A DNA stretch of 64,000 nucleotides, from contig VXRC01000024.1 of NCBI GenBank assembly GCA_009838645.1, positions 18,494 through 82,493 of the forward strand, in the 5' to 3' direction. The number at the start of each line of letters is the position of its first letter. Position 1 is the stretch's first letter. Source of the stretch: Gemmatimonadota bacterium (lineage in GTDB: Bacteria; JAAXHH01). The translations under genes were made by a program, and so were the position numbers. Positions 1 through 64,000 of this stretch are shown here, one piece after another. Below the pieces are notes generated by a model. The model searched no databases. It was not told where the DNA came from and saw only the letters and a program-made list of their open reading frames with translations.

Positions 1-582
1 ACGGACGGATTCCTGTTCCCCAACCGGGTCCTGGAGGAAAGGGGGCTCATGCAGCGGAAGGGTTTTCCGGAAAGCTACGATCTCCGGCGCCTGGTGCGGA
101 CGATGGCGGACGTGAAGTCGGGCCGCGAATCGGTTACCGTTCCGGTGTACCGGCACCTGATCTACGATATCGTGCCGGGCGTCGAAAAGACGATCACGCA
201 GCCGGACATCATCATCCTGGAGGGGCTGAACATCCTGCAGACCGGCCATCACCTGACCGGCGACGCGTCGCCCCGCGTCTTCGTCTCCGATTTCATCGAT
301 TTCTCGATCTACGTGGAGGCGGAGGAACACGACCTGGAGCAGTGGTACGTCGATCGCTTCCTCAGGCTGCGGGACACCGCGTTCCGGAACCCAGAATCCT
401 ACTTCCATCACTATGCGGGGTTGAGCACGGAAGAGGCAGTGGAAACGGCCCGGGGGATCTGGCGGGACATCAACCTGGTGAATCTGCGCGAGAACATCAT
501 CCCGACGCGCGAACGGGCGGACCTGATCCTGGAAAAGGGCACGAACCACCGGGTGACAGGGGTGTACCAGCGAAAGTTGTAG
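1..582 (+). CDS. coaA: Type I pantothenate kinase, C-terminal ~190 aa; 5' end lies outside the window
   Basis: Frame 1 is open from nt 1. The translation ([27 protein letters not shown]...[11 protein letters not shown]...[13 protein letters not shown]...[14 protein letters not shown]) is colinear with the C-terminal half of E. coli CoaA. Stop at 580-582. Confidence 0.85.
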
Positions 583-728
583 CCAGGTGGGTTTCGTGAT
601 CAGCGCTGGGACATCAGGTGCAACTGGAATCCAGCAGAATCCAGCACACAAAACATTGTAATTAATAAAGTTATTGGATAACTACTCAGAAGTCTAGATT
701 AGAACTTTCTTCTGAGCGAAGGAGACTT

Positions 729-1805
729 ATGAGCGGTATTTGGACGAAGATCGATGGTAAATGGCGAGCTGCTTCTTCAAGGGATTTCGAACGCGAGAAA
801 GAACTTCATGACCTTGTTGAGGAGAACATTGGAATGTTACCCTTAGCTGGTTCTCCTCGTCTTTTTGTGCTTGGTCGAGAAGTGCAGCTGGGTAGTGGAT
901 ATGCCGATTTGTTGGCGGTAGAGGCATCCGGTCGCCCAGTCATTGCCGAAGTAAAGCTTGCCAGGAGTTCTGAAGCCAAACGGGCGATTGTGGCGCAGGT
1001 GATTTCGTATGCGGCGTTTCTTCAGGGATTCGATGTCGAATCTCTGGCAAAAGGGCCATTGAGCAAATCGCTGTCTGACCGGGAACAAGATTCTATTCTA
1101 GGCATGGTAATGACACAGGACCAGGAAGATGAGATTGACTCCGATACTTTTGAGACTTCGCTGCAGGAGTATCTGACCAACGGCATGTTCAGGCTCGTAC
1201 TTATAATGGACGATTCGTCTGAAGAATTGGAACGTGTAATCGCATATCTCGATTCCGTTACGAAGCAGTCACTTACTATAGATCTAATTACATTCCGGAT
1301 TTACTACGTAAATGGTACGGAAGTCGCAATGCCGCAACGAATATCACCAGATCTCAGTTTGACGTCGGATTCTGTGAGTGGGCTGTCAACTAAGAGAGCA
1401 TCTAAAGCAAGAAAGTCTGATGGTCCAGACGCTTTTATTGCTTCGTTTTCTGATATCGAAGGTGAAATTCGAGAGGTGTTTAATCAGCTTGTGGATTGGG
1501 CGATAGAGATTGAGAAAATCCAGGGAGTAAACCTGTATACGGCTACAGGTGTGAATAAAAGCAGATTTACGCTACTGCCTAGACTTGCAACGGAAAATGC
1601 TGGACTCATCACGATCTGGAACGATAACAAAAAACCATACATTTCGTTTTGGCGTGGAGTTTTTGAGAGGCGAGCACCAAACTCGATTGAAGCAGTGGAA
1701 AAAGCAGCGGGCTTAAAAATCGGCCATGGCAATGTCGTTAATGAAATCTCATCAGCTCTATTGGATGCATTGAAATCAGCATACTTAGAGGCAACAAAAT
1801 CTTAG
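729..1805 (+). CDS. PD-(D/E)xK nuclease-fold protein: NucS/DUF91-like N-terminal domain (GYADLLAVEASGRPVIAEVKLARSSEAKRAIVAQVISYA) plus a ~250-aa uncharacterized C-terminal region
   Basis: 1077-nt ORF with an AGGAG RBS (719-723) before the ATG. The N-terminal ~100 aa match the D...E-x-K core pattern of the NucS C-domain/DUF91. The gene and its flank (600-1810) are ~45% GC against a ~65% backbone. Confidence 0.55.
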   Translation: MSGIWTKIDGKWRAASSRDFEREKELHDLVEENIGMLPLAGSPRLFVLGREVQLGSGYADLLAVEASGRPVIAEVKLARSSEAKRAIVAQVISYAAFLQGFDVESLAKGPLSKSLSDREQDSILGMVMTQDQEDEIDSDTFETSLQEYLTNGMFRLVLIMDDSSEELERVIAYLDSVTKQSLTIDLITFRIYYVNGTEVAMPQRISPDLSLTSDSVSGLSTKRASKARKSDGPDAFIASFSDIEGEIREVFNQLVDWAIEIEKIQGVNLYTATGVNKSRFTLLPRLATENAGLITIWNDNKKPYISFWRGVFERRAPNSIEAVEKAAGLKIGHGNVVNEISSALLDALKSAYLEATKS

Positions 1806-1834
1806 CGTCTGGAACCACCCCTCCACATCGATCG

Positions 1835-3424
1835 TCACCGCAGAAACCGTTTCAGCACGTTGGACGTGACCCTGGACACCACGTCGTCCACGAGGATCGA
1901 CGAGGGGTAGGTGATCGATCCCGCAGAGAAAACCATCCCTCCGCTGTCCGTCTCATGGACGACCATTTCGGCCCCGCCGTCGTCTACGTTGGTTCCCTTG
2001 GCAAGCAGGTGAGTGTTCTTGGGCGAGTTCCGTGTGATCTTGTCCGTTTCGTGTCCCGACGCCCCTCCGGGTACCCGTTCGTGCAGGCTCGCTTCGCCGA
2101 AGATGTCTCCCACCGCGACGCCGGTACCCTCGAAGACCCAGTGACCCGCGTCGACCACGCGGTAGGGCGCGCTGGTCATGATCCCCGTGCGGGTGAAGGC
2201 CACACCGAGAAGGTTGGCCTCGGATTCGTTGTAGATGTTGAAGCGGCTTTCGATGCCCTCCCCTGGCCGGTCGAGCGAATCGATGTTGCCGTTCCTGACC
2301 TTCATCGTGTATTCGTCGACGAACTCGACCTCACAGTTCAGGCCGTTGCCGCCCAGGTACATGAGCCGGCCGCCGGATTCGAACACCCAGTCCTTGAGCT
2401 GGTAGTACATGTCCCGCGACCAGTATTCCGGATGGGTGGTGGTGATAAGCACCCTGTACCCGTCCAGGGGCAGCGTGCCGTCGTGAAACTGAGTCTCGGC
2501 GTAGAGGTCGTAGCCGAATCCCTCCCGTTCCATCCAGGCCAGGAACCGCCACTCGGCGGGCGCCACATGACAGGCCGCGCGGCCCCGGATCATGTCGGTG
2601 GCTTCCGTGTCCGCTGGGATATGATTGATGGGTTCCGGCCGGTCGAAGGAGAGCGGCGCGTAGTCGTCGGCGCTGTACATCCGGTGCTTCGAATCGGTAT
2701 ACCGCTTCAGGTCGTACCGTGCGTTGACCGTGGGGGTCGGGGGAAAGGCATCGGTGTGGATGTAGTTGCTGCGGCCCCCGAAGTTGTTGTAGGCGTTCCA
2801 GTTGATGTTGGCGGCCAGTACGGCGACGCCGGTCGTCGGCGCGGCGGGCGCGACGATCCAGGGGAAGGAGAAAAAACCGCCCACCTCCGTGGACGCGTGG
2901 AGGTAGTACAGGCCGGACCGTTCCGGCGCCTCGATGTACTGTTTGTGGGCGGGGTTCGTATAGCCCTGGGTATTCCACCGCACCCCGGTCCGGGTATAGT
3001 CGCCGTCGGGCGTGATCTGCATGGTGGCGCGGGGGCCGTGTTCGTCGTACCAGCCGATGTTCCGCACGAACTCCTTCTTCCATCCGTAGCGGTACAATTC
3101 GAGCTGGTAAGCCTCCACCGCGTGCACGCGGAACTCCGATTTCTCCCCGGACCGGACCCACTTGGGCCACATGTACCCCAGCAGGCTGTCCCGCAGCAGC
3201 CGGAAATGGTACGGCTCCCCATCGCGCGGGGTCATGTACACGCTCTTGTACCCGAAATCCGGGCCTGCCAGCGTGACCCTGTACTCCCGGCCTGGCTTCA
3301 CGTCCGCGTAGACCGACCCCGTGGCCCGGGAGCGCGCCTCGATGGACGCTCCATCGGCTTCGAATTCCAGCAGGACATCGGGAATGGCGACGTAGCGTTC
3401 GTCGCTGACGTACCCTACAAGCAT
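1835..3424 (-). CDS. N,N-dimethylformamidase beta-subunit-like family protein (family assignment tentative)
   Basis: The long ORF is 1835..3529. The likely start is the ATG at 3422-3424 (MLVGYVSDERY...), preceded by GGAGGT. The 529-aa product resembles large DMFase beta-subunit-like hydrolases. Assignment rests on recollection of family motifs, not a search. Confidence 0.5.
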   Translation of the reverse strand: MLVGYVSDERYVAIPDVLLEFEADGASIEARSRATGSVYADVKPGREYRVTLAGPDFGYKSVYMTPRDGEPYHFRLLRDSLLGYMWPKWVRSGEKSEFRVHAVEAYQLELYRYGWKKEFVRNIGWYDEHGPRATMQITPDGDYTRTGVRWNTQGYTNPAHKQYIEAPERSGLYYLHASTEVGGFFSFPWIVAPAAPTTGVAVLAANINWNAYNNFGGRSNYIHTDAFPPTPTVNARYDLKRYTDSKHRMYSADDYAPLSFDRPEPINHIPADTEATDMIRGRAACHVAPAEWRFLAWMEREGFGYDLYAETQFHDGTLPLDGYRVLITTTHPEYWSRDMYYQLKDWVFESGGRLMYLGGNGLNCEVEFVDEYTMKVRNGNIDSLDRPGEGIESRFNIYNESEANLLGVAFTRTGIMTSAPYRVVDAGHWVFEGTGVAVGDIFGEASLHERVPGGASGHETDKITRNSPKNTHLLAKGTNVDDGGAEMVVHETDSGGMVFSAGSITYPSSILVDDVVSRVTSNVLKRFLR

Positions 3425-3685
3425 CTTGGACCTCCGGTTGGCGGATGTTCCGGCACGGTTTCCGGCCGTTGTGAGCATTGCGGGCTTGCATGGTGTCTGG
3501 TTGTGCTGAGGACCAGACCCGGAAGACAATGTACACCGAACTTCATCGCCGTCAACCGTACCGGCGAGTCACACCGCAACCGCCGAATTACCTTTGACAC
3601 GGAATCGGGGCGGATGTTACCTTGGCAGTCCGTGTAGTGAGCCGAATCCCTCGTACGTTTTCTATTCGACAAGGACCCTGGCATC

Positions 3686-6445
3686 GTGCCTGCCTGCCGG
3701 TTCAAAGATATCGCGCGCCTGGCCGAACCCGGCGACAACGTGGCCATCGTCTCCCGGCGTCTGGAAGCGGGAACGGACGTGAGAGACGACGCCGGCGCGT
3801 CCTTCTCCCTCGCCCATACCTTGCTGGAAGGGCACCGGTTCGCCGTCCAGCCCATACCCGCCGGGGAGTTCGTCCTGTCCTGGGGTCTGCCCTTCGGCCG
3901 GGCGACCCGGGACATCGCGCCCGGCGACTACCTCTGCAACCCGGACATCCTCGACGCGCTCCGCGTCCGAAAAGTCGATTTCGCCCTCCCGGACCAGCCC
4001 AATTTCGAAGACCGCGTAGTGCCCTACGAACTGGACGAATCCACCTTCAAAGCAGGCGAGCAGGTACCGCTCAGTAACCGTCCGCCGGAGTTCGACGGTT
4101 TCGACCGCGGTCCGGCGCGAGGTGTCGGGACCCGAAACTATATCATTCTGCTGGGCATTACGTCGCAGTCGACGGGTTTCGTGCGGCGCCTGGAATCGCT
4201 GCTGAAGGGCCAGGTGGATCGGTACCCGAACATCGACGGGGTGGTGGCGGTAGCCCATACCGAGGGCGGCTCGGGCGTGGATCCCAACAACCGGGAACTG
4301 GTGCTGCGGACACTGGCGGGTTTCATGGTCCATTCCAACGTCGGGGCGGTGCTTGCGGTGGACCGCGGCACCGAGTTCGTCTCGGACAGGATGCTCGAAA
4401 ACTACATGCGGCTCAACCGCTATCCATTGAACGATGTTCCCCACCGGTTCGAGACGCTCAAGGGCGGGTTCGAAGAGGACCTGGAGCGCTGCGCGGGGAT
4501 CGTCACCGGATGGTTCGAGACGGTCAACCGAGTTTCGCGGAAACCGGCTTCCGCGTCTCATCTCAACATCGTGCTTCAATGCGGTGGTTCCGATTCCTTT
4601 TCGGGCATATCGGGCAATCCCCTGGCCGCACTCGTGGCCCGGGAGATCATACGCTTCGGCGGGAAGGCCAATCTCGCGGAGACGGACGAGCTCATCGGCG
4701 GCGAGCCCTACGTACTGGACAACGTGCGGGACATCGAGACGGCCCGAACTTTCCTCCATATGATCGAGCGGTTTCAGGAACGCACGGCGTGGCACGGCCA
4801 GTCGGTGGACGCCAATCCGTCCGGCGGCAACAAGCTGCGGGGAATCTACAATATCGTGCTCAAGTCCATCGGCGCGGCCCGGAAGCGACATCCCGACGTA
4901 CGCCTCGACTACGCCATCGATTACGCGGTTCCGATGAAGGATCCGGGGTACTACTTCATGGACAGTCCGGGCAACGACCTGGAAGCCATCGCGGGGCAAG
5001 TGGCCTCCGGCGGCAATCTCATCTTCTTCATAACCGGGAATGGATCCATCACCAACTTCCCCTTCGTGCCGACGATCAAGTTCGTGACGACCACGAAGCG
5101 GTACGAGATGCTTTCGGGTGAAATGGACGTGAACGCCGGTGCCTACCTGGACGGCGTGTCCATGGAAGAACTTGGCGGGCAGACGCTCGATCTGACGCTG
5201 CGAGCGGCGTCGGGCGAGTTGACCCGCGGCGAGCGGGCGGGCCACAGCCAGACCCAGATCTGGCGCGACTGGCGGCAGACCGACGGAAGCCGGCTGCAGG
5301 ACCTGCGCGAACGTCCCGTGCCGGCGGGCAGGCCGCTGGAGGTCCGGTCGAACGGGGAATCGACGCCCCCGCCGGCTTTCAGCTTGCCCGTGTTCGAATC
5401 GAACGGATTGCGCGCCACAGAACGGATCGGCCTCATACTTCCCACCAGCCTGTGCTCCGGCCAGATCGCCCGCATAGCCGCGGAACGGTTGAGCGAAAAA
5501 GGCGTGGGGCAAGGCGCCGGCCTATCCCGTTTCGTCGCCCTGGTACACACCGAGGGATGCGGAGTTTCGGGCGGCGTCTCGGAGGAAATGTACATCCGCA
5601 CCATGGCCGGCTACCTGACCCACCCGATGACGGCGGCCGCCCTGCTCCTGGAACACGGATGCGAACGCACGCACAACGATTTCTACCGCCAGCAACTGGT
5701 CGACCGCGGCCTGGATCCCGCTAGTTTCGGCTGGGCCAGCGTGCAGCTCGACGGCGGCATCGAGAAGGTCATCGATCGCATAGAGCAATGGTTTAACGGG
5801 ACCCTGGACGAGTGCGCGGGTCCGGTCGCCGTCGAAGCCGGCCTGTCTACCCTCAGGTTGGGGGTGGCCACGGTAGGTTTGGCTGCCACGGCCGGTCCGG
5901 CTACGATCTTGTGTCCGGCTACCACGGCCGGTCCGGTTTCCGATGACGTTTCCGAAACGTTTTTTAAGTTGATCTTCGATGTCGTAGACGCGGGCGGCAC
6001 GGTCGTCGTGCCGGACAACGACGCGCTGCTCGAATACCCGGCTTTCATGCGGCGCCTGGAGGATGGAACCATATCCCCGACATTGTCCTATGGAGAGCCC
6101 GCTTCGGTACCTGGGCTTCACGTCATGGAGACGCAGACAGCCCACTGGGTAGAGACCCTGACCGGGCTGGGCGCGGCCGGCGTGGAGCTGGTCGTCGCCG
6201 GCGTCGGCGGCCCCCCCCTGCCCGGCCATCCCATGATCCCGGTGCTGCAGGTCGCCGCGGACGACCTGGCCAGCCCTTTCCGTGAAGACGTGGATCTCAT
6301 CCTGACCGGGGAACCGTTGAATCGGTGCCAGGCCGTGCTGGACCTGATCCGGAATACGGCCGCCGGGAGGCATGCGCCGCGGACCGTGGTCGTCGGCAAC
6401 ACGGATTTCCAGATAACGCGCGGATTACTCGGCGTCTCGGTGTGA
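3686..6445 (+). CDS. Altronate/galactarate dehydratase (UxaA/GarD) family protein, 919 aa, with a second degenerate UxaA-like repeat at the C-terminus
   Basis: N-terminal SAF-like segment (DNVAIVSRRLEAGTDV), then the UxaA core (GTRNYIILLGITSQSTG...AVAHTEGGSG...NLIFFITGNGSITNFPFVPTIKFVTT). Residues ~570-919 repeat the pattern (GLILPTSLCSGQIARIAAERL...ALVHTEGCGVSGG...). The halves are joined by a low-complexity linker encoded by direct DNA repeats at 5860-5950. Confidence 0.6.
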   Translation: MPACRFKDIARLAEPGDNVAIVSRRLEAGTDVRDDAGASFSLAHTLLEGHRFAVQPIPAGEFVLSWGLPFGRATRDIAPGDYLCNPDILDALRVRKVDFALPDQPNFEDRVVPYELDESTFKAGEQVPLSNRPPEFDGFDRGPARGVGTRNYIILLGITSQSTGFVRRLESLLKGQVDRYPNIDGVVAVAHTEGGSGVDPNNRELVLRTLAGFMVHSNVGAVLAVDRGTEFVSDRMLENYMRLNRYPLNDVPHRFETLKGGFEEDLERCAGIVTGWFETVNRVSRKPASASHLNIVLQCGGSDSFSGISGNPLAALVAREIIRFGGKANLAETDELIGGEPYVLDNVRDIETARTFLHMIERFQERTAWHGQSVDANPSGGNKLRGIYNIVLKSIGAARKRHPDVRLDYAIDYAVPMKDPGYYFMDSPGNDLEAIAGQVASGGNLIFFITGNGSITNFPFVPTIKFVTTTKRYEMLSGEMDVNAGAYLDGVSMEELGGQTLDLTLRAASGELTRGERAGHSQTQIWRDWRQTDGSRLQDLRERPVPAGRPLEVRSNGESTPPPAFSLPVFESNGLRATERIGLILPTSLCSGQIARIAAERLSEKGVGQGAGLSRFVALVHTEGCGVSGGVSEEMYIRTMAGYLTHPMTAAALLLEHGCERTHNDFYRQQLVDRGLDPASFGWASVQLDGGIEKVIDRIEQWFNGTLDECAGPVAVEAGLSTLRLGVATVGLAATAGPATILCPATTAGPVSDDVSETFFKLIFDVVDAGGTVVVPDNDALLEYPAFMRRLEDGTISPTLSYGEPASVPGLHVMETQTAHWVETLTGLGAAGVELVVAGVGGPPLPGHPMIPVLQVAADDLASPFREDVDLILTGEPLNRCQAVLDLIRNTAAGRHAPRTVVVGNTDFQITRGLLGVSV

Positions 6446-6499
6446 TGCGAATGAGCCGCGGACGGCCTCCTCGGCGTCTCTGTGTGAAAGGAATCCCCC

Positions 6500-7546
6500 A
6501 TGCCTCGTGAAGTCGTACGGCCCGACAAACTCGATCTCGATTCCCCCGGGCGCCGGGACTACTGGGTCGCCCTCGAACACGATTCACTTTGGGCGGACCA
6601 TCTCATCCCCCTGACGGTCATGGTCGGACCCGACGTGCGCGAAGGCGAAGGCCTTCTCGCCACAGGTTCCAACCACGGCAACGAATACGAAGGACCGGTG
6701 GCGGTCAAGGGACTGCTCCAGGAGATCGAGCTGGCAGCCGTCAAGGGGCGGCTGATCTTCATTCCCGTGCTCAACCCCGCGGCCTTCCACGCGGGCCGCC
6801 GGGCCAGTGACGCCGATGACGGGGTCAACCTGAACCGGGCTTTCGTGGACGACGCCGGCACCTCACCGGCCCTCGCGGGCATCACCCACCGGATCGCCGG
6901 GTTCGTGCGGGAACATCTCTGGCCCCGCGTGCACGTCGTGACGGATATCCATTCCGGCGGGGCCGAGCTCGACTTCGCCCTGTGTTCCAGCTTTCACGAG
7001 GTGGATGACCCGGAACAGGCCGCCGTCATCGAAGACACGGCGCGCTGGTTCGGCACGCCCTTTCTGATGGCCTACCAGAACGAGACCCCCGGGCTGATGG
7101 TCAGCGAAGCCGAGCGGCTGGGAAAGATCACGATCGGCACCGAACTGGGCTGGGGAGAGTCGGTCAATCCGGACGGCGTACGGTACGCGCGGCACGGCAT
7201 TCGGGCCGCGGCCATCCACCACGGCCAGCTTGCCGGTGACATTCAGCCTATCGCCCATCACGCCGACGGCACCCAGAAACTGACGGCCATCATCGACCGG
7301 GCCTGTTACGTTCCCGCGCCTTTCCCGGGTCACTACGAACCGCTCATGGCCTGCGGCGCGCACGTGGCGGCGGGGCAGGTCGTGGGAAACCTGCACGACT
7401 TCTACCGCGTGGACGATCCGCCCTGGCCGGTACGGGCGGGCGTGGACGGTTTCGTGCTGTCCCAGGCGTTCCGCCAGCCGGTCAGGCAGGGCAGCCACAT
7501 CCTCGTCGTGGCCCAGGAATACCAGGCGCGGTCGAATTCCGCCTAA
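6500..7546 (+). CDS. Succinylglutamate desuccinylase/aspartoacylase (AstE/AspA) family zinc hydrolase
   Basis: 348-aa ORF with the HGNE zinc motif (GSNHGNEYEG) and overall M14-like AstE/AspA topology. Confidence 0.55.
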   Translation: MPREVVRPDKLDLDSPGRRDYWVALEHDSLWADHLIPLTVMVGPDVREGEGLLATGSNHGNEYEGPVAVKGLLQEIELAAVKGRLIFIPVLNPAAFHAGRRASDADDGVNLNRAFVDDAGTSPALAGITHRIAGFVREHLWPRVHVVTDIHSGGAELDFALCSSFHEVDDPEQAAVIEDTARWFGTPFLMAYQNETPGLMVSEAERLGKITIGTELGWGESVNPDGVRYARHGIRAAAIHHGQLAGDIQPIAHHADGTQKLTAIIDRACYVPAPFPGHYEPLMACGAHVAAGQVVGNLHDFYRVDDPPWPVRAGVDGFVLSQAFRQPVRQGSHILVVAQEYQARSNSA

Positions 7547-7617
7547 TCGATCGCGACCAGTGGGCAGTCGTCCAGCCATCAGCCGGCCAGTCGGCCATCG
7601 AAACCTGCGTAATCGCA

Positions 7618-8235
7618 TTGAAGAACACGGAGGCCCGCACGCAACGACTCGAAGACCATCCCGACCGGCTGAAGTGGAACGCAAGGTACCTGGCGCCGAA
7701 GCGCTTGGCGCCCAAGGGTTTCTGCCCGCTGTACGACCGGGCGGCGGTCCTGGGATATCCGGACGGTCCCGTACTGGAACTCGCCTGCGGCCTGTCGAAC
7801 CAGGCCCTCGCCCTGGCCGGCGACGGACGCGACGTGCTTGCTGTCGACATATCAAACGTGGCCCTGGACCGTCTGCGTACGGAGGCGGCGAAAAGGGGCA
7901 TCGGGTCCCGACTGACCTGCGTGGAAGCGGACCTGGTTTCCTGGCGTCCGCCCGTCGGTCGCAAGTTCGCGCTCGTGATCTGCGTGATGTACTGGGAGGA
8001 GGCGGTCTTCGACTATGCCTGGCCCGTGGTCGCCGACGGCGGACTCATCGCCTGGCAGGGCTTTACCCTGGACCACCTGAGGTACCGGCCCTCGCAGAAC
8101 CCGGACTGGTGCTTCAAGGCGGATGAACCCGCGAGTCGGCTACCCGCCGGCGAGTATACCGTGCTGCACGAAGAGGACGTGGACGAAGGCCACCGGGTGA
8201 TCCGGCGCATGGTGGCCAGGAGGAACCGAAGCTGA
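7618..8235 (+). CDS. Class I SAM-dependent methyltransferase
   Basis: 205 aa with a glycine-rich SAM motif (VLELACGLSNQALALA) and an acidic residue (VLAVDIS) typical of the Rossmann MTase fold. Confidence 0.55.
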   Translation: MKNTEARTQRLEDHPDRLKWNARYLAPKRLAPKGFCPLYDRAAVLGYPDGPVLELACGLSNQALALAGDGRDVLAVDISNVALDRLRTEAAKRGIGSRLTCVEADLVSWRPPVGRKFALVICVMYWEEAVFDYAWPVVADGGLIAWQGFTLDHLRYRPSQNPDWCFKADEPASRLPAGEYTVLHEEDVDEGHRVIRRMVARRNRS

Positions 8236-8285
8236 GGTCCGGCCAACTGACATCCGGCCAGCTGAGATCCAGCGAGGAGACGTAC

Positions 8286-9206
8286 ATGCAGGTACAACGA
8301 ATCGCCATATTGAGCCCGGGAGAGATGGGCCATTCCGTGGGGCGGTGCCTCCAGGCGGGCGGCTTCGACGTGGCCACCTGCCTGACGGACCGGAGCGAAC
8401 GAACTCGCACGCTGACGGCGGCCGCGGGCATCCGGGACGAGCCGGACCTGGACAAACTGGTCCGGGACACGGACCTGATCCTGGCCATCCTCGTGCCCGA
8501 CCAGGCCCGGGCCCTCGCCGGCCAGGTGGCGGAGGTGATGAAACGGACCGGGTCCTCGAGACGGACCGGGTCCTCGCCGGCCTACGCCGACTGCAACGCC
8601 ATCTCCCCGGATTCGGCGCGGGAGATCGACCGGGTCGTCACCGCCGCCGGAGGCCGCTTCATCGACGCGGGCATCATCGGCGGTCCACCCGGCGCGGACG
8701 AAAAGACGCGCTTCTACGCTTCCGGCCCCCACGAGGCCATACTCACGCAACTGGACGGCCACGGCATCCTCGTCCGGCCGCTGGGCGGCGAAGTGGGCCG
8801 GGCGTCGGGCATCAAGATGTGCTATGCCTCGGTCACCAAGGGGACCTCCGCCCTCTATGCCGCGGCGCTGACGGCCGCCGAAGTCATGGACCTGAGCGAG
8901 GAACTGCTGGCGGAATTCGCCGAAAGCCAGGGGCAGCGTCTCAAGGCGATGGGCGGCGTAAACAGCCTGTCGGCCAAGGCCTTCCGCTGGATCGGTGAAA
9001 TGCAGGAGATCGCGGCGACGTACGAACGGGCCGGGGTATCGCCCGGTTTTCACGAAGGCGCCGAGCACATCTTCCGCCTCATCGCCGAAAGTCCCATTGG
9101 CCACGAACGGCCCGAGACCGTGGACCGCAACCGCACCCTGGAGGAAACCGTGGCCATCTTTGCGGACGAGGCGCGGCGGCGGGCACGCGAATCCGGGAAA
9201 GGGTAA
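8286..9206 (+). CDS. NAD(P)-binding oxidoreductase: 6-phosphogluconate-dehydrogenase-like N-domain with a DUF1932-type C-domain
   Basis: N-terminal Rossmann motif (RIAILSPGEMGHSVG), family-like C-terminal domain. Contains a short in-frame duplication (RTGSSRRTGSSP, 8547-8587). Confidence 0.5.
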   Translation: MQVQRIAILSPGEMGHSVGRCLQAGGFDVATCLTDRSERTRTLTAAAGIRDEPDLDKLVRDTDLILAILVPDQARALAGQVAEVMKRTGSSRRTGSSPAYADCNAISPDSAREIDRVVTAAGGRFIDAGIIGGPPGADEKTRFYASGPHEAILTQLDGHGILVRPLGGEVGRASGIKMCYASVTKGTSALYAAALTAAEVMDLSEELLAEFAESQGQRLKAMGGVNSLSAKAFRWIGEMQEIAATYERAGVSPGFHEGAEHIFRLIAESPIGHERPETVDRNRTLEETVAIFADEARRRARESGKG

Positions 9207-9304
9207 GCGCCATCCCTTCGATCCAGACCATCGGCATACCGGTCCGCAGCGTCAACTGGGTCCGGGTCTTCCCCACGCTGGACGGAGTCGGCCGGGACTG
9301 CCTG

Positions 9305-10999
9305 GTGGCCGTGATGGGCCAGCAGGCGGCGGGATTCACCGTCGTGAAAATCGATCCGGCCACCGGCGCGACGTCCCAGGCGACTTCGCCCGATCCCACC
9401 GCCAATTTCCCCACGGGCGCCTTGCGCACCCGAGATGGCCGGATCTACGTCGGCGCCGCCTACGCCGGGCATCTCCACTGTTACGATCCCAAGACGGAAC
9501 AGTTGGACGACCTGGGCGCCATCAACCTGCCCGACGATACCTTCCCCTGTAATATGGATGAAGACGAAAACGGCGTAATCTGGATCGGATGCTACGGGTC
9601 GGCCGGCCTGACGAGCTACGACCCGGCGTCCGGTGCGTTCACCCGCCACGGGCGGATGGACGAGACCGACATGTACTGCTATCCCTACGTGGGCGCCGGG
9701 GGAACGGTCGCCTGCAACATCAGGATGACCCGTCCGCACGTGGTCGTCTACGATCCAGTATCGGGCCGGCGCGAGACCGTGGGACCCGTGGTGGTCACGG
9801 AGGACGGGGGATCGCTTAACCTGTACAGGGCGGCCGACGACCAACTCTACATCCGGTCGACCGCAGGCGATTTCAGACTGGACGGCTTCGAGGCCAAACC
9901 CGTTGCAGCCCTCCCCGACCCGGCGCCGCCGCTGACGATGTCCGACGGATCCACGGCGGATTTCGCTGACCGGGAAATCCAGATGTTCCGCGAGATGGCC
10001 ATTACCCGGCCGGAATCCGGCGGGACGCGCATCTTGCCCGTAGCCTACGAGTCCGCGGGCAGCGAGATCTTCCTGGTGCATCGCGGGCCCGACGACAACC
10101 TGTACGGTTCGAGCATCCTGCCTCTGCACCTGTTTCGACATGATCCGTCCACCGGCGCCATGGACGACCTGGGCATATGCACCACCGCCACCGGGGAAGC
10201 CTATTCCATGGCCAACATGGACGGCAGCCTCTACATCTGTTCCTACCCGGGCGCCGTGCTGTCCGTCTACGATCCTGCCCGGCCCTATCACTTTGGAAAG
10301 GACACCGGCAGCAACCCCCGGGATCTCGGCCGCATGGACGAATTCTCCTATCGACCACGTTCCATGGTCGCAGGTCCGCTTGGCCGGGTGTGGACGGCCT
10401 CCGTACCGAACTACGGCATGTGGGGAGGACCGTTGTCCTGGTACGATCCGGTCGCGGATGCGTTCGGTACCTATCGCGATATCGCCGGGGAAGCCAGTTG
10501 CTGGTCACTGGCCTGGCTGGAGGCCCATGGCCTGCTGGCCATCGGGACGACGATCGACGGCGGCACCGGCACGCAGCCGCGCGTAGACCAGGCGTCGCTG
10601 TTCCTCTGGGATTACGAGAAGGAGGAAAAGGTGTGGGAAGGCCGGCTTCCGGTAGAGGTTACGGCCGTCGACGCGCTGGCCGTCATGGACGGCGGCCTGC
10701 TATGCGGGACGGCCCGTGCGGGATCCGGGTCCATCCTATTCGATTTCGATGCAGGTGACTGGCGATTCGTGCACCTGGCTTCCCTGCCGGGTGGTCGCTC
10801 GCTGGAAGGTGGCCTCCAGACCGGTCCCGATGGCGGGATATACGGATTTACGACCGAATGTTTCTACCGTTTCGATGCCGCCGCCGGCGTTGTGACCACG
10901 ATTCACGAAGCGCCGTCCGCCTTCCAGAATCCCGGTCCGATGTACGGGGACGGTGTCTACTTCACGAAGAAACACGAGCTGAAGAAACTGGTGTTCTGA
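9305..10999 (+). CDS. Hypothetical beta-propeller repeat protein; no signal peptide evident
   Basis: 564-aa ORF starting at GTG (an in-frame ATG follows 3 codons later). A YDPxxG-like motif recurs about every 50 aa (CYDPKTEQ, SYDPASGAF, VYDPVSGRR, VYDPARPYH, WYDPVADAF). Confidence 0.45.
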   Translation: MAVMGQQAAGFTVVKIDPATGATSQATSPDPTANFPTGALRTRDGRIYVGAAYAGHLHCYDPKTEQLDDLGAINLPDDTFPCNMDEDENGVIWIGCYGSAGLTSYDPASGAFTRHGRMDETDMYCYPYVGAGGTVACNIRMTRPHVVVYDPVSGRRETVGPVVVTEDGGSLNLYRAADDQLYIRSTAGDFRLDGFEAKPVAALPDPAPPLTMSDGSTADFADREIQMFREMAITRPESGGTRILPVAYESAGSEIFLVHRGPDDNLYGSSILPLHLFRHDPSTGAMDDLGICTTATGEAYSMANMDGSLYICSYPGAVLSVYDPARPYHFGKDTGSNPRDLGRMDEFSYRPRSMVAGPLGRVWTASVPNYGMWGGPLSWYDPVADAFGTYRDIAGEASCWSLAWLEAHGLLAIGTTIDGGTGTQPRVDQASLFLWDYEKEEKVWEGRLPVEVTAVDALAVMDGGLLCGTARAGSGSILFDFDAGDWRFVHLASLPGGRSLEGGLQTGPDGGIYGFTTECFYRFDAAAGVVTTIHEAPSAFQNPGPMYGDGVYFTKKHELKKLVF

Positions 11000-11196
11000 A
11001 AAACGAAGGATCGTAGTTACCACGACGCAAAGGTAGAGGATGCAAACTGAAGAGATAAAGTGTATAAACTATTGAAAATATGAATCATAAGTATATTACT
11101 CCACGCCGTACAATGACCTTGACAGATTCGACCGCATACGGTAACTATGCATTGGCTTTTGTTGAGCATCGCCAACCAATCACAAGGATCCGTCAG

Positions 11197-12192
11197 ATGA
11201 GATACCCATACAGGTCGTGGAAAAGGTCAATGTTTCTTGCCGGTCTGGTCTCGCTGTTGCTGATCCGGCCGGACCCGGTCGCCGCGCTGGATGCCCCGCA
11301 ATCCTGGGAACTGCGTAAATCCACGATTATCGACCTGCCGCGGTCCCATCCCGCAGCGTCTTACCTGCCCGACCTGATCAAGCGTCTCGCGTCCGGACAG
11401 GGCGGAGGATCGCCCGTGTCCGAGGTGGAATTCCTGGCCCTGTTCGACCGGCCCGAAAGCCGTACGGTCTACAACAACCAACTGATCAAGGTGGCCACGC
11501 CCCGGAGCGTCGCGATTCAGAACAAGGCCCACGAGGATTTCTCGCGCGTCTTCCTGGCGGAAAAGCGGGTGAAGCGGGGTGTTGCGTTCCTCGAAGAGAA
11601 GAAAAACCTGCTGGACCGGGCGGAGAGGACCTACGGTGTGGCCCCGAAGGACATCGTGTCCATCCTGATGTGGGAATCCGGCCTAGGTGAGTTCACGGGA
11701 AACTACCGCGTGTTCAATGTCCTGGTCGCCCAGTTGTTATACCTGGAGGAAGCCCAGCAGGCCGCCGTGCGACGCATTACAGCCGGGGGTGAAGCCGATC
11801 CGCTCACCTCTGCCGCGGTAGCCGAAAGACAGCAGGAACGATTCGCGAAAATCCGCCGCAGGTGCGTCGGCAACCTGGTGGCGCTCCTTCGCCATAGCAA
11901 GGCCACCGGCGTGGACCCGCTTTCGCTCCACGGTTCCTGGGCCGGCGCCATCGGGTATCCCCAGTTCATGCCGGCCAGCATGCCCCATGCCGCCGATGGA
12001 GACGGGGATGGCGAAATCGACCTGCATTCGTGGCCCGATGCCATCATGAGCGTGGCCAAGTATCTCAACGAACGCGGCAAGTACGGCACAGCCGATGCCG
12101 CACGCCGCAGGGCCATCTTCAGCTACAACCCCATCGACTCCTACGTAAACGGCGTGATCAAGTACGCCGAAGCCATCTCGAAGGCGCGCTGA
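11197..12192 (+). CDS. Lytic murein transglycosylase (MltB-like)
   Basis: Start chosen at MRYPYRSWKRSMFLAGLVSLLLI (signal-like). C-terminal motifs GAIGYPQFMP...DGDGDGEIDL...AKYL are characteristic of MltB-type transglycosylases. Confidence 0.6.
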   Translation: MRYPYRSWKRSMFLAGLVSLLLIRPDPVAALDAPQSWELRKSTIIDLPRSHPAASYLPDLIKRLASGQGGGSPVSEVEFLALFDRPESRTVYNNQLIKVATPRSVAIQNKAHEDFSRVFLAEKRVKRGVAFLEEKKNLLDRAERTYGVAPKDIVSILMWESGLGEFTGNYRVFNVLVAQLLYLEEAQQAAVRRITAGGEADPLTSAAVAERQQERFAKIRRRCVGNLVALLRHSKATGVDPLSLHGSWAGAIGYPQFMPASMPHAADGDGDGEIDLHSWPDAIMSVAKYLNERGKYGTADAARRRAIFSYNPIDSYVNGVIKYAEAISKAR

Positions 12193-12325
12193 AAACAGCC
12201 CCTTCCTGCGATTTGCCAGACCTACCCGGAAAGGCCGTGCCGGAAACCCGGTAAACTCACCTGGACCAATGCCGACCCGCCTCTACTTGAACCCAGGGGG
12301 CGTTGTCGAAAAAGGCGGTCAGCCC

Positions 12326-12808
12326 ATGACCATGCACGACGACATCGATCCAGCCCTGGATCTCGTCCTTGAGCGCCACATCCCGGACGTCACGCCCGCC
12401 CAGCTATGGCGAGCCTGGACCGAGCCCGAGGCGTTAAAGCGATGGTTCACGCCGAAGCCGTGGGAGACGACGGCCTGTGAAATCGATCTGCGGCCCGGCG
12501 GCGCCTTCGGCACGACGATGCGCTCACCCGAAGGCGAAGAGGTATCGGGCACAGGGTGCTATCTGGAGATCGTCGAGCACCGGAGGCTCGTATGGACCGA
12601 TGCACTGGAGCCAGGCTATCGTCCGGGTGCGTCACCATTCATGACGGCCATCATCACGATGGCGCCCGAAGGCGACGGTACGCGCTATCGTGCGCTTGTA
12701 CGGCATCACGACGAAGCCGCACGCCAAAAGCACGAGGAAATGGGGTTTTTTACAGGCTGGGGCACGGCACTCGATCAACTCGTTGAGCACGCGCGGAAAC
12801 TTGACTGA
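12326..12808 (+). CDS. SRPBCC (AHSA1/polyketide-cyclase-like) domain protein
   Basis: ~160 aa, pattern typical of Activator-of-Hsp90-ATPase-homolog/SRPBCC proteins. Start at the ATG at 12326 within ORF 12269..12808. Confidence 0.45.
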   Translation: MTMHDDIDPALDLVLERHIPDVTPAQLWRAWTEPEALKRWFTPKPWETTACEIDLRPGGAFGTTMRSPEGEEVSGTGCYLEIVEHRRLVWTDALEPGYRPGASPFMTAIITMAPEGDGTRYRALVRHHDEAARQKHEEMGFFTGWGTALDQLVEHARKLD

Positions 12809-12834
12809 CGAGGTCTCCAGGCCAGGATCCGTAT

Positions 12835-13626
12835 CTACAGGGCGATGATCCTCCGGATGCGCTCGGCGGTTTCCCGCATGTTGTCGTCGTCGCCGCCGAC
12901 CTCGCTCACCAGGGCTCCGTCGAAACTGATGCCGCGCAGTTCGGTCATGACCGCAGGCCAGTCCGTGTCGCCATCCATCAGCTGGACCCAGGCGCCTTCC
13001 CCGCGCAGGAAGTCCTTCACGTGCACCTTGAAGATCCGGCGGCCCAGTTCCTTGATCCACATGTCGGGGTAGCCGTAGAGGATCATGTTGGCCGTGTCCA
13101 GGTAGATCCCGACGGCGGGCGACCCGACCTCGTCGACGAGCTGGCGGGCTTCCCGGGGACTCAGCATGAACTGGTTCCACACGTTCTCGATGCCGATCCG
13201 TGTGCCGCGACGTTCCGCCTCGGGCGCGAGATCACGCAGGGCGTCGCGGAAGTTGTCCCAGGTCGTCCCGTAGGAGCTCGCCGGATCGAGCGCTCCGGGA
13301 TGCAGAAGGAGGGCGTCCACCCCCAGGATCTCGGCGATTTCGAAACCGCGCTTGAGGATGGCAACCCGCTTCGCCCGTTCTTCCGCGGACGGCGATAGCA
13401 GGGATCCGGCATCGCCGCGGATGGCGATCATGGAACTCAGTTCGAGGCCGTGGTTCCTGCAGGCCTCCCCCACGGCGGCGATCTCCGGGGTCGAGGCGTC
13501 AATGTTCGGGAAACCGCTGTCGGAGAAAACCAGTTCGATGGCCTCGTAGCCCAGGTTTCGGGCCTTTGAGAGATCCGCTTCGAGATCCTGGCGGGCGAGA
13601 CAGAGTTGCGTGATGCCTGGCTTCAT
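12835..13626 (-). CDS. Sugar phosphate isomerase/epimerase (xylose-isomerase-like TIM barrel)
   Basis: The product begins MKPGITQLCL... and has family features (IGIENVWNQF, GIYLDTANM). An alternative start lies at 13659. Confidence 0.6.
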   Translation of the reverse strand: MKPGITQLCLARQDLEADLSKARNLGYEAIELVFSDSGFPNIDASTPEIAAVGEACRNHGLELSSMIAIRGDAGSLLSPSAEERAKRVAILKRGFEIAEILGVDALLLHPGALDPASSYGTTWDNFRDALRDLAPEAERRGTRIGIENVWNQFMLSPREARQLVDEVGSPAVGIYLDTANMILYGYPDMWIKELGRRIFKVHVKDFLRGEGAWVQLMDGDTDWPAVMTELRGISFDGALVSEVGGDDDNMRETAERIRRIIAL

Positions 13627-13775
13627 GGGGAGGCGGCTCCTTGGAATCGTTGCGGGCACATGAAATCGTTGCGGACGGCGGTAATTTTGAAGTTAACAGT
13701 CGTGTCGGGGTAGGTTATATTATAAGTAACAAAACGCAAGCGAATTGCGCTGCATCTGAAACGAGGAGGAAGACC

Positions 13776-14351
13776 ATGATTCATACACTGGCGCGGTGGT
13801 GCTTCGCCCTGGCCCTGGTCGGCCTGGTGGCGGAGTCCGCCGACGCGCAACCCCGTAACTTGGCGCCGAGGCTGAGTGAGGCCGCACCGGAGTTCAGCCT
13901 GCAGGACGTCAACGGCGAAACCGTCAACTTCGCCGATTACAAGGGCAGCAAGAACCTGCTTGTGGTCGTCGACCGCGGCTGGATAGGCTACTGGTGACCC
14001 CTTTGCTTACGGCAACTGGGGCAGTTGCAATCCGATTACGAACGCATAGCAGCACTCGACACCGAATTACTCTTCATCAATCCCGAAGACCTCGACCAGA
14101 CCAGGGACTTCGTCGCCAAATCGAAAGTCACGCGGGAAGCGCTTTCCTTCCGCGTTCTCGCCGACCCGGATCGGGCCATTCCCACCAAGTTCAAGATCCA
14201 GAAAGCGACCGACAAGGGGACGGAAGTCATTCCCACGGCCTTCATCATCGACAAGGAAGGCGTCCTTCGGTTCAAGTACGTGGGTTCGGATCCCTTCGAC
14301 CGGCCGTCGACAGACAGCCTGGTGGAGATCCTGGATATGATCGAAGGGTAG
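13776..14351 (+). CDS. Secreted thioredoxin-fold redoxin (AhpC/TSA, TlpA/ResA-like); putative selenoprotein with in-frame UGA (13995-13997) at the first position of W-C-P-x-C (W-U-P-L-C)
   Basis: ORFs 13641..13997 and 14025..14351 share one frame and are separated only by TGA. The read-through product has a signal peptide (MIHTLARWCFALALVGLVAESADA) and redoxin motifs (APEFSLQDVNGETVNFADYKG...IPTAFIIDKEGVL...YVG). The RBS GAGGAGG precedes the ATG at 13776. Confidence 0.55.
14012..14028 (+). promoter_or_regulatory. Putative bacterial SECIS-like hairpin (GCAACUG-GGG-CAGUUGC), 15 nt downstream of the in-frame UGA
   Basis: Perfect 7-bp inverted repeat with a G-rich apical loop, read directly from the sequence. 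The spacing from the UGA is in the bacterial SECIS range. Confidence 0.35.
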
Positions 14352-14414
14352 TAAGTCGGTTTTGAAGTCGAGATGAAGTTTGATTGAGGTAGAGTTTACG
14401 AAGCGAAGTTGAAG

Positions 14415-14834
14415 TCAGGACACCAGATTCCTGATCTCGTCGGACACGAATTCGACCAGGATCTGGTTTTCCAGCCAGACTTCGTAGAGCGGTCCGCCCA
14501 GCCTCGGCCGAAAGCGGTGGTGAAGTCCATGCGATTCCGCCACCGCTTTCAAATGGTCGAGGCTTTGCTGCGTTTCAAGCAGAAAATGGGTCGAATTGAA
14601 ATTCTGTACCTCTTCAACCGGTCTGAATTCCGCGGCGTGTTCCCCGGGGCAGAGCAGGTAGATGTTCGGGATAAATTCGATCATCTCACCCGACTGACAG
14701 TCCCAAGCGCATACCCAGGCACCTTCCATGGTCCTCGATGTGAATGGATATACTGATCCATACGTCAATTCTGCCAGAACCCTCGCTGCCCTTTCGGGTT
14801 TTGATGCCGTAATGGAAAGGTGTTTGATCTTCAT
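14415..14834 (-). CDS. VOC (glyoxalase/bleomycin-resistance/dioxygenase) family protein
   Basis: 139 aa with a VOC-like N-terminus (MKIKHLSITASKPERAARVLAEL). Lies in a lower-GC block. Confidence 0.4.
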   Translation of the reverse strand: MKIKHLSITASKPERAARVLAELTYGSVYPFTSRTMEGAWVCAWDCQSGEMIEFIPNIYLLCPGEHAAEFRPVEEVQNFNSTHFLLETQQSLDHLKAVAESHGLHHRFRPRLGGPLYEVWLENQILVEFVSDEIRNLVS

Positions 14835-14890
14835 ATGGCGATGCGACTCTATATGGGTGTGTAATCTGCAGAACGCTCACAAGCGTTGCG

Positions 14891-15214
14891 TTATTCACGC
14901 GGTTCAGTATGGATAAGAAAGACCTTCGTTTCAAATCCTCCTCTTTTCTCCTTCTTCGCGTTTCTCATTTTCTCGAGTTGTATCGGATCAATTCCCATTC
15001 GAGACGCAATAGCGTATACCACCTCCAGGATATCAACTAATTCCTCGGCGTCATTGGAAGTGTTGAATTCCCCGACTTCCTCCACAAGTTTGCGTCTGAG
15101 TTCATGAATATACTCGGCCCTGTCGAGAACTCGGGTCGTCGGACGATCGCCCGCAGCAGCAATGATATCGGGAATCCTGTCCCGCACAAGCTTGTTGTGG
15201 TCAACTCGTTTCAT
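14891..15214 (-). CDS. MazG-like nucleoside triphosphate pyrophosphohydrolase (PRA-PH fold)
   Basis: MKRVDHNKLVRDRIPDII...EELVDILEVVYAIA, characteristic of small all-alpha NTP-PPases. GGAAGG lies 8-13 nt upstream of the ATG at 15212-15214. Confidence 0.5.
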   Translation of the reverse strand: MKRVDHNKLVRDRIPDIIAAAGDRPTTRVLDRAEYIHELRRKLVEEVGEFNTSNDAEELVDILEVVYAIASRMGIDPIQLEKMRNAKKEKRGGFETKVFLIHTEPRE

Positions 15215-15239
15215 TGCTGCACCTTCCACGGCGTAATTG

Positions 15240-15623
15240 TCAAAACCGAACCTGGCCTGCAGGTGTCACGTCTGCGAAGTCACCGAGGATATCATTATAG
15301 TGAGCGATAATCTGCTCTGCTGTAAGTACATCGGAATCGAAAGTACTGTGTCCATCCTTGACTAGCGTTATCGAATATCCTGCAATACGAGCATGATGGC
15401 AGGTCGTGCTGATACAGTTCTCGGTTTGAACGCCTGTAATGAATAACCTGCCGATCTCCTTTTCATTCAAAATAGATGCTAACTGAGCTTCGCAAAACGC
15501 ATCCGGAGTTCGTTTCTGAACGACGATATCTCCCTTCTGCGGGGAAACCCGTTCGTGTATATGCCATCCTGGTGAATCCGTCCGATCCGGGTCGCCCGGT
15601 TTTCCGTTGTGTACGTTGCCCAA
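15240..15623 (-). pseudogene. Isochorismatase-family hydrolase fragment (C-terminal ~2/3 only; the N-terminal catalytic Asp region is missing)
   Basis: WHIHERVSPQKGDIVVQKRTPDAF...LFITGVQTENCISTTCHHARIAGYSITLVKDGHST matches the C-terminal part of YcaC-like isochorismatases. The upstream gene ends 9 nt away, leaving no room for the N-terminal ~60 aa. Confidence 0.4.
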
Positions 15624-15632
15624 TGTCGTTTC

Positions 15633-16559
15633 CTATATGCATTCCACGATGCGGTCTTCAATCTCAGCCAGCTCTTCGAATTGCCCTACCGTGCTTTTCC
15701 AGTCTTCCTGCGTGGCATAGTACTGCGCCAGTCCGTATGACTCGGCTTTTTTGACCAACCATTCCGCGGTTTCAGTTTGGTCTGCCGACTTCATGAAATC
15801 GGCCGCATCGAGGCAACGACGGGCGCCGATCGGCAGGACGAAGTGGACCAGCATGGCCGCGAATCCTTTGGGCGGTATACCGCGGATCACCTCGGCGGCC
15901 ATCCGGAACGCCTGCGAACCTCCAAAAAAGACCGGACCGGAGGGGGCGGCATGAATCAGTTCTCGTGCGTTTTCCAGCGTAGCCTTCAGCATGTCTTCGG
16001 TCGATACCTGACGGTCTTCCCGGAAATCGCCGCGCAGGGTGTATGCACTTGTTGCGTAGCCGAGATCAGTGGCATTCCACGCACGCAAAAGGTCATCGAC
16101 CGGCAGTACCGCGAATGGATAGAATTGCGGGTCATGCACCTGTACACGGTCGCCTTCGAGTTTCAGAGCTATAATGAAATGGTCTCCGCCACGTTTCAGC
16201 CGGTGATTCGGGTCATAGGGCAGGAAACCCAGGTCCAGGGGACCAAGCAGTACGGGGCCGTTCTTCAGGTTAGCTTTTAATGCTTCAAGAGCCGATTCAA
16301 CATCGTCACCCTCCCACTGTGTACACGTCCAACCCAGAATGCTGAGCGCACGGGACATCCCGCTGTTAGGATTCAGGTCGGCGTGGCTAGGGAAGAACAG
16401 TGGAGTATCAAACTGCAGGAACAGCTCGCCGAACGGCATACCCGTCATGCATTCCAACAGGCCGGGTTCCGGAAGATCGGCCATGCCGGCGTGCTGCAGA
16501 CACATGTGAAGGCTGTTGCTGTAACAGTAATGGCTGTTCCCGGTATAAGCGATGTGCAT
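15633..16559 (-). CDS. Papain-like fold protein, BtrH_N/DUF4872-like (tentative)
   Basis: 308 aa with an N-terminal Cys-containing motif (HYCYSNSLHMCL) reminiscent of BtrH N-terminal/peptidase-C39-like domains. Assignment by recollection only. Confidence 0.35.
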   Translation of the reverse strand: MHIAYTGNSHYCYSNSLHMCLQHAGMADLPEPGLLECMTGMPFGELFLQFDTPLFFPSHADLNPNSGMSRALSILGWTCTQWEGDDVESALEALKANLKNGPVLLGPLDLGFLPYDPNHRLKRGGDHFIIALKLEGDRVQVHDPQFYPFAVLPVDDLLRAWNATDLGYATSAYTLRGDFREDRQVSTEDMLKATLENARELIHAAPSGPVFFGGSQAFRMAAEVIRGIPPKGFAAMLVHFVLPIGARRCLDAADFMKSADQTETAEWLVKKAESYGLAQYYATQEDWKSTVGQFEELAEIEDRIVECI

Positions 16560-16705
16560 TTGCTGATCCTCTCGTCAAATATCGCAATGGATCGAATAAA
16601 CCCTCATTGTTTAAATGGGATTCATCCAGACCAATATACTATATATTTGTTTAGTATATGTCAAGAAATACGAGAGGAAACTTCCAGGTTTTTGCAGAAA
16701 AACAT

Positions 16706-17698
16706 TCAGGGTATTCCGAGCGTCCTACCGATCCTGTCCACCACGTCGTCGATCCTTTCCAGGTACCGCATCGCCGCCTTGTAGGTGGGCATGAGTACCC
16801 GCTGCTCATCCACCTCGCCATCCAGGTACTGGTCGGCCATCCAGAGATAGATGGAGAGTTCGTAGATCGTCCATTCAGGATCTTTCGGGGTGTTGCCGTA
16901 TCCTTCATAGAAAGCGGCCGGTGTGGGGCCGATCGGCTTCAACCGGAAGATCTCCAGCCTGGCCAGGTCCCAGGTCGGATCGCCGGACCAGGCGTACTCC
17001 CAGTCGAGCCAGGCGGAACACCTCCAGTGGCCGGTTTCCTCGTGAACCAGCACGTTCCAGGGATGGGGATCGTTGTGCAGCAGGACCAGGGGTCTTTCGT
17101 TCAGCAGGGGTACCGTTTGCTTCAGTACCCGCTTCATCGACGACAGTTCGAAACGAAGTCCCGGGTCCCGCTTCAGCAGGCTCTCCGCATGCCGCACGGC
17201 CTGGTGGTAGTGAAAGTCACCCCAGGTTCCTTCGTCAAAAGGCTGAATGCGTTCTCCGACGATCAATCCCGGGCAGCGATCGGAAAGCTGGATGGCGTGC
17301 ACTTTTCGTAACGCGGCGCCGACAGCCCGCCAGGCCTGAGCGCGCTGTCCATCGGTCAGGTTATCGACAACGTTCCCCAGAAGGGATCCGGGTTTGAATT
17401 CCATCAGCACGGCGCATCCGTCTTCATCATCGTGATGCGCGACAATGGCCGGCACGGGTACGCCATGCTTCGATAACAAATCGTGCAAATAAAGTTCTTT
17501 TTCGACCCTTTGCAGGTCGTCATCTGTAGCGTAAGGCCATTCGTATTCGCGGAGGATGTAGCGTGTGTCGTCCCGGAGTTTTACGAGGGACGTTCGATTG
17601 GTCACGCCGGTATTGAGCGGCTCGACAGATCGGATGGGATTACGGCTTTGCCCGGCTTCGGCGAGTAGTCTTGGAAGGAATGCAGGAAGCTGGGACAT
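16706..17698 (-). CDS. Aminoglycoside phosphotransferase (APH)/choline-kinase-family small-molecule kinase
   Basis: Catalytic-loop and DFG-like motifs (LLHNDPHPWNVLV, DWEYAWSGDPTWDLA) typical of the APH fold. Confidence 0.65.
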   Translation of the reverse strand: MSQLPAFLPRLLAEAGQSRNPIRSVEPLNTGVTNRTSLVKLRDDTRYILREYEWPYATDDDLQRVEKELYLHDLLSKHGVPVPAIVAHHDDEDGCAVLMEFKPGSLLGNVVDNLTDGQRAQAWRAVGAALRKVHAIQLSDRCPGLIVGERIQPFDEGTWGDFHYHQAVRHAESLLKRDPGLRFELSSMKRVLKQTVPLLNERPLVLLHNDPHPWNVLVHEETGHWRCSAWLDWEYAWSGDPTWDLARLEIFRLKPIGPTPAAFYEGYGNTPKDPEWTIYELSIYLWMADQYLDGEVDEQRVLMPTYKAAMRYLERIDDVVDRIGRTLGIP

Positions 17699-17713
17699 GA
17701 GGTATGCACGCTT

Positions 17714-18019
17714 TCAGTTCGATCGGTTTAGCACGCGTACTTCAGTCTTCAATCGTTCTCCCAGCCGATCCCTTTGCAACTCCAGGTCATAGTGGGTCTG
17801 CAGATTCAGCCAGAATCGATCCGTAGTTCCGAAATAGCGAGCCAGTCGTAAAGCGGTGTCGGCCGAAATGGCGCGTTTGCCGTGCACGATCTCGTTTATG
17901 CGGCGCGGGGGAACTGAAATATCCACGGCAACACGGTACTGACTCAGACCTAGTGGTTCGAGAAACTCTTCCTTGAGGATCTCTCCGGGATGAATCGGAG
18001 GCATAATAGCAGCAGGCAT
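17714..18019 (-). CDS. higA: HigA-family antitoxin-like XRE HTH protein (no HigB partner present)
   Basis: MPAAIMPPIHPGEILKEEFLEPLGLSQYRVAVDISVPPRRINEIVHGKRAISADTALRLARYFGTTDRFWLNLQTHYDLE is a textbook HigA/VapI N-terminus. AGGAG lies 8 nt upstream of the ATG at 18017-18019. The APH gene starts 16 nt downstream. Confidence 0.7.
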   Translation of the reverse strand: MPAAIMPPIHPGEILKEEFLEPLGLSQYRVAVDISVPPRRINEIVHGKRAISADTALRLARYFGTTDRFWLNLQTHYDLELQRDRLGERLKTEVRVLNRSN

Positions 18020-18187
18020 GTGAAACTCCTGGTGGTAGTCTACAAGTTCGTCCACAAAAACGGTCTTTGAACGATAGGATCATGCCAATACTATAGTAAC
18101 GTTATGTGAATCCTTTAAACACTGTTTCCTCATCGGTCCAGACGCCAACACAACAGCCATCTGGTTTATATCCGGGGACACCACGCC

Positions 18188-19342
<1,155 letters not shown>

Positions 19343-19428
19343 AGTGGGCGTTCGTTTTTGGTATCGGTAAGACGATGTGGAAACCGCGACCGCATGTACC
19401 TGGTTAATCTAACCCCAGATAGCCGGTA

Positions 19429-19647
19429 TCAATCAAGGGCGAGCGACTTCTCCACCTCATCTGGTACGGATATTGTGACGAACCTGGCCGCAGGATAGAG
19501 ATAGTCCTCTCCACTCTCGTCAATAACCCGGAGGTCGCCATCGTCCCTCGCCGCTTCATCACGGACAACCCGGTAAATCTTGTGTTTTTCCAATGATGCG
19601 GTGTAGTCCGTGTTGTCGATGCAAACGACGTAGAAACCAGCGTTCAT
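19429..19647 (-). CDS. Hypothetical 72-aa protein, translationally coupled to nhaA
   Basis: The ATG at 19645-19647 sits 2 nt after the nhaA stop (TGAGATG). No recognizable domain. Confidence 0.35.
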   Translation of the reverse strand: MNAGFYVVCIDNTDYTASLEKHKIYRVVRDEAARDDGDLRVIDESGEDYLYPAARFVTISVPDEVEKSLALD

Positions 19648-19648
19648 C

Positions 19649-20875
19649 TCACACCACCCTCTCTAACTCTTCCCCAACAGGCTCGGTCTTCTTCTCCGTG
19701 GGCGGCAGGCAGTTACGCAGGACGATGTAGCCCAACACGCCCGACAGCAGCGAGCCGGCCATGATCCCCAGTCTTTCGTCGAATAACCCGTACGTGTCGA
19801 TGTCCGCGAAGGCCAGCGACCCGATGAAGAGGCTCATGGTAAACCCGATGCCACACAATGCGCTGGCTCCGTATATGCTCGTCCAGGTCATGCCCGTGGG
19901 CAGGCTGGCCCATTTGAATTTGACGAACATCCAGCAGAGGCCGAAGATACCGATCTGCTTACCCAGGAACAGGCCCAGCGCCACACCGACGGGAACGCCG
20001 TGAAGGACCTGATCGAGCGTCATGCCCTCGAAACTGATCCCGGCGTTGGCGAAAGCGAACACGGGAAGGATGACGAAGGCGACGACCGTATGCAGATCGT
20101 GCTCCAGGATCTTGAGCGGCGAGACGTCGGGATCGGTCCTGGACCGCATGGGAATGAATATGGCCAGGATCACGCCCGCCAGCGTCGCGTGGACGCCGGA
20201 CTTCACCAGGGCGATCCACAGGACTACGCCGACCATCATGTAGGAACTGTGGGAGACCCAGTTCCTGTTGTTCAGAAAGAACAGTACCAGTACGCAGCCC
20301 GCGGCTACCAGTAGGGCCGGTATCGATATTTCCGCAGCGTAGAACACCGCGATAATCGCGATGGCCCCGATGTCGTCCAGTATGGCCAGGGAGGTGAGGA
20401 AGACCTTGATCGAAATGGGCACGCGGGAGCCCAGGAGGGCCAGCACGCCGAGGGCGAAGGCGATATCCGTGGCCACCGGGACAGCCCAGCCTCGCAATGC
20501 GTCAGAATTGCCGCTGTTGAAGAGGAAATAGATCAGCGCGGGGACGATCATGCCGCCGACGGCGCCCACGCCGGGCAGGACGATGTTTCGCCGGTCCGAC
20601 AACTCGCCCTCGAGGAATTCGCGCTTCAGTTCCAGGCCGACGAGGAAGAAGAAGATGGCCATCAGGCCGTCGTTGATCCAGAGCTGCAGCGGCTTGTGGA
20701 TATCCAGCGCGGCAATGTGAATCTGAATCGGGATATTCAGCAGGAAGTGGTAAAGCGGCTCAAGGAACGAGTTCGCGAAAATCAAGGCCAGCGCGGTCGC
20801 GAGCATCAGGAGGATGCCGCTGGCGGATTCCAGGCGTAAAAAGGCGTCGATGAACGGTAATTTCTGATTCGACAT
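19649..20875 (-). CDS. nhaA: Na+/H+ antiporter NhaA
   Basis: 408 aa polytopic membrane protein with NhaA family motifs (WINDGLMAIFFFLVGLELKRE). Confidence 0.8.
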   Translation of the reverse strand: MSNQKLPFIDAFLRLESASGILLMLATALALIFANSFLEPLYHFLLNIPIQIHIAALDIHKPLQLWINDGLMAIFFFLVGLELKREFLEGELSDRRNIVLPGVGAVGGMIVPALIYFLFNSGNSDALRGWAVPVATDIAFALGVLALLGSRVPISIKVFLTSLAILDDIGAIAIIAVFYAAEISIPALLVAAGCVLVLFFLNNRNWVSHSSYMMVGVVLWIALVKSGVHATLAGVILAIFIPMRSRTDPDVSPLKILEHDLHTVVAFVILPVFAFANAGISFEGMTLDQVLHGVPVGVALGLFLGKQIGIFGLCWMFVKFKWASLPTGMTWTSIYGASALCGIGFTMSLFIGSLAFADIDTYGLFDERLGIMAGSLLSGVLGYIVLRNCLPPTEKKTEPVGEELERVV

Positions 20876-20947
20876 AATCTGTGTTACCCGTACCTCCTCA
20901 GGCTGCGCTTCCTATCTGCACCTCAGGCTGCGTCCGCCATCTGCACG

Positions 20948-22006
20948 TCAGACCGGGCCCGCCACCCGCACCACCATCTCCTCCACGTCGACGGACCGGC
21001 TGCTGCGGGAGGCCTCGATGGCGGCGAAGACCATGGCCACGCTCCGTATGTTGTGTTCCAGGCGCGTATCCGGCGCGGGGCCGCCGTCGATCCAGTCCAG
21101 GAACTCGTTGATCTGCCACTGGTGTCCGTCGTACTCCGGCACTACGGGACTGACGTCCTCGACCAGCATGCCCTTGCCGGGCGTATGCCGGTACATGCGC
21201 GTGACCCCGTCGCTTCCGATGGCTACGGCGCCTTCCTCGCATTCGGCGCGGTAGTGCTCCTGGTGCCAGCTGTTCTGCTCGGCGGCGCCCAGGCACGAAC
21301 CTTCGTAAGCCGCCTTCACCCCGTTGGTCATGTCCATCACGTACATGGCACAGCAATCCCCCTGGAAGGTGCTCCACGGCCGGTTCCACTCCCATCCGGC
21401 GATCGTCTTGCAGTCTCCCCCGGAGAGATTCCGCATCATGTCAAAGTGATGCACAGCGCCTTCCACGAGCAGGGTGTGCGGTATTTCGTAGCGGAAGGCG
21501 CCCCAGGTGCCGTGCTTCCGGTAGTCCGCGGCAAAGCGGCCCTGGATGTGGTTGATTCGTCCCAGTGCTCCGTCCCGCAGCACCTGCCGCATGGTCAGCA
21601 TGCGGCTGGAATAGCGGTAGTTCTGAATCACGTGCATCTTCAGGCCGGCTTCCGTGACCGCCCTGTATATATCTACGCATGCGGGCCACGTGTCGGCAAT
21701 CGGTTTTTCACTCAGGATGTCCAGCTTGTGTTCCACTGCCTGCATTACGGCGTCCCGGTGGACGGCCGGTGGGATCACGATCGTGCAGTAGTCCGCTTCC
21801 ACCTCCCCGAAGGCGGCTACCATGTCCGTGTACCGGCGGCTCCGTGGAAGCCCCAGGAAATCCCCGGAATCGTGGAGGATATCCGCATTGATGTCCACCA
21901 GGGCGACGATTTCGATCCGGTCTTCGAATTGGGGATAGAATCGGCGTATCCATGCCCCGGCCATGCCGCCGCCGCCGATCATCAGGCATTTCTTTTTGTT
22001 AGACAC
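20948..22006 (-). CDS. Gfo/Idh/MocA-family NAD(P)-dependent oxidoreductase
   Basis: N-terminal Rossmann motif (CLMIGGGGMAGAW) and an EKP motif (ILSEKPIA). Confidence 0.7.
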   Translation of the reverse strand: MSNKKKCLMIGGGGMAGAWIRRFYPQFEDRIEIVALVDINADILHDSGDFLGLPRSRRYTDMVAAFGEVEADYCTIVIPPAVHRDAVMQAVEHKLDILSEKPIADTWPACVDIYRAVTEAGLKMHVIQNYRYSSRMLTMRQVLRDGALGRINHIQGRFAADYRKHGTWGAFRYEIPHTLLVEGAVHHFDMMRNLSGGDCKTIAGWEWNRPWSTFQGDCCAMYVMDMTNGVKAAYEGSCLGAAEQNSWHQEHYRAECEEGAVAIGSDGVTRMYRHTPGKGMLVEDVSPVVPEYDGHQWQINEFLDWIDGGPAPDTRLEHNIRSVAMVFAAIEASRSSRSVDVEEMVVRVAGPV

Positions 22007-22082
22007 TCAGTACTCCGTTCTCTTGTTGGAAATCGTCTGGGATTCGATGGAAAACCTCTCGCGTTCGATATTAACCGCCTCG

Positions 22083-23465
22083 CTATATCACCATCCTCTT
22101 CCAGGCGCCTTGCCGGAACCGGTAGACGCAGGCGATTCCGAGCAGGCAGATGTAGATGGTCGCACTCAGCCAGGCGCCCCAGAAGTCCAGTTCCAGGGTG
22201 AAGGCGAGCAGGTAGGTCATCGGAAGGAAGATCACCCAGGCGCCGATGAAAGCGGCCACGGCAGACCACCGGGTGTCGCCGGCCCCGCGCAGGGCGCCGA
22301 TGAATATGACCGCGAGGGCGTCGAAGGCCTGGAACAGCGCCGCGTACAGCAGTCCCTGCCTGCCGTAGCGGATGACGTCGGGATCGTCGTTGAACAAGCT
22401 GACCAGCGGTTCGGGAAACAACAGGAACGCCAGGCCGACGAAGACCATGATGCCCATCGCCAGTTTCAGGGCGCTGTAGGCGCTGCGTTCGGCCAGCGCG
22501 ATACGTTTGGCCCCGATATACTGCCCCACGAGGGTGGCGGCGGCCATGCCGATGCCCAGGCCGATCATGTAGGAGATGGACATCAGCTGGATGGCGATCT
22601 GGTTCGCGGCCAGCTGGGCGTTTCCCAGCCTTCCGATGATGGCGGCGAAGATGACGAAGCTGCCGATGTCGAGAAACCGTTGCAGGCCAATCGGGGCGCC
22701 GACTTTCAAGAGCCGGACCTGGTCCAGCCAACGGGGCCGCGGCACGGACCGGTTGTCGTAGGGACGAAGCCGCCGGGAAAGGTAAAGGACCAAGTAAATT
22801 CCCCCGCCCAGTATGCCGGCCAGCGCCGATCCCATGGCCGATCCCTGTACCTCGAGGCGGGGCAGGCCGAAGTGTCCGTAGATCAGCCCGTAGTTCAGGA
22901 TGACGTTGATGATGTTGATGGTGATGCCGATCTTCATCGGCGTCTTCGTATCGCCGATCCCGCGGAAGAAGCTGGCCGCGGTCATGGCGACCATGAAGGC
23001 CGGACCGTCGATCAGCCGCCATTGCAGGTAGGTGATCCCCAGGCGCCGCACTTCGGCGGAGGGTCCCGCGAGGTCGAACAACAGGGGTACGAAGGGGATG
23101 ACGAGCAGGATCAGTACGCCGCTGGCCACGGCCATGTACAGCCCCTGCCACGTCATGTAGCCGCAGTCCTTCCGGTTGCCCGCGCCGTAGCTCTGGGCGA
23201 CGAAGGTGTTCAACCCCATCGCCAGCCCCAGGAACGGAAGGTAGAAAAGCCAGGCGAGCATGGATCCGAGGCCCACGGCACCGATCTCGGCCACGCCCAG
23301 TTGGCCGACCATGTACGTGTCGACCACGCCCAGCAGCGTTTCTGACATGTTGGCCAGGATGATCGGGTAGGCCAGCAGCCACACCTGGTTCACGCTTCCC
23401 GAGGTGGGATGGAAGGCGGGTGCCGTATCCTGGTCCGTAGGTTTCGATGTATCGGAAACGCTCAT
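22083..23465 (-). CDS. MATE-family multidrug/sodium efflux transporter
   Basis: 460 aa, 12-TM pattern, NorM-like N-terminus (WLLAYPIILANMSETLLGVVDTYMVGQLG). Confidence 0.75.
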   Translation of the reverse strand: MSVSDTSKPTDQDTAPAFHPTSGSVNQVWLLAYPIILANMSETLLGVVDTYMVGQLGVAEIGAVGLGSMLAWLFYLPFLGLAMGLNTFVAQSYGAGNRKDCGYMTWQGLYMAVASGVLILLVIPFVPLLFDLAGPSAEVRRLGITYLQWRLIDGPAFMVAMTAASFFRGIGDTKTPMKIGITINIINVILNYGLIYGHFGLPRLEVQGSAMGSALAGILGGGIYLVLYLSRRLRPYDNRSVPRPRWLDQVRLLKVGAPIGLQRFLDIGSFVIFAAIIGRLGNAQLAANQIAIQLMSISYMIGLGIGMAAATLVGQYIGAKRIALAERSAYSALKLAMGIMVFVGLAFLLFPEPLVSLFNDDPDVIRYGRQGLLYAALFQAFDALAVIFIGALRGAGDTRWSAVAAFIGAWVIFLPMTYLLAFTLELDFWGAWLSATIYICLLGIACVYRFRQGAWKRMVI

Positions 23466-23674
23466 TTTTAGTGGGAGGTTTTGACTTGTTCACAGGATAT
23501 AACGCCAGGAACGATGGCACAGCAGATTACATTTCGCGCCGAACCGGATCTTCCGTGCCGTCCTTGACACTTCGCATCATACGAATCAGTCGGATCGGTA
23601 CATGCGATTCTTGCAGAAAAGTGCGCGATGCTGCGCGTCCCTTTCTGAAATGCTACGCACCTCCGCCTGAAACG

Positions 23675-24424
23675 CTACGCGTCCCCGACGATGGTCAGTC
23701 CGCCGTCGACCACGAGGCTGGCGCCGGTGATGAAGGACGCCTCGTCGGACGCGAGAAACACCACCGCGGACGCGATGTCTTCCGGCAGACCCAGCCGCTT
23801 CATGGGCGGCCGGTCGATGTAGGGTTTGCGTATCGACTCGTCGAGGCCGTCCCAGGCATTCGTCAGTATGGCGCCGGGCAGCACCGCGTTGCTGCGGATC
23901 TCCGGACCGTAGTCCACGGCGACAGCCCGCGTGATCCCAATGACGCCGCCCTTGGCTGCGTCGTAGGCGGCGTAGTCCCGAAACCCGGCCAGGCTGTGCA
24001 CCGACGCCGTGTTGACGACGGCGCCTCCGCCGGATTCCCTCATGACCGGGATGGCGTGCCTGCAGCCCAGGTAGATCGCTTTCAGGCACACGTCGAGCGT
24101 CCGGTCCCAATCGGCTTCCGCCAGGTCGCACACCGGTCCGGGCGCGTGCCAGTACGCGTTGTTGTGCAGTATCTGTAGCCCGCCGTAGGTGTCGACCGCA
24201 CACTGGACCATGTTCCGAACCTGTTCGTCCCGGCCCACGTCGGCGACGCAGGCCGTGGCCGTCCAGCCTTCCCGGCGGATCGATTCGACCGTCTGTTCCA
24301 GCCCCACTTCGTTGATGTCCACGGCCACGACCCGGGCGCCTTCCCGCGCCATCCTCTCCGCGGTGCCCCGTCCAATGCCCGAGGCCGCGCCGGTTACGAT
24401 CGCCGTCTTGTCTGCCAGTCTCAT
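23675..24424 (-). CDS. SDR-family oxidoreductase
   Basis: TGAASGIG cofactor motif and YxxxK-type active site; 249 aa. Confidence 0.75.
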   Translation of the reverse strand: MRLADKTAIVTGAASGIGRGTAERMAREGARVVAVDINEVGLEQTVESIRREGWTATACVADVGRDEQVRNMVQCAVDTYGGLQILHNNAYWHAPGPVCDLAEADWDRTLDVCLKAIYLGCRHAIPVMRESGGGAVVNTASVHSLAGFRDYAAYDAAKGGVIGITRAVAVDYGPEIRSNAVLPGAILTNAWDGLDESIRKPYIDRPPMKRLGLPEDIASAVVFLASDEASFITGASLVVDGGLTIVGDA

Positions 24425-24496
24425 GGTTCTGCTCCGTTGCTATGTCGCTGAATTCGGGTTGTGTCGCGGAATCCAGGCCAAGCCCCAGTATCCGGG

Positions 24497-25762
24497 TCAA
24501 CGTTCGGTAACCGGTGACTCCCGGGTGCGGCGCCACAGGTCCTCGAACTCCGCGGTGCCGTCCTCCCGCCAGTATTCGGTTCGGATGCCGGGCGTGTAGG
24601 CCTCCAGTTCCCAGCCGTGACGGATATTCCCGAAATGGACGCGGTGTCCGTCGGGAGAAACCGCCGTGCGGATGAAACGCGGCCTGGGAAAGTCGTAGGG
24701 TTCGTCCCGGTCGAGAAAGGGTCGCATCACGTCATCCGGGACGAGGAATCCGTGCATGGCCTCTTCGTCCACTTCGACGCCCAGCCCGGGCCCGTCGGGC
24801 ACGCGGTGGAAGCCGCCCACGACCTCGATGGGATGCTTGAGCAGGTGGTGGCGGTACAGGTTGACGCAGGTGATGGCAGGCCAGGTGGCGTGGGTGAGGA
24901 CGGCGCCGAGATGGGCGGCCCAGGTGGTGGTGAGCCCGTTGCCGACCATCTGGAGCCAGAAGGGCATGTTGGCCTCCGCGCTGAGGATGCCCTGGTACTT
25001 AACCCGCGTGGCGCCGCCGCTGACGACGAAACCGTCGCAGACCGCCTCGCGGATCGCTGTGGTGTAGGGCGGCGAACCGAAATGCATGGCGATGGGACGG
25101 CTGATGACCTGCCGCAACTGGCGGTTCCCCAGGATGTCGGGCTGCGGTATGGGCGTCTCGAACATGGCCACGATGTCGAACCCCTCCAGGCCGCGCATGA
25201 CGGGCATGGCCGCCGCGGCGTTGTGCATGGAGCCGTTGGCGTCGAGGTCCACCCGGAAGTGGCGCGGCACGTTGGCGTCGATTTCCGTCATCTGTTCGTG
25301 GATGTCGTGCCAGGGCCGTTGTTTCAGCTTGATGGTCGTATACCCCTTGTCCACGGCGTCCCGCACCTGGCGGACCCAGTCGTCCGGCGGTCCCTCGTTG
25401 GACCACCAGGATATGGGCACCCAGTCCCGCACCTTGCTGCCCAGGAGCTTGTGACAGGGAACCTCGAGCGCCTTGCCCACCACGTCGTAGAGGGCCATCT
25501 GCAGCCCGGCGCCGATCGTATCGTCCTGCATGAAGTCCGCCGGGCTCTTTCCCATGACGCGCTGCACGCTCTGGTCGGTCACCCGCGCGTGGATGTAGTG
25601 GACGATGGTCTCGCCCCAGCCCACGAGGCCGGCGTCGGTGGTGACCTTGCACAGTTCGAACACGGACCAGTTGTAAACCGTCCGCTCCGCCATGGGCCGC
25701 TGTCCCTGCGTGAACGGCACGGTGACGGTGAAGCGTTCCACGTTGGTGACTTTCAGGGGCAT
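24497..25762 (-). CDS. Enolase-superfamily enzyme (mandelate racemase/muconate lactonizing enzyme family)
   Basis: True start MPLKVTNVERF at 25760-25762, preceded by GGGAGGAACGGAG. The long ORF to 26167 is an upstream extension. Family motifs present (GWGET, KLKQ..., DANGS). Confidence 0.6.
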   Translation of the reverse strand: MPLKVTNVERFTVTVPFTQGQRPMAERTVYNWSVFELCKVTTDAGLVGWGETIVHYIHARVTDQSVQRVMGKSPADFMQDDTIGAGLQMALYDVVGKALEVPCHKLLGSKVRDWVPISWWSNEGPPDDWVRQVRDAVDKGYTTIKLKQRPWHDIHEQMTEIDANVPRHFRVDLDANGSMHNAAAAMPVMRGLEGFDIVAMFETPIPQPDILGNRQLRQVISRPIAMHFGSPPYTTAIREAVCDGFVVSGGATRVKYQGILSAEANMPFWLQMVGNGLTTTWAAHLGAVLTHATWPAITCVNLYRHHLLKHPIEVVGGFHRVPDGPGLGVEVDEEAMHGFLVPDDVMRPFLDRDEPYDFPRPRFIRTAVSPDGHRVHFGNIRHGWELEAYTPGIRTEYWREDGTAEFEDLWRRTRESPVTER

Positions 25763-25784
25763 GAAGTTGCTCCGTTCCTCCCGG

Positions 25785-26852
25785 TTACTCCGGTTTTTCC
25801 AGGTAGGCCGCCAGCAGGGCGGCGCACCGGACCAGACTGTTGCGGGGTATGATCTCGAAACCGTGTGTGTTCTCCGTGGGGATGCACAGCAGGCCGGCCT
25901 GGGGCGTCTGCCCCACGGACTTGGCCATGGTGGCGTCCGAGGCGTAGCTCTGCCAGTACGCGCACTGGGGGTCCATGTCCAGCGCGCGTCCGCACGCCAG
26001 CAGGCGGTCCGCGACGGCCTTGTCGTAGAGTCCCCCTCCGTCGCCGTAGACCACGATGGGTTCGTCGGAGAGCGCCACGCCGTATTCCTCGCAGGCCGGG
26101 CCGGAATCCACGGCCAGGGACACCTCGCCGGGCAGGGACCGCGCGGCATATGCGGCGCCGTGACCACCGATCTCCTCGGAGGTGGTCATCACCAGGTAGG
26201 CATCGCACGCGGGCCGGACGCCGCGGTCCCTCATGCTCACGGCCGCGCCAATGGCGATGGCGATGGCCGCCCGGTTGTCCATGAAATACCCGCCGATGCA
26301 GTCTTCGATTTCCCAGAAAGCGCGCCGCGATTGAGCGATGACGACGCGCGTACCGGCGTGGATCCCCGCCTCCTTGAGCTGTGCCGCCGTCATGCGCGTG
26401 AAGACGTACACGTGCTTCCAGTCCATGGCCACGTTGCCGCCCCTGGCCTTGGTCTCCCAGATCCGCGCGGAATCGGCCGTCGTGTGCTGCGGTCCGACGG
26501 ACAGGACGCCCGGAACGATGCCGTCGTCCGCGAGGATCTCAACGGGGCCCTGCCCGTAGTTGGCCGGATAGATGCCCCCGAGGGGATTGACCCGGAGCGT
26601 GCCGTCCTCGTTGACGCGCTTGACGACCAGGGCCAGCTCGTCCAGGTGGGCCATCACGCGGATCACCGGGGCGTCCGGCGAGGCGCCCTTTAACAGGCCG
26701 ACGACGTTGCCGGCGGCGTCGACCCGGGTCTCGTCGCACAGGGACTGCAGTTCCTGTTCGCAGACCGCCCGCACCTCGTCTTCCTGGCCTGACGGCCCCC
26801 GGGCGTAAACGAGTTCCTGGAGCAGCGAAACGAGGTGGTCGTCGGCGGACAT
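25785..26852 (-). CDS. M42-family metallopeptidase (FrvX/glutamyl-aminopeptidase-like)
   Basis: 355 aa with M42 features (VMAHLDELALVV, GGYFMDNRAAIAIAIGA). Confidence 0.7.
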   Translation of the reverse strand: MSADDHLVSLLQELVYARGPSGQEDEVRAVCEQELQSLCDETRVDAAGNVVGLLKGASPDAPVIRVMAHLDELALVVKRVNEDGTLRVNPLGGIYPANYGQGPVEILADDGIVPGVLSVGPQHTTADSARIWETKARGGNVAMDWKHVYVFTRMTAAQLKEAGIHAGTRVVIAQSRRAFWEIEDCIGGYFMDNRAAIAIAIGAAVSMRDRGVRPACDAYLVMTTSEEIGGHGAAYAARSLPGEVSLAVDSGPACEEYGVALSDEPIVVYGDGGGLYDKAVADRLLACGRALDMDPQCAYWQSYASDATMAKSVGQTPQAGLLCIPTENTHGFEIIPRNSLVRCAALLAAYLEKPE

Positions 26853-27118
26853 GGATCGCTCCTTGCGGGTTGAATGGACGGTCGCGGTCGTCGAGCGTTT
26901 GTCGATAAGGTATGCGTGAAATAGTACTTTTCGATCGGCTCCAGATCAAGGGTAAAGACTTGACAGAGGGCATGTTATGTATAAACTCCAGATATCGCCG
27001 CCGTGGTGTCCGGAGTTACCGCCTTCATGTTGCCGGAGATTACGGGCGTCGTAAACCCCGAAGCCGTTTCAAGCGCAGATCGCCGGCCTGGATCCGGGCG
27101 TGGTTTCCGGAGCAATGT

Positions 27119-27655
27119 ATGGTTAAAGCCGCTCAATGGACGCTGGCGGCAATCGTCACGAAAACGACGGTCGTGCACACCGTGACGTATTTCGTCGCCG
27201 GTGCGCTGGCCTACGCGTTTTTCGACTACAGAGCGCTCTGGGACGAACCGGTCTTCAACGTTTACATGAAGCGCATGGACGATCCGGTCTTAATGGCCGG
27301 ACCGCTCTTTCAGCCTATACGTGGAGTGTTGTTCGGCGTAGTGTTCTACCTGCTGCGGCGCGAGTACTTCGGCCGGGCCTACGGCTGGCTGACCATCTGG
27401 GCGGTCCTGGTCGTGGTGGGGATGTTGAGTACGTTCGGTCCGGCGCCGGGTTCCATAGAAGGTCTGATCTATACCACGATTCCCTTCGGTGCCCAGTTCG
27501 GCGGCGGCAGCATCGAGACCCTGGCCCAGGCGCTTTTCTTTTCCATGATCGTGTTCTACTGGGTTCGCCAGCCCGAAAAGCGGTGGTTGACCTGGGTATT
27601 GTCGGCCGCGTTCCTTCTCGTCCTGGCGTTATCAATCATCGGGATCCTCCAGTGA
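27119..27655 (+). CDS. Hypothetical integral membrane protein (~4 TM)
   Basis: Start MVKAAQWTLAAIV, preceded by GGAG. Hydrophobic segments throughout. Confidence 0.4.
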   Translation: MVKAAQWTLAAIVTKTTVVHTVTYFVAGALAYAFFDYRALWDEPVFNVYMKRMDDPVLMAGPLFQPIRGVLFGVVFYLLRREYFGRAYGWLTIWAVLVVVGMLSTFGPAPGSIEGLIYTTIPFGAQFGGGSIETLAQALFFSMIVFYWVRQPEKRWLTWVLSAAFLLVLALSIIGILQ

Positions 27656-27689
27656 TCCTTCCTGATTTATCTATTTTACAGGAGTCATT

Positions 27690-28640
27690 ATGTACCGGAA
27701 TCTGATGGCAATACTCGCATGCGGCGCATTGGTAACCATGTTGTCGGCCTGCGCGGCCACGGAAGAGGAAACGGCAGCGCCCGCGTCCGAAACCGCGGCC
27801 GACGCCGAAACCGCGGCCGACGCCGACGTCCTCACCACGACCCTGACGCCCGACTCGGACCGGGCCGCCATCGTCGCCCACCTGCTGGAGGCGGAGCGGA
27901 AGAAGATCAATACCGAGGCCATGGCGGTCAACTTCCCCGACATGGACCGCCAGACGGCCTACGACATCCAGGCGGACATCCTGGCCGAGAAACTGAAGAA
28001 TGAAGAGCGCGTCGGCTGGAAGATCGGGTTCTCCCGCATGCCCGAGGACCCGGCCACGCTGGATCCTATTTACGGACACATCATGGCGTCGAACGTATTC
28101 GAGCCCGGGACGCCCGTGGAAGCCTCGGCCTTCGTGCCCGACTCGGCGACCGTGGAAGGCGAGTTCGCCTTCTGGATCGGCGTGGATCTCCCCGGTCCCG
28201 ATCTGACCCGTGAGCAGGTCGGCGATGCGGTCAGTGCGGTAGGCGGCGTGATCGAACTGCTGTCCACGTGGACGAACGGTACCGAGGAGCATCCGTCCAC
28301 GCGTGACCATGACGTCACCGGCAATGTCTTCCACGTGGGGATCATCCTGGGCGAAACGCGGGTGCCCCTCGACGAGGTGGATTTTACGAAGGAAACCGCG
28401 ACCGTGGTGATCGACGGCGAGGAAAGGGCCTCCGCCCTGGCCACCATGAACATGGGCGTGGACCCCCTGGAAGCGCTGACCTGGCTGGCCAACGAGTTGA
28501 CCACTTACAGCGACGAGTACCTCCGGGCGGGGGACGTGGTAATCACCGGAACGGTCTTCCCGCCGCCCCGCATGGGCGCCGGCAGCAAGGCCGTGATGAG
28601 CTTCACGACCCTCGGCACGATCGAGGTGGAACTGAAATAA
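27690..28640 (+). CDS. Lipoprotein, 2-keto-4-pentenoate-hydratase/fumarylacetoacetate-hydrolase-fold family
   Basis: Lipobox (LSAC) followed by a hydratase-like body (WKIGFSR...GEFAFWIGVDL...ITGTV). Confidence 0.5.
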   Translation: MYRNLMAILACGALVTMLSACAATEEETAAPASETAADAETAADADVLTTTLTPDSDRAAIVAHLLEAERKKINTEAMAVNFPDMDRQTAYDIQADILAEKLKNEERVGWKIGFSRMPEDPATLDPIYGHIMASNVFEPGTPVEASAFVPDSATVEGEFAFWIGVDLPGPDLTREQVGDAVSAVGGVIELLSTWTNGTEEHPSTRDHDVTGNVFHVGIILGETRVPLDEVDFTKETATVVIDGEERASALATMNMGVDPLEALTWLANELTTYSDEYLRAGDVVITGTVFPPPRMGAGSKAVMSFTTLGTIEVELK

Positions 28641-28682
28641 GGCCATGGCTACTGAACCACCCTCGTATTCGAACGCGGGGGC

Positions 28683-29156
28683 GTGATGATCAACGTCAAG
28701 AAGTTGATCCTGGGAACCGCCGCTTATACGATCTGCACGTTCTCCCTTGCCGTGGTCTGGCATATCTTTCTTTTCAATGAGAGGTATGAATCGTTCGGAT
28801 ACTTCGAGGGAGAGCCTGATTTTCTGCTCGGATTGCTCACCATCGTGCTCCAGGGCGTTTTGCTCTCCATCCTGTTTCCGATGCTGAAGGCCGAGGGAAC
28901 TTCATATCGGCGAGGGATCAGGTTCGCTTTCATTACTGGCGCATTCTTCTGGACTTCTCACGTGCTCGCCTTCGTCGCCAAGCAGAAGGTGCCGGAAGTG
29001 TCGGCGTTCATCTGGATGGAAACGGCCTATCTACTTCTCCAGTTCGGGCTGTTCGGTCTGATCATCGGTGTCATCTACCGTGGAGAGATGCAGACTGAAA
29101 GTCGGCCAAACCCCGGCGACGAAGGTGGGGATGCACAAAATCAGCCGAACGATTAG
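28683..29156 (+). CDS. Hypothetical membrane protein
   Basis: 157 aa with about 4 hydrophobic helices. Overlaps the next gene's start by ~26 nt. Confidence 0.4.
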   Translation: MMINVKKLILGTAAYTICTFSLAVVWHIFLFNERYESFGYFEGEPDFLLGLLTIVLQGVLLSILFPMLKAEGTSYRRGIRFAFITGAFFWTSHVLAFVAKQKVPEVSAFIWMETAYLLLQFGLFGLIIGVIYRGEMQTESRPNPGDEGGDAQNQPND

Positions 29157-30087
29157 TCCAAACCTCAATGCTAAAATAAAAGACCGCTACGCCATCGCCG
29201 GCCTGGGTGAATTGCTCTGGGACATGCTGCCGTCGGGCCCCCAACTCGGCGGCGCCCCGGCAAACTTCGCCTACTTCGCGTCCCTCCTGGGAGAAGAGGG
29301 CATCGTAGCAAGCCGGGTCGGCCGGGACGACCTCGGGGACCGGGCCGTGGACCGCATCGCCGGTCACGGTCTCTCCACCGAAGCGATACAGCGGGACGAA
29401 ATCTATCCCACCGGGACGGTCGAGATGGCCCTTGGACCAGACGGACAGCCCGAATTTACGATCAACGGTGATGTCGCGTGGGAGCACATGGCGTGGACGC
29501 CCGGCTGGTCGGCGCTGGCGGCCCGGGCGGATGTCGTGTGCTTCGGGACGGTGTGCCGTCACCAGGCGGGTTCGGCGACCGCGGTCACGGCATTCCTCGA
29601 GGCCCTGGGGCCCGCCGCCCTTCGCCTCTTCGACGTGAACCTGCGGCAGGACCGGTACGCCCCGGCCCTGCTGCACGATTCCTTCCATCACGCCCAAATC
29701 GTCAAGCTGAACGACGGGGAACTGCGCACGGTCTGTCCCCTGCTGGACCTCGGGGGCGAGGATCTCGAGACCATGGCGCGGCAGCTACGCGAGCACTATG
29801 AGCTGGAAGTGGTCTGCGTCACCCGCGGCGCGGAAGGCAGCCTGCTGGTCACCGCGTCGGAGACCGTGGCCCACCCGGGCGTGCCGGTCGACGTGGTGGA
29901 CACCATCGGCGCCGGCGACGCCTTCACCGCGGTCCTGGCCAGCGGGTACCTGCGCGGCGTGCCGTTAGAACGGGTGAGCGAAGCCGCCAACCGGTTCGGC
30001 GCCTGGGTCGCGTCTCAGACCGGCGCTATGCCGGCGGCCGACGAGGCGGTGTGCTCCGCGGTCCGGAATACCCTCCGGGAAGCATAG
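29131..30087 (+). CDS. PfkB-family carbohydrate kinase
   Basis: Start MHKISR after GAAGGTGGGG. C-terminal GAGDAF motif (DTIGAGDAFTAV). Confidence 0.65.
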   Translation: MHKISRTISPNLNAKIKDRYAIAGLGELLWDMLPSGPQLGGAPANFAYFASLLGEEGIVASRVGRDDLGDRAVDRIAGHGLSTEAIQRDEIYPTGTVEMALGPDGQPEFTINGDVAWEHMAWTPGWSALAARADVVCFGTVCRHQAGSATAVTAFLEALGPAALRLFDVNLRQDRYAPALLHDSFHHAQIVKLNDGELRTVCPLLDLGGEDLETMARQLREHYELEVVCVTRGAEGSLLVTASETVAHPGVPVDVVDTIGAGDAFTAVLASGYLRGVPLERVSEAANRFGAWVASQTGAMPAADEAVCSAVRNTLREA

Positions 30088-30133
30088 GGGAACCGTCATG
30101 GAAGCGTAAGGGTAGTGTAAAGGAAACGCCGGA

Positions 30134-32995
30134 TTATTCAGGCAGGTAGTAGGTCTCTTCCGCAGGCCGCAGGGGACGGTTGAGCCAGAGGGGCCGGCGC
30201 AATCCGCCCGGCCCGGGCGCGGGGCGCGTCCGGGCCAGCCATTCGCGGTACACCTCGAAGGACTTCTCCGTATCCACCATCACGTCCCCGTAGGCGTCCT
30301 CTTCGCGGGCCTTTTCGATCCGGACCTTCTGGTGCCAGCAGTGCATTCCGCTTATTGGATCGGGGTGCACGGGGAAAGTGATGTTCTGGTGCACGCCGCC
30401 GTCCCGCCAGAAGATGCGGGAGGAGTCGCGGTCGGCGCTTTCGTAGGGCCGGATTCCGTCCATCACTTTCATGCGCCACTTGCCGCCGTCCGCCTCCTGG
30501 ATATCCACCAGGTTGACGGACCAGCGATTGCCGTCCGCGTCCTGCTTGCGCCGCCAGCGGCCCAGGTGGTGGGAGCAGGCGACCACGCCGGGCTTCATGG
30601 CCTCGGTGACCCAGACACGGTCCACGAAATGGCCGATCTCGGTGGTCACCCGGACCAGGTCGCCCGTGGTGATGCCCATCCGGTCGGCGTCCTGGCGGTG
30701 CATCCACACGGGGTTGCGGTTGGAGATCTCGTTGAGCCACTTGGCGTTGCCCGACCTTGAGTGGATCAGCGTGGGCAGCCGAAAGGTGGGCACCAGCGGG
30801 AACTCACCCTTCTCGCGGTCGAGCTCGTCGGGGTGCACGTGGCTCTTGATGTAGGTGGGGATGGCGTACTCCGGCCAGCCCCAGTCCACCATGGTCTGGG
30901 AGTAGAATTCCTGCTTGAGCGACGGCGTGGGGAAACCCGCACGCGGCGCGCCGTCCACCATGACGCCTACGGTCTTGCCGTCGGCGACCAGGGTATTCGT
31001 CTCCGGGTCGACCTCAGCGCCCGCGACGGCCTCGTCATCCAGCTTCTTGAGGTGCTTCGCGTAGGCCGTCTTCTCCACCTCGAAAGCGCCGTACTTGCGC
31101 ATGTAGTCCAGGGTGGACAGCCCTTCTTCCGCGGCGGCCTCGGGCAGCCCGTCCACGTGGTCGAAGATGTAACGGTAGTATTCGTCGACGGTGATCTTCT
31201 CGCCGGGCCGGTAGGGCGAGATGAAATGGTCCCTGATCCCCAGGCTGCCGTCGGGATCGATGCGCCAGGACAGCTCGATCCAGAACTCGTCCTCTTCCCA
31301 CACCTCGCCCGGGTTGGCCTCGTAGGTGAAGGTCACCGGATCGCCCATGCGCCGCCGCGCCTCGCGCAGGACGGGCTGGCGGAAACCGATCCAGGTGCCC
31401 GAGTGGGTCTCGTAGCTGATGATGTCGTGGCGTTCGCTGGCGTGGCCCATGGGCAGCACGTAGTCGGCGAAATAGGCCGTCTCGTTCCACGTGGGAGTCA
31501 GGGCCGCGTGCAGCCCCACCTTCTCCTCGTCGCGCAGCGCCTCGACCCAGGTGAACCCGTCGGGGTATGTCCACACGGGATTGAACACCCGGGTGAAGTA
31601 GACGGCCAGCTTCCCACGCCCCTCTTTCAGGAAATGGGGCAGGAGGAAGCTCATCTCGTAATGGGAGAGGGGGTATTCCTTCGGGAAATGCAGTTCGTTC
31701 CAGAACTTCTGGTCCGGGGGATGGTCGAAGACGTTGGGCTTGAACTTGTTCCACCCGCTCGGCGAGGTCCCGCCCTCCGTGCCGACGCTGCCGGTAAGGA
31801 CGTTCAGGAAGTGGAGGCACCGCGCCACGGCCCAGCCGCCGGCGTTGCCGCTGCCCGCGCTGCGCCAGTTGTGGGTGGCGAACCGCGATCCCGCCCGTCC
31901 GATCTCCCGGGCTATCTCCACGATATGCGCCGCCGGCACGCCGCTCTCCTGCTCGGCGAACTCGGGGGTGTATTCGCTGTAGACCCCCTTGAGCGCCTCG
32001 ATGAAACGTTCGAAGGTGCGCGGCGCGTCCGGATGTTCCTTCTCCAGGTAGGTCTGCCAGTTCACCCACGTCTTCATGAACGCGCCGTCGTAGAGGCCGT
32101 CCTGCAGGATGACGTTGGCCATGGCCAGCAGCACCGCGGCCTCGCTGCCCGGATAGGTGGGCATCCAGTGGTCGGCCATGCTGGCCGTGTTGGACAGCCT
32201 CGGGTCCATGACGGCGAGTTTTGCCCCCTTCATCATGCCCTCGATGATGCGCTGGGCGTGGGGATTGAAATAGTGTCCCGATTCCAGGTGGGCGCTGATG
32301 AGGAGGATGAACCGCGCGTTGGCGTGATCCGGCGACGGCCGGTCGAAGAAATGCCAGAGGGCGTAGCCGAAGCGGGCGCCCGACGAGCAGATGTTGGTGT
32401 GGCTGTTGTGCCCGTCCACGCCCCAGGCCTTGAGCACCCGGTCGATGTAGCCCTCGGCGCCGGGCCGGCCCACGTGGTAGGCGATTTCGTTGTTCGCGCC
32501 CTGCTGCAGCCGTTCGCGGATCCGGCCGGCGATGTCGTCCAGCGCGTCGTCCCAGGACACCCGTTCCCACTCGCCGCTCCCCCGGGCGCCCGACCTGCGC
32601 ACGGGATAGAGGATGCGGTCGGTGTCGCGGATCTGGTTGATGGTCGCCGGACCCTTGGCGCAGTTGCGCCCCCGGCTGGCCGGGTGGTAGGGATTGCCCT
32701 CGAACTTGCGGACCTCCATCGTCTCCTTGTCGACGTAGCTCAGCATTCCGCATCCGGCTTCGCAGTTGAAGCAGGCCGTGGGCACCACCATGTAGCGTTT
32801 GGCCTGTTGCCGCGGCCAGTCCTGCGCCTCGTACTCCACCCAGTCGTCCCACTGGTCCGGCGGCGGGTAGTCCGTGAGCGCGCCGCCCTCGGTCAGGCTC
32901 GGGAGATCAGGCCCGTCCTCTTCGTGCAGGTTGGGGATCAGGCCGATCTTCTCAGCCAGCGATTCGATCAATCCCGGTTTATGGCGTATGGACAT
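30134..32995 (-). CDS. Molybdopterin (bis-MGD) oxidoreductase catalytic subunit, DMSO-reductase superfamily; no Tat signal
   Basis: 953 aa. N-terminal FeS-0 cysteine motif (CFNCEAGCGMLSY) after a ~75-aa extension lacking an RR motif. Molybdopterin-binding domains throughout. Confidence 0.75.
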   Translation of the reverse strand: MSIRHKPGLIESLAEKIGLIPNLHEEDGPDLPSLTEGGALTDYPPPDQWDDWVEYEAQDWPRQQAKRYMVVPTACFNCEAGCGMLSYVDKETMEVRKFEGNPYHPASRGRNCAKGPATINQIRDTDRILYPVRRSGARGSGEWERVSWDDALDDIAGRIRERLQQGANNEIAYHVGRPGAEGYIDRVLKAWGVDGHNSHTNICSSGARFGYALWHFFDRPSPDHANARFILLISAHLESGHYFNPHAQRIIEGMMKGAKLAVMDPRLSNTASMADHWMPTYPGSEAAVLLAMANVILQDGLYDGAFMKTWVNWQTYLEKEHPDAPRTFERFIEALKGVYSEYTPEFAEQESGVPAAHIVEIAREIGRAGSRFATHNWRSAGSGNAGGWAVARCLHFLNVLTGSVGTEGGTSPSGWNKFKPNVFDHPPDQKFWNELHFPKEYPLSHYEMSFLLPHFLKEGRGKLAVYFTRVFNPVWTYPDGFTWVEALRDEEKVGLHAALTPTWNETAYFADYVLPMGHASERHDIISYETHSGTWIGFRQPVLREARRRMGDPVTFTYEANPGEVWEEDEFWIELSWRIDPDGSLGIRDHFISPYRPGEKITVDEYYRYIFDHVDGLPEAAAEEGLSTLDYMRKYGAFEVEKTAYAKHLKKLDDEAVAGAEVDPETNTLVADGKTVGVMVDGAPRAGFPTPSLKQEFYSQTMVDWGWPEYAIPTYIKSHVHPDELDREKGEFPLVPTFRLPTLIHSRSGNAKWLNEISNRNPVWMHRQDADRMGITTGDLVRVTTEIGHFVDRVWVTEAMKPGVVACSHHLGRWRRKQDADGNRWSVNLVDIQEADGGKWRMKVMDGIRPYESADRDSSRIFWRDGGVHQNITFPVHPDPISGMHCWHQKVRIEKAREEDAYGDVMVDTEKSFEVYREWLARTRPAPGPGGLRRPLWLNRPLRPAEETYYLPE

Positions 32996-33025
32996 GTGGT
33001 CTTTTCCATCCTCAATCGTTGCACA

Positions 33026-34681
33026 TTAGCTCAACGGGATGTCCTGCGGCGCCCTGACCCAGACGTACTCCGTCGCGTAGAGACCGATCAGCACGCCCGC
33101 GCCTGCAACGGCGAGCAATGCTTCACCGCCGATCCAGGCCAGTACGACGGGCACGAGATTGCCTATCGCGATGCCAAGGATCCAGAAGTATCCCCGGTAC
33201 CGGCCCCTCACGATGGCCTGCACGGCTTTCCGGGCGTCGGCCGTGGGATGGGGCGTCAGCATCTCGGACGCGATCACCAGCAGGTTCAGGATGACGGCGG
33301 CGATCAACGTAGTCCGCACGAAGGCGGTCCACGCCTCGCCGGGCGCGCCGAACAGGAGCGCCAGGGCGAACACCGCCGCGCCGGCCAGCACCGTGTGGAG
33401 CAGCATGTGCAGGACCAGCGTCGGGCTCTGCCAGAAATCCCGCCCCTTGGCCTGGGCGAAGAGAAAGGCCGTGTAGACCGCCGTGATGACCGCCAGCGCG
33501 GCCGTGACCCAGCCGATGATTTCGGCCGCCCCGGTTCGGCCGGTCCACATGGCCGCGGCCCAGAGCGTGAGCGCCAGACCATATAGGGTCAAGGCGTAGC
33601 CGCCGAGCACGAGCCAGGATTTCCACTGCGGGCGGAACAGCACGTAGAGAAAGCGTTTGGGCCGGGTCAGGTCGCTGACGAGAAGGATCGTCGTGGCCAG
33701 GAGGAACGTCAAGGCCACGGTGCAGCCGGTCCACGCGAGCACGGGGTCGACGGCATACCCGAGGACCGAGGCCGCGAAGGGGAGGAGGAAGGCCCCAGCC
33801 GAAATGGCCTTGGTCCACACGTAGGCCGCCACGTCGTTGCCCCACAGGACGCCCTTGTCCGGCGCGTCGTAGACCCGGCGCGCCGCGGCGTCTTTTCCTT
33901 TTTGCCCGCTTCCGGATACGGCTCCCGACTGGCCGCCGGCGCTGGTCTGGCCGCCGACGCTGGTCTGGCCGCCGGGCTGTCCGTCCTGTCCCGCCCCGCC
34001 GAGTTGCCGGATCATGTCCTCCGGGTCCGCCTTGGCGGTCCGTTCCTCGATGTACCGGGCGAAATGGCCGACGCCGTCCGACTGCGAACTCCACATGTAG
34101 TTGTCCGACGTCGCGGTCTCCCCCGGTGTCAATGAAGCCTCGTCGCCATCGATGTAGTACAGGCGGGGCTTCGTGTCCTTCTCGATCTTTCGCACCGTCA
34201 CCTGTTCCTTCGCGAGCAACTGGGAGATCTCCGTCGATCCATCGTCCATGTCGCCGGAAATGATGGCGTGTTCCGGGCAGACGTTCACGCAGGCGGGTTC
34301 GAGACCGATGTCCACCCGGTGGGCGCAGTAGTTGCACTTGGCGGCCGTATGGGTGTCCGGATCGATATACAGGGCATCGTAGGGACAGGCCTGCATGCAG
34401 CCCTTGCACCCGATGCATCGCCGCGGATCGAAATCGACGATGCCGTCCTTCCGGGTGTACAGCGCCGTCACCGGGCAGATCTCCACGCAAGGGGCGTCCT
34501 CGCAGTGGTTGCACCGCATGACGGAGAAATGCCTGGCCGTATTCGGGTACGTCCCTTTCTCGATGTACTTCACCCAGGTCCGGTTGACGCCGAGGGGCAC
34601 CTCGTGTTCGGCCTTGCACGCGACGGTGCAGGCATGGCACCCGATGCACTTCCTGTTGTCGATGATGAAACCGTATTGCAT
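33026..34681 (-). CDS. Fused four-cluster [4Fe-4S] ferredoxin subunit plus NrfD/PsrC-like polytopic membrane anchor
   Basis: Four Cys clusters in the first ~150 aa (CIGCHACTVAC, CNHCEDAPCVEICP, CIGCKGCMQACP, CNYCAHRV...CVNVCP). A G/Q-rich linker follows (encoded by repeats at 33900-34000), then about 8 TM helices. Confidence 0.7.
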   Translation of the reverse strand: MQYGFIIDNRKCIGCHACTVACKAEHEVPLGVNRTWVKYIEKGTYPNTARHFSVMRCNHCEDAPCVEICPVTALYTRKDGIVDFDPRRCIGCKGCMQACPYDALYIDPDTHTAAKCNYCAHRVDIGLEPACVNVCPEHAIISGDMDDGSTEISQLLAKEQVTVRKIEKDTKPRLYYIDGDEASLTPGETATSDNYMWSSQSDGVGHFARYIEERTAKADPEDMIRQLGGAGQDGQPGGQTSVGGQTSAGGQSGAVSGSGQKGKDAAARRVYDAPDKGVLWGNDVAAYVWTKAISAGAFLLPFAASVLGYAVDPVLAWTGCTVALTFLLATTILLVSDLTRPKRFLYVLFRPQWKSWLVLGGYALTLYGLALTLWAAAMWTGRTGAAEIIGWVTAALAVITAVYTAFLFAQAKGRDFWQSPTLVLHMLLHTVLAGAAVFALALLFGAPGEAWTAFVRTTLIAAVILNLLVIASEMLTPHPTADARKAVQAIVRGRYRGYFWILGIAIGNLVPVVLAWIGGEALLAVAGAGVLIGLYATEYVWVRAPQDIPLS

Positions 34682-34701
34682 GGATGCTCCGGATGATGCG
34701 G

Positions 34702-35175
34702 TCAGCCGGAAAGCGTTCCGTACTGGCCGCCGTAGAAGACCAGTGGGCGCCCTTGCCCGGCGCCGCCCGCAACGATCTCGCCGATGAAGATGTCGTGATC
34801 CCCGCCCGGCAGTATTTCTGTGACGCGGCAGTCAACGTAGGCCAGCGCTTGCTCGAAAACGGGCGAACCCGTGGCCTCGTTCCGGTACGCGATGCCTGAA
34901 AAGTCCTTTGGACCGTGCTTTGCGAAACGCACGGAGATTTCTTCCTGTTCTTCGGTCAGAATGTTGACGGCGAAGCAGTCGCTGGCCCTGAGGCAGGTGT
35001 TCATCTGGGCCTTCACGTCCACCGATACGAGGATGAGCGGGGGATCCAGCGAGAGGGAAGCCACCGCATTGGCGGTCATGCCCTGCGGCCTGTCCTCGTA
35101 GCAGGTGGTTACGACGGTCACGCCGGTCGCGAAATGTCCCATGATCCGCCGTTGTTCCATTTGATCAAAAGCCAT
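34702..35175 (-). CDS. Flavin reductase-like FMN-binding protein (HpaC/NADH:flavin oxidoreductase family)
   Basis: MAFDQMEQRRIMGHFATGVTVVTT...GMTANAVASLSLDPPLILVSV is a typical flavin-reductase domain. An alternative upstream start lies at 35280. Confidence 0.6.
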   Translation of the reverse strand: MAFDQMEQRRIMGHFATGVTVVTTCYEDRPQGMTANAVASLSLDPPLILVSVDVKAQMNTCLRASDCFAVNILTEEQEEISVRFAKHGPKDFSGIAYRNEATGSPVFEQALAYVDCRVTEILPGGDHDIFIGEIVAGGAGQGRPLVFYGGQYGTLSG

Positions 35176-35299
35176 TTTACCACGCTTGTCAGGGTGTTTT
35201 TCGCGATCGGGCAACTGTCTCCCACTGTGATGCATCGTCCCGTCAAAGTCAATGTATTTAAAGATGATCCCGTGTTTCATTCCCGGTGGCGTCTCAGGG

Positions 35300-35911
35300 C
35301 TACAGCCGAATCACCACGGAAGCGGTTACGGGTATCCATCGGGCGCTTTCATCGAACACATTGCGCGCATGGTTGTACCTCGCCTCCAGGGACAGCCCCA
35401 CGCGTTCGCTGACCGTCAGGTTGACCCCCAGGCCGAACACGAACATGAACGAATGGTCGCTGGTGCCGGAATCCGCATCTTCACCCGTGACAAGGCGATC
35501 GGATTGGCCCGTAGCGCGATCGGGTCGACCCGTGGCCCTGGCCCATCCCACGCCCCCGTGGCCGTAGAACCCCACGGGATCCGCGATCCCCTCAATCAGC
35601 AGGCCCACATTGCCACCCGTCAGCGTTTTATCGGCAACCGATGCCGACCCCTCGTTAGCCATCCCTTCATTCGAATGCGAAAACGCCGAGCCTTCAATTC
35701 CGAAACGACTGTGATGGCCCTCGAGCAACAGGAAGTAACCTTCATCGACGGGTATCGCCAGGCCAGCGACCAGAAAAGGGCCGGCCGAAGCCGTACCGTC
35801 CGCCAGGTCACCGATGGGCATGGCGGGTCCGCCTCCCAACCTGACATTCGCCTGACCCTCGGCCAGCAGCGGTGAAATCATACACGCGATCGCCAACCAG
35901 ATAATACGCAC
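35300..35911 (-). CDS. Outer-membrane beta-barrel protein (OmpA-like/OmpW-like barrel)
   Basis: GTG start at 35909-35911, preceded by AAGGAG. Signal peptide (RIIWLAIACMISPLLAEGQA), C-terminal aromatic residue, alternating hydrophobic beta-strand pattern. Confidence 0.5.
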   Translation of the reverse strand: MRIIWLAIACMISPLLAEGQANVRLGGGPAMPIGDLADGTASAGPFLVAGLAIPVDEGYFLLLEGHHSRFGIEGSAFSHSNEGMANEGSASVADKTLTGGNVGLLIEGIADPVGFYGHGGVGWARATGRPDRATGQSDRLVTGEDADSGTSDHSFMFVFGLGVNLTVSERVGLSLEARYNHARNVFDESARWIPVTASVVIRL

Positions 35912-36206
35912 GTGAGAACTCCTTTCATGCCGCATCAAATCGCATCTGCGCATACACCGGCAAGAACGGACCGGTACCTGCTACAGGCTCGTTGAGCTAC
36001 AGGATCATTGAGCAGGTTCCTTTCGAAAGAAGAAACCTAATTCTGAATTTTGTGGGAATAGAATCGGCGACGGCGGAGTCTAATCGGTAGGCAGCGGCAA
36101 CCGCTCGGATCGATCTCCGGCACTTTCGTGAGGCGTTAACGGACCGCGCCGGCCGACAGTCCGCCCGATGCTGACCATATTGTTCCGGCCATTCGAGGAA
36201 AGCGGG

Positions 36207-36797
36207 ATGAGGGAAGATGCCTTGACGGACGAAGCACTGGTCGACGCCGCCCGCGATGGCAGCGAGGACGCCTTCCGCACCCTGGTGGAACGATACGAAG
36301 GCCGCGTGGCGTCCGTCGTGATCCGCATGCTGGGGAACACCCCCGAAGCCGAGGACGCGGGGCAGGAGACTTTCATCCGGTTCTATCGAGGCTTGCATGG
36401 ATTCCGCGGTCAGGCGTCGGTCGGCACCTACCTGACGCGGATCGCCATCAACCTGTCGCTCACCGAACTGAGAATACGCCGGCGCCGTTCGATCTTCGTC
36501 CCCTTCACACCGCCGGGCAGGGAACACGACGCGCCGGAACTGGAATATGCCGACCCGGCGGCCAGCGCAGAATACGACGACACGGCCGACCGGATTCAGG
36601 CGGCGCTGAACCGATTGAAGCCCGAATTCCGTTCCGTGATCGTACTCCGGTTGATAGAGGGCTACTCGACGAAAGAAACCGCCGAGATCCTGGGCTTGCC
36701 CGTCGGGACGGTACTGTCCCGCCTGAGGAGGTCCCAGGAGAAACTGAAACGCATGCTTATTTCCTCTAACAGGGAGCTTGTCCATGAAACGGTCTGA
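36207..36797 (+). CDS. ECF-type RNA polymerase sigma factor (sigma-70 family)
   Basis: Region-2 and region-4 motifs (FRTLVERYEGRVASVVIRMLGN, YSTKETAEILGLPVGTVLSRLRRSQEKL). GAGGAAAGCGGG precedes the ATG at 36207. Confidence 0.75.
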   Translation: MREDALTDEALVDAARDGSEDAFRTLVERYEGRVASVVIRMLGNTPEAEDAGQETFIRFYRGLHGFRGQASVGTYLTRIAINLSLTELRIRRRRSIFVPFTPPGREHDAPELEYADPAASAEYDDTADRIQAALNRLKPEFRSVIVLRLIEGYSTKETAEILGLPVGTVLSRLRRSQEKLKRMLISSNRELVHETV

Positions 36798-37242
36798 ACT
36801 GGATCTGATGTACCGGTCGCTGGATGCGTCCCTGACGCCCGGTGAACAAAGCCGACTGGACGAGGCGTTGCGGCGCGATCCCGGCCTGCGGGACGAATAC
36901 GAGCGACTGGTCCGGCTGCGAAGCCAGGTCGAAAACCTGGAATCGCCCTCGTTCCGGGCGGATTTCTCCCAACGCGTCATGGAACGCCTGGCGGCGGAAT
37001 CCACGGTTATTCCGGCGTCGAATCCTGAAGGTGGGACAACGCCTGAATTCGAGGACGCGCTGTCCCTCATGTTCCGCAAAGTGGCGGTGGCCGCTTCGGT
37101 CGCTGCCGTCCTGCTGTTGACCTACAACCTGGCCACGTCCGACAGCGTCTCCATCACCACGTCGTTCGGACTGACCGAGGAACTGTATCCTGAAGACCTG
37201 TACGACGCGCGGATCGCGCTGGAATCGGAGGGCGAATTATGA
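36784..37242 (+). CDS. Putative anti-sigma factor (single TM)
   Basis: Overlaps the sigma-factor stop. About 150 aa with one TM helix (VAVAASVAAVLLLTYNL); position typical of a cognate anti-sigma factor. Confidence 0.45.
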   Translation: MKRSELDLMYRSLDASLTPGEQSRLDEALRRDPGLRDEYERLVRLRSQVENLESPSFRADFSQRVMERLAAESTVIPASNPEGGTTPEFEDALSLMFRKVAVAASVAAVLLLTYNLATSDSVSITTSFGLTEELYPEDLYDARIALESEGEL

Positions 37243-37763
37243 ACATCCACCTGAAGACCGCGGCCATTCTGCTGGCCACGTTGATCATCGGCATGGTCTG
37301 CGGCGCGCTTATCCTGGGCGCCTTTGCCCGGGACCGCCTGCAACCTCCGCCCCAGGTGACCCGGGACCGCTTCGTGGAACGATGGGTCAGGATGGTGCGG
37401 CCGGACCCGGCGCAGCTGCAGAGGATCCGGGAAGTGGTGGGCGAGCATGAATCCGGATTCCGGGAGAACTACATGCGCCACCGGCAGGAGATGCAGGACC
37501 TGGTCGATTCATTGCACAGGGACCTGGAACCCATCCTTACCGAAGAGCAACTCGAGCGGATCAAGCGGATTCGCGAGGAACGCGAACGCGTCCTCGAGTT
37601 CCGTCGGGATGGCGATCGCGAGCCACGCCGGGGTCGCCCGGGGCCGTCCGGACGCAACCGGGCCGGCGAGCGGGGCCGAGGGGATCGCACTGACAGTAAT
37701 CGTTCTGAAGGGCGCGGGAGCGACGACCGTGCAGAAGGGAGCGGGAACGGGAGCGACCGTTGA
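37239..37763 (+). CDS. Periplasmic LTXXQ-motif protein, Spy/CpxP/ZraP family
   Basis: Signal/TM N-terminus, LTEEQ motif, helical body, R/G-rich tail. Confidence 0.5.
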   Translation: MNIHLKTAAILLATLIIGMVCGALILGAFARDRLQPPPQVTRDRFVERWVRMVRPDPAQLQRIREVVGEHESGFRENYMRHRQEMQDLVDSLHRDLEPILTEEQLERIKRIREERERVLEFRRDGDREPRRGRPGPSGRNRAGERGRGDRTDSNRSEGRGSDDRAEGSGNGSDR

Positions 37764-37929
37764 CTCCTCGTTCCGGCACGTCCGGCGTGGCCCGGGCAAT
37801 GTACGGATGTAAAGAAAGTCGGAATAAACCGCAACCGGCCACTGTCTAATCCTGTAGAGCAGCACGAAGACGATCTCCGGAGATCGCGGTTCATACATCC
37901 GCCAGCATTACCACGAAGGGAGCGACAAA

Positions 37930-38535
37930 ATGAAAAAGATCATTTCAGGAACCATCGCCGGCGCGCTGAGTATCGTCGTACTGACCTGGACTATTGTCGT
38001 ACTGGCCTGGGCTTCTGATGCGATGGGCCGGATCAGTCATGAGGATGCTGACGTGCTCGACGGAGTAGCTGAACTCGCGGCGGCCGGATCGTCCGGCGAG
38101 TTCTCCGACATCCTGGCAGACGATCTCACCGATGACGACGCGGATGACGTGCGGACGCGTCTGTCCCGGGGAGGATTGTCCAGTCTCGAACTTACGGACG
38201 AGCAGGAGGATAAGATCGAGACGCTGCGTTCCGCCTACACGCGGGAAATGATACAGCTTCGCGCCGATTCGAGACTCGCACGGGTCGATCTTCGCGAACT
38301 GATGAATGAGATCAGCCCGGACATCGACAGGGTGAAGGAACTGGCCGCGGCCGCTTCGGCGGCCCAGGGCGCCGTGTTCGAGCGAAGCGCGCTCTTCCGC
38401 GCCGAGTTCAAGAATGTCCTGACCCCGGAGCAGCAGGAGAACCTGCGTGAGTCATACCGCGACCGGCGCGACGGTCGCCGGGACTCCGGGGTGCGCGGGC
38501 GGCGCGACGGCCGCGAATCGCGCAACCGGCGTTGA
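37930..38535 (+). CDS. Periplasmic LTXXQ-motif protein, Spy/CpxP/ZraP family
   Basis: N-terminal TM/signal; LTDEQ and LTPEQ motifs. Confidence 0.5.
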   Translation: MKKIISGTIAGALSIVVLTWTIVVLAWASDAMGRISHEDADVLDGVAELAAAGSSGEFSDILADDLTDDDADDVRTRLSRGGLSSLELTDEQEDKIETLRSAYTREMIQLRADSRLARVDLRELMNEISPDIDRVKELAAAASAAQGAVFERSALFRAEFKNVLTPEQQENLRESYRDRRDGRRDSGVRGRRDGRESRNRR

Positions 38536-38625
38536 GCAGGTGTTGCGAGCTGAAGGAATTCGAAGCGCGTTCAGTGGTTTGACGCAGTGATTGTAGACGA
38601 ACACATGCCGCGGAAGGATCCAGGT

Positions 38626-38695
38626 CCGGCCGCGGCATTTGACCGCGGAATCTGGCCGCGACATTAAGCCGTGGAATCTGACCGCGGCATTCATT
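38626..38695. repeat. About three imperfect tandem copies of a ~20-26-nt unit (GGAATCTGRCCGCGRCATT...) in the intergenic region upstream of the third Spy-like gene
   Basis: ggaatctggccgcgacatt (38647-38665) and ggaatctgaccgcggcatt (38673-38691), plus the partial ccggccgcggcattt (38626-38640). Confidence 0.4.
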
Positions 38696-38727
38696 CGCCA
38701 GATTTGATCTTTAAAAGGAGTCGAAAC

Positions 38728-39174
38728 ATGAGATACCGTCTTCACCTGGCCATACTTGGCCTGATCCTGACCGCCTTTATCGCCAACGACGCGGCCGCAC
38801 AGCGAGGCGGATTTGGTCGCGGGGGCGGCCGAGGCCAGAACAGTGCCATGATAGAACGCATGCGGGCGGTAAGCACCTTCCCCGTCGACCGGATCTGGCA
38901 CGTGTTGAGCATCCGGATGGAAACCACCGACGAGCAGGTGCTGCAATTGCGCGCGGTCGTGAAGGAAGCCTCGTCTCAGAAGACCGCGCTGGTGGAACAG
39001 GCCACGAAGACCGAGGACTGGACCTGGCTGCGCGAGCAACTGGAAGCGAACGAGAAGCAGTTTAAGGAGAACCTGAAGAGCATGCTCTCCGCCGACGAGT
39101 TCAAAGCGTTCGAGCAACTGGCGGAGGAAGCCTCAAACCTGATGCCGGACAGGCAAGGTAGATCCAGGCGTTGA
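38728..39174 (+). CDS. Periplasmic Spy/CpxP-like helical protein
   Basis: Start MRYRLHLAILGLILTAFIANDAAAQ after AAAGGAG. Helical and charged body (TDEQVLQL). Confidence 0.45.
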   Translation: MRYRLHLAILGLILTAFIANDAAAQRGGFGRGGGRGQNSAMIERMRAVSTFPVDRIWHVLSIRMETTDEQVLQLRAVVKEASSQKTALVEQATKTEDWTWLREQLEANEKQFKENLKSMLSADEFKAFEQLAEEASNLMPDRQGRSRR

Positions 39175-39217
39175 CAGAACGGGCCCGCCTGGGTTCGCCT
39201 TGACTCGGCTGGACCGA

Positions 39218-40486
39218 TTATCCCGACCACCGTTCCATCTTCTCTTCATCCAGAACCATGCCCAGCCCCGGACCCTCGATAGGAGCGAGTTCACCGCCCT
39301 CGACGGTGAAGGGGTTGGCGCATACATCGTCCTGAAGCAAACCGGGCCCCACCAGGTCCGAGGGCACCTCGACGTTCGTCGATGAAACGGCGAGATGCAC
39401 CGACGCCGCGGTACCGGGTCCCAGTTCTATGGTGCTGCCCAGCAAGGCGGGCATGCCCGCGGTCTCCGCGGCGTGGAGCAGGCGGCTCGCGCGGCGAAGC
39501 CCGCCGGCCTGGCAGGGGACGACATTGACGATGTCCACGGCGCGGTGGCGGATCAGGGCCGTCAGGAAGGCGTCCCCGAGATCAGCGACATGCTCGATAA
39601 TGGGAATGGGGGAACGGTTGCGTACTTTCGCCAGCGCTTCGGCAATACCCTCGGCATCCGCTTCGATACGGGCGGGATCCTCCCGCGACATGGGCCGCGA
39701 TAGCGCGCGAATCGGCGTCTCGCACGCGTCGGCCCCGGCCTCCGCCATGTCGCGCAGCCTGGACAGGGCTTCGTCTTCCTCCCAGAAACCGCTGGCATCC
39801 ACCTTGATGTAGGCTACGGTTCCCGCGATCTTGCGAGCAAGCCTCACCCGCTCGAGGTCCCTTTCGTGGTCCTCGCCCACCTTGAGCTTGAAGGCCTTCA
39901 TGCCCGATCCCACCTGGTCGGCAACCTCCCGTTCGAGAGCCTGCAGTTCGTCCTCGAGCGTGGCGTCTCCGCGCAGGTAGGCCACCCAGGAAACGGATGC
40001 GGCGCGCCGGCACCGGCCGCCCAGGAGTTCGTACAACGGAAGGCCGTGCGTCTTTCCGACCAGGTCTAGCAACGCACATTCGACACCGAAGAGCATCAAC
40101 TGCCGCAGTTCGGGGTACCAGTCGCCGGGAAGCGCCTCGTCGACCCCGTCATAGAGGTTGCGCCACGCACGCACGTCGCCTCCGGCCAGCACGCCAGCGT
40201 CGACCAGCACGCCGGCCGACACGCCAGCGCCGCCCGGCACGCCAGTGTCGACCAGCACGCCGGACAACAGGTCCTGGAGCGTCGCCGGCGAAGGAGCGTC
40301 CATCCGCGGCGCGATATCGGAGACCTCGCCGATACCGGTCAGGCCGTCAGAAGTCGTCAATTCGATGATCTGGTAGGTGGACCGCCCGTGGTCGATGGTG
40401 GCCTTCAGTTGCTTGGGGTCCGCACAATAGGTGTCGTAGATGCGCGGGACGGCCACCTGGCGCACGCGGACGTCGGAGATTCGCAT
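39218..40486 (-). CDS. Enolase-superfamily enzyme (MR/MLE family) with an internal G/V/A low-complexity insert
   Basis: 422 aa with MR/MLE motifs (KLKVGEDHERDLERV, KVDASG, IIEHVAD). The insert VLVDTGVPGGAGVSAGVLVDAGVLAGGD is encoded by tandem DNA repeats near 40190-40260. Confidence 0.55.
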   Translation of the reverse strand: MRISDVRVRQVAVPRIYDTYCADPKQLKATIDHGRSTYQIIELTTSDGLTGIGEVSDIAPRMDAPSPATLQDLLSGVLVDTGVPGGAGVSAGVLVDAGVLAGGDVRAWRNLYDGVDEALPGDWYPELRQLMLFGVECALLDLVGKTHGLPLYELLGGRCRRAASVSWVAYLRGDATLEDELQALEREVADQVGSGMKAFKLKVGEDHERDLERVRLARKIAGTVAYIKVDASGFWEEDEALSRLRDMAEAGADACETPIRALSRPMSREDPARIEADAEGIAEALAKVRNRSPIPIIEHVADLGDAFLTALIRHRAVDIVNVVPCQAGGLRRASRLLHAAETAGMPALLGSTIELGPGTAASVHLAVSSTNVEVPSDLVGPGLLQDDVCANPFTVEGGELAPIEGPGLGMVLDEEKMERWSG

Positions 40487-40728
40487 TTCGGTATGTTACC
40501 GCCGTCGTGTTCCGGGGTCAATGGCATCTTCATTCGTCGTTCGCGCGGCTTCCCTGCCCGTTGCCGGGCGCATTCCGGCAGATCAAGTACGTGAATCGCC
40601 CGGACCGCCGGACCGCCTGGACCGCCTGGTTACGTACCGGTTTGCAACTTGCCAGCGGGGTTCGAAGTCTTTATCTTTAGAAAGCCAGAATCCGAACACA
40701 CATTCCGATTACACAGGGGAAGTACCTC

Positions 40729-42534
40729 ATGTCTCGACATATGAAACTGGTCTTGATGACCGGCTTGATCGCGCTGATGGGTGGATTTCTGCAGATCGGA
40801 CCGGGTGCGGAGCGTTCGGTGGCGACCGATCGCCTGCGTTCGGCCGATGACGCGGCGCGGATCACAAAAGGCGCAGTCAACGCGGAAAACACAGAAAATG
40901 CAGAACGAGCGATCCGGGAGATCACCGGACTGTTCGGCCCATTCGGTCCGGAGGAGGCCTACGCCCGCCGCGGTTTCGGCGGTTTTCGAAGTTCACGGTC
41001 CCTCTGGAATCGCCGCAGTTCATTTGGCCGGCGCAGCCCCTTCGCCCGGAGAAGCACGCCTGCCGCCACGCGCCAGACGCCGGCGCGCAGCACGTCGGCC
41101 GGGCAGCCCTCGGCCACCGCGGCGCGGTCGACCCGGGCAGGCGCCGCAACCGCCGGCCGGGCCACGGCGCGGTCTTCGGTCATGGGCCGGCGGGTCCAGA
41201 GCGAAACGGCGCGCCGGTCGCTGGCCACGCACCAGTCCAGGCAGGCCGGTTTCGCCCAGTCGTCCAATTCGGCCGCCAATACGAGCACCTACCGGGATAA
41301 GGGCCTCTACAACCGGGGCTCGCAGAACCGCACGTCCTATGACAACTACTACGCAGGCCGGGACAGTTATTACGGTGGCATGGGCTGGAGGACGCCGGGA
41401 TACGCCTTCATGTCATACCCCAGCTTCGGCATGTGGGACGCCCTGTTCATGTGGTCCATGCTGGACATGATGAGCAGCCGCCGTCATTACGCCGTGGCCC
41501 ATCACCACGCCAATGACCCGGGATACCAGGAATGGCGCGGCGAGGCCGAGCGCCTGGCCGAGGACAACGCGGAACTGCGCGCGAAGCTGGACGAGCTGGA
41601 CAAGCAGGTCGCCACGCTCGAAGGCACGCCGCGGGATCCCGAATACCTTCCGCCCGGCGTCACCCCGGCGATCGCACTGGCCGCCGAAGTCGTGGCCACC
41701 GCCGATCCGAACCAACCTCGCATCACGGTGAATACGGGGGTGGCGAACGGCAATTACCACCGATTCGGCCAGATCCTGCAGTCGCACCTGCCGGATTTCG
41801 ACGTGATGCTCGAGACGACGGCGGGTTCGGAGGAGAACCTGAACAACCTGGTCCAGAACCAGGTCGACGCGATCCTCGTGCAGAGCGACATCCTGAACTC
41901 CTACCTGCGCAGGAACCCTGACGCGGAAAACCAGCTGGTCGGACTGCAGTCGACCCTGTACACCGAGTACGTTCAACTGATCGTCAACGAGGACAGCGGC
42001 ATCGCGAGCGTGTCCGACCTCGAACCGAACACCCACATCGTGTACGTCGGCCCCCGGGGTTCGGGGACACACCGGGCCTGGGAGGGCTTCGTCCTGCAGG
42101 ATCCGAGGTACGGGGAATTCAATACGCGGTTCGCAGGCTACGAGGAAGCGTTGAGCCAGGTGGCGGGAGATGCCAACGCGGTCATGCTGTTCGTCGCCGG
42201 CCTCAACTCGGAACTGCTCAAGGATGCGGACCGGCAGTACGGACTGCAGTTGAGCATGGTCGCCGTGGACGAGCACTATTTCAGCACGGCCGTGGACCAG
42301 TTCGGCAACACGATCTACGAGGTGGCGACGATCCCCCACGAGACCTATCCCGAGCTGCAGGAAGGCTGGCTCTTCGGATATTTTGACAGCAGCGTGGAGA
42401 CACTGACGGTGGACGCCATCCTGATCCTGTCCAAGCGGTGGGTGGATACCTACGGCAGCAAGCCGATGACCCTCTTCGAAGACGCCCTGTGGAGGTCCAT
42501 CGACGACATCAAGCCCATCGTGGGCGAGGAGTAG
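40729..42534 (+). CDS. Secreted/membrane-anchored multidomain protein: N-terminal TM, R/S-rich disordered region, coiled coil, C-terminal TAXI-type (TRAP-associated) solute-binding-like domain
   Basis: 601 aa with a TM N-terminus (MSRHMKLVLMTGLIALMGGFLQIGPGA), an R/S/T-rich segment of ~150 aa, a coiled coil (AELRAKLDELDKQVATLEG), then ITVNTGVANGNYHRFGQILQSHLP...AGSEENLNNLVQNQVDAILVQSDIL matching the TAXI SBP pattern. Confidence 0.5.
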   Translation: MSRHMKLVLMTGLIALMGGFLQIGPGAERSVATDRLRSADDAARITKGAVNAENTENAERAIREITGLFGPFGPEEAYARRGFGGFRSSRSLWNRRSSFGRRSPFARRSTPAATRQTPARSTSAGQPSATAARSTRAGAATAGRATARSSVMGRRVQSETARRSLATHQSRQAGFAQSSNSAANTSTYRDKGLYNRGSQNRTSYDNYYAGRDSYYGGMGWRTPGYAFMSYPSFGMWDALFMWSMLDMMSSRRHYAVAHHHANDPGYQEWRGEAERLAEDNAELRAKLDELDKQVATLEGTPRDPEYLPPGVTPAIALAAEVVATADPNQPRITVNTGVANGNYHRFGQILQSHLPDFDVMLETTAGSEENLNNLVQNQVDAILVQSDILNSYLRRNPDAENQLVGLQSTLYTEYVQLIVNEDSGIASVSDLEPNTHIVYVGPRGSGTHRAWEGFVLQDPRYGEFNTRFAGYEEALSQVAGDANAVMLFVAGLNSELLKDADRQYGLQLSMVAVDEHYFSTAVDQFGNTIYEVATIPHETYPELQEGWLFGYFDSSVETLTVDAILILSKRWVDTYGSKPMTLFEDALWRSIDDIKPIVGEE

Positions 42535-42546
42535 CGCGAAGGCCCG

Positions 42547-43248
42547 ATGAGCTTTCACATCATTCGTTCCGTAGCGAAGAAGCAGGCGAAAGAGGCGGCT
42601 GGCTTCTTTCGAAAGAAACCCGTGCGGGTCGACCAGGATCTGCCCCTGGGCGTCGCCATCGACCGGCTGGTCGACATCGACGCCGTCGCGTCGTCCACTT
42701 TTACCGGCCTCGTACACTTCAACTTTCCATCCTTTCCCCTGGCCATCGAGGCGATCGGAAAGATCGACCTCGGCGAAGGGGCCATGGCCTACCGGTGCTA
42801 TCTCCAGGGCACCTCGGCCTTCCTCCAGGTGGTGTCGGACCACGGGGAGCCCGTGGAATGCCGCCTGTACGTGCTCGACCGGGATCTGTATCCCCATTCC
42901 GAGGAAGTCTGGGAGCTCTGGCTGAACGGCGAGAACGGCATCATCGGATCCCCGGAAGTGCTGCACGGCGACGGGGAGGAACGGAGCTACCAGCGGGAAT
43001 GGATGGACGGCGACGGGCAGTCGGCGCCGATACAGGTCGAAGAACGGATCATCCGCGACGCGTACGGAGAGCAGGTCTTCGAGGAAACCCAGCAGGCCAT
43101 GTCCTACTTCCGGGTGGCAAGCGGGGATCCCCACAACCCGGAAGATCCCGAACGCGAGGACGAATTCCTGTTGATCAGCGCGGGCGACGGCGTTATAGAA
43201 CTGTATCTGGGCGTGGCATTGATGCTCGAGGAAGTCACGGTTATTTAA
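42547..43248 (+). CDS. DUF2491/YjfK-like protein (tentative), partner of PspA-family proteins
   Basis: 233 aa, 13 nt after the previous gene. The segment AMAYRCYLQGTSAFLQVVSDHGEPVECRLYVL is reminiscent of YjfK-type proteins. Its N-terminus (MSFHIIRSVAKKQAKEAAGFF) resembles that of the downstream gene. Confidence 0.35.
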   Translation: MSFHIIRSVAKKQAKEAAGFFRKKPVRVDQDLPLGVAIDRLVDIDAVASSTFTGLVHFNFPSFPLAIEAIGKIDLGEGAMAYRCYLQGTSAFLQVVSDHGEPVECRLYVLDRDLYPHSEEVWELWLNGENGIIGSPEVLHGDGEERSYQREWMDGDGQSAPIQVEERIIRDAYGEQVFEETQQAMSYFRVASGDPHNPEDPEREDEFLLISAGDGVIELYLGVALMLEEVTVI

Positions 43249-43266
43249 ACGCGAAAGGATGAAAAA

Positions 43267-44037
43267 ATGATCTGGAAGTTTCTCTCCCGCGTCGGCAAGA
43301 AACAGGCCGGCAACGCCCTGGAGTCCTTCACCCAGGCCGTGGTGGCCTTCGACCCGGAAACCGCCTCCGAGGCGCAGATCTCCCTCATGGAAGAGGAACT
43401 CGACAAGCTCGGGAAGCGGGTCGGCAAGGCCGAGATGGACGTGAAGAAGGACCATGAAGAGACGCAGGCGCTCTTGACGCAGTACGACCGGTACCTGGCC
43501 GCCGCAGAACGGATCGAAGGCCAGCTCGAAGGGGCGGAAGAGGGCCAGCGTTCCAAGCTGGAGGAGAGCCTTGAAAAGCTGGTCGCGGAACTGGAGCGTC
43601 TGAACCCGGAGATCGAACGGGAACGCCAGGAGGACCAGGAAGCGGAGGCCTTCGCGACCGAACTGCGCCAGGCCTACGATGTGGCGGCGGAGAAGCTCAA
43701 GAAGGCGCAGGTCCAGCTGAAACAGGCCCAGCGCCGCATGGAGCAGGCCCGGATGAAGAAGGAACGGGCCCTCGAACGCGCAGAAGGCGTGCGGCAGGCC
43801 TCTGGGCTGAGCAGTTCAATGGGCGGGCTCGACACGGCCCTCAACGCCATGGACAAGGAAACGGAGAAGGCGGAGACGACCTCCCGTGCCGCAGAGCTGA
43901 AGATCGGCGCCTTCGGCCAGACCGAAATCTCCGACGATCCCAACATCGCGGCGGCCCTTGAAGCGGCCGACAAACCCGCGCTGCCCGCTTCTTCGACGCG
44001 GGACCGGCTGGCGGCCCTGCGTTCCAGGAAGTCCTGA
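43267..44037 (+). CDS. PspA/IM30 (phage-shock protein A/Vipp1) family coiled-coil protein, YjfJ-like
   Basis: 256 aa, all-helical and coiled coil. The N-terminal pattern (FLSRVGKKQAGNALESF...SLMEEELDKLGKRVGKAEMDV) parallels E. coli YjfJ/PspA (LFTLGKSFISQAEESI...ELDKAGKSRVDL). Confidence 0.5.
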   Translation: MIWKFLSRVGKKQAGNALESFTQAVVAFDPETASEAQISLMEEELDKLGKRVGKAEMDVKKDHEETQALLTQYDRYLAAAERIEGQLEGAEEGQRSKLEESLEKLVAELERLNPEIERERQEDQEAEAFATELRQAYDVAAEKLKKAQVQLKQAQRRMEQARMKKERALERAEGVRQASGLSSSMGGLDTALNAMDKETEKAETTSRAAELKIGAFGQTEISDDPNIAAALEAADKPALPASSTRDRLAALRSRKS

Positions 44038-44149
44038 GACCGCCGCAGGACCTGAAATCAAAGGCTCACCCGATGCGAAAAGCGGACGGTGGGCCTTTTC
44101 TTTAAATATGCCTTAGATAAGCCCACCGCACTCTCCCAGGAGGCAAACC

Positions 44150-44989
44150 ATGCCGGGAATCCTGTCCTCCCTCCTTGCGGCCGTACACCGTTTCGGTCCC
44201 TACGTACTGGCCGTCAACATGATCCTCTATTTCATCGAGTTGCAATATACCCAGACGCGCAGCAGCCTGGACGCCGGCGCCTGGGCGGGGTTCATCTGGA
44301 TCGAACGGGTCATCGCCGGGTTCTTCACCCTGGAGTACGTGTTGCGCATCAAGCTGGCGCCGCACAAGGGGAAGTACCTGCGCAGCGGGCTCGGGTTGAT
44401 CGACCTGGTCAGCATCCTGCCCTTCTGGATCGGATTCTATCCCGGCCTCACCCAGGAGCAACTCGGCCTGGTGCGCGGCGCGCGGACGCTCCGGCTGCTC
44501 AAGATGTTCCGTTACAGCCCCAAGCTGGCGGAGTTCGCCCGGTCTATGTACACCAACCGCGTCCGGGTCATCCCCATCTTCCTCATTACCATCATGTACC
44601 TGATGATCAGCTCCACCGTGATCTACGAGGTGGAACGCCGCGCCCAGCCGGAGGTATTCAATGTCTACGGCGACAGCATCTGGTGGGCCGTGGTGACCTC
44701 CACCACGGTGGGGTACGGGGACAAGTACCCGGTCACTCCCCTGGGTCAGGGGGCCACCGTCCTGATGATGATGGTGGGCATCGGTATCGTGGGCATGATA
44801 TTCGGGTTCTTCGCCGACAGCTTCCACGACTCCCGGCAACCGCTGGAACCGACGTTAATGGAGGAATACTGCAGAGGGGTTCGCGAAGAGGGGACGGAAG
44901 GCCGCACGGTGCAGGCCCTGCGGCAGACTCACCGCAGCAACCCGCAATTCCTGATCTTCGCCGATACGGTGGACCGATATATCGGTTAG
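44150..44989 (+). CDS. Voltage-gated potassium channel (6TM, Kv/KvAP-like)
   Basis: Selectivity filter TTVGYGD, S4-like segment LVRGARTLRLLKMFRY, six hydrophobic helices. Confidence 0.75.
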   Translation: MPGILSSLLAAVHRFGPYVLAVNMILYFIELQYTQTRSSLDAGAWAGFIWIERVIAGFFTLEYVLRIKLAPHKGKYLRSGLGLIDLVSILPFWIGFYPGLTQEQLGLVRGARTLRLLKMFRYSPKLAEFARSMYTNRVRVIPIFLITIMYLMISSTVIYEVERRAQPEVFNVYGDSIWWAVVTSTTVGYGDKYPVTPLGQGATVLMMMVGIGIVGMIFGFFADSFHDSRQPLEPTLMEEYCRGVREEGTEGRTVQALRQTHRSNPQFLIFADTVDRYIG

Positions 44990-45038
44990 GCGGAAGGAGC
45001 GAACTAGCGGAAGGAGCGAGTCAGGCTGACGGAGCGAA

Positions 45039-45887
45039 CTAAAGGGATGAAGTTTCTTCGGACCCGGTTTCGGGATCGGTCTCGGGATCGGTCTCGGGCT
45101 CCGGCTCGAACGTCCCGATGGATTCCTTGAGGGAAATCAGCCTCCGGAGCCGTCTCCGGTCCTTGGGCGTGAAACGATCCGTGTAGGCGTCGTAGATGGG
45201 TTGCTCGGGCGCGCCGTCGATGCGCGTGACGATCACGTACAGAAAGAGATTGTCCACGTCCTCCGGGGCGTTCTTCCAGACGGGCGACAGCAGGGCGAAA
45301 TTCCAGACGGCCCGCTCGTCCGGCCCCAGGTCCTTGCCCTCCGTGTGCCGGATGTTGTAGTTGAAATCGTCGTCCAGGATCCACTTCCGGGGTTCCCTTC
45401 TCATGAGCGAACCGCGGAAGTACACCTTGGAGATCCGGTGTTCCGTCCGGTTGTGTATGGAGAGTTTCACGACGGACCGGCCCCGCTGCACGTAGTACTC
45501 GACCCCACGCACCCTCACGTCCTTGAGACTTTCCATGGCGGAATCCGTGTTCTCCTGCTTCTCCTCCAGGGCCTCGATGGCCTTGTTCACCCGCTCGTTC
45601 CACTCCGCGAAGATGTCCGTCGCGTCCATGCCGTCCAGCCGGCCGCGGATCCGGTTCTGTATGGCGTCTGACGCGTTCAGCGAGCTGATTACGTTGTCGC
45701 TGTAAAGGTACACGAACGCTTCCAGCACCTCGTCGAGTCTTTCCTGGTCGTCCTCGGCCAGGGTGGCCTTGACCTCGGCGGTGGATGCGTCGAAGGTCTC
45801 GACGTCCGTGCCATCTATGGTAGGACCGGACTTGCAGGCCATCGCGACCAGCGCGAGACCCGCGGTAAACAGACTCAGGCGCACCAT
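45039..45887 (-). CDS. Lipoprotein of unknown function with C-terminal E-P-E-T-D-P repeats
   Basis: Signal and lipobox (LALVAMAC). The C-terminal repeat is encoded by tandem DNA repeats at ~45060-45105. Confidence 0.5.
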   Translation of the reverse strand: MVRLSLFTAGLALVAMACKSGPTIDGTDVETFDASTAEVKATLAEDDQERLDEVLEAFVYLYSDNVISSLNASDAIQNRIRGRLDGMDATDIFAEWNERVNKAIEALEEKQENTDSAMESLKDVRVRGVEYYVQRGRSVVKLSIHNRTEHRISKVYFRGSLMRREPRKWILDDDFNYNIRHTEGKDLGPDERAVWNFALLSPVWKNAPEDVDNLFLYVIVTRIDGAPEQPIYDAYTDRFTPKDRRRLRRLISLKESIGTFEPEPETDPETDPETGSEETSSL

Positions 45888-45932
45888 CGTTCGTCTCCTG
45901 CCCGTTCGTCTCCTGCCCGTTCATCTCCTGCC
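45888..45932 (-). repeat. Three tandem 15-nt units (GGCAGGAGAYGAACG on the coding strand), each with a Shine-Dalgarno-like AGGAGA, immediately 5' of the lipoprotein start codon
   Basis: Read directly: cgttcgtctcctgcc x2 plus cgttcatctcctgcc on the + strand, abutting the ATG at 45885-45887. Confidence 0.5.
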
Positions 45933-45996
45933 GAATACGCTGAAGTATGTTCTTCGCTCATGTAAATACTATCCGGTTTGTGCTGGATGTACAAGG

Positions 45997-47028
45997 TTAA
46001 ACGTCCCCGGCGGTACGCAGTTGCTCCGCAGGTTTACGCCCCACGAAATCGTGCAGTTCACGCCGGGAAAGGACGGACGTGGCCGGTTTCTGCACGATGA
46101 CGGCTGCCGCGTCGTTGGCGAGTACCCCCGCCTCCTCGAGTGGAAGTCCCAACGCCGCGCCGATGGCAAGTACCGCCCGTACCGTGTCGCCGCAACCGAC
46201 CTTGTCCACGGGCTCGACCCGGTGCCCGGGCGCATGGAAGAACCCACCCGTGCCCACGCCGCAGAGTCCGTGCGCGCCGAGGGTGACCACCGTGTTCCGG
46301 CAGCCCAGCGCGTCGTGCAGTCGCCGGCAGTCGGTTTCCAGCCGTTCCATGGAGAACCCGCCGATGAGTTCGGCGGCCTCGGCGGCGTTCGGCGCGATGA
46401 TGTCCACGCCGGAGAAGGCCTCCCGGTTGCCCGGTTTGAAGTCGACCACGACCGGGATTTCATGGAGGCGGCATTCACGGATGATCTGGCCGGCGTTCTT
46501 CGAAGTAAAGACGCCCTTGTCGTAGTCGCTCAGGACCACCACGTCGGTTTCCGGCAGCGCGCGAAGGACTTCCTTCACCAGCGCGGCCGAGATCCTTTCG
46601 CCCACCCGGTCGTTGCACTCGGAATCACGGCGCAGCAGGTAGTCGTCGTCCAGGTACAGCCGGACCTTGGTCGTGGTGGGCCGGCCGCCGTCCCGGATCA
46701 GGCCGTGGCGGATGGATAAACCGTCGGCCAGCTCTCGGATCTTGAAGTAATGTTCGTCGTCGCCCGTCACGCCCACGAGGGTGGTGCGCACGTCCAGGGA
46801 AGCCAGGTTGGCGGCCACGTTGCCCGCGCCGCCCAGCACCTTGATCGTCTCCTGCGCCTGGTAGGCCCGCTTCCCTGACTTCTCCGAATCGATGGGCTTG
46901 CTGTCGCCGGTCCGGCAGAACTCGTAGACGTCGAGCATGACGTCCCCGACGACGAGGGCGCGCAGTTCCGGGAAACGATCGATGACCTCGAGCGCACTTC
47001 CGGGGTTGTAGTCCGGGTTCCGGTTCAT
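45997..47028 (-). CDS. PfkB-family kinase resembling D-glycero-beta-D-manno-heptose-7-phosphate kinase (HldE domain I/RfaE)
   Basis: N-terminal ALVVGDVMLDVYEF and GGAGNVAANLASL, plus a C-terminal GCGDT motif, match the RfaE kinase domain pattern. Confidence 0.55.
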   Translation of the reverse strand: MNRNPDYNPGSALEVIDRFPELRALVVGDVMLDVYEFCRTGDSKPIDSEKSGKRAYQAQETIKVLGGAGNVAANLASLDVRTTLVGVTGDDEHYFKIRELADGLSIRHGLIRDGGRPTTTKVRLYLDDDYLLRRDSECNDRVGERISAALVKEVLRALPETDVVVLSDYDKGVFTSKNAGQIIRECRLHEIPVVVDFKPGNREAFSGVDIIAPNAAEAAELIGGFSMERLETDCRRLHDALGCRNTVVTLGAHGLCGVGTGGFFHAPGHRVEPVDKVGCGDTVRAVLAIGAALGLPLEEAGVLANDAAAVIVQKPATSVLSRRELHDFVGRKPAEQLRTAGDV

Positions 47029-47819
47029 GGGCTTTCCACTCCGACGCTCTTCATCGTTGCGATGCGGGCGATGAGGCCGGCCTGGTCGAGGATGGCAAAA
47101 CCTGAGCGTCGCGCCAGCGCGTGGTCGTCCGGTCCGATATACCCCCAGGAGGCCAGCATCAGTTCGAGCGGGGGCTCACCGGCGTTACCGGACTCACCGG
47201 CGTTGAAATGGGCGTCGAGTTCCACCAGGTTGCCGATGGAATCGTCGACGAACCCGTAACGCTCCCGGCCGAACCGCGCCTGGATCGCCTCCAGGTTCTC
47301 GATCTTGGTGGCCCCGTGATCGCCCGCGTACACGTTCTCCGGCCGAACGGCCAGGCCGAAGTGGTGGCACAGGGTCACGGTGGCCTCCCGGTTCTTGTTG
47401 GTCAGGATCACAATCCCCTCGGCGTCCACCCCTTTCAATTCGTCCCAGACCGGTTGGTAGACCGTGTTGAGCAACGGCCACTGGACGGGATCGTGGGCGA
47501 CGAACCGCTTCCGAGCCGCGAAGAATCGGACCGTGCGCTCCTTCAGGGTAACGTCCGACGATTCGCGGATCGTTCGGTATTCCGCCGGATCCAGCCGGTG
47601 GTCGCCGGGCAGGCCGGCGTTCTCCACGCACCAGGCCATCAGGTTGATCGCGTCGCCGGCCGGCTGGACGTGGTACCGGTTGGTCACGAAGAGCGCCGCG
47701 GCGTTGCCGGGCAGATCGTCCGGGGAGGTGGCCAGTCCGCCGGTGACCGTATTGTAGGCCGTGATCGACATCTCCACGACGGAGTTCAGCAGGACCCCGT
47801 CGAAGTCGAATATGAGCAT
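47025..47819 (-). CDS. HAD-superfamily hydrolase
   Basis: True start MLIFDFDGVLL (DxD motif I) at 47817-47819. The long ORF to 48236 is an upstream out-of-gene extension. Confidence 0.55.
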   Translation of the reverse strand: MLIFDFDGVLLNSVVEMSITAYNTVTGGLATSPDDLPGNAAALFVTNRYHVQPAGDAINLMAWCVENAGLPGDHRLDPAEYRTIRESSDVTLKERTVRFFAARKRFVAHDPVQWPLLNTVYQPVWDELKGVDAEGIVILTNKNREATVTLCHHFGLAVRPENVYAGDHGATKIENLEAIQARFGRERYGFVDDSIGNLVELDAHFNAGESGNAGEPPLELMLASWGYIGPDDHALARRSGFAILDQAGLIARIATMKSVGVESP

Positions 47820-47848
47820 GGACTCGTTGTCGGAGGCGTGTAAACGCG

Positions 47849-48817
47849 TCACGGCCGCTGCACCCCCTGGGCTTCGACGTAGAGGGCGTACAACGACTGG
47901 CTGGCGGTCATGAACAGGCGGTTCTTCTTCACCCCGCCGAAACACAGGTTGGCGCAAGGCTCGGGCAGGTGGATCATGCCCAGTCGCTCGCCTTCCGGGG
48001 AGAAGCAGATCACGCCGTTCGTGTCCGGACCGCCCCAGCCGGAGGCTGCCCACAGGTTGCCGTCCACGTCGGTCCGGATGCCGTCGGAGGAGGCCGGTTT
48101 CATGTCGGTGAATACGCGGGAGTTCGTGGCTCGGGTGCCTTCGATGTCCAGTACCCGGATGTGGGCGGGTCCGTCGGGGTCGTGGGAAGCGCCTGTATCT
48201 ACAACGTATAGACATGATTCGTCGGGCGAAAAGCAAAGCCCGTTGGGACGCATGAAGTCGTCGGCGATGACGGTCGCGCCGCCCGTGATCGGGTCCAGTC
48301 GATACACCCGGGTGGGCAGTTCGAATTCGGCCTTGTGCCCTTCGTAGTTCATCAGGATGCCGTACCCCGGATCGGTGAACCAGACCGAGCCGTCGGAGTG
48401 CACCACCACGTCGTTCGGCGCGTTGAGCCGCTTGCCGTCGAACCGGTCGATCAGCACGGTGATCGTCCCGTCATGTTCCGTGCGGGTCACCCGCCGGCTG
48501 TCGTGCTCGCAGGAGACCAGCCGCCCCTCGCGGTCCCGCGTATTGCCGTTGGTGTTGTTGGACGGCTTGCGGAAGACGCTCACCGCACCGGTCTCTTCGT
48601 CCCACCGCAGCAGGCGGTTATTGGGGATGTCGCTCCACACCAGGCATCGGGCGTCGCCGATCCAGACGGGGCCTTCCGACCACCGCGTCCCGGTGAACAG
48701 CCGCTCGATCCCGGCCGTGTGCAGCACGTAGGGCTTGAACCGGTCGTCGATGATCTCCACATTGGGATCGGGATAGCTCACGAGACCCCGGTCCCAGTCC
48801 CTGCCATGGTCGTTCAT
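47849..48817 (-). CDS. SMP-30/gluconolactonase/LRE-family protein
   Basis: 322 aa with beta-propeller lactonase motifs (EGPVW, NDVVVHSDGSVWFTDPGYG, PNGLCFSPDES). Confidence 0.7.
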   Translation of the reverse strand: MNDHGRDWDRGLVSYPDPNVEIIDDRFKPYVLHTAGIERLFTGTRWSEGPVWIGDARCLVWSDIPNNRLLRWDEETGAVSVFRKPSNNTNGNTRDREGRLVSCEHDSRRVTRTEHDGTITVLIDRFDGKRLNAPNDVVVHSDGSVWFTDPGYGILMNYEGHKAEFELPTRVYRLDPITGGATVIADDFMRPNGLCFSPDESCLYVVDTGASHDPDGPAHIRVLDIEGTRATNSRVFTDMKPASSDGIRTDVDGNLWAASGWGGPDTNGVICFSPEGERLGMIHLPEPCANLCFGGVKKNRLFMTASQSLYALYVEAQGVQRP

Positions 48818-48921
48818 ATCCGCTCCGTGATGAGGCGTGTCGTATCCATTCGATCGGCGTCAACGCAACGGCTCAAGATATGACGCAGGCGGCCCGCGGA
48901 CAAGCGAGAAATAGGCTGGCG

Positions 48922-49608
48922 TCAGGTCCCGCGGGTGACCCCGTAGAGGTCGATATGTACCCGAGGGCAGTACCGGAAGCCACGGGATTTGCAGGCCTCG
49001 GCGACCCACGCGCCACGGTTGCTCAACTCCTCGGCCGTCCTCCCCTGGGGCATGAGAAGCACGCGGTTGCGGTCCGCATCATCCAGTTCCACGAGGAGCG
49101 ATTCGACTTCGTCCAGGTCTTCCTGGCGGTCGACCACGAACTTCAGCTGGTAGGGATAGGCCGCCATGAACCTGCCGAGGACGGGCAGGTTGATTCGGAG
49201 TTTCTCGTGGTTCGCGGCGAACTTGCCGTTCTCCTCTTTCCAGGGCGTGGAATTGGACAGCTTGGGGCTTAGGGAAGCGAGGTCGCAGTGCAGGTCGGCG
49301 TATACGGTGCCGGCCGTCTCGATGGTCACGTGATATCCCCCGTCGCCGAGTCTCTCGGTCAGTTCGGGCAGATCCTTCATGAGAAGCGGTTCGCCACCCG
49401 TGATTACCGCGTGACGGGAGGGGAAACCTGCGATGTCCGCCATGATCTCATCCACGGAGCGCTCCACACCTTCGGGCGACCACGACGTGTATGGCGTGTC
49501 GCACCAGCGGCACCGCAGGTTGCATCCCGAGGTGCGGATGAAGACGGAGGGCACACCGGTTAGCAGGCCCTCGCCCTGAATGGAATGAAAGATCTCGGAA
49601 ATGAACAT
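48922..49608 (-). CDS. queE: 7-carboxy-7-deazaguanine synthase (radical SAM)
   Basis: Start MFISEIFHSIQGEGLL at 49606-49608. Cluster-binding motif CNLRCRWCDTPYTSW. The ORF extension to 49779 is upstream non-coding. Confidence 0.75.
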   Translation of the reverse strand: MFISEIFHSIQGEGLLTGVPSVFIRTSGCNLRCRWCDTPYTSWSPEGVERSVDEIMADIAGFPSRHAVITGGEPLLMKDLPELTERLGDGGYHVTIETAGTVYADLHCDLASLSPKLSNSTPWKEENGKFAANHEKLRINLPVLGRFMAAYPYQLKFVVDRQEDLDEVESLLVELDDADRNRVLLMPQGRTAEELSNRGAWVAEACKSRGFRYCPRVHIDLYGVTRGT

Positions 49609-49635
49609 GGTCAGTATGCCGTGTCCTGACGCTGC

Positions 49636-49686
49636 CCCGTGCTTGTACGCCGCACGGTGCTTGTACGCCGCCCGGTGCTTGACACC
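49636..49686. repeat. Tandem direct repeat (2 full plus 1 partial copies of CGGTGCTTGTACGCCG) 28-78 nt upstream of the queE start
   Basis: ccgtgcttgtacgccg / cacggtgcttgtacgccg / cccggtgcttgacacc, read directly from the + strand. Confidence 0.45.
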
Positions 49687-49814
49687 CCTTTCTATCGGGA
49701 ATATATAGAGCGTGGACCGGTTTTCAAAGCGCCGCGCCGGGAACGCGACGGACCCGCGATGGGCGCCGGTGAAAAACAAGTATCGTACAAAGTAGAGACG
49801 ACAGGAGTTAGCCG

Positions 49815-50993
49815 ATGGAAGGCCCGAGGGGATTGAAGGCGCAGGAGTTCGATTCGCTCTGCACCCTGGTCAATACCGTTTTCCGCGGCGACGGCGTGGG
49901 ACGCATGGAGGAGCAGTATCCGCTGCTCTTTGCACCGGATAACTACGATGAACTTTTCGTCATGGTCGACGAGGGCGTTGTGGTTTCCCATGTGGGCGCG
50001 TTGACGCGGGATATCTCCGTGCTCGGGTGCCGGATGTCCACCATGAGCATCGGCGCGGTGGCGACCTATGAATCCCATCGGGGACGGGGACTGGCGACGC
50101 AGTTGATGGAAGCAGCGGTCCGGAAGGCCGTTGCACAGGACGCCGTGCTCATGCCCATATCGGGCGGAAGGGGATTGTACACTCGCCTCGGCGCGAAGCG
50201 AATCGGTCAGTACGCCCTTTATACCGTTCCCCGGGACACGCTGCCCGCCTGCGATGGCCCGGGCTCGGGCGAAACGGGCGCGGATGAAACGGCCGTGGGC
50301 GAAACGGACATCCAACTGGCGGGCCCCGAAGACCTGCACGAAATGACCCGGCTGTACGCGGAAGAGCCCAGCCGGTACGTGCGATCGACGGCCGATCTCC
50401 GGATGGCGGTCGACGCCGCGTGGATCTGCGACCGGGACGGCGAGACCGTGGTGATCCGCGAGGAAGGCCGTCTGGTGGCCTACGTGGCCATCCAGAAGCG
50501 CCGGCCCGACCGCGATGACGAAGCCCGCAGGGCCAGGCTGGCCGAGATAGCCGGTTCACGATCGGCTCTTGTGCGCGCGTTGCCCTGTCTGTACGACCGC
50601 TACGATGTGGATTACCTCGAAATCGTGACCACGGCGTCAGACATAGAACTGTCCTCCCTGCTCCGGCCCCACGGCGTGACCGCGGCGCCCCAGGGATTCT
50701 CGGGCACGGTACTCGTCCTCCAACCGGAACGGCTGCTGCAGGTATTTGAGGATTACATCACGGATGTGCTCGGCAGGGACGTATTGACGTGGGACGCTTC
50801 AGCGGACGCGGTGGTATTCCGATGCGGTAAAAAGGACCATGCCGTCGCCACGGGCGACCTTGGCACTCTCGTCTTCGGCGTGGTACCGCCCGATCAGGAT
50901 CCCATCGAGACGATACCGCCCGGACTGCTCAGGACCGCGCTGGCGCGCGTATTCCCCGTCCAATTGCCCTGGTACGGATTCAATTTCGTTTGA
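49815..50993 (+). CDS. GNAT-family N-acetyltransferase with Eis-like three-domain architecture
   Basis: N-terminal GNAT motif (HRGRGLATQLMEAAV); length and layout are consistent with Eis-like acetyltransferases. Confidence 0.5.
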   Translation: MEGPRGLKAQEFDSLCTLVNTVFRGDGVGRMEEQYPLLFAPDNYDELFVMVDEGVVVSHVGALTRDISVLGCRMSTMSIGAVATYESHRGRGLATQLMEAAVRKAVAQDAVLMPISGGRGLYTRLGAKRIGQYALYTVPRDTLPACDGPGSGETGADETAVGETDIQLAGPEDLHEMTRLYAEEPSRYVRSTADLRMAVDAAWICDRDGETVVIREEGRLVAYVAIQKRRPDRDDEARRARLAEIAGSRSALVRALPCLYDRYDVDYLEIVTTASDIELSSLLRPHGVTAAPQGFSGTVLVLQPERLLQVFEDYITDVLGRDVLTWDASADAVVFRCGKKDHAVATGDLGTLVFGVVPPDQDPIETIPPGLLRTALARVFPVQLPWYGFNFV

Positions 50994-51103
50994 CGAGCCG
51001 CGTCGGGCGAAGCGCGACGATCTACGGACCGTAGATTCCCAGCCGCCCCGGCCGCACCACTCGCGCCGCCCGCGCTTCCGCCCCGCGCCGGTCCGGCGAC
51101 CCA

Positions 51104-52987
51104 TCACTCCAGTAGTTTCATCTTCAGATGCGAAGGCGCGCTCCGAGAGAAGTATATCCGGTGCGTGGCCGCCTGGTAGTCCTCTTCCTTCGCTTCGTAG
51201 ATACTCGGCACCCAGGTCTGGGGATTGCGGTCCACCATGGGGAACCAACTGCTCTGCACCTGCACCATCATGCGGTGCCCCGCCTTAAAAGTGTGGGCGA
51301 CGTCCTGCATGTCGAATTCGATTCGCGTGACGTTGCCCGGCCGCATGGGCTCAGGATGGGTGAAACTGTTCCGGTACCGTGCCCGCATGACCTCGCCTCG
51401 CACCATGAGCTGGAAACCTCCCATCTTCACATTCATGGGGTTCTCGCCCACGTAGCTCGCCGTATCGGGATACACGTCGATCAGCTTGACGATGAAATCC
51501 GCGTCTTCCCCCGTCGTGACCACGTAGAGGTTGGCGAACAGGTCGCCGGCCACGGTGACGTCCTCCTGCAGCACGCCGGACTCGAAGACCAGCACGTCGG
51601 TCCGAGTTGCCGCGAACCGCTGGTCCTGGATGAGGTACCGGTCGTCCCGGTTGATGACGACCTGGGAGGTGTGGGGCACGGGTTTCGCGGGATCGCTGAC
51701 GTACTCGGCATAGTCGTCCGCGCCCGTCGGCCGGTCGAAGGACAGTCCGCCGCCGGGCGCCAGGTAGAGGTTCGCTTCGCGCGCCTCCCTGGGCGGCCAG
51801 CGGTCGAAGGCGTGCCACTCGTTCGAACCCGTGACGAAGATGCTGGCTTCAGGCAACTCCGGATCGGGACCGTCCTTCAGGTAGTGGTTGAAGAAGGGCA
51901 GTTCGATGGTTTCCCGGTAGTGCGCCGCCGTGGGCTGTTCGAAATAGATGTCCTGGTACCGCAGGCCGCTGCCCCGCGCCCACCCGCCGTGCCACCACGG
52001 ACCCATAACGAGGTGGTTCACGAGGCCCGGGTTGTTGTTCTCCACGGCGGCGTACGTCTTCAGCGGGCCGTACAGGTCCTGGGCGTCGAAGAACCCGCCC
52101 ACCACGAGCACCGCCGGCTTCACGTCTTTCAGGTGGGGCAGCGGTGTGCGGGCCTGCCAGAATTCGTCGTAGTCCGGATGCTCCATCATGGCGTTCCAGA
52201 TCTTGTTCTCCCCGTGCAGGTATTTCTCGTTGACGTTAGACAGCGGACCGAGATCCAGGTACCACTGGTAGCCGTCCGGCGTGCCGTAGTCCCGGAATCC
52301 CGTGGCTCGCCGGGTCGTGGGCTCGGGACGCGGCTGGCCGTAGAAGGACAGGAAACTGAAGCTCGCCTGCAACTGGAACGCGCCGTTGTGGTGACGGTCG
52401 TCGCCGATCCACCAGTCGGTCACCGGCGCCTGGGGCGAAACGATCTTCACGGCGGGATGGGCGTCGATCAGGGCGTGGGTGGCGTAGAAACCCGGCGCCG
52501 AAATGCCCCATACGCCCACGCGGCCGTTGTGATTGGGCACGTTTTCAAGGAGCCAGGAGACCGTATCGTAGGTATCGGTGCTCTCGTCGATGTCGGTGTC
52601 CGATGTCTTGTCCGGATTATGGGGGCGCACGGCCTCGAATTCCCCTTCCGACATCATGCGGCCGCGCACGTCCTGGTAGACGATGACGTACCCGTCGCGG
52701 GCGAACAGCATGGACGGACCGATCTGCGTCCTGTACGCCGCCCCGTAGGGCGCCACGCTGTAGGGCGTGCGCTGCAGCAGGATGGGATAGGTCCGTGAAT
52801 CGTCCTTGGGCACGTAAATGGAAGTGAACAGCCGGGCCCCGTCGCGCATGGACACGTGGCGTTCCATCTTGTTATAATGCTCCGCGATGTAACGCGCGTC
52901 GGCGTTGGACTGGCCGATGACGGTGCCAGGCAGGAGCAAAAGGGCCAGCAATCCGATGAGTAAGACGGGACAGGGTACGGTTTTCAT
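51104..52987 (-). CDS. Secreted CocE/NonD-family (S15 X-Pro dipeptidyl-peptidase-like) alpha/beta hydrolase
   Basis: Signal peptide (MKTVPCPVLLIGLLALLLLPGTVIGQS), nucleophile elbow (GVWGISAPG), long C-terminal beta-sandwich region. Confidence 0.7.
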   Translation of the reverse strand: MKTVPCPVLLIGLLALLLLPGTVIGQSNADARYIAEHYNKMERHVSMRDGARLFTSIYVPKDDSRTYPILLQRTPYSVAPYGAAYRTQIGPSMLFARDGYVIVYQDVRGRMMSEGEFEAVRPHNPDKTSDTDIDESTDTYDTVSWLLENVPNHNGRVGVWGISAPGFYATHALIDAHPAVKIVSPQAPVTDWWIGDDRHHNGAFQLQASFSFLSFYGQPRPEPTTRRATGFRDYGTPDGYQWYLDLGPLSNVNEKYLHGENKIWNAMMEHPDYDEFWQARTPLPHLKDVKPAVLVVGGFFDAQDLYGPLKTYAAVENNNPGLVNHLVMGPWWHGGWARGSGLRYQDIYFEQPTAAHYRETIELPFFNHYLKDGPDPELPEASIFVTGSNEWHAFDRWPPREAREANLYLAPGGGLSFDRPTGADDYAEYVSDPAKPVPHTSQVVINRDDRYLIQDQRFAATRTDVLVFESGVLQEDVTVAGDLFANLYVVTTGEDADFIVKLIDVYPDTASYVGENPMNVKMGGFQLMVRGEVMRARYRNSFTHPEPMRPGNVTRIEFDMQDVAHTFKAGHRMMVQVQSSWFPMVDRNPQTWVPSIYEAKEEDYQAATHRIYFSRSAPSHLKMKLLE

Positions 52988-53062
52988 GAGGGGAACTCCT
53001 GCAGGAATCATGGATTCAGTTAAACCGGGACACCGGAAATATGGAGGGATTCCGCGGGAAGA

Positions 53063-53509
53063 TCAAGGACGGCCCTTGTCCGTCAGCCGCTCGTAGGCGT
53101 CTACGACCTCGATGAAGGCGTCGTGGTCGCCGCCGTGGTCGGGGTGGTGGACCTGGGCCAGTTCCCGGTACCGTTGCTTGATGTCCTGGAGCGTCGCGTA
53201 GGGCGGCAGGCCGAGGAGGGAAAGCAGTCCCGGGTCGTAGGCGTCGGCCATGGAGAGGCCGTGTTCCTTGAAATACTGGAAGTAAACGCGGTAGAAGAAG
53301 GCCTCGTAGACTATTTTAAGCTCGTCGTGGTTCATATTCGCCAGCCGTTTCAGGGGATAGGCGACCCGGTCGTCGTCCGCGGTCCGCGTGGAGAAGAAGG
53401 CGTTCCAGACCAGCGTCTGGTGGTCCTCCTGCGGACGTGTCCTGAACCGGATGCGACACTCGGTCTGTTTGAGCTGACGCAGCTTGCGTTTCAGCTGGGG
53501 AATGGTCAT
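53063..53509 (-). CDS. Small protein with a C-terminal DnaJ (J) domain (HPD motif) and an unassigned ~90-aa N-terminal region
   Basis: LLSLLGLPPYATLQDIKQRYRELAQVHHPDHGGDHDAFIEVVDAYERL is a canonical J domain. Confidence 0.55.
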   Translation of the reverse strand: MTIPQLKRKLRQLKQTECRIRFRTRPQEDHQTLVWNAFFSTRTADDDRVAYPLKRLANMNHDELKIVYEAFFYRVYFQYFKEHGLSMADAYDPGLLSLLGLPPYATLQDIKQRYRELAQVHHPDHGGDHDAFIEVVDAYERLTDKGRP

Positions 53510-53641
53510 GGCGTGGTCCGTAGAGCGTAAGCCGAGTAAGGCTGTTTCTAGTCGACAAATCTAACAAAGTCAACTATTTTGCGCTCCAGAAGTGTGTTTC
53601 TCCGGAGTCAAAAACCCGACTTCATGCAGAATCGATATCCC

Positions 53642-54127
53642 ATGCCTGACTACGTGACACACAAAGCCATTGCACTTGTGCTTCGACCGGATAGTGCGGG
53701 GTACAGTCTCCTTGCATTGTCGGGTTATGCTCCTAGCACGTAAAACCCGTCTCCCTTGCGTTTTCCGGGCGGGAACCTGGATCCCGGAGAAACGCCCGAG
53801 GAAGCAATGTACCGGGAACTGTTTGAAGAGTCAGGCTTGGGACCACTGAAACTACTGCGCAAACTAGGCGTGCACCGTTACTACAAAGAGTTCATTCGGT
53901 CACAAGTCGAAAGACACGACTTTCTACTTCTCGCTCCGAACCATACTCCAGATCAATGGTCTCACAGGGTCACAGGAGGAGATGGCGACATCAAATGTAT
54001 CTTCTCATACCGGTGGTTACAGAAAGACGAATTTGACCTACTATCTGATGAACTCACCACTTTTGTCACACTGGAACACATACCCGAACTGTTCAATGGC
54101 AAGACTCCTAGGTCATCTCATAAATAA
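53642..54127 (+). pseudogene. NUDIX hydrolase gene interrupted by an in-frame TAA (53741-53743)
   Basis: MPDYVTHKAIALVLRPDSAGYSLLALSGYAPST-[TAA]-NPSPLRFPGGNLDPGETPEEAMYRELFEESGL reads through into a complete Nudix box (GX5EX7REUXEEXGU). Both parts share one frame. The region is ~45% GC. Confidence 0.5.
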
Positions 54128-54150
54128 GAGTCAGCCGTTGAGGACATAGG

Positions 54151-54822
54151 CTAGTTCAGCATAGACGGCAGATTCTCCATCGACTCCGCACGGGGCAGGG
54201 GATGGTCCCAGGGCCACCCCACTTCCTGTCGCAGGTACCAGGCCGCCTGGATCGCCGTCATGCCGGCGGCTGCCGCGCCGCGCAGTTCGTCAAAGCCACC
54301 ATCTCCGACGAAATACGCATCGGACGGCCGGACACCCATGCGCGCGCAGGCGAGATCGTAGATCTTCCTGTCCGGCTTCATCAATCCGACTTCACAGGAA
54401 AAAACGACTTCGTCCACGTGATCCCGAAGCGGACAGGCGTTCCATGCCAGCGCTTCCCAGGGCATGGCGTTGCTGATGATTCCGATATCGAGCCCCAGGG
54501 CCCTGACTTCGCCCAGCATCTCGAACACTCCGGGATCCACTTCGGATAAGACTCGGCTCTTCCACTGTTCGTAATCCCGGGCGATTTCGCCGAGTTCCCG
54601 GTCCGAGACCGGCGAGCCGACTTCATCCCGCATGTGCAGGAACTTGGCGAGGCAGTTCGAAAACTCGCCGGTCATCACACGCTCGCCGAAATCGTCCCAC
54701 CACTGCACCACCCGGTCCTGCGTGGTACGCAGTTTCACGTAGTTCGGGGATCTCGAACGAAAGGCGCTTTTCGTCTTCTCGGTGATCAGCGTTTCGAATA
54801 AATCGAAGAAAACGACTTTCAT
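54151..54822 (-). CDS. HAD-superfamily hydrolase (haloacid-dehalogenase-like)
   Basis: Motif I (VVFFDLFETL), motif III K, motif IV (FVGDGGFDELRGA). Confidence 0.65.
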   Translation of the reverse strand: MKVVFFDLFETLITEKTKSAFRSRSPNYVKLRTTQDRVVQWWDDFGERVMTGEFSNCLAKFLHMRDEVGSPVSDRELGEIARDYEQWKSRVLSEVDPGVFEMLGEVRALGLDIGIISNAMPWEALAWNACPLRDHVDEVVFSCEVGLMKPDRKIYDLACARMGVRPSDAYFVGDGGFDELRGAAAAGMTAIQAAWYLRQEVGWPWDHPLPRAESMENLPSMLN

Positions 54823-54846
54823 CGCGCCTCGTATTCAGGTGATCTA

Positions 54847-56334
54847 TCAGGTGATCCCGAACTCCTGTATGGACTGGATGGCGGACATGTCGTGCACGCC
54901 GCTGTCGTCGAGGGACACGTTGGACTGCAGTTCCAGGACGGCGTCCCGGTGCAACGCCTCGATCGTGGCGCAACCCGCCGTGGCCATGCCCGACTTGAGC
55001 ATCTGCATGACGATGGGCAGCTTGTCGTAGACCGACCCCGCATGGGGCACCTGGCCCACGATGCCTTCCTCGAAGAAGGTGCTGGCGAGCTGCGCGTAGC
55101 GCCGGTTGTTGAAGGCCTTCCGGCTGCCTTCCATCCAGTATTCCTTGACCAGGTCCCCGGCCGCGTTGCGGACTAGTTCGCCGTGGCTCTCGGTGAACCG
55201 TGCCAGGAGGTTGCCCATCATCAGCGTATCGGCGCCCAGTGAAAGGGCGATGAGCATGTCCGCGGGACCCTGGATGCTGCCGTCCGCCACGAGGGGGAGA
55301 TAGTCGCCCGATGTCTTTGCCCGTGCGTCGCGGGCCGCGGCGACTTCCCGGATGGAGGTGGCCTGTCCGCGGCCGGTGGCCTTCACCATCTGCGTCGTGC
55401 AGCCCGACGCGATGCCCATGCCGATCTTGACGGCGTCCGCGCCGCAACCGGCCAGGTAATCAAAGCCTTCCCGCGTCACCACGTTCCCGGCGATCACCGG
55501 GATGTCGTAGTGGGACTTGATCCATTTCAAAGTCTCGCCCTGGTACTCGGTATGGCCGTCGGAGGCGTCGATGACGATCACGTCCGCCTGGTGCTCGACC
55601 AGTGCCTCCACCCGTTCCCGGTCCTCGGGATGGGTCGATACGGCGGCGCCTACCACGAGGCGCTTCTGTGCGTCCTCCGTGGAATGGGGATGGCGGATGT
55701 GCTTGTCGAGGTCCCGCTTGAACACCACCGAAACCAGCGTCCCTTCGGAAGAAACCATGGGCAGGAACCCGCGGCCGTACTCGATCATCCGCGTGTTCGC
55801 CGTCTTCAGGTCGTCCTCCTCGGCGCCGGTCTGCACGTCGGTCTTCATGCGATCGCCCACCCGCAAGCCATGATCGTACCGCTCGTCGAAGTCCTTGTCC
55901 GTGATCACGCCCACCAGCTTGCCGTGGAATACGCCCGTATCCGTCACCGGGAAGGTGTGGTAGCCGGTATCGTTCATGATGCCGATCACCTCGCCGATGG
56001 ACTGTTCCGGCGACAGCGTGACGATATCGGTCTGAAACCCGGCCTTGAACCGCTTCACCGCGTCGATCTTGCCGCACTGTTCCTCGATGGTCTGGCTCAC
56101 GGCGAACACGCCCATGCCGCCCAGTTGGGCCATGGCGATGGCCATCTCCACGCTGGTGACCGCCTGCATGGCCGCACTGAGGAAAGGCGTGCGCAGCTCC
56201 AGATAGCCGTCCCCCTGCCGGCAGAGGCGCGTCTCCAGCGACACGAGCTGGGCGTTCGCGTCGGCCTGCGTAAGGCGTGGCAAAATACGGTATTCCTTTA
56301 GACTGTGAGAAACGGTAGAGGCTATCTGCGCCAT
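54847..56334 (-). CDS. guaB: IMP dehydrogenase-family protein with CBS pair
   Basis: N-terminal LRTPFLSAAMQAVTSVEMAIAMAQLGGMGV, a CBS pair (HTFPVTDTG...GKLVGVITDKDF), and the catalytic Cys loop (GMGIASGCTTQ). It could be a paralog rather than the housekeeping guaB, since no guaA is adjacent. Confidence 0.6.
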   Translation of the reverse strand: MAQIASTVSHSLKEYRILPRLTQADANAQLVSLETRLCRQGDGYLELRTPFLSAAMQAVTSVEMAIAMAQLGGMGVFAVSQTIEEQCGKIDAVKRFKAGFQTDIVTLSPEQSIGEVIGIMNDTGYHTFPVTDTGVFHGKLVGVITDKDFDERYDHGLRVGDRMKTDVQTGAEEDDLKTANTRMIEYGRGFLPMVSSEGTLVSVVFKRDLDKHIRHPHSTEDAQKRLVVGAAVSTHPEDRERVEALVEHQADVIVIDASDGHTEYQGETLKWIKSHYDIPVIAGNVVTREGFDYLAGCGADAVKIGMGIASGCTTQMVKATGRGQATSIREVAAARDARAKTSGDYLPLVADGSIQGPADMLIALSLGADTLMMGNLLARFTESHGELVRNAAGDLVKEYWMEGSRKAFNNRRYAQLASTFFEEGIVGQVPHAGSVYDKLPIVMQMLKSGMATAGCATIEALHRDAVLELQSNVSLDDSGVHDMSAIQSIQEFGIT

Positions 56335-56577
56335 TTATGTCCTCCGTGGGAAGCCGTTTGAGGATCCATTTCCCCGTTTGGAATCCCGGTGCGGTGATCC
56401 GAGGTTGTGCTAATCCATTTTCACGTCAATCGACGGCTCTAGATACCTGACAAAGGCACGTCCACATTCGAGTCATTCAATATACATCATTCCGCCGATT
56501 TTGCCTTGACATAATACCGGGTTTGATATATTAGTCAAATTAATAATTTAAATACGCGCTATTACGTGGATGAATAA

Positions 56578-57519
56578 ATGAACCTGTCCTACGATCAAGC
56601 CGTCGCCTTTCACGCCGTGGCCCGTCACGGAAGCTTTTCTCTGGCGGCAAAAGCCCTCTTCCGGTCCCAGTCCGCCGTGAGCATCCAGGTGGCCAAGCTC
56701 GAGGGCGAAATCGGCCAGCCGCTTTTCCACCGGACGACCCGTCATCTCGCGCTCACCGAGGCCGGCAAGGTGCTGCTCAAGTACGTGAGCGAGATGGAAG
56801 GGCTGATGAAAGAGGCCGTGCAAGAACTGGAAGACCTGGACCGGCTCGAGGCCGGCCGTCTCGTGCTTTGCACGTCCGACACCACGGGCTGCTACCGCCT
56901 GCCGGCCATCCTTAAATCCTTTCAGGACCGTTATCCCGGCATCGACATTGTCGTGAAGAACGCCACGTCGCTGCGGACTATCCAGGCCGTGGTCGACGGC
57001 GAGGTGGATCTCGGCGTGGTCACGCTGGCCTACCTGCCCCGGGAGATCGAGTCGATCCCGCTGTTCTCCCGCCACGACGTGCTGATCACGCCGCCGGACC
57101 ATCCCCTGGCGAAACGGCGGACCGTGCATCTCAAGGACATGGAGCAGTACCCGCTGATCCTGCTCGACCAGCACTGCGCTTCGCGGCGGTTGATCGACGA
57201 TTTGTGCGAGAAATCGCGGGTACAGCTCGACGTCGCCATGGAGCTCAGTTCGATCGAGGTAATCAAGCACTTCGTACGGATCGAAGCGGGCCTGTCCATC
57301 GTCCCTTCCATAGCCATCCAGGAGGAACTGGAAAACGGCACGCTCGCGCAGGTCACGATCGGGGATTTTCGAAACCGCCCCCGCCAGAAAATGGGGGCGG
57401 TCTACCTTAAGGGCCGGTATCTGTCCAGGGCGGCCCGCAGTTTCCTGGAGGCCCTGCAGGCTTACTTCAGGCCGGGGCGCAGGAAGATCGCGGCGGACCG
57501 GGGCAAGCCGGCGGCCTGA
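56578..57519 (+). CDS. LysR-family transcriptional regulator
   Basis: N-terminal wHTH (QAVAFHAVARHGSFSLAAKALFRSQSAVSIQVAKLE) and a LysR substrate-binding domain. Divergent from the IMPDH-like gene across an AT-rich intergenic region. Confidence 0.8.
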   Translation: MNLSYDQAVAFHAVARHGSFSLAAKALFRSQSAVSIQVAKLEGEIGQPLFHRTTRHLALTEAGKVLLKYVSEMEGLMKEAVQELEDLDRLEAGRLVLCTSDTTGCYRLPAILKSFQDRYPGIDIVVKNATSLRTIQAVVDGEVDLGVVTLAYLPREIESIPLFSRHDVLITPPDHPLAKRRTVHLKDMEQYPLILLDQHCASRRLIDDLCEKSRVQLDVAMELSSIEVIKHFVRIEAGLSIVPSIAIQEELENGTLAQVTIGDFRNRPRQKMGAVYLKGRYLSRAARSFLEALQAYFRPGRRKIAADRGKPAA

Positions 57520-57702
57520 TCGGGCGGACAGTTTCGGTGGCTCATCGGTAGCCCGATCAGGGTCGAAACCGGAAACTTCCCGTGCCCCACAGCGTCTAAC
57601 CAATGTGAGTGCTCAGTAGCTAGAATTTAACGTACAGTATCTGCCACGCTTTGAAACTAACGAGGATGACAAGCGGTCGTACCGCGGGAAGGTCGGCTGA
57701 TT

Positions 57703-57972
57703 TTGATCCAGACGGTTACGAACGATCTGTTGTTGTTGATTCAGCCACACCTGGCCCCTCTACTCGCCATTTGCGGAATCCTGGTAATCTGCTACGGGCT
57801 TTTTCGATTAGCACGCTCCCCACGCCGTGGCGGCGGCAGCGCGACCGTTTTCTTCGTGGGTACGACCGACGCACTACGGAACATGGACCAGCGCACGGCG
57901 GCCGAGATCATCGTACGTCAACAGACCGGGGACCGTTTGAAGGAAGAAGAAAGAGGCGGGGCGGGTAAGTGA
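57703..57972 (+). CDS. Possible small single-TM protein (low confidence)
   Basis: 89-aa ORF with one hydrophobic helix; no RBS or homology support. Confidence 0.2.
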   Translation: MIQTVTNDLLLLIQPHLAPLLAICGILVICYGLFRLARSPRRGGGSATVFFVGTTDALRNMDQRTAAEIIVRQQTGDRLKEEERGGAGK

Positions 57973-58092
57973 ACGGAACCAGGAGGCGGCGGAGGGAAAC
58001 TCGCCCCAATCATCCGATTCACCTGGTGGGGCATTGAGGATAAGAGTAAATTCGATATAGGTTTACAAGGAGTCATATTCCGGAGGTGCAAC

Positions 58093-58671
58093 ATGTCTCT
58101 TCCCGGCACCCAACACACTACCGCCCTTTCAGTCATGGCGGTTCTCGTTCTGCTTACCGTAGTCGGATGCGCCGCCCGCAAGCCAGCCCTGGTGGAATCC
58201 AGGGATCTGGTCGCGGTGACGGTCATGCCGGCCGGCCCCAACAACTGGCGGTACACCATCGAGACGAAAAACGCCGAGTACCTTACGAGCGTGGAGTTTA
58301 TCTCCCCGGACCTGGAGGGCTGCAAGGTGCTCGCACTGCCCGAGGAAATCAAAATCATACAGCAGACCACGCCCGATGGCATCAAAGTAAACCTGTGGGG
58401 AAGCATCTATGGCGAACGGTACACCCAGTTCCGCAGCCTGCAACTGGTTCTGACCAGCGATCAGCCTAGAAGTCGGGGTGAGATAGACATCCGCGTTACC
58501 GATTTTCGAGGAAACACCACGACGATTGAATCTATTGCGGGGCCGGTCGCCGCCAGAATAGGCACGCCACGATACGCATGGCAACGTGCCTGGCGGTCTT
58601 ACGAGGTTATGCCCCAGCATTTCGGCCGGTTTCCGGATAACCTCGGGGGCATCAGTTTTATAGGGAATTGA
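58093..58671 (+). CDS. Lipoprotein of unknown function
   Basis: Signal plus lipobox (LLTVVGC); 192 aa. Confidence 0.45.
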   Translation: MSLPGTQHTTALSVMAVLVLLTVVGCAARKPALVESRDLVAVTVMPAGPNNWRYTIETKNAEYLTSVEFISPDLEGCKVLALPEEIKIIQQTTPDGIKVNLWGSIYGERYTQFRSLQLVLTSDQPRSRGEIDIRVTDFRGNTTTIESIAGPVAARIGTPRYAWQRAWRSYEVMPQHFGRFPDNLGGISFIGN

Positions 58672-58695
58672 TGCTTGCTGTCGGTGACGGGAGTA

Positions 58696-59883
58696 TCAAC
58701 CCACTTCCAGTACACTAACCCCTGGCAGCACCTTGCCTTCCAGCAGTTCAAGCGAAGCACCGCCGCCCGTGGATACGTGGCTCATGCGCCCGGCTAGACC
58801 AAGGGCGTTGATAGCCGCTGCCGTATCACCGCCGCCGATGATGGACACGGCTCCCCGGCCGGTTGCCTCCGCGATTGCTTGGGCGACCTCTTGAGTGCCC
58901 TCCGCGAACGCCTCGATCTCGAAGACGCCCATGGGGCCGTTCCACAGTATGGTACCCGCTTTGCCAATGGTTTCGACAAATTGACGTCGGGTTACCGGCC
59001 CGATATCGAGGCCCATCGATCCGTCGGGGATCCGGTCGACATGCAGCGGAGTCGCACCGGATTCGATTGAGTCGGCGACAATATGATCCACGGGCAGCAC
59101 GATCGGTTTATCCATCTCAGCCGCCCGGTCCAGGATCTCTGCCGCGAATCCCAGTTGATCCTCCTCCAACAGGCTTCCTCCGATGGCCTCGCCATGGCTT
59201 GCGAGAAAAGTATAGGCCATGCCGCCCCCGATGATCAGGGCGTCGGCGATCTCGATGAACCGGCGTGTTGCCCCGATCTTGTCCGACACCTTGGCCCCGC
59301 CGAGCATAACAACCAGCTTCCCTTTCGGGTTTTCGATCGCTCCGGAGAGGTAGTCCAGTTCCTTCTGCATGAGGAATCCGGCCGCGCGTTCAGGCAGCAG
59401 TCGCGCAACGCCTTCGGTGGATGCGTGGGCGCGGTGGGCCGTTCCGAAGGCGTCGTTCACGTAGGCGTCCCCCAGCGCAGCCAGTTCGCGGGCGAAGTCC
59501 GGATCGTTCCGGGTCTCCCCGTCGTTAAACCGGACGTTCTCCAGCAGGAGGCATTCGCCGTTCGCCAGGTCTGCTGCGGCACGTTCCGCGACCGGTCCGA
59601 CCGTCTCCCGCACGTAGCCTAACGTTTGGTCCAGGAGTCCGGACAACCGGTCCGCCACCGGCCGAACCCTCAGGTTCTCCGCGACCCCTTTTGGCCGTCC
59701 CAGATGGGTCATCAGGATGGCCCTGCCACCATGGTCCAGGATATGCCGCAGCGTGGGGAGCGACGCCCGGATGCGCGTGTCGTCGGTGATGTTGCCCGCT
59801 TCGTCAAGTGGCACGTTGTAGTCCACGCGCACGAGTACGCGCTGGCCGCGCAATTTGAGGTCGGTGAGGGAGCGGACGCTCAT
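58696..59883 (-). CDS. pgk: Phosphoglycerate kinase
   Basis: 395 aa with canonical PGK motifs (RVDYNVP, GRPKG, GGGASLELLEGK). Confidence 0.85.
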   Translation of the reverse strand: MSVRSLTDLKLRGQRVLVRVDYNVPLDEAGNITDDTRIRASLPTLRHILDHGGRAILMTHLGRPKGVAENLRVRPVADRLSGLLDQTLGYVRETVGPVAERAAADLANGECLLLENVRFNDGETRNDPDFARELAALGDAYVNDAFGTAHRAHASTEGVARLLPERAAGFLMQKELDYLSGAIENPKGKLVVMLGGAKVSDKIGATRRFIEIADALIIGGGMAYTFLASHGEAIGGSLLEEDQLGFAAEILDRAAEMDKPIVLPVDHIVADSIESGATPLHVDRIPDGSMGLDIGPVTRRQFVETIGKAGTILWNGPMGVFEIEAFAEGTQEVAQAIAEATGRGAVSIIGGGDTAAAINALGLAGRMSHVSTGGGASLELLEGKVLPGVSVLEVG

Positions 59884-60202
59884 GGACAGGACCCATCAAA
59901 GGCCTTGCTGGGCGGGCAATGGCGTGAGATCGTGGAGTGTATGTTCACGGTCATTTTCTCGGTGGAACGGTGCATTTTCTACTTTACTTAGTTGATCGCA
60001 CAGGTTATATACAGGGTTTCAACCGGAATTTGGTACAAGTGCGAATAACGGACTATCCTCTCTTTTTCCTCCTTCAAGAAACCGTGTCTGTTATTGCGAA
60101 TCAACGGTATTCCAGTACTCCGGTTTGAATTGAGAAACTGGAAATCGCGTTCCCGTATTCGATTTTCGCAACCGAAAGGATGCGAAAAAGGGGCGATCTT
60201 TA

Positions 60203-63200
60203 TATGAAAAAACCCCGGGGTCTCTACGATCCAGCCTATGAGCACGACGCGTGCGGCGTGGGTGTCGTGGCGAATCTGAGCGGCGAGAAGTCGTACGCCA
60301 TCATTCGCAACGCCATCCGGGTGCTGGTCAACCTGGAGCATCGCGGCGCCTGCGGATGCGATCCCCACACGGGGGATGGCGCGGGCCTGCTGTTCCAGCT
60401 TCCCCATGACTTCTTCCAGCGGCAGTGCCGGCTCTCCGGCATTTCACTGCCGGAAGCGGGCCAGTACGCCGTGGGCATGGTGTTCCTGCCCAGGGGCGCC
60501 GAACATCGCCGGTGGTGCGAGCGGGCGATCGAGAAAACTGTCTGGGAGGAAGATCAGGTTTTCCTGGGATGGCGCGACGTGCCGGTGGATTTCAGCCAGG
60601 CCGGGGAACTGGCGACCCAGGTGTCCCCGCTGATCCGGCAGTTCTTCATCGGAAGCGGCGAACAGACGGACGACCAGGATAGATTCGAGCGCAAGCTGTA
60701 CGTCATCCGCAAGGTCATCGAAAACGCCGTCGACGCGAAGCTTCCCGAGGACAACCGCGACGACTTCTACATCGCCAGCCTGTCGAGCAAGACCATCGTC
60801 TACAAGGGACTGCTTCGGGCGGACCAGCTGGACTCCTTCTACCGCGACCTGTCCGACGAGTCCATCGTCACGTCCCTGGCCCTGGTGCATTCCAGGTACA
60901 GCACCAACACGCTGGGGTCGTGGCGGCTCGCCCATCCCTACCGGCTGCTCTGCCACAACGGCGAAATCAACACGATCCGCGGGAACCAGAACTGGATGCG
61001 CGCCCGGGAGGCGCTCTTCGCGTCTCCGCTGTTCGGCGACGACATGGCCAAGCTGAGCCCGATCATTCGCGAAGGGGCCAGCGATACGGCAGGGTTCGAC
61101 AATGCGCTGGAACTGCTAGTCTCCACGGGACGGTCGCTGCCCCACGCCCTCATGATGATGATCCCGGAAGCCTGGGAGAATCATGAGTCCATGTCGGACG
61201 AGAAGAAGGCCTTCTACGAATACCACGCCTGCCTAATGGAACCGTGGGACGGCCCCGCCCTCATCGCGGCATGCGACGGCGACCGCATCTGCACGACCCT
61301 GGACCGCAATGGACTGCGGCCTTTCCGGTACGTGGTGACGAAGGATGATTTCGTCGTGGGCGCGTCTGAAGCCGGCGTACTGGATATCCCGCCCGAACGG
61401 ATCCTCACGCGGGGACGGCTGCAGCCCGGACGCCTGTTCCTGATCGACACGGTCCGCGGCCGCATCGTCACCGACGACGAGATCAAGCACGAGATCAGTT
61501 CGCGCAAGCCCTATCGCGCCTGGCTGGACGAGCACATGGAGAACCTGGACGACCTTCAGGAGCCGGACGACGTACCCGGACTCGACCTGGCGACGCTGGA
61601 AGAACGGCAACGGGCCTTCGGATACACCAGCGAGGAGCTGAAGATCCTCATCGGCCCAATGGCGGCCCATGGGTACGAACCCGTGGGGTCCATGGGCAAC
61701 GACGCGCCGATCGCCGTCCTGTCCAACAAGCCGCAACTACTGTTCCACTACTTCAAGCAGCTGTTTGCCCAGGTCACCAATCCTCCCCTGGACGCCATCC
61801 GCGAAGAACTGGTCACGTCCGTGGACACCTCGATCGGGCCCGAGCAGGACCTCTTCGCCGAAACGCCCGATCACTGCCGGCAACTCCGGATCCCCCGCCC
61901 CGTGCTGTCCAACGGGGAACTAGCCCGCATCCGGGCGCTCGACCTTCCCGGGCTGAAATCGGAGACGCTACCGGCCGTGTTCCGGCGGTCGGCCGGGGTC
62001 GCGGGAACAGATGAGTCTGCGGGACCAGGCGGGGCCGCGTCGGCCGGCGATCCAACGGAAACTGCCAGGTCCGCGTCCGCCGGCACCCTCGAGGAGGCCG
62101 TGGACGAGCTCTGCTTCGAGGCGGGCCGGGCCATCCGGGAACGGGGCGCGACGCTGCTCATCCTTTCGGACCGGAAAGTCGGACCGGACTGGGTCCAGAT
62201 CCCTAGTCTGATCGCCACTGCCGCTGTGCACCATTATCTCATACGGGAAGGACTGCGGACCAGCGCGGCTATCGTCGTGGAATCGGGCGAACCGCGGGAG
62301 GTCATGCACTTCTGCCTGCTCATCGGCTACGGGGCCAATGCCATCAATCCCTACCTGACCCTCGAAACGGTGGAATGGATGAGCATCGACGGTCTGATCG
62401 ATCCGCCGGCCAGCACGGTCAGCCCGGCCAGCGCGGCCAGCCCGGTCGGCCCAGGCGGTCCAGGCGGCGCGGACAAGGCGCGGAAGAACCTGATCAATGC
62501 CCTGTGCAAGGGCGTCCTGAAGACCATGTCCAAGATGGGCATCTCCACCATCAAGTCCTATCACGGCGCGCAGATCTTCGAGGCCATCGGCCTGAAGCAG
62601 TCGGTCATCGACAAGTACTTCACGTGGACCGCGTCCCGCATCGAGGGCATCGGCTTGCCCGAGATCGAAGCCGAGTACCGCCAGCATCATCACCACGGCT
62701 ATCCCGAACGTCCCGTGGCGAACGGCCATACGCTGGACGTGGGGGGCTACTACCAGTGGCGGAGCGACGGCGAGCACCACCTCTTCAACCCCCAGACCAT
62801 CGCGCTCCTGCAGACGTCGACGCGCACCGGCGATTATGAACTCTTCCGCCAGTACACGGACCAGATCGACGATCAGACGCGCCTGCTGGGCACGCTGCGC
62901 GGCCTGTTCGACTACAGGCAGGTGCAACCACCGGTGCCGATCGAGGAAGTGGAGCCGGCCTCGGAGATCGTCAAGCGCTTCTCCACCGGCGCCATGTCCT
63001 ACGGCTCCATCAGCAAGGAAGCCCACGAGACGCTGGCCATCGCCATGAACCGCATCGGCGGCCGGAGCAATTCCGGCGAGGGGGGCGAGGACCCGGACCG
63101 CTACTATCCGGATGATAACGGCGACTGGCGGAACAGTGCCATCAAGCAGGTGGCCTCGGGCCGGTTCGGGGTGACGAGCAACTACCTGGTCAACGCCACG

Positions 63201-64000
63201 GACCTGCAGATCAAGATGGCCCAGGGCGCGAAGCCCGGGGAAGGCGGTCAGTTGCCGGGCCACAAGGTCTTCGAAGAGATCGCGCGCGTGCGGAAGTCCA
63301 CTCCCGGCGTGGGGCTCATCTCGCCGCCGCCCCATCACGACATCTATTCCATTGAGGACCTGGCACAGCTGATCCACGACCTGAAGAGCGCCAACGACCG
63401 GGCCCGCATCCACGTCAAGCTCGTGGCCGAGGTGGGCGTGGGCACCGTGGCGGCCGGCGTGTCCAAGGGCAAGGCCGACGTGGTCCTCATCAGCGGGTAC
63501 GACGGCGGCACCGGCGCCTCGCCGGAATCGTCCATGAAGCACGCGGGCGTGCCGTGGGAGCTGGGCGTCGCCGAGACGCAGCAGGTGCTGGTCCAGAACG
63601 ACCTGCGGGGCCGCATCGTGGTGCAGACCGACGGCCAGCTCAAGACGGGCCGCGACGTGGTCATGGCCTGCATGCTGGGCGCCGAGGAGTTCGGCTTCGC
63701 CACGGCCGCCCTGGTGGTGAGCGGCTGCATCATGCTCCGCAAGTGCCATCTGAACACCTGCTCCGTGGGCGTGGCTACGCAGGACGAGGAGCTGCGCAAG
63801 CGCTTCACGGGCAAGCCCGAGCACGTCATCAACTTCATGATGTTCATCGCCGAGCAGATGCGGGAGCAGATGGCCCAGCTGGGCTTCCGTACGGTGAACG
63901 AGATGGTGGGGCGCACCGACTGCCTGGATACGCGCAAGGCCATCGACCACTGGAAGGCGAAGGGCCTGGACTTCACCCGGATGCTCGCGCCCGTGGAGGC
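60203..64000 (+). CDS. gltB: Glutamate synthase (GOGAT) large subunit, N-terminal ~1266 aa; 3' end beyond the window
   Basis: Not in the supplied ORF track because the frame runs off the window end. It was translated manually from the ATG at 60203. The product has the Ntn-amidotransferase start (...[12 protein letters not shown]), a central domain, and FMN-domain motifs ([54 protein letters not shown]). The frame is open to nt 64000. Confidence 0.85.

Follow-up and report, generated by a model that had tools for sequence, protein, structure and literature searches.

A NucS-type nuclease gene on acquired low-GC DNA between coaA and a DMFase-like gene, a candidate stand-alone defence endonuclease

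The DUF4268 nucleases MdgA and MdgB have been found by experiment to be modification-dependent and to act against phages (PMC12366544), and DUF4268 has been reported as a fusion to the type IV enzymes GmrSD (PMC4619093). PDC-S11/DUF4268 proteins combine a nuclease at the N-terminus with an accessory domain at the C-terminus in one protein of about 315-375 aa; PDC-S11 itself is a PADLOC candidate, and the supporting evidence that we found for it is correlative. NucS/EndoMS (PF01939 NucS_C; PDB 2vld, 5gke) is a core repair gene whose product carries an N-terminal DNA-binding/dimerisation domain in addition to its PD-(D/E)xK nuclease domain. Here we describe a gene with likenesses to each of these, referred to as gene X, in a 64,000-nt stretch of Gemmatimonadota DNA (contig VXRC01000024.1) that we call the window. 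Coordinates are window positions throughout (Table 1), and loci from other genomes are denoted by L and a number.

Table 1. Features of the coaA-DMFase interval and its flanks in the window.
Feature	Position	Strand	Basis or remark
Native flank: coaA, 3' part (pantothenate kinase, PRK family)	49..582	+	Pfam PRK; GC3 0.85
Inserted low-GC block, from directly after the coaA stop codon through the stop codon of the DMFase-like gene, stop codon included	583..1837 (1255 nt)	.	Empty-site relatives L090/L091; GC 0.455 vs 0.622
Leader (5' intergenic region)	583..728	+	Contains the tandem repeat, inverted repeat and RBS
Tandem repeat GAATCCAGCA x2, exact	627-646		
Inverted repeat, 8 bp, CTCAGAAG/CTTCTGAG	685-692/709-716		
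RBS AGGAG	720-724		Sequence
Gene X, predicted two-domain nuclease, 358 aa	729..1805 (stop codon 1803-1805)	+	ORF, ATG start
N-terminal NucS/RecB-type PD-(D/E)xK nuclease domain, aa 1-205	729..1343	+	
Catalytic codons D60, E74, K76	906-908, 948-950, 954-956		
Linker, predicted disordered, poorly conserved, aa 206-232	1344..1424	+	pLDDT <50 at residues 211-228
C-terminal alpha/beta-sandwich domain, frataxin/YdhG/YjbR-like fold, aa 233-358	1425..1802	+	
Spacer (29 nt) separating the stop codons of X and of the convergent DMFase-like gene	1806..1834	.	Second-gene site in relatives
Native flank: N,N-dimethylformamidase beta-subunit-like (DMFase-like) gene	1835..3424	-	Pfam DMFA2_C 2.3e-53; GC3 0.85

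Gene X lies between coaA and a DMFase-like gene, whose called products on the contig have 316 and 529 aa, respectively. These two genes are convergent, and the short spacer between them is the insertion site. An initial annotation, made from the letters of the DNA, had proposed an insert here, and two equally close metagenome relatives, L090 and L091, bore this out: in both, coaA directly adjoins the DMFase-like gene without an insert, across a gap of 12 nt in L090 and 81 nt in L091. Homology to the window covers positions 1-582 and 1838-3453 in L091 and 1-585 and 1841-3999 in L090, leaving the stretch from 582/585 to 1838/1841 unmatched, and the identity of these relatives to the window genes is 91% (DMFase) and 91-96% (coaA) at the amino acid level. 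The empty sites thereby place the ends of the block slightly outside the 600-1810 that had been assigned to it. The reported drop in GC from about 65% to about 45% is likewise real, but it starts from about 62%: GC is 0.455 in positions 583-1834 as compared with 0.622 in the whole window, and windows of 200 nt give 0.42-0.52 over 601-1800 vs 0.59-0.70 in the flanks. GC3 is 0.42 in gene X and 0.80-0.88 in the neighbouring genes. Neither terminal repeats nor a target-site duplication was found at the ends of the block. The annotated absence of an integrase and of tRNAs was confirmed, with no tRNA or RNA family in the whole window and no integrase among the genes called within 10 kb on the contig. 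The block is a true insertion of horizontally acquired DNA.

The protein encoded by X is identical to the gene X product called on GCA_009842775.1 (VYES01000020.1), and its translation contains no cysteine. Its strongest PDB matches by sequence and by fold are the NucS/EndoMS mismatch endonucleases, with no others of real strength. A profile of 71 sequences was needed to reach NucS by sequence; the single-sequence search and a 42-sequence profile gave no PDB match. When the 71-member profile was aligned to 2vld_A, residues E23, D60, E74, K76, Q90 and Y94 of X fell on E127, D160, E174, K176, Q187 and Y191 of NucS. All six are invariant across the 71 relatives, and Q90 and Y94 sit in the helix following the catalytic core residues. 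The NucS/DUF91-like nuclease domain that had been read from the D60...E74-V-K76 pattern thus has both the NucS-type fold and the full set of catalytic residues. The approximately 250 aa behind it, previously left unassigned, resolve into a helical insert of ~50 aa within the nuclease domain (about aa 100-153), the rest of the nuclease fold, the disordered linker, in which the X-family alignment has no consensus residue, and an alpha/beta domain of 125 aa. This C-terminal domain is presumed to be a DNA- or ligand-recognition module.

X shares with NucS the E, D, ExK and QxxxY residues of the PD-(D/E)xK domain, but it lacks the N-terminal domain of NucS, begins directly with the nuclease and continues after its helical insert into an unrelated alpha/beta domain. 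It also falls below the NucS thresholds, with 12.1 vs 24 bits for Pfam NucS_C and 18.7 vs 216 bits for NCBIfam NF003270, and it is an accessory gene, horizontally spread and of foreign GC, where NucS belongs to the core. Set against Shedu, Hachiman, Cas4 and Can2 as other PD-(D/E)xK defence nucleases, X has neither a helicase partner nor a CARF domain. It matched no PADLOC model for Shedu SduA or Hachiman HamA, and it scored 13.8 bits with Pfam Cas4 (cut-off 22.7); no cas genes lie in its neighbourhood, and since it has no cysteine it has no Cas4-type Fe-S cluster. Like the type IV enzymes of the GmrSD kind, X is a stand-alone nuclease without an adjacent methyltransferase or immunity gene, although the nuclease folds differ (DUF262/DUF1524, a His-Me finger, in GmrSD).

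The closest link to a defence candidate was to PDC-S11. X matched the PADLOC models PDLC04916 (E 1.4e-18) and PDLC04915 (E 3.2e-11), and PDLC04916 was matched by every X-family member tested (E 1e-6 to 1e-18), ten divergent members included. The match of X covers profile positions 8-208 of 358 and leaves out the C-terminal half. Pfam DUF4268 (PF14088) did not match X at E <= 1. With default settings hhalign aligned X to the DUF4268 family over the nuclease core alone (probability 37%), while larger alignments and mact 0.05 gave a collinear alignment to DUF4268/PDC-S11 of 268 columns (84%, E 8e-6) in which the per-column confidence was near zero over the aligned C-terminal portions inspected. 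X differs from the neighbouring DUF4268 family described below in having ExK in place of ENQ, and in its extra helical insert. The glutamate in the VVIE77NQ motif of that neighbour has the residue number of the catalytic mutant E77A of MdgA, which may reflect a correspondence between the two.

The initial annotation had called X a lone gene. This holds in the window, where, as in L089, L003 and L004, it is flanked by coaA and the DMFase-like gene alone, but in sister genomes the slot also holds a second nuclease gene. In L083 and L085 a DUF4268 gene of 315 aa occupies the site of the 29-nt spacer. Homology between the window and L083 ends at L083 position 11102 and starts again at 12282. In L083-L086, X is followed in this slot by a full-length PDC-S11/DUF4268 gene (PDLC04914, 7.6e-59), and the same pair recurs in two unrelated contexts, L087/L088 and L054. 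Across the three contexts the spacing is 56-78 nt, and the DUF4268 genes of L054, L083 and L087 cover positions 1-311 of the 314 of PDLC04914; a small HTH_3 gene is also present in L087 and L054. Between cassettes in different contexts we found no DNA homology beyond the ORFs.

The ORF of X is intact in six orthologs with dN/dS of about 0.1; the values are 0.05-0.13 over dS 0.36-0.78, in step with the flanking genes. Gene X is under purifying selection, and it has co-diverged with its flanks while retaining its foreign GC. The close homologs are syntenic and keep GC3 values of 0.39-0.44; they are therefore not core genes of normal GC. Some relatives have the gene and others, equally close, lack it, and selection on it persists in four genomes that lack the DUF4268 partner.

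Upstream of X, the tandem 10-nt repeat described earlier is exact, and the inverted repeat given as 7 bp exists with a length of 8 bp. Their reading as an operator-like arrangement was rejected: alignments with syntenic relatives place both repeats in indels specific to the window and absent from the nearest relatives L003 and L004, and the repeats therefore lend no support to a regulatory role. Relatives share the leader only in patches. Positions 583-624 are conserved among those that bear X, and the alignments show nothing in common beyond this opening stretch of ~40 nt and CTGAGCnAAGGAGAC ahead of the ATG. No sigma-70-like promoter was found for gene X and no terminator flanking it.

The X family comprises at least 900 homolog clusters at 90% identity, nearly all of about 355-360 aa; at 50% identity and E <= 1e-30 there are about 300. 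The genome hits number 143, and complete chromosomes that carry X include OZ241838.1 and OZ244653.1. It has no Pfam or NCBIfam model, and annotation pipelines therefore call its members hypothetical. In 80 loci the family spans about 10 phyla with no neighbour common to all, and X is lower in GC than its flanks in most of them, usually as the lone low-GC gene in unrelated contexts; in GC3, X falls short by a median of 0.13 and its neighbours by about 0. The family appears to be mostly confined to sponge-symbiont-type lineages across many phyla, and literature searches for the assembly, its run and the name 'Poriferisodalis' returned no source for a sponge origin. Searches of IMG/VR, INPHARED and PHROGs gave no phage-borne relative, and plasmids yielded distant relatives of the N-terminal domain and no close relative of X. 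Two members, P0133 and P0146, are extended by an alkyltransferase-like domain of the kind that binds modified bases (aligned over its full length with Atl1 3gva, E 0.004), which we read as DNA_binding_1-type; the C-terminal extension of P0156 had no PDB sequence match. Characterised relatives of the Atl1 type bind O6-alkylguanine lesions. Fusions of GmrSD with the same kind of domain have been reported (PMC4619093), so that accessory domains of the GmrSD type are met twice around X, in this fusion and in the adjoining DUF4268-type relative.

Enrichment of X homologs in defence islands had been proposed as a check. Immediate neighbours are mostly housekeeping genes (ClpC, OMPs, NUDIX, MqnC), and since only ~5% of the 149 genes flanking X look defence-related (one of the 149 is PDC-S11-like), there is no clear enrichment. 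Other low-GC neighbours, where present, are GmrSD, PD-T7-1, PDC-M41A and HEPN_Swt1; in L009 and L046, GmrSD lies at a distance of three genes. Matches to PDC-M37B, DolB and IetA were discarded, as they are ClpC AAA+ proteins. Two of the 149 neighbours match the most frequent methyltransferase model, and a handful match any. A partner gene conserved across the whole family was also rejected: the best neighbour cluster, an SDR, occurs in 11 of 81 loci, and other recurrent clusters reflect local synteny.

On balance we slightly favour the explanation that X is a stand-alone defence endonuclease on acquired DNA, left over from a two-gene cassette. Foreign DNA would have entered the short gap where coaA and the DMFase-like gene converge, bringing X together with a PDC-S11/DUF4268 (MdgA-like) nuclease gene that was later lost in this lineage. 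The N-terminal domain would cut DNA through metal bound by D60, E74 and K76, assisted by E23, Q90 and Y94, and the frataxin/YdhG/YjbR-like domain would most likely pick the substrate. X would then serve in innate, restriction-like defence by one protein against foreign DNA such as phage, probably as a nuclease of the type IV kind that reads modifications or lesions. Such single-protein action would explain why no adjacent methyltransferase or immunity gene is needed. We infer from these comparisons that the substrate is DNA, that the role is one in defence, that cleavage depends on modification, and in which order the genes were gained and lost.

If X were instead a nuclease of DNA repair or recombination, it would incise lesions, mismatches or branched DNA, and its C-terminal or alkyltransferase-like domain would read the damaged base. 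The resemblance to mismatch endonucleases and the fusions in P0133 and P0146 fit this role equally well as defence, and dN/dS as low as in housekeeping neighbours, with stable vertical inheritance in the clade, is also in its favour. We nevertheless consider it unlikely, given a protein without the N-terminal domain of NucS and below its thresholds, a gene that comes and goes among equally close relatives and whose GC is foreign to most of the 80 genomes, the copies duplicated in tandem (L055) or split (L025, L077 and L082), and the pairing with PDC-S11/DUF4268 and proximity to GmrSD, PD-T7 and HEPN genes when X lies in islands. A selfish, free-standing gene of the homing-endonuclease kind, cutting the X-less allele of its own insertion site and spreading through recombinational repair without benefit to the host, would account for a single nuclease gene placed precisely in spacers between conserved genes, for the clean empty sites in L090 and L091, for the lack of any integrase, transposase or terminal repeat among the features found, and for widely varying contexts with some degraded copies. 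Fixed homing genes usually decay, whereas X has stayed under strong purifying selection while co-diverging vertically over dS of about 0.7. About 80 unrelated insertion contexts would moreover demand equally many target specificities, the searches detected no resemblance to any known homing-endonuclease family, and by sequence X is linked best to a defence candidate, which together make a homing gene rather unlikely.

We regard as improbable a toxic or abortive-infection effector that needs either DUF4268 or the small HTH gene as its partner and that is silenced or idle as an orphan in the window. The cassette recurs in three contexts, and low GC without a recognisable promoter would fit low expression; on the other hand, X stands alone with native neighbours in most of 80 loci, a PDC-S11-like neighbour is a rarity among the flanking genes, and selection continues in the partner-less genomes. 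A decaying mobile-element remnant or pseudogene without current function would leave foreign GC without mobility genes and a deleted partner gene, as seen here. This reading is contradicted by the purifying selection, the ORF being intact in all six orthologs and the catalytic residues invariant, and we assign it hardly any probability.

Beyond the defence endonuclease favoured above, we tentatively advance, as a possibility that we hold with some doubt, that X founds an uncharacterised family of one-protein restriction-like nucleases, in which a NucS-type cutter is joined to a frataxin/YdhG-like reader new to defence, and which has been transferred horizontally among at least 10 phyla in shared, apparently sponge-associated communities while keeping its non-host GC for a long time. 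Such long retention suggests that the composition of X, or a low level of its expression, is itself constrained.

If X is a defence nuclease, a large unannotated family joins the single-gene immune repertoire, and the PDC-S11 candidate gains a wider, domain-swapped superfamily. The slot between coaA and the DMFase-like gene, with empty, one-gene and two-gene versions in close relatives, provides natural comparison material. Even as a repair enzyme or a selfish gene, X would represent a family that lacks annotation and is worth characterising. The apparent restriction to sponge-symbiont-type lineages over many phyla would exemplify the sharing of an immune gene at the level of a community.

The initial annotation had reported a drop in GC at ~600-1810, and 200-nt windows agreed: GC is 0.42-0.52 from ~600 to ~1800, against 0.59-0.62 before and 0.60-0.66 after. 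The block at 583-1834 has a GC content of 45.5%, compared with 62.2% for the whole window, and it holds the lone gene that had been placed there, a single long open reading frame (gene X) with a GC3 of 0.42, against 0.80-0.88 in every neighbouring gene. A scan of metagenome contigs with the DMFase-like protein as query yielded relatives in which the slot, that is the spacer between coaA and the convergent N,N-dimethylformamidase-like (DMFase) gene, is empty. In two of them, L090 (LXNJ01012842.1) and L091 (MKWU01010379.1; L numbers denote loci of relatives), with protein identities to the window of 91% for DMFase and 91-96% for coaA, the two genes directly adjoin with gaps of 12 nt and 81 nt, respectively; the gaps are 16-57 nt in the remoter relatives L093-L099 (78-82% identity). 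L091 DNA aligns to window 1-582 and 1838-3453, and L090 DNA to 1-585 and 1841-3999. Since the matches break and resume there, the insert comprises 583-1837 (1255 nt). No direct or inverted terminal repeats were found at its boundaries and no Rfam match in the whole window; as the annotation had remarked of integrase and tRNA, there is no tRNA in the window and no integrase within 10 kb on contig VYES01000020.1 (GCA_009842775.1). The adjacency of coaA and the DMFase-like gene in L090 and L091 bears out the insertion that had been proposed, for which the evidence is strong.

Coordinates of features in the window, in related loci and in the X protein model
Feature	Position	Strand	Description
coaA, 3' part	49-582	+	PRK-family pantothenate kinase; upstream flank
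Tandem repeat GAATCCAGCA x2	627-646		Exact copies
8-bp inverted repeat CTCAGAAG/CTTCTGAG	685-692/709-716		
AGGAG	720-724	+	Before X start codon
Gene X	729..1805	+	Long ORF filling the block; 358 aa; ATG start
DMFA2_C gene	1835-3424	-	Downstream flank; convergent with X; E 2e-53
Lower-GC stretch	14409-18055		HTH_3 regulator, APH-family phosphotransferase, BtrH_N-domain protein, isochorismatase fragment, MazG-like protein, unassigned 115-aa ORF
DUF4268 / full-length PDC-S11 genes directly after X	L083:11183-12130; L085:9868-10815; L087:9158-10141; L054:11114-12127		315-338 aa
Variable region upstream of coaA	L085:2-4466		Phage integrase and portal/HCP genes
Variable region upstream of coaA	L083:4531-5631		Peptidase_M78 gene
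Variable region upstream of coaA	L001:6144-6395		Low-GC HTH_3 gene on the window's own contig, outside the window
X model, N-terminus	residues 5-14		Short beta-hairpin
X model, PD-(D/E)xK core	residues 23-98		Helix 23-40; strands 46-54, 57-64, 70-76; helix 81-98
X model, helical insert	residues ~103-151		
X model, remainder of nuclease fold	residues 154-204		Strand 154-160, helix 165-178, hairpin 182-204
X model, linker	residues 211-228		Disordered
X model, C-terminal domain	after linker		Separate domain

Elsewhere in the window, the lower-GC stretch listed in the table (GC3 0.48-0.69) contains small genes, none of which matched a PADLOC model, and is probably a further accessory islet. An isolated 123-aa NUDIX gene at 53756-54127 has a GC3 of 0.48 among genes at 0.75-0.87, with a weak, short match to PADLOC PDC-S07 (E 7e-7 over 25 residues).

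The same slot is occupied by X in L089 (93% protein identity to the window's X), in L003 and L004 (85-86%) and in L083, L084, L085 and L086 (85-86%). Six syntenic orthologs (window, L003, L004, L083, L085, L089) gave dN/dS values of 0.05-0.13, and the pairwise dS of X follows that of coaA and the DMFase gene (0.36, 0.30 and 0.33 for window versus L089; 0.73, 0.66 and 0.74 versus L085). The GC3 of these orthologs is 0.39-0.44, with flanks at 0.77-0.86, so that the normal-GC core genes which would have spoken against the annotation were not found; the foreign GC3 has been kept through vertical co-divergence up to a dS of 0.78. Lineage-specific third-position changes in X are balanced (32 AT->GC versus 28 GC->AT), while the corresponding counts are 8 versus 46 in coaA and 9 versus 88 in the DMFase gene. 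The balance indicates that X sits at its own compositional equilibrium, without drift toward host GC. Absence of the force that holds native GC3 high, whether selection or biased gene conversion, would be enough to explain this composition. X is a live gene, vertically inherited, with its foreign composition kept, and the evidence for selection is strong.

Upstream of X, the initial annotation had described an operator-like arrangement. Its tandem repeat is exact, and its inverted repeat is present, at 8 bp rather than 7. The operator itself did not hold up, since the tandem repeat falls in a window-specific indel, as does the left arm of the inverted repeat (indels of 30 and 24 nt relative to L003 and L004). 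Leader length and content vary in every relative (~92, 146, 157, 314 nt), and only the first ~40 nt past coaA and the RBS region are common to them. The repeats resemble products of local slippage or of indels rather than a conserved operator. A search for a sigma-70-like promoter of X found none; because the upstream gene is co-directional with X in 75% of loci, read-through transcription is possible.

Two genes occupy the slot in L083-L086. The second, a 315-aa gene with Pfam DUF4268 that lies 78 nt beyond X, matches a model (PDLC04914) of the PADLOC candidate defence family PDC-S11 over its full length (E 7.6e-59, positions 4-308 of 314). The pair recurs outside this slot, in the unrelated chromosomal contexts of L087/L088 and L054 (X there shares 64-65% identity with the window's copy), so that DUF4268 partners adjoin X in three different chromosomal contexts. 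The pair is followed by a small opposite-strand HTH_3 gene in L087/L088 and by two small low-GC minus-strand genes without annotation in L054. About 45 nt of the spacer between the two genes is still present in L003 and L004, and homology between the window and L083 ends at the end of X and restarts at the DMFase stop codon. In a neighbour-joining tree of the DMFase gene (without bootstrap, short internal branches), the two-gene genomes are basal and the empty-site genomes lie within the X-bearing clade. The simplest order of events would be that a two-gene cassette entered once, that the DUF4268 gene was deleted in the window's lineage, and that the whole insert was lost in L090/L091. A few kb upstream of coaA, the region between the LPG_synthase and UPF0261 genes also varies among relatives and looks like a second variable spot. 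In L087, a NotI-family restriction endonuclease and a D12-class methyltransferase (L087:2057-3867) lie ~4-6 kb upstream of the cassette, which therefore sits there in a small defence neighbourhood.

A 90%-identity database yielded at least 900 clusters of X homologs (E <= 1e-3), nearly all of 355-360 aa, all named 'hypothetical' and none with a Pfam domain; in a library of 50%-identity representatives the number of clusters was 297 with E <= 1e-30 as cut-off and 5247 with E <= 1e-3. A scan of species-representative genomes found 143 relatives, from which 80 loci were retrieved, all from metagenome-assembled genomes (MAGs) of ~10 phyla: Chloroflexota (Dehalococcoidia, Caldilineaceae), Acidimicrobiia (including Ca. 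Poriferisodalis), Gemmatimonadota, Latescibacterota, Nitrospinota, Acidobacteriota, Binatia, Ca. Entotheonella/Tectimicrobiota, Gammaproteobacteria (including Ca. Spongiisociaceae) and Pirellulales. Names of sponge-associated lineages are frequent among them (Ca. Poriferisodalis, Ca. Spongiisociaceae, Ca. Entotheonella, Tectimicrobiota, Caldilineaceae, Dehalococcoidia, Nitrospinota and others), and many of the MAG labels are those of sponge-microbiome studies, which would suggest that the hosts are sponge symbionts. The family looks restricted to one community type and shared across phyla. GC of X lies >5 points below its flanks in 43 of the 80 loci, and its median GC3 deficit is 0.13, against a value near 0 in the four genes flanking it on each side. 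Neighbours of X are not conserved: even the most frequent flanking cluster is present at 11 of 81 loci. X is duplicated in tandem at L055:9974-12384 and split, probably by frameshift, in L025, L077 and L082 (around 10001-11080); one Longimicrobiales contig (CAXXKM010000003.1; L013/L023) carries two copies ~22 kb apart. IMG/VR, phage records and PHROGs contained no relatives, and plasmids only distant relatives of the N-domain (22-27% identity). The latter, annotated 'hypothetical proteins' and matching X over aa ~6-203, lie on large plasmids of Rhodococcus (L170:5962-7005, NZ_CP113800.1) and Bosea (L171:5902-7146, NZ_AP022849.1). The Bosea isolate came from the sponge Callyspongia, and on its plasmid, genes with a CRISPR-associated annotation (Cas6/Cse3/CasE, RAMP-superfamily protein) lie ~2.6 kb away from the X-relative.

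An AlphaFold2 model of X built from a 42-sequence alignment (mean pLDDT 82) contains a PD-(D/E)xK core. In an alignment of 71 family members with identities as low as 26%, invariance is confined to E23, P38, D60, E74, K76, Q90, Y94, G152, R155 and L167. Among PDB sequences, the profile of these members had no matches other than NucS (E 0.0026) and EndoMS (E 0.092), and it aligned E23/D60/E74/K76/Q90/Y94 with NucS E127/D160/E174/K176/Q187/Y191. The catalytic residues of NucS are among these positions, as is the QxxxY motif of the RecB/Cas4 type. The NucS-like nuclease fold suggested earlier is thus well supported by the modelled core and the invariant D60/E74/K76. X was rejected as NucS itself, lacking the NucS N-terminal domain, scores above threshold and core-gene behaviour, and as Cas4, since X has no cysteine and hence no Cas4-like Fe-S cluster. 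Some members are longer: P0133 and P0146 (P numbers denote family proteins) carry an extra ~110 aa at the C-terminus, which can be aligned over the entire length to the alkyltransferase-like (ATL) protein Atl1 (3gva, E 0.004) and has Trp at the catalytic-Cys position; P0142 and P0174 have two copies of the C-domain; and P0156, P0158 and P0127 bear unassigned extensions of a different kind (110-170 aa), that of P0156 having no match among PDB sequences.

X matches PDC-S11 models PDLC04916 (E 1.4e-18) and PDLC04915 (E 3e-11), as do ten divergent family members, always limited to profile positions ~7-205 of 358. By this measure X is only a partial match to PDC-S11, while its DUF4268 neighbours are full-length members under a different sub-model. 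A default profile-profile comparison of the X and DUF4268 families was weak (37% probability, 77 nuclease-core columns); once the alignments were enlarged and the local mode was made permissive, the two were collinear over 268 columns (84%, E 8e-6), with low per-column confidence in the aligned C-terminal portions. By these alignments X is a remote relative of the DUF4268/PDC-S11 nucleases that has an added helical insert and a C-terminal domain which may be homologous to DUF4268. The DUF4268 partners have the motif D...VVIE77NQ, with the nuclease glutamate at 77 and Q where K is expected. In the literature consulted, support for PDC-S11 itself was only correlative. GmrSD type IV restriction enzymes carry DUF4268 fusions and also MGMT-like DNA_binding_1 fusions (PMC4619093). 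Two DUF4268-containing nucleases from a functional metagenomic selection, MdgA and MdgB, protected E. coli from T4 and not from unmodified T4-GT7; purified MdgA degraded T4 DNA, and its E77A mutant was inactive (PMC12366544; bioRxiv 10.1101/2025.02.28.640651). The partner glutamate bears the same number as this mutant, which would fit MdgA being of the same type.

Six or seven of ten low-GC genes tested near X are of defence type (GmrSD in L009 and L046; PD-T7-1 and PDC-M41A in L070; HEPN_Swt1 in L078; PDC-S11 in L054 and L080). Enrichment in defence islands, a check the annotation had put forward, was not borne out: housekeeping genes make up the great majority of the 149 immediate neighbours, and only ~5% appear defence-related. 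Of the readings considered, we favour X as a stand-alone DNA endonuclease acting against foreign DNA, with a probability slightly above even. An accessory nuclease for lesion or mismatch repair seems unlikely, and a selfish, homing-like gene a little less likely again. We give slightly less weight still to a toxic or abortive-infection nuclease that depends on a partner. A dead remnant is very improbable and is contradicted by the dN/dS values.

As a stand-alone endonuclease, X would share with the PDC-S11/Mdg nucleases a one-protein build. The invariant NucS-type site would do the cutting and the C-terminal sandwich would pick the substrate, with the ATL or extra C-domains adding to the choice in some members; the target read would probably be a modified base or something else unusual in the DNA. 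Substrate choice of this kind would account for X having no methyltransferase or immunity partner. A defence function for X is plausible.

Follow-up and report, generated by a model that had tools for sequence, protein, structure and literature searches.

An in-frame UGA in a redoxin gene of a Gemmatimonadota bacterium: a predicted selenoprotein of the thiol:disulfide oxidoreductase type

Two open reading frames of a Gemmatimonadota bacterium, 13641..13997 and 14025..14351, lie in one frame in the window (the whole stretch of DNA that was analysed, 64 kb in length), and their sole break is the TGA at 13995-13997. The question raised by this locus is whether that TGA ends a gene, marks a damaged one or is decoded as an amino acid. 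The reading preferred here, to which we give a probability of about 0.88, takes 13776-14351 as one continuous gene. Its product would be a thiol:disulfide oxidoreductase of thioredoxin fold that is secreted (periplasmic) and has selenocysteine (Sec, U) as the N-terminal member of its redox motif, U74-P-L-C77. The features on which the argument draws are the following.

12835..13659, - strand: divergent neighbour, xylose isomerase-like TIM barrel (AP_endonuc_2, Pfam E 1.2e-50)
13693..13721, + strand: sigma-70-like promoter match, TTAACA-17 nt-TATATT, 10/12 consensus positions, 55 nt 5' of the ATG
13763..13769, + strand: ribosome binding site (RBS) GAGGAGG, 6 nt before ATG 13776
13776..14351, + strand: proposed selenoprotein CDS, 191 codons including one Sec-UGA, from ATG 13776 to stop TAG 14349-14351
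13776..13847, + strand: predicted Sec-type signal peptide, residues 1-24, judged from sequence, MIHTLARWCFALALVGLVAESADA with Q as the next residue
13989..14030, + strand: invariant 42-nt block, the recoding region, identical in all 11 sequences
13995..13997, + strand: in-frame UGA, proposed Sec codon, residue 74, from TGA conservation
13995..14006, + strand: redox motif U-P-L-C, Sec74 to Cys77 (Cys77 = TGC 14004-14006), from TlpA/ResA-like alignment
13998..14011, + strand: 14-nt spacer from UGA to hairpin, which pairs with 14011-14021 in a competing free-RNA fold
14012..14028, + strand: SECIS-type hairpin, 7-bp stem GCAACUG/CAGUUGC with apical loop GGG (14019-14021), from conservation and covariation
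14232..14234, + strand: Pro153 codon in a V-I-P-T-A-F motif, from alignments to 3kcm and 2ywn

No TGA other than 13995-13997 occurs in frame between ATG 13776 and the TAG ending at 14351, and its local context is GYW-[TGA]-PLC, that is, a W-U-P-L-C redox motif. A preliminary description of this DNA had pointed out the two ORFs in one frame with the TGA between them, the strong RBS GAGGAGG 5' of ATG 13776 and the perfect 7-bp hairpin GCAACTG-GGG-CAGTTGC at 14012-14028, and each of these was recovered in the sequence, the RBS at 13763-13769. It had also taken the read-through product for one signal-peptide redoxin of ~190 aa, which agrees with a product of 191 aa carrying a single domain across the TGA. 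The putative signal peptide combines a basic n-region, a hydrophobic core and an A-x-A cleavage motif (ADA, followed by Q), is kept in orthologs and suggests that the protein is exported. An AGGAGG equivalent to the window RBS stands upstream of the ATG in ortholog L081 (65 % identity), and the redoxin gene and its AP_endonuc_2 neighbour form a syntenic pair in all orthologous loci, L081 included. The divergent intergenic region between them holds a weak candidate for a sigma-70-like promoter, which agrees with the consensus only (1 found vs 0.4 expected in shuffles).

The continuity of the protein across the TGA is apparent from its domain content. Pfam AhpC-TSA (PF00578) matches once, over residues 35-166 (E 2.8e-23, 82.6 bits vs a cut-off of 26), and residue 74, the TGA, lies inside this AhpC-TSA/Redoxin domain. 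This bears on the possibility that the locus makes two products, a 73-aa secreted peptide ending at the UGA and a 108-aa protein started at TTG 14025. Such an arrangement is what automated callers report in every genome, as the preliminary description had anticipated: all 28 database relatives (28/28) are stored as fragments of 108-109 aa; a G-rich stretch also lies 5' of TTG 14025. Nevertheless, it would cut a single thioredoxin-fold domain at its active site, and codons 75-83, which are conserved although they precede the first codon at which translation could restart after the TGA, would be left in neither product, together with Cys77 and the P-x-C-x-x-Q-L motif in which that residue is conserved across phyla. 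Furthermore, forms from Dehalococcoidia share the same in-frame arrangement despite N-terminal regions that are entirely different. Two separate products are thus very improbable.

The conservation of the TGA itself was followed in 10 orthologs, which come from assemblies of Gemmatimonadota type and of sponge metagenomes and make 11 sequences with the window. At 63-98 % protein identity, all 10 orthologous loci retain an in-frame TGA within the same gene architecture, and the frame disruption that had been named as a possible finding in relatives occurs in none of them. Carriers of the gene include the complete chromosomes OZ241838.1, OX638340.1, OZ253560.1 and OZ245326.1 and the assemblies VXTP01 and JAPOZT01. 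Among the orthologs, dN/dS is 0.07-0.22 upstream of the TGA and 0.08-0.21 downstream, and the low values downstream argue for translation of the 3' part in that frame. A pseudogene, or an assembly or sequencing error, would require only that one base of an original Cys codon (TGC/TGT) had mutated to give the nonsense codon TGA, and one sequence taken alone would be compatible with it. However, 11 independent assemblies share the same TGA, which distant homologs have as well, purifying selection downstream of it is strong and the 42-nt block around it is invariant, so that this explanation is effectively refuted. Global reassignment of TGA (codes 4 or 25) was rejected too: the window uses TGA more often than any other codon as a true stop, at the end of 18/37 long ORFs, and in L003-L006 the same gene is itself terminated by a true TGA stop. 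As TGA acts as a stop elsewhere, including in these four loci, context-specific recoding is indicated and not codon reassignment.

The 42-nt block reads TAC TGG TGA CCC CTT TGC TTA CGG CAA CTG GGG CAG TTG CAA. In 20,000 codon shuffles, the longest invariant run averaged 11 nt and never exceeded 27, vs the 42 observed, and 0/14 third codon positions vary inside the block vs ~10.7 expected. Several of its codons are rare in the genome (TTA 0.9 %, CTT 6.4 %, TTG 7.2 %, CAA 13.5 %). The hairpin alone does not account for the invariance of the 14-nt spacer.

Homologs outside the ortholog group show which residue the TGA stands for. The column is TGA throughout the 11 Gemmatimonadota-type sequences, and likewise in the Dehalococcoidia-type and soil homologs L008 (two copies), L012, L084, L085 and L088. 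Other homologs carry Cys there, in a RGWPGYQ-C-PFC group, in TlpA-like W-C-PPC forms and in FW-C-ESC forms. Among the best 150 representatives, 59 resemble post-TGA fragments, and CxxC is found in 50/69 of the full-length ones. The column is therefore a Sec/Cys pair across homologs, as the preliminary description had expected of orthologs with Cys or Sec.

What kind of redox enzyme would this be? The preliminary description placed the TGA at the nucleophilic Cys of both AhpC/TSA and ResA/TlpA redoxins, and this holds for the latter only. The best matches among solved structures are extracytoplasmic oxidoreductases of the TlpA/ResA/CcmG type (PDB 3kcm, 3hdc, 1st9); W-U-P-L-C aligns with WCPPC and IPTAF with VPETF of the TlpA/ResA-like structures 3kcm and 3hdc, which puts the TGA at the N-terminal Cys of WCxxC. 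For AhpC/TSA proteins the placement fails: in the alignment to 2ywn, the peroxiredoxin (Prx) Pro corresponds to Ile70, the Thr of TxxC to Sec74, the peroxidatic Cys to Cys77 and the Arg to Pro153, so that the window protein lacks the PxxxTxxC active site and conserved Arg of true peroxiredoxins. Because the Sec column coincides with the first Cys of TlpA/ResA and with the Thr of Prx, the protein is probably a CxxC-type oxidoreductase and not a peroxidase, and the replacement of the Prx Pro, Thr and Arg by Ile70, Sec74 and Pro153 makes a peroxidase mechanism unlikely. Besides WCPxC/WUPLC, the TlpA/ResA/CcmG-type proteins share with the window protein a loop Pro and a putative N-terminal export signal; judging from the alignments, Pro153 would be this loop Pro, in cis conformation. 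The window protein differs from them in having Sec for the nucleophilic Cys, and in neighbours free of CcdA/DsbD and cytochrome-maturation genes.

None of the NCBIfam models claims the protein. The best match, the SelL-related redox protein NF040769, scores 61.7 bits (E 6.6e-17) vs a cut-off of 120; ResA reaches 42.6 vs 170, DsbE 19.6 vs 123 and TlpA 16.5 vs 230, and all Prx models score far under their cut-offs. NF040769 has the Prx-like fold with a redox motif at the same place, but in the window protein UxxC stands in place of UxxU, the motif of eukaryotic SelL, which is a Prx-like selenoprotein. Sec-containing peroxiredoxins (PF00578, TxxU), represented among the homologs by a gene of L014 (FTPV-TGA-T), have the Pfam family and fold in common with the window protein; their Sec or Cys is, however, the second residue of TxxU/TxxC, whereas the window Sec stands at the Thr position. 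The closest counterpart is the already known family of Prx-like thiol:disulfide oxidoreductase selenoproteins (PF00578, UxxC/UxxU), which is 'Prx-like 1' of the GOS survey and whose PF00578, UxxC form is published as a high-confidence predicted selenoprotein family. The window gene is assigned to it by domain and motif, as reviews define the PF00578 UxxC family (reference protein WP_010940744.1), its similarity to database members outside its own clade being <=32 %. Both have the same Pfam domain, a Sec-first UxxC, abundant CxxC homologs and a SECIS hairpin just downstream, and the whole family is known from prediction alone, as is the window gene. The difference lies in the clade, here sponge-associated Gemmatimonadota-type genomes, and the selenoproteome literature accessible to us yielded no mention of the Gemmatimonadota-type lineage.

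The hairpin downstream of the UGA was compared with the consensus model of the bacterial SECIS, in which an apical loop of 3-9 nt tops an upper stem of 4-16 bp, a G is present within the first two loop positions (usually G then G/U) and the free energy is -7.5 kcal/mol or lower (PMC13188914, Fig. 2). The window hairpin has a 3-nt loop, at the lower limit, and a 7-bp stem, both within range, and the G at loop start and the distance of 21 nt from UGA to loop (13998-14018; 14 nt to the stem) agree with the model as well. Its energy is -7.4 kcal/mol as an isolated 17-mer, narrowly missing the limit, and -8.8 in context, and the Dehalococcoidia versions range from -6.2 to -10.1. The minimal SECIS of E. 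coli is an upper stem-loop of roughly 17 nt, ~11 nt from the UGA. Like the bacterial elements of the Zhang and Gladyshev consensus and their E. coli fdhF prototype, the window hairpin is a small stem-loop inside the coding sequence, 3' of the UGA, with a loop-start G and 21-nt spacing; unlike them, it has a minimal 3-nt loop and no bulged U, and in free RNA of the Gemmatimonadota version its 5' arm is taken up by another helix of greater stability.

Comparison across phyla provides evidence for this structure. Five distinct sequences carry the hairpin in an unchanged register. Compensatory changes occur in its stem, in part synonymous (CAA..UUG to CAG..CUG, CUG..CAG to CUC..GAG, and G-C to U-A), and the loops of the five versions, GGG, GGU, GUG, GUU and GUC, always begin with G. 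In a small sample of 7 sequence types, 3/7 pairs changed on both sides and 89.8 % of cells were paired vs 14-45 % in slid controls, all covariation coming from 5 sequence types and none from within the Gemmatimonadota lineage. The full 7/7 pairs are present in 0/59 distinct Cys forms; L084 and L085 have the TGA without a hairpin of the window type. Rfam, at gathering and permissive thresholds, matched no SECIS or other family. The thermodynamic stability of the region (z-score 0.09) is not significant and by itself adds no support, and in free RNA a competing fold (-19.1 kcal/mol) wins, the minimum-free-energy structure differing from the hairpin, whose probability is ~0. The description of the hairpin as SECIS-like therefore stands as regards its full or borderline agreement with four criteria of the bacterial model, its covariation and its restriction to TGA forms, and needs correction for the free RNA, in which another fold is favoured.

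One way to accommodate the competing fold, which we regard as a doubtful though not negligible proposal, is that the recoding signal of the Gemmatimonadota lineage is an RNA with two states, gated by the ribosome. As long as the mRNA is free, the 5' arm of the SECIS would be tied up by the UGA and the 14-nt spacer, with which it would form an anti-SECIS-like helix (-19.1 kcal/mol); an approaching ribosome would melt this helix, and only then could GCAACUG refold with CAGUUGC into the SelB-binding hairpin. Such a switch would explain the invariance of the spacer in the 11 orthologs and its very rare codons (TTA 0.9 %, CTT 6.4 %).

Selenocysteine insertion also calls for a dedicated machinery. 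By tblastn, homologs of E. coli SelA, SelB and SelD were absent from the 64-kb window and from every ortholog or homolog locus fetched, ARAGORN detected no tRNA, and hence no tRNA-Sec, in the window or in 16 loci, and Pfam analysis of 10 window neighbours and 10 neighbours of the Dehalococcoidia locus gave no CcdA/DsbD, cytochrome-maturation or sel genes. A scan of the window for a second selenoprotein gene, an in-frame TGA with coding-like flanks, returned this gene alone, its remaining matches being antisense shadows without redox motifs. Published Gemmatimonadetes bins 43 and 94 from the A. aerophoba sponge metagenome encode SelA, SelB and SelD at 1/1/1, and the same metagenome is the source of ortholog L083; a GC content of 62 % in the window vs 67-68 % in the published sponge Gemmatimonadetes bins weighs against this link. 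The literature provides indirect support for Sec machinery, at the level of the lineage, from sponge Gemmatimonadetes bins.

These results also weigh on SelB-independent read-through, in which a near-cognate or suppressor tRNA (Trp, Cys, Arg) would decode the UGA at some frequency, merely stimulated by the structure. The lack of sel genes in the window and the fetched loci suits this explanation, and a conserved downstream structure with conserved flanking frames is expected for programmed read-through as well; but Cys at the column in homologs, within a CxxC redox motif, is the signature of a Sec/Cys pair, the hairpin has bacterial SECIS geometry and a G opening the loop of each of its five versions, the family already counts as one of selenoproteins, and SelA, SelB and SelD are present in bins of related sponge symbionts. 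Read-through of this kind is accordingly improbable, and decoding of the UGA as Sec is preferred. The central claim of the preliminary description, one secreted redoxin gene with a Sec-UGA and a SECIS-like hairpin, is supported by the comparative evidence, namely the one domain across the TGA, the conserved TGA flanked on either side by sequence under purifying selection, the column shared by Sec and Cys, and the conservation and covariation of the hairpin.

For Sec insertion itself, export, substrate and reductant, we infer the following course by analogy. On the model of the established bacterial pathway, a ribosome with the UGA 13995-13997 in place would hold the 7-bp, GGG-loop hairpin 14012-14028 just outside its mRNA channel, where SelB-GTP-Sec-tRNA(Sec) would bind it and deliver Sec in place of termination; translation would then run on to TAG 14349. 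After export and cleavage of the signal peptide, Sec74 would attack a disulfide or an oxidised thiol of the substrate, as expected from the CxxC and loop Pro of TlpA/ResA, Cys77 would resolve the intermediate to leave an intramolecular selenenylsulfide, and some reductant would recycle the enzyme.

The gene reveals no new mechanism or protein family and appears to be an unremarkable addition to a selenoprotein family already known from prediction. Its recognition corrects a systematic annotation error, as gene finders routinely split such genes in two, and a compact 17-nt SECIS with covariation across phyla could improve bacterial SECIS models. On the sequence evidence, sponge-associated Gemmatimonadota-type bacteria would join the users of a Sec-containing exported CxxC-type oxidoreductase, in line with the enrichment of SelA and SelB observed earlier among sponge symbionts.

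The region at 13776-14351 is a genuine single gene whose UGA is, with a probability that we put at roughly 0.9, a selenocysteine (Sec) codon that relies on a compact SECIS hairpin. On re-reading of the sequence, the ribosome-binding site, start codon, same-frame ORFs, lone TGA and perfect 7-bp hairpin were all as the preliminary description had given them:

13763-13769, + strand: ribosome-binding site GAGGAGG
13776, + strand: start codon ATG
13995-13997, + strand: in-frame TGA, residue 74
14012-14028, + strand: perfect 7-bp hairpin GCAACTG-GGG-CAGTTGC
14349-14351, + strand: stop codon TAG

The ORFs 13641..13997 and 14025..14351 share a frame interrupted solely by this TGA, and the read-through product, of 191 aa, carries the motif GYW-[TGA]-PLC and an N-terminal signal-peptide-like segment (MIHTLARWCFALALVGLVAESADA|Q). 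Pfam places the TGA inside one AhpC-TSA domain (E 2.8e-23, residues 35-166) and inside a Redoxin domain (E 1.8e-19).

The TGA is found in frame at the same codon in 10/10 orthologs, namely seven Gemmatimonadetes-labelled or unclassified MAGs, several of them sponge-derived (L001-L007), a JGI contig with 63 % protein identity (L081) and two metagenome contigs (L082 and L083). The dN/dS ratio is 0.07-0.22 in the mature N-terminal part and 0.08-0.21 in the part past the TGA, which means that this frame is translated on either side of the codon. Together with the domain that spans the codon, these data uphold the proposal of one gene read through its TGA. A genome-wide reassignment of TGA was ruled out, since a genuine TGA stop terminates the same gene in L003-L006 and TGA ends 18 of the 37 long ORFs of the window. 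The codon at 13995-13997 thus appears to be recoded locally.

A 42-nt block (13989-14030, from TAC TGG TGA to CAG TTG CAA) is identical in all 11 Gemmatimonadota-type sequences. Third positions vary in 71 % of the codons outside it and in 0/14 of those within it, versus about 10.7 expected, and the longest invariant run in 20,000 codon shuffles had a mean of 11 nt and a maximum of 27. Because this block never varies within the clade, covariation must be sought in distant TGA forms. The 17-nt hairpin comes in five versions, all with an identical offset:

Window type: GCAACUG-GGG-CAGUUGC
First copy of L008 (Dehalococcoidia): GCAGCUC-GGU-GAGCUGC
Second copy of L008: GCAGCUC-GUG-GGGCUGC
L012 (distant homolog): UCAGCUC-GUU-GAGUUGA
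L088 (Dehalococcoidia type): CAGCUC-GUC-GAGCUG

In several of the paired changes neither arm alters the encoded residue (CAA..UUG to CAG..CUG), and in CUG..CAG to CUC..GAG one amino-acid change is paired with a synonymous one. Over 7 sequence types, 89.8 % of cells are paired versus 14-45 % with one arm slid, and 3/7 pairs change on both sides. None of 59 distinct Cys-form homologs, used as a negative control, has 7/7 pairs in register, and two have 6. With a 3-nt loop starting with G then G or U in 5/5 versions, a 7-bp stem and a loop 21 nt from the UGA, the hairpin fits the published bacterial SECIS model (PMC13188914, Fig. 2), for which its energy is borderline (-8.8 kcal/mol in context, -7.4 in isolation). 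An Rfam search gave no family matching the hairpin region. Register, covariation, absence from the Cys forms and fit to the model bear out its description as SECIS-like. In two JGI soil contigs (L084:945 and L085:462) the TGA is in frame but the hairpin is missing from the common register, with 4 to 6 of 7 pairs; any recoding signal of theirs would be a different one.

The expectation that the region folds into this hairpin held in part. In free RNA its pair probability is about 0, and a more stable, mutually exclusive fold (-19.1 kcal/mol, 13995-14024) pairs the UGA and CCCC (13998-14001) with GGGG (14018-14021), and UUGCU with GGCAA; the overall folding z-score of the region is 0.09. Blocking the first 12-17 nt, counted from the UGA, makes the hairpin the MFE structure; a ribosome decoding that codon would presumably cover them. 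Among the codons of the invariant spacer (13998-14011) are the very rare TTA and CTT (0.9 % and 6.4 % of Leu codons), and its invariance and codon usage are unaccounted for by the hairpin alone. The Dehalococcoidia versions lack the competing fold. A ribosome-gated refolding of the competing structure into the hairpin is an improbable mechanism in our estimate.

Distant homologs have either TGA or Cys at the Sec column. TGA occurs in both tandem genes of L008 (FW-TGA-PVC and FW-TGA-TFC), in L012 (FW-TGA-EFC), in L088 (FW-TGA-PFC) and in L084 and L085 (FW-TGA-GSC). Cys occurs in a homolog group with RGWPGYQ-C-PFC-SRQ, a close match to the RGWIGYW-U-PLC-LRQ of the window, and in many TlpA-like WCPPC proteins. 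The L008 genes (L008:3094 and L008:3764, Dehalococcoidia MAG OZ242027.1) are paralogous redoxins with FW-U-xx-C motifs, each with its own hairpin (GGU and GUG loops) and with a long, Pro/Thr-rich N-terminal region in place of a short signal peptide.

In alignments to solved structures, W-U-P-L-C falls on the W-C-P-P-C of TlpA/ResA-type 3kcm and 3hdc, which puts Sec in the place of the exposed, nucleophilic N-terminal Cys. When 2ywn, a genuine peroxiredoxin (...YPAAFTQVC...), is the partner, the catalytic Pro, Thr and Arg align with Ile70, Sec74 and Pro153, and the peroxidatic Cys with Cys77. The catalytic Cys position originally assigned to the UGA thus stands for ResA/TlpA proteins but fails for AhpC/TSA peroxiredoxins, where Sec lies on the Thr. 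The predicted protein should therefore function not as a peroxidase but as a CxxC-type thiol:disulfide oxidoreductase, and these alignments agree with the literature, in which Sec-peroxiredoxins are TxxU and Prx-like oxidoreductases UxxC. By its PF00578 domain and UxxC motif, the gene would belong to the Prx-like thiol:disulfide oxidoreductase family (GOS 'Prx-like 1'), already catalogued as selenoproteins by computational prediction. NCBIfam gave sub-threshold matches only, the best being a SelL-related redox protein (61.7 bits versus a 120-bit cut-off). On an uncultured bacterium contig (L014:660, CBFDCL010000154.1), TGA occupies the peroxidatic position of an AhpE/BCP-like peroxiredoxin (FTPV-TGA-TGQL). 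This makes it a candidate TxxU Sec-peroxiredoxin, and its downstream structure is a different one.

No tRNA was found in the window or 16 loci, nor did E. coli SelA, SelB and SelD queries (tblastn) match in the window or any locus. L083 and L088 both come from MKWU01, a metagenome assembly of the sponge Aplysina aerophoba. According to the paper on this metagenome, most symbiont bins have SelA and SelB together; its Table S4 gives SelA, SelB and SelD as 1/1/1 in Gemmatimonadetes bin43 and bin94 and 3/1/1 in SAR202 bin90. In a survey supplement, the Sec users include several Chloroflexi, Dehalogenimonas among them. This indirect evidence supports Sec decoding at lineage level only. The GC content of the window is 62 %, versus 67-68 % in the published bins.

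The surroundings of the gene include:

12269-12808: AHSA1-like (AHSA1/SRPBCC) gene, variable between genomes, only in the window and L001
12835-13659: AP_endonuc_2 (TIM-barrel, Pfam) gene, divergent from the redoxin gene
13693-13721, + strand: sigma-70-like match (by consensus)
14585-16700: lower-GC stretch (0.48-0.56 versus about 0.64), small ORFs without Pfam matches, variable between genomes

The pairing of the redoxin and AP_endonuc_2 genes is conserved across every orthologous locus, and both flanks of the pair vary. No redox partner or cytochrome-maturation gene lies near the redoxin gene in the window or the Dehalococcoidia loci. An isochorismatase-domain ORF (15240-15623, - strand), covering only profile positions 68-154 of 175, looks N-terminally truncated, perhaps as what is left of a gene within the variable region. 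A 564-aa ORF (9305-10999, + strand) matches no Pfam family at E <= 1e-4.

As had been anticipated, automated annotation fragments the gene: 28/28 close relatives from the protein search are C-terminal pieces of 108-109 aa, and gene callers therefore cut it in two in every genome. When the C-terminal half served as query for an exhaustive HMMER search, 69 of the best 150 representatives were full length (50 of them with CxxC at the aligned place) and 59 were short, starting at most 12 residues from the start of the window fragment, which is the pattern expected when genes are called past an in-frame stop. These 59 and the 28 close relatives are deposited as fragments of about 100-112 aa beginning just past the TGA and hairpin; in L081, the matching 73-aa N-terminal fragment is called as a separate gene. 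Mis-annotation of the family in the protein database is systematic. Annotation and SECIS modelling can both profit from the gene, whose setting among sponge symbionts and Gemmatimonadota is mildly interesting; it would be mechanistically new only if the two-state RNA idea holds.

Follow-up and report, generated by a model that had tools for sequence, protein, structure and literature searches.

A low-GC variable gene islet and a decayed higBA toxin-antitoxin module at a shared site in a bacterial lineage

Six co-oriented genes of low GC content occur together in a Gemmatimonadota genome, within a window of 64,000 nucleotides (the whole stretch of DNA that was analysed). They mark an old variable spot and a case of toxin-antitoxin decay, rather than one acquired antibiotic-resistance cassette. 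The region is probably a vertically inherited, compositionally distinct islet at a fixed site, whose members have been lost independently. This reading is built on the gene identities, two deletions, a site shared across the lineage, a mosaic of gene presence and absence, and purifying selection on the intact copies.

The six minus-strand ORFs at 14415-18019 are all present as first described, and each of the six domain assignments made in the initial annotation is supported by profile, family/motif or fold evidence (Table 1). The compositional anomaly reported there is also real. From 14400 to 18060 the GC content is 53.6%, compared with 62.2% for the whole window (the backbone had been put at ~65%), and no other 3.66-kb window is as low; the value lies some 3 SD under the mean. 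Individual islet genes have a GC content of 47.8-58.5% and a GC3 of 0.48-0.70, against 0.71-0.85 for flanking genes in this genome. The genes are tightly spaced, with intergenic gaps of 9-63 nt. Once the remnant of a toxin gene and its promoter are counted in, the feature reaches ~18119. On one side it is bounded by a divergent gene for a PLP enzyme, and on the other by a convergent redoxin gene, which is a selenoprotein gene.

Table 1. Features of the islet and its two boundary genes, in window coordinates
Feature	Position	Strand	Evidence or remark
AhpC/TSA-type redoxin gene, in-frame TGA	13776..14351	+	conserved right boundary, convergent, outside islet
VOC-fold (glyoxalase / FosX / bleomycin-resistance superfamily) protein, 139 aa	14415-14834	-	AlphaFold2 + Foldseek
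MazG-like all-alpha NTP pyrophosphohydrolase, 107 aa	14891-15214	-	PF12643 + family + motif
Isochorismatase-family pseudogene	15240-15623	-	Pfam match at profile positions 68-154 of 175
BtrH_N-like papain-like transacylase or amidase (Pfam BtrH_N + YobF_C), 308 aa	15633-16559	-	PF14399 + fold
Sigma-70-like promoter, TTGACA-17-TAGTAT	16636..16664	-	promoter scan, 10/12 matches
APH-fold (protein-kinase-like) putative small-molecule kinase, 330 aa	16706-17698	-	PF01636, 108 bits
higA, intact orphan antitoxin, XRE-type HTH, 101 aa	17714-18019	-	TIGR02607 HigA
higB pseudogene	18029..18083	-	intact counterparts at same place in relatives; aligned junctions
Promoter-like site of former higBA operon, TTTAAA-18-TATAGT	18090..18119	-	promoter scan + alignment of 12 loci
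PLP enzyme gene (Cys/Met-metabolism)	18188..19342	+	conserved left boundary, divergent, outside islet; PF01053, 325 bits

The site between the two boundary genes is filled in each of the lineage's 19 species-level genomes, and the PLP-enzyme gene is intact in 17 of the 19 loci. These bacteria are known solely from MAGs, deposited as Gemmatimonadetes or Latescibacterota. Intact copies of higA are found in 16 of the 19 species, of higB in 5, of the kinase gene in 15 and of the BtrH_N gene in 11. Six species have an intact HIT hydrolase gene, 5 an intact isochorismatase gene, 7 an intact MazG gene and 9 or 10 an intact VOC gene. The remaining copies are fragmented or frameshifted, although a few of these "frameshifts" could be assembly errors of the MAGs. 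A SAM methyltransferase is a further member in the lineage; like the HIT gene, it is absent here. Kinase, HIT, BtrH_N, isochorismatase with MazG, and VOC are present, absent or broken in differing combinations from species to species. In relatives the site is also an insertion hotspot, with an IS1595 transposase, a methylase-HNH fusion, and CoiA-like and DUF4238 genes.

Two neighbour-joining trees, one of the flanking genes and one of higA plus kinase, give three identical clades, with the exception of L017, which is placed differently. In all species the mean GC3 per islet gene (0.49-0.65) is lower than that of the flanking genes (0.71-0.83), and this difference is retained at a dS of about 0.7-1.1. 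Because the site is common to 19 species, the trees broadly match and GC3 is low everywhere, any acquisition predates the lineage. The initial annotation had set against its own reading a gene order conserved in relatives without compositional bias. Relatives do share the site, yet they retain the bias and differ in gene content. Values of dN/dS are 0.07-0.20 for islet genes and 0.09-0.20 for the flanks, and on this measure intact islet copies are under purifying selection. In this genome the intact members, namely higA, kinase, transacylase, MazG and VOC, are likewise selectively maintained.

The initial annotation proposed a single horizontally acquired cassette, in which the enzymes jointly modify or detoxify one antibiotic, such as an aminoglycoside, with an XRE-type repressor as the switch. 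The common orientation, tight spacing and low GC of the genes agree with this, and every enzyme fold has relatives of the resistance type, namely APH, the FosX and bleomycin-resistance proteins of the VOC fold, and the aminoglycoside-acting BtrH. Such a cassette is nonetheless unlikely. The locus was already present in the ancestor of the lineage, nearly every gene combination occurs across the 19 species, genes have been gained and lost independently, and outside the lineage the BtrH_N and kinase homologues have other neighbours. A tRNA gene, flanking repeats and attC-like structures are all lacking at the locus, and no integrase is encoded among the six ORFs (Pfam search). DNA-level similarity to plasmid records (60-80% identity) is limited to higA and extends to no other islet gene.

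The proposed repressor has a different identity. Its score against TIGR02607 is 112 bits, where the cut-off is 47.7, a match that makes it a genuine HigA antitoxin; the gene of its partner toxin carries an internal deletion here. An intact 92-aa HigB, the RelE-like toxin of type II higBA modules, is encoded at the same position in five of the 19 species (L008, L016, L017, L021 and L026) and matches PF05015 over its full length with 70 bits. As in other higBA modules, the toxin gene of these relatives comes first, its stop lies 9 nt ahead of the higA start, and palindromes overlap the promoter. Here only 8+8 codons are left. The head, MILSFKDR, opens with the ATG at 18083-18081, and beyond 18061 comes a deletion junction; the tail, VDELVDYH, occupies 18055-18032, and the former TAG stop has become CAG at 18031-18029. 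The real start of higA is the ATG at 18019, while the GTG at 18055 belongs to the higB remnant.

The toxin gene was lost repeatedly in the lineage, with at least five distinct deletion junctions in higB, and all three clades retain some intact copies. Conservation of higA is unusually strong even in species without higB. Identity of the intact copies to the window copy is 88-98%, and the higA dN/dS of 0.07 is the minimum of all genes tested. An alignment of 12 loci shows that the operator has decayed in part. The palindrome TAACGTTA at 18097-18104, immediately upstream of the -10 hexamer, is the half still kept of the conserved operator/promoter TTGACGTTAATAACACGTAACGTTATTATAG of relatives. 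The window, L007 and L009 have lost the upstream palindrome together with the -35 hexamer.

Another departure from known higBA modules is the kinase gene that follows higA, at a distance of 15 nt here (not 16, as first counted, though close as claimed) and 15-17 nt in 16 of the 19 species. An HTH gene adjoining a kinase gene resembles HipB/HipA, and the initial annotation raised the option of such a toxin-antitoxin pair, with the kinase as toxin. Apart from the constant spacing, the conservation of higA where higB is lost would agree with it. This pairing is extremely improbable, however. By fold the kinase is an APH-type enzyme (PF01636) without a HipA domain, it gives no match in PADLOC, and the canonical partner of HigA is the HigB of the same operon. 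L010, L018 and L020 have the kinase gene but no higA, and in the first two the kinase gene appears intact. The neighbours of three kinase homologues from outside the lineage were inspected as well, and none of the three has an adjacent HigA.

The kinase retains the Brenner motif HxDxxxxN and the metal-binding Asp of APH/protein-kinase-like kinases, with H208-x-D210-x4-N215 and D232-W-E234 invariant. Among solved structures, the closest are 3dxp and 8v3v, the kinase domain of ACAD11, at E-values of 1e-6 to 1e-4; no solved or named kinase matches more strongly than 1e-6, and the acyl-CoA dehydrogenase domain of ACAD11 is lacking. Among NCBIfam equivalogs for APH(3'), APH(3''), thiamine kinase and homoserine kinase it falls far under every cut-off; for the APH models it reaches 15-26 bits where 205-450 are needed, which speaks against a resistance cassette. 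Identity across lineage loci is 63-89% and dN/dS is 0.19. Distant homologues are clustered with genes for GNATs, an aminoglycoside nucleotidyltransferase (ANT), a beta-lactamase and NUDIX proteins. These surroundings favour the cassette, and they bear out the broader idea, already in the initial annotation, of accessory enzymes that modify small molecules.

The BtrH_N-like protein barely exceeds the gathering score of PF14399 (30.3 against 29.7 bits), and a YobF_C domain (PF27157) is precomputed for it. Its AlphaFold2 model (pLDDT 94.7) has AziU3, CcbD and CtaG as top Foldseek matches, with E-values of 1e-9 to 1e-6 over ~340 alignment columns. The catalytic triad of CtaG is Cys11/His128/Asp144 (PMC12865890). 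At the corresponding positions lie Cys12, His127 and Asp143 of the islet protein; C12, D126-H127 and D143 are invariant across 31 homologues. By its model the protein is related to the papain-like ligases CtaG, CcbD and BtrH but stands alone, and its predicted triad is Cys12-His127-Asp143. Its sequence identity to these carrier-protein-dependent amide ligases (CtaG, CcbD (LmbD), AziU3, BtrH, AsbE) is 8-15%.

As CtaG, CcbD, AziU3 and the same-fold BtrH come from antibiotic or natural-product pathways, the islet might be the remnant of a biosynthetic or self-resistance cluster around such a ligase. Kinases, HIT hydrolases, methyltransferases and isochorismatase-type hydrolases are common tailoring or resistance enzymes, which also counts for a remnant of this kind. 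It is very unlikely all the same, because the Pfam lists for the surrounding 10 kb, in this genome as in all relatives, lack carrier proteins, adenylation enzymes, NRPS and PKS genes, and the homologues outside the lineage stand alone rather than in biosynthetic clusters. The islet protein belongs to a YobF_C-containing stand-alone group, which in other phyla adjoins MerR/GyrI-like regulators or sits among small detoxification-type genes. In three of six loci outside the lineage the BtrH_N homologue adjoins a MerR regulator; otherwise its neighbours are GNAT, VOC, Macro and MOSC genes.

The isochorismatase gene provides the second deletion. It has lost 171 bp, with a junction near 15612. The start codon is gone, as are ~57 residues of the N terminus, the catalytic Asp among them. 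In a nucleotide alignment the deletion is flanked by CGTAC(A/G)CAAC microhomologies. Five relatives have the gene at full length in the same position; that of L007 encodes 181 aa and covers profile positions 1-154. The fragment is a member of the islet with a deletion of its own, and not, as had been suggested, a pre-existing gene disrupted by the cassette.

The MazG-like gene is restricted, across the 19 species, to loci that also hold the isochorismatase gene. Its product scores 22 bits against PF12643, under the gathering score of 27, but it belongs to a family of about 6900 clusters with the invariant motif E45-E46-x2-E49 ... E58-x2-D61. Family members match MazG-like, PRA-PH and dUTPase_2, and fusions to NTPase_I-T and NUDIX domains occur among the relatives. 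The VOC protein has no profile match in Pfam or NCBIfam. Its AlphaFold2 model (pLDDT 93.4) matches exclusively VOC structures in Foldseek (the integron cassette proteins 3ey7/3ey8, GLOD5, FosX and GlxI), and H5, E53, H83 and E128 are invariant.

A likeness to integron cassette arrays (iMazG-type, VOC-type and toxin-antitoxin) can be seen in the variable, co-oriented small accessory genes with a toxin-antitoxin module. In structure the VOC protein is most similar to Vibrio integron cassette proteins, and the single, weak solved-structure match of the MazG family is 2q73, which we take to be the integron-encoded iMazG. The islet differs from such arrays in having neither attC-like inverted repeats nor an integrase in its six ORFs, and the gaps between its genes leave no room for attC sites.

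A consensus scan found five promoter-like sites where 3.1 are expected by chance, and two of them (Table 1) are compatible with two transcription units. The second lies upstream of the BtrH_N-like gene, in a spacer (16560-16705) of 146 nt and 34% GC; in L012, L014, L015, L019 and L029/L030 a HIT hydrolase gene occupies this interval.

For the variable islet, the following picture can be drawn. Across the lineage the site carries higBA and then small enzymes that would be functionally independent, and deletion or frameshift has removed different members in different species. Orphan HigA may still bind the retained palindrome at the old higB promoter and, judging from spacing and the scan, set transcription of higA and of the kinase downstream. 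A separate promoter in the AT-rich spacer would drive the genes from transacylase to VOC. Some functional coupling may exist, as all genes share one orientation with tight spacing and the isochorismatase gene is invariably paired with MazG. Each enzyme would have a separate substrate, with no single pathway: the kinase would phosphorylate a small molecule, the transacylase would carry out acyl transfer or amide hydrolysis via a Cys12 acyl-enzyme, MazG would remove non-canonical NTPs, and the VOC protein would catalyze a metal-dependent VOC reaction.

The low-GC stretch between the redoxin and PLP-enzyme genes is best accounted for as an old, compositionally distinct variable islet, in which a decaying higBA module comes first and independent accessory enzymes follow. 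The initial annotation had described six minus-strand ORFs here as a low-GC cassette: a HigA-like HTH protein, an APH-family kinase, a BtrH_N-like protein, a truncated isochorismatase, a MazG-like NTP-PPase and a VOC protein. All six ORFs exist, and all of these domain calls hold. The composition is also as described. The GC content is 53.6%, against 62.2% for the window, which is the lowest value of any 3.66-kb segment and about 3 SD under the mean. GC3 of the islet genes is 0.48-0.70, compared with 0.71-0.85 in neighbouring genes. The same holds in every related species, with mean GC3 of 0.49-0.65 in the islet and 0.71-0.83 in the flanks.

Window proteins have identical counterparts on contigs assembled from metagenomes (in GCA_009842775.1, GCA_009845765.1 and an ENA scaffold labelled ENGE20). 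Some of the sample or bin names, ENGE20 and IRC1 among them, point to a possible source in marine sponges. Relatives were found by scanning for the kinase in one genome per species. This gave about 20 MAGs, labelled Gemmatimonadetes, Latescibacterota or just "bacterium" in the databases, with a kinase of 63-89% identity, and a look-up added one further species. The kinase occupies one common site in all of those MAGs, with GFO, NhaA and PLP-enzyme genes on one side and redoxin, AP_endonuc_2 and SLT_2 genes on the other. Neighbour-joining trees based on MAFFT alignments, one of the flanks and one of higA plus the kinase, contain the same three clades, with the exception of locus L017. The shared site and the matching clades indicate that the locus is ancestral to the lineage and did not arrive recently in the window genome. 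A recently acquired genomic island was rejected, since the site is filled in 19 of 19 related species, the window holds no tRNA gene, and no flanking repeats were found. A known mobile element was rejected as well, since similarity to plasmids at the DNA level is limited to higA. Intact islet genes are under purifying selection, with dN/dS of 0.07-0.20 against 0.09-0.20 in the flanks.

Features of the islet and its surroundings. Positions refer to the window unless a locus from another genome (L-number) is named; intact copies are counted over 19 loci of the lineage.
Feature	Position	Strand	Intact copies	Remarks
358-aa ORF	729-1805	+		
Second low-GC patch	1001-2000			47% GC
Redoxin gene	13776-14351	+		
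Redoxin in-frame TGA	13995-13997			
Hairpin after TGA	13998-14021			
Low-GC islet	14400-18060			
VOC gene	14415-14834	-	9-10	fragments in 6-7 loci
MazG-like gene	14891-15214	-	7	only alongside an isochorismatase gene, intact or broken
Isochorismatase fragment	15240-15623	-	5	
BtrH_N-like gene	15633-16559; L001 11140-12063	-	11	
Spacer at HIT position	16560-16705			146 nt, 34% GC
Kinase gene	16706-17698	-	15	remainder frameshifted or internally deleted
higA	17714-18019	-	16	
higB remnant, start	ATG at 18083; break after 18061	-	5	
higB remnant, resumed frame	18055-18032	-		
Palindrome	18097-18104			
72-aa ORF	19429-19647	-		52.5% GC
HIT hydrolase gene	L012 9895-10327; L014 11052-11480; L019 11047-11478; L029 5377-5814		6	between kinase and BtrH_N genes; absent from window
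SAM methyltransferase gene		-	3	
IS1595-containing insertion	L010 12440-19053			6.6 kb
CoiA-like and DUF4238 genes	L011 8756-9640; L017 8099-9130			PLP side
MerR-BtrH_N pairs	L031 5054-6936; L033 5119-6924; L034 5121-6927			

The gene content of the islet varies between species. Some relatives carry a HIT-family gene (PF01230, with an HVHVHL motif), at the position of which the window has a spacer with a near-consensus putative promoter. In one species (L010) the isochorismatase gene is split by an insertion encoding an IS1595 transposase and a DNA methylase-HNH fusion. CoiA-like and DUF4238 genes are found in two others, in one of which the DUF4238 gene substitutes for the PLP gene. Judging from the other genes taken up in these relatives, the islet site is an insertion hotspot. 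Just outside the islet, between the NhaA and PLP genes, lies a further small variable gene, a 72-aa ORF that matches no family; seven of the related species have it, with 81-96% identity, and the others lack it. A second low-GC patch, lower in GC than any other 1-kb bin of the window, overlaps a 358-aa ORF.

The HTH gene at the head of the islet encodes, from its sequence, an orphaned HigA antitoxin. It scores 112.4 bits against the HigA equivalog TIGR02607 (cut-off 47.7). In the 16 of 19 species with an intact higA, identity to the window copy is 88-98% and the kinase follows after 15-17 nt. The dN/dS of higA, 0.07, is the lowest among the genes tested. In five relatives (L008, L016, L017, L021 and L026) a 92-aa ORF, MIISFKDRETERVFRRE...VELVDYH, is located directly upstream of higA; the ORF of L008 aligns with the HigB toxin profile PF05015 over its full length, at 70 bits. 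An XRE repressor heading an antibiotic cassette is therefore not supported: the HTH protein is HigA, with an intact HigB partner in these five relatives. The window differs from such a type II higBA module in having no intact HigB gene directly upstream of higA. What is left is MILSFKDR at the start and, beyond the break, VDELVDYH, with the former TAG stop changed to CAG.

The toxin gene has been lost in several ways. One type of junction occurs in both L013 and L019 and, in a variant form, in L015. An in-frame deletion is found in L012 and L023, while L014 and L029 each have a junction of their own. In L011 higB is wholly gone, and in L010, L018 and L020 higA is gone with it. Since the junctions differ and intact higB is present in each of the three clades, the toxin must have been inactivated at least five times. 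Both ends of higB can be read in six copies (window, L012, L013, L014, L023 and L029), in all of which the promoter, the opening codons and the final 8 codons ahead of higA are still present. Relatives have a promoter/operator block in common, TTGACGTTAATAACACGTAACGTTATTATAG. Just the downstream half of it is left in the window; this half contains the palindrome TAACGTTA and a -10 hexamer, TATAGT. This conserved palindrome and promoter-like site are a putative basis for autorepression by HigA.

That the toxin was lost repeatedly while the antitoxin was strictly kept beside the kinase may be a sign that HigA has been domesticated as a regulator. In the stronger form of this idea, higB was excised several times independently, and HigA then came to serve the APH-fold kinase as its dedicated regulator. 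The five or more higB deletions, the strongest constraint falling on higA and the constant spacing to the kinase speak for it, and it is put forward as a tentative and rather doubtful proposal. The transcription units and the putative control of the kinase by HigA are those that we infer from gene spacing and consensus sites.

PDB searches with single sequences were of no use for the kinase, BtrH_N, MazG and VOC proteins, and identifying these four took profile and fold searches. The kinase matches PF01636 with 107.8 bits (gathering score 23.2) and retains the HxDxxxxN and DWE motifs; H208, D210, N215 and D232, which cover the catalytic motif and the Asp that binds metal, are shared by 26 of 26 homologues. 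It is distant from every named kinase among the NCBIfam profiles. Against those for APH(3') and APH(3'') it scores 15-26 bits, far from the cut-offs of 205-450 bits. Among solved structures, 3dxp and the kinase domain of ACAD11 come closest (E 1e-6 to 1e-4). The three distant homologues whose neighbourhoods were read have other modifying enzymes nearby and no adjacent HigA. The kinase and HTH genes had alternatively been proposed to form a HipA/HipB-like module. This is not supported: only APH and Choline_kinase profiles match the kinase, neither the N- nor the C-terminal HipA domain does, and the kinase has no match in PADLOC. A defence-system reading of the islet was rejected too, the only PADLOC match being a chance-level one for HigA.

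The BtrH_N-like protein barely passes the PF14399 threshold (30.3 bits against 29.7). Its residues C12, D126-H127 and D143 are invariant in 31 homologues, and its AlphaFold2 model (pLDDT 94.7) is matched by Foldseek to AziU3, CcbD and CtaG (E 1e-9 to 1e-6, TM-scores 0.54-0.67, about 340 alignment columns). CtaG is a papain-like, carrier-protein-dependent ligase with the triad Cys11-His128-Asp144, and its bipartite fold is common to BtrH and AsbE (PMC12865890). As modelled, the islet protein shares both the Cys-His-Asp triad and the bipartite papain-like/helical fold of CtaG-like transacylases. It differs from the carrier-protein-dependent ligases in lacking a clustered carrier-protein gene: the 10 kb around the window copy and the homologue loci contain no PP-binding, ACP or PCP gene.

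Outside the lineage, BtrH_N homologues are stand-alone genes. In three of six loci read, a MerR-family regulator of 273-279 aa lies directly upstream of a YobF_C/BtrH_N homologue, and one of the three regulators has a GyrI-like effector domain. This adjacency hints at a possible ligand-responsive regulator-enzyme pair. Other such loci have GNAT, VOC, Macro and MOSC genes nearby, and the homologues on Sinorhizobium megaplasmids are annotated "hypothetical protein" beside a GNAT gene.

The MAG contig L001 is nearly identical to the window: each gene compared shows 100% identity except BtrH_N (98.7%), the gene in which strain-level polymorphism is concentrated. In GCA_009845765.1 the contigs break in or beside the AT-rich spacer between the kinase and BtrH_N genes: L003 (end of VXYY01000007.1) stops just after the kinase, and L005 (start of VXYY01000028.1) begins 124 nt before BtrH_N. 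The break suggests strain heterogeneity or a drop in coverage.

The isochorismatase ORF is indeed a fragment. It covers positions 68-154 of the 175 in PF00857, and the complete domain with its Asp-Lys-Cys triad is not found in the window copy. A full-length, 181-aa isochorismatase is encoded at the same position in five relatives (L007, L009, L011, L012 and L013), the L007 protein matching profile positions 1-154 with 120 bits. The window copy lacks 171 bp between CGTAC(A/G)CAAC microhomologies, a deletion that took the start codon and the N-terminal strand containing the Asp. The truncation had been put down to a cassette disrupting a pre-existing gene. That part is not supported, since the gene is a decayed member of the islet itself. 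With higB, it is one of two pseudogenes here in the window genome.

The MazG-like protein reaches 22.3 bits against PF12643, below the gathering score of 27, and its identification comes from its motif and its family. E45, E46, E49, E58 and D61, which form an EExxE...ExxD metal-binding motif, are invariant in 28 sequences, 13 of which match PF12643 at E <= 0.01 and eight PRA-PH. The family comprises about 6900 clusters and matches MazG-like, PRA-PH and dUTPase_2 profiles. Some relatives are fused to NUDIX, NTPase_I-T, MarR or GNAT domains; a fusion to isochorismatase was sought among them and not found.

No Pfam or NCBIfam profile matches the VOC ORF. The predicted assignment to the glyoxalase/bleomycin-resistance/FosX superfamily, with its paired beta-alpha-beta-beta-beta fold and His/Glu metal ligands, rests on a structural model (pLDDT 93) and the invariant residues H5, E53, H83 and E128. 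All structural matches are VOC proteins, 51 of them at E <= 1e-3, with TM-scores of just 0.5-0.6.

An integron was considered, since the best VOC and MazG structures derive from integron cassettes; the MazG-family match is one that we take to be an integron-cassette protein. A cassette array was rejected. The islet differs from one in having neither attC sites nor intI: there are no suitable inverted repeats, the gaps of 9-63 nt are too short for attC, and no integrase gene is among the six ORFs. Nor did the islet spacers match Rfam at E <= 1.

The redoxin gene bordering the islet, of AhpC/TSA type, contains an in-frame TGA, and the W-U-P-L-C motif around it suggests that selenocysteine substitutes for the first redox Cys. 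This TGA and the next 40 nt or so are conserved in 17 of 17 related species examined, and are near-invariant even at synonymous sites. The hairpin that follows, CCCCUUUGCUUACGGCAACUGGGG, is consistent with a bacterial SECIS element. The gene is broken into two by gene callers, and the NCBIfam match, "SelL-related redox protein", is partial.

The idea of an acquired antibiotic-modification cassette under an XRE repressor is thus not supported, since the site is ancestral, the genes are mosaic and the HTH protein is HigA. What looked like a plausible resistance cassette under a repressor is a mosaic of unrelated accessory genes beside a dying toxin-antitoxin module, which calls for caution in resistome-style annotation of symbiont MAGs. 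These findings hold little surprise for specialists. Stand-alone proteins that contain YobF_C and are related to the CtaG/CcbD/BtrH ligase fold form an uncharacterised group of enzymes with no nearby carrier protein. The 19 species give a replicated picture of toxin-antitoxin decay, in which the toxin was lost many times and the antitoxin kept. If HigA has been domesticated, the islet would be a natural replicate series of the change from antitoxin to regulator.

Follow-up and report, generated by a model that had tools for sequence, protein, structure and literature searches.

Which reaction is catalysed, and on which side of the membrane, by a molybdenum enzyme whose catalytic subunit (A) has no export signal and whose ferredoxin (B) and membrane anchor (C) are joined in one polypeptide (BC)? 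This question is raised by two adjacent genes of a Gemmatimonadota bacterium, which lie in the stretch of 64,000 nucleotides analysed here, hereafter the window; their features are collected in Table 1. In our reading it is fairly probable that the BC-A pair makes up a sulfite:quinone oxidoreductase which consists of two polypeptides, faces the cytoplasm and belongs to the type of SoeABC and of the PSRLC3 of green sulfur bacteria. It would most likely oxidise sulfite to sulfate on the cytoplasmic side.

Table 1. Features of the BC-A locus and of the genes preceding it, in positions of the window
Feature	Positions	Strand	Remark
A: Mo-bisPGD catalytic subunit (SoeA / PSRLC3 PsrA-like)	32995..30134	minus	953 aa, without Tat signal
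Conserved 74-residue N-terminal extension of A	32774..32995	minus	no RR, no hydrophobic h-region
FS0 [4Fe-4S] motif of A, C75-x2-C78-x3-C82-x29-C112	32660..32773	minus	from alignment
Cys203 codon in A, predicted Mo ligand (GHNSHTNICSSGARFGY)	32387..32389	minus	aligned ligand column
BC: four-cluster ferredoxin and NrfD/PsrC-type anchor, one ORF	34681..33026	minus	551 aa
Ferredoxin (SoeB/PsrB-like) domain of BC, residues 1-190	34112..34681	minus	four [4Fe-4S] motifs, no signal peptide
Linker of BC, about residues 191-275, including G/Q/S-rich low-complexity stretch	33857..34111	minus	pLDDT < 50
NrfD/PsrC-type heme-less quinone-binding anchor of BC	33029..33856	minus	8 TM helices, N-terminus cytoplasmic (predicted)
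Flavin reductase gene (Flavin_Reduct, HpaC/FerA-like)	34702..35280	minus	Pfam PF01613, E = 1.9e-41
OMP_b-brl outer-membrane beta-barrel gene	35300..35953	minus	Pfam PF13505, E = 2.4e-7

Both open reading frames stand as an earlier sequence-only reading of this DNA had described them, and the bis-MGD catalytic subunit which it proposed is borne out by the Pfam domains of A (Molybdop_Fe4S4 at residues 69-121, Molybdopterin at 127-528 and Molydop_binding at 737-816). The best solved relatives of A are T. thermophilus PsrA (2vpw_A, E = 9.5e-38) and ArrA (6cz7_A). The four Cys columns of the FS0 motif are kept in nearly all of 37 aligned relatives, and in every member of the Tat-less fused clade described below. 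The Mo ligand, the identification of which had been suggested as a check, is predicted to be Cys203: in the alignment this column holds Cys in Salmonella PhsA, the Cys of 'vslCtap' in PsrA 2vpw_A and Ser in E. coli DmsA, and it is invariant across the Tat-less clade. The PhsA Cys and the DmsA Ser in this column are the Mo ligands of those enzymes. All members of the clade likewise have the active-site segment GHNSHTN[IV]CS without variation. The N-terminal extension noticed before the FS0 motif is also real, with 74 residues preceding C75, and its consensus in 78 orthologues reads xxxxKPxxIExIAEKLxLIPNLH...LTEPGxLTxxPPPEQWDDWxEYEA; the PPxxxW part is found as well behind the Tat signals of three relatives (P0247, P0298 and P0261). 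None of the curated NCBIfam equivalogs (PhsA, TtrA, ArrA, DmsA, NarG and others) reaches its cut-off with A, the scores against the cut-offs being 191/694 for PhsA, 188/778 for DmsA/YnfE, 122/1600 for ArrA and 116/1750 for TtrA, while on the ferredoxin side TtrB scores 186 against a cut-off of 416.

As for BC, its N-terminal part carries Fer4_11 and related Pfam families in residues 1-145, with all 16 of the 16 cluster Cys invariant in 55 homologues, and NrfD is matched at residues 277-540 (E = 3.5e-19), which confirms the proposed fusion of a four-cluster ferredoxin to an NrfD/PsrC-like domain. The ferredoxin domain aligns with PsrB 2vpw_B from residue 2 onwards (E = 1.3e-50). The NrfD domain finds no match in the PDB by sequence, either as a single sequence or as a profile. 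In the AlphaFold model it forms 8 helices with pLDDT > 90 over most of the domain, and Foldseek matches it to PsrC 2vpw_C (TM 0.80, rmsd 3.4 A) and to ActC chains; in the same model the ferredoxin domain is poor (pLDDT ~30) and the placement of the two domains is not readable. The G/Q-rich linker pointed out earlier is present, but it is a feature of the window lineage: linkers of anything between 2 and 79 aa are seen among 70 family members, and none but the closest relatives have a G/Q-rich one.

The side of the membrane was approached from the export signals and from the topology of the anchor. In agreement with the sequence-only reading, neither A nor BC has an RR or Tat-like motif among its first 120 residues. 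Before the ATG of A there is a stop at a distance of 10 codons with no ATG, GTG or TTG between, and before BC there are 50 in-frame codons up to the stop, with none of these start codons among them. Since there is neither a motif nor a usable upstream start, a cryptic Tat signal on an alternative form of either protein, the first objection foreseen to the cytoplasmic assignment, is ruled out. The ferredoxin domain joins TM1 directly with no hydrophobic segment between, and the anchor loops contain about 16 Lys/Arg on the ferredoxin side against 1 on the opposite side, the means in 70 fused homologues being 14.3 and 0.4. The invariant loop residues, for example RPQWKSW and YTAFLFAQAKGRDFWQSP, are all on the ferredoxin side. 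The Lys/Arg bias argues that the peripheral subunits are in the cytoplasm, and accordingly they are predicted to sit on the cytoplasmic (N) side, the anchor having the opposite orientation to that of PsrC.

Such evidence bears on the reading of the pair as a conventional periplasmic reductase of the Psr/Phs/Ttr type with a missed export signal. The best PDB and NCBIfam similarities are indeed to periplasmic enzymes, and there are uncharacterised Tat-bearing relatives of long form (for example P0247, P0298 and a plasmid locus of Sulfurovum mangrovi), 33-49% identical to the query, which share the long A and the PPxxxW element and which the NJ tree joins to the query clade with 100% bootstrap. 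However, these relatives differ from the fused loci in several respects: A bears a twin-arginine signal, with clear RRxF[LV]K motifs in those examined; B and C are split genes; and a Nitrate_red_del/TorD-family chaperone and an extra 4Fe-4S protein are encoded downstream, whereas no TorD/NarJ-type chaperone gene adjoins the fused loci. In A itself both the twin-arginine signal and a score above an NCBIfam equivalog cut-off, the marks of the periplasmic Psr/Phs/Ttr/Arr/Dms enzymes, are lacking, neither gene has an RR motif, an h-region or an upstream start, and the ferredoxin forms the N-terminal part of a fusion with an 8-TM domain, the Lys/Arg bias of which puts it on the inside. Moreover the whole clade is Tat-less: in the NJ tree A falls inside a clade of 96% bootstrap made only of Tat-less, fused-BC members, so that the clustering with periplasmic enzymes which had been named as the other objection is not found. 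For each of the three modules, the best match of solved structure is T. thermophilus PsrABC (PDB 2VPW-2VPZ). Its cofactor motifs are the same and a Cys occupies the ligand column of the alignment, but PsrA has 765 aa and is without the ~190 extra residues of A (N- and C-terminal extensions), PsrB and PsrC are separate chains, and the PsrC anchor is not detectably similar to that of BC in sequence. PsrA is exported by the Tat route, and PsrAB are periplasmic. Altogether the signals, the topology, the chaperone and the clade effectively refute the periplasmic reading, to which we grant hardly any probability.

Among cytoplasm-oriented enzymes, SoeABC is one of the nearest known counterparts. The SoeABC enzymes, for which the evidence is genetic in Allochromatium vinosum and biochemical in Aquifex aeolicus, have the same Mo-bisPGD subunit with FS0 and Cys ligand, the same four-cluster ferredoxin and heme-less NrfD-type anchor, and no Tat signal; in the window pair a Sec signal is absent too and the anchor has 8 TM helices. 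The difference is that the characterised enzymes consist of three separate polypeptides, whereas BC is a fused variant. For SoeABC, an N-side location of the peripheral subunits and an inverted NrfD have been proposed (PMC8076601; PMC10100899). The SoeA/bSreA lineage was described as cytoplasmic, Cys-ligated and collapsing at 50% identity (PMC10100899), and our representative search with A shows the same collapse. The support for a kinship of A to the characterised SoeA of A. vinosum (D3RNN8) and A. aeolicus (aq_1234) is indirect, being drawn from published statements and trees. According to PMC8232776, which cites Dahl 2013, purple and green sulfur bacteria have SoeABC genes that are 'universally present'; canonical soeABC was not found by our plasmid tblastn. 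The SoeC census in PMC8076601 covers only Proteobacteria, Clostridia and Aquificae, and therefore the fused clade was not counted in it.

The likeness to PSRLC3 is closer in layout. PSRLC3 (polysulfide-reductase-like complex 3), which the literature regards as the SoeABC of the Chlorobi, is a two-gene system ('2 genes encoding PSRLC3', PMC5473276), inferred to be a sulfite oxidase and placed beside A. vinosum SoeA in a CISM tree (PMC9324843; PMC6338057). As in the window, a fused psrBC-like gene lies directly upstream of a psrA-like gene and both are Tat-less. The orthology to the Chlorobi genes is clear, since along its whole length (residues 1-953) A has 69-70% identity with its counterparts in Chlorobium sp. 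N1 and two other Chlorobiaceae, and shares with the Chlorobi orthologues a subclade of 100% bootstrap in the NJ tree. In these three loci (L058-L060), which we infer from their layout, not from locus tags, to be the published PSRLC3, A has 955 aa against 953 in the window and BC has 517-521 against 551, the FeS domain of BC being 68% identical and the NrfD domain 40-50%. The window differs in that its host is not a phototrophic sulfur oxidiser, in that no dsr or other sulfur genes lie near the pair, while the Chlorobium locus does have the sulfur genes named below, and in its longer, G/Q-rich linker. Thus the preference expressed from the sequence for a cytoplasm-oriented SoeABC-type enzyme over a periplasmic Psr/Ttr/Phs one is supported by the signals, the Lys/Arg bias, the tree and the Chlorobium layout together.

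The distribution of the family is wide. A relative is found in at least 598 species genomes, and B and C form one ORF directly upstream of A in 64 of the 64 loci with both parts present. Hence the fusion, which had been called uncommon, is so among iron-sulfur molybdoenzymes generally but not in this family. Orthologues of A occur in many phyla with 68-98% identity (68-79% to other phyla, ~70% in Chlorobium), and the fused clade comprises many bacterial phyla as well as haloarchaea. In the genome-contig scan the best 80 loci are all at least 68% identical, and canonical Proteobacteria are absent among them. The closest homologues are labelled variously Gemmatimonadota, Latescibacterota or 'bacterium'. 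Database names of the members are generic, such as 'molybdopterin-dependent oxidoreductase', 'formate dehydrogenase' or 'polysulfide reductase NrfD', and the JGI/IMG copies bear generic COG names only, one Tat-bearing relative being named thiosulfate/polysulfide reductase. No genetic or biochemical test of a fused-clade member was found in the literature searched. The earlier description of the pair is correct, but the find is an ordinary one: BC-A is a member of a widespread, already recognised and biochemically uncharacterised family, which it extends while current concepts stay unchanged.

For the substrate, the genes beside the relatives are instructive. In about 85 loci surveyed, Lactamase_B and Rhodanese fusions, that is persulfide-dioxygenase-like enzymes, are present in 33, SulP sulfate permeases with STAS in 28, Sulf_transp pairs in 13, and SQR-like Pyr_redox_2 and DsrE_2 genes in 6 each. 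For example, the R. jostii RHA1 locus has DsrE, TusA, MBL-fold and ArsR genes, the T. roseum locus a CsoR-type repressor, that of a Myxococcota relative a PDO-rhodanese fusion with Sulf_transp genes, and the Chlorobium locus TauE/SafE, rhodanese, DsrE-like and NIR_SIR genes. Persulfide dioxygenase makes sulfite, and sulfate permeases or TauE-type exporters fit the production of sulfate rather than that of sulfide. By analogy, the persulfide-dioxygenase-like/rhodanese, SulP, YeeE-type, SQR-like and DsrE-like neighbours elsewhere, which are genes of sulfur oxidation, support sulfite as the probable substrate.

The same neighbours have also to be weighed for an enzyme of identical architecture running in the opposite direction, as a quinol-oxidising reductase of cytoplasmic polysulfide/sulfur, tetrathionate or thiosulfate. 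Rhodanese, DsrE and TusA handle sulfane sulfur, and the nearest solved or named relatives (PsrA/PhsA, ArrA, TtrB) are reductases. The first description of the A. aeolicus Soe enzyme, too, was reportedly as a sulfur reductase, so that such enzymes are not strictly bound to one direction or one set of substrates. Nevertheless the persulfide-dioxygenase-like enzyme is among the commonest neighbours, together with a sulfate permease or a TauE-type exporter, and many carriers belong to aerobic groups (Saprospiraceae, Rhodococcus, Thermomicrobium and haloarchaea). While the SoeA lineage does include the bacterial 'sulfur reductase' bSreA (PMC10100899), the Chlorobi orthologue is regarded as oxidising sulfite in the papers that deal with it (PMC6338057; PMC9324843). 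Such a reductase is therefore judged unlikely.

In the window, BC-A has as neighbours the flavin reductase and OMP genes, a gene for an ECF sigma factor and genes for sugar or amino-acid enzymes. The sulfur genes found beside the pair in other genomes are all missing from these 64 kb. The flavin reductase gene is 20 nt upstream of BC, with which it is probably co-transcribed, and it reaches no NCBIfam cut-off; the OMP gene lies upstream of it in turn. Both were said to follow the pair on the same strand; the strand is right, but they precede it on the 5' side. The scan for promoters and terminators gave nothing above shuffled expectation, and the Rfam and tRNA scans of the window gave no matches. 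This setting could suit a Mo enzyme that faces the cytoplasm but has a substrate without sulfur in this lineage, for example another oxyanion or an organic compound linked to the flavin reductase, the more so as A reaches no curated family cut-off and the flavin reductase gene is adjacent in the five closest genomes. However, the flavin reductase gene is beside BC in those five closest loci only (L001-L004 and L006) and absent from all others, and the OMP gene was detected in three of the five (L001, L002 and L006) and in no other locus; being so confined, the two are ruled out as partners of the family. Moreover the identity of 68-79% across phyla and the invariant active-site segment argue for one conserved substrate. 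We thus hold a non-sulfur substrate to be improbable.

If BC-A is a sulfite:quinone oxidoreductase, the Mo-bisPGD centre of the 953-aa subunit, with Cys203 as the predicted ligand, would turn cytoplasmic sulfite into sulfate, and the electrons would pass through FS0 to the four ferredoxin [4Fe-4S] clusters and then presumably to quinone at the anchor. That the substrate is sulfite, which way the electrons flow and where quinone binds are inferred. The protons of both half-reactions would be exchanged with the cytoplasm, so that the enzyme would not by itself constitute a redox loop and energy would be conserved downstream, at quinol re-oxidation. This would give two generically annotated genes of an uncultured lineage a likely function, the delivery of electrons from cytoplasmic sulfite oxidation to the quinone pool.

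From an evolutionary point of view, the fused clade appears to derive from a Tat-exported ancestor by a topological flip, in which the RR signal and the TorD-type chaperone gene were lost and B was fused to C. The KPxxIExIAEKLxLIPNLH peptide of A might be a vestigial signal or a chaperone-binding segment; NarG has an N-terminal segment of this kind. Some groups of the fused clade are aerobic heterotrophs, and in these the enzyme could complete the SQR/persulfide-dioxygenase pathway by cytoplasmic sulfite oxidation. Taking the aerobic heterotrophs, the flip and the vestigial peptide jointly, the fused-BC clade may be an overlooked major form of the Soe type, a suggestion that we put forward tentatively, as somewhat less likely to be right than wrong. 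If true, the natural B-C fusion would be built-in evidence for the inverted NrfD module, which is still hypothetical in reviews. As B and C are covalently joined, the fused clade is convenient for testing the upside-down NrfD module and energy conservation in sulfite oxidation.

Two minor observations concern the quality of the assemblies. Four cluster representatives at 40-56% identity (P0264, P0277, P0313 and P0328) have uninformative contexts, which resemble long-read assemblies with frameshifts. Selenocysteine or an intein was considered for the long match in L009 and rejected, as this match is a 3' fragment that has been duplicated and includes an in-frame stop, probably an assembly problem.

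Judged by sequence comparison, the window's molybdopterin catalytic subunit (A) and ferredoxin-NrfD fusion (BC) form a member of the known, widespread fused SoeBC or PSRLC3-type variant of the SoeABC kind. The sequence-only reading had taken them for a cytoplasm-oriented SoeABC-type enzyme and not a periplasmic Psr/Ttr/Phs reductase, and this is supported by the lack of a twin-arginine (Tat) signal, the Lys/Arg topology, the Tat-less clade and the Chlorobium orthologues.

Subunit A has the Pfam domains Molybdop_Fe4S4, Molybdopterin and Molydop_binding, its N-terminal cluster motif FS0 is C75-x2-C78-x3-C82-x29-C112, and the residue predicted to bind Mo is Cys203 (codon 32389..32387). At the Cys203 column of an alignment of 37 sequences, Salmonella PhsA has Cys and E. 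coli DmsA has Ser, which are the Mo ligands of those enzymes, and Cys203 is also aligned with a Cys of T. thermophilus PsrA. Some relatives have no Cys in this column: the Myxococcota protein P0245 (locus L081, 5001-7877) has Asp, P0261 has Ala and P0285 has Gly. They may coordinate Mo by another ligand, lack the cofactor, or be wrongly aligned here.

No RR motif is found in the first 120 residues of A or of BC. Moreover, the frame of A is closed by a stop 10 codons ahead of its ATG with no start codon between the two, and the 50 in-frame codons running up to the stop upstream of BC include no ATG, GTG or TTG; a hidden Tat signal from an alternative start is therefore excluded, and the earlier statement that neither subunit carries one stands. 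The N-terminus of A (74 residues) is nevertheless highly conserved. Among 78 orthologues, residues 5-24 (window 32924-32983) form a conserved peptide, KPxxIExIAEKLxLIPNLH, with the I-E and A-E conserved at 88-100%, and the first 12 residues usually include a basic pair, though with neither RR nor a hydrophobic core. The peptide, which is absent from Thermomicrobium roseum and Rhodococcus jostii RHA1, might be the remnant of a signal, or might bind a chaperone or a partner. As the PPxxxW part of the extension is common to Tat-bearing relatives too, the extension is an element of the family rather than just a degraded leader.

In BC, Pfam detects Fer4_11 and NrfD, and the B domain has all 16 Cys of its four [4Fe-4S] motifs, without variation in 55 homologues, in agreement with the four-cluster ferredoxin fused to an NrfD/PsrC-like domain described before. 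The ferredoxin domain begins at residue 2, as PsrB does, and the linker to the anchor has no hydrophobic segment. The anchor (residues 280-546) is modelled by AlphaFold as eight TM helices with pLDDT >90 across most of its length; no sequence search returned a solved homologue for it, and by Foldseek the fold matches PsrC (2vpw_C, TM 0.80, rmsd 3.4 A) and also ActC of alternative complex III. With helix boundaries taken from the model, the ferredoxin side (linker end, loops 2-3, 4-5 and 6-7, and the C-tail, which has zero) carries 16 Lys/Arg versus 1 in the opposite loops, and the means over 70 fused homologues are 14.3 versus 0.4. Since the invariant loop residues of the anchor are likewise all on the ferredoxin side, the peripheral subunits are strongly predicted to lie in the cytoplasm, and the quinone site to be on the N side.

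In an NJ tree of 36 sequences (200 bootstraps), which is distance-based, lacks a characterised SoeA (A. vinosum, A. aeolicus) and gives coarse placement only, A falls in a 96% clade of 15 members, Tat-less and fused, and not within a periplasmic clade, the placement which the sequence-only reading had set against itself. This clade is itself nested in one of long-form relatives with 100% support; of these, some (P0247, P0298, P0261) combine clear Tat signals with split B and C genes and a TorD-like chaperone gene. Identity is ~30% for typical Tat-bearing Psr/Phs-like proteins, and A approaches no NCBIfam equivalog cut-off. A sister group of long-form A at 33-49% identity retains a clear twin-arginine signal, with B and C encoded separately (L088 3687-7034; L084 ~7001-10052; P0298; P0261 at L090 5001-7748), and L088 and L084 additionally encode a TorD/NarJ-type chaperone and a further 4Fe-4S protein (~360 aa) downstream. 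This Tat-bearing group with split B and C suggests a topological flip as the origin of the Tat-less fused clade.

Among known systems, the Chlorobium loci share the two-gene layout of the window at 69-70% identity. Green sulfur bacteria have '2 genes encoding PSRLC3' (PMC5473276), an inferred sulfite-oxidising system that stands beside A. vinosum SoeA in a catalytic-subunit tree (PMC6338057, PMC9324843), and according to PMC8232776, citing Dahl 2013, all purple and green sulfur bacteria have SoeABC genes. SoeAB is 'hypothesized' to face the N side, SoeC being inverted, and SoeC is on record in Proteobacteria, Clostridia and Aquificae only (PMC8076601); the fused clade was evidently left out of that census.

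A word-indexed search gave at least 8,000 homologues of A, the best 120 of which, from KSB1, Calditrichota, Bacteroidota, Acidobacteriota and SAR324, match over the full length at 72-98% identity. Scanning one genome per species gave at least 598 carrier species; among the best 80, with 68-98% identity, are Chlorobium, Saprospiraceae, Cyclobacteriaceae, Pyrinomonadaceae, Pirellulaceae, Flavilitoribacter nigricans and Lutibacter aestuarii; plasmid records add T. roseum (64%), RHA1 (59%) and haloarchaea (56-59%). At 50% clustering the family reduces to essentially one representative, which agrees with a published remark on a like collapse of the bSreA/SoeA lineage (PMC10100899). The B-C fusion had been thought uncommon; in fact, ferredoxin and NrfD are one ORF upstream of A, mostly directly, in 64/64 loci having both parts, and the fusion is therefore the norm of this family, found also in the T. 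roseum, RHA1, Natrinema, P0241, P0244 and P0245 loci, while the G/Q-rich linker is a local peculiarity. JGI/IMG names for the family use COG terms only ('anaerobic selenocysteine-containing dehydrogenase', 'Fe-S-cluster-containing dehydrogenase component/...NrfD'), and the Tat-bearing P0285 is named thiosulfate/polysulfide reductase; annotation-based surveys may under-count the fused clade as soeABC. In an uncultured Cytophagia MAG (L009 7001-11963), the A gene is interrupted close to its 3' end by an in-frame stop and is followed by two further copies of the 3' fragment; an intein or a selenocysteine codon was rejected, and the duplicated fragment and stop are probably an assembly artefact.

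Neighbour clustering over ~85 loci recovered Lactamase_B + Rhodanese fusions, persulfide-dioxygenase-like, at 33 loci, SulP sulfate permeases at 28, Sulf_transp pairs at 13, and SQR-like flavoproteins and DsrE_2 proteins at 6 each. Single loci fit this picture: the RHA1 locus has DsrE, TusA, MBL-fold and ArsR genes, that of T. roseum a CsoR-type repressor, and that of Chlorobium TauE/SafE, rhodanese and a NIR_SIR gene. The recurrent neighbours are the gene set of sulfide/persulfide oxidation, which yields sulfite, needing an oxidase, and then sulfate as the end-product, needing export. None of these recurrent genes is present in the 64 kb of the window, so that for its organism the putative sulfite oxidase is assigned by orthology only. 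An Mrp/NBP35-type Fe-S cluster carrier ATPase gene, absent from the window, comes immediately after A, whose end it overlaps, in the actinobacterium RHA1 (pRHL3; L083 9832-11001) and the haloarchaeon Natrinema halophilum (L086 9032-10192); it may serve the cluster-rich enzyme as a dedicated maturation factor.

Genes of the locus in order of transcription
Gene	Coordinates	Strand	Length (aa)	Order
OMP_b-brl	35953..35300	minus	217	first
Flavin_Reduct	35280..34702	minus	192	second
BC, ferredoxin-NrfD fusion	34681..33026	minus	551	third
A, molybdopterin subunit	32995..30134	minus	953	fourth

The Flavin_Reduct stop is 20 nt from the BC start, and the 30-nt gap between BC and A has a GAGGA-type ribosome-binding site. 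A convergent PfkB kinase gene faces the 3' end of A; upstream of the OMP gene lies a divergent ECF sigma-factor gene. The flavin reductase and OMP genes, earlier said to follow on the same strand, do share the strand, but follow in plus-strand coordinates only, as both precede the enzyme genes. The former adjoins BC in the five closest genomes only, and the OMP gene in three of those five. The longest flavin reductase ORF has a 35-46-residue stretch ahead of the Pfam domain, and because similarity to relatives begins at the internal Met36 (start at 35175), the true start may lie 105 nt further downstream. In Chlorobium sp. N1 (L058 3401-4786) a FadL/Toluene_X-type outer-membrane protein gene lies ~630 nt upstream of fused BC; the searches run gave no homology to the window's OMP gene, and such a gene upstream of BC in both lineages may be a coincidence.

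Elsewhere in the window, 13660-18000 is a low-GC island (0.52-0.55 versus ~0.63), possibly horizontally acquired, with no ORF of at least 150 aa in 13660-15630 (~2 kb) and, after that stretch, BtrH_N-like and APH phosphotransferase genes; GC is likewise low (0.51) in the window's first 2 kb. A 360-aa Arg/Ser-rich ORF (35997-37079, minus), antisense to the ECF sigma-factor gene (36168-36797, plus), appears to be a spurious antisense ORF of the high-GC type.
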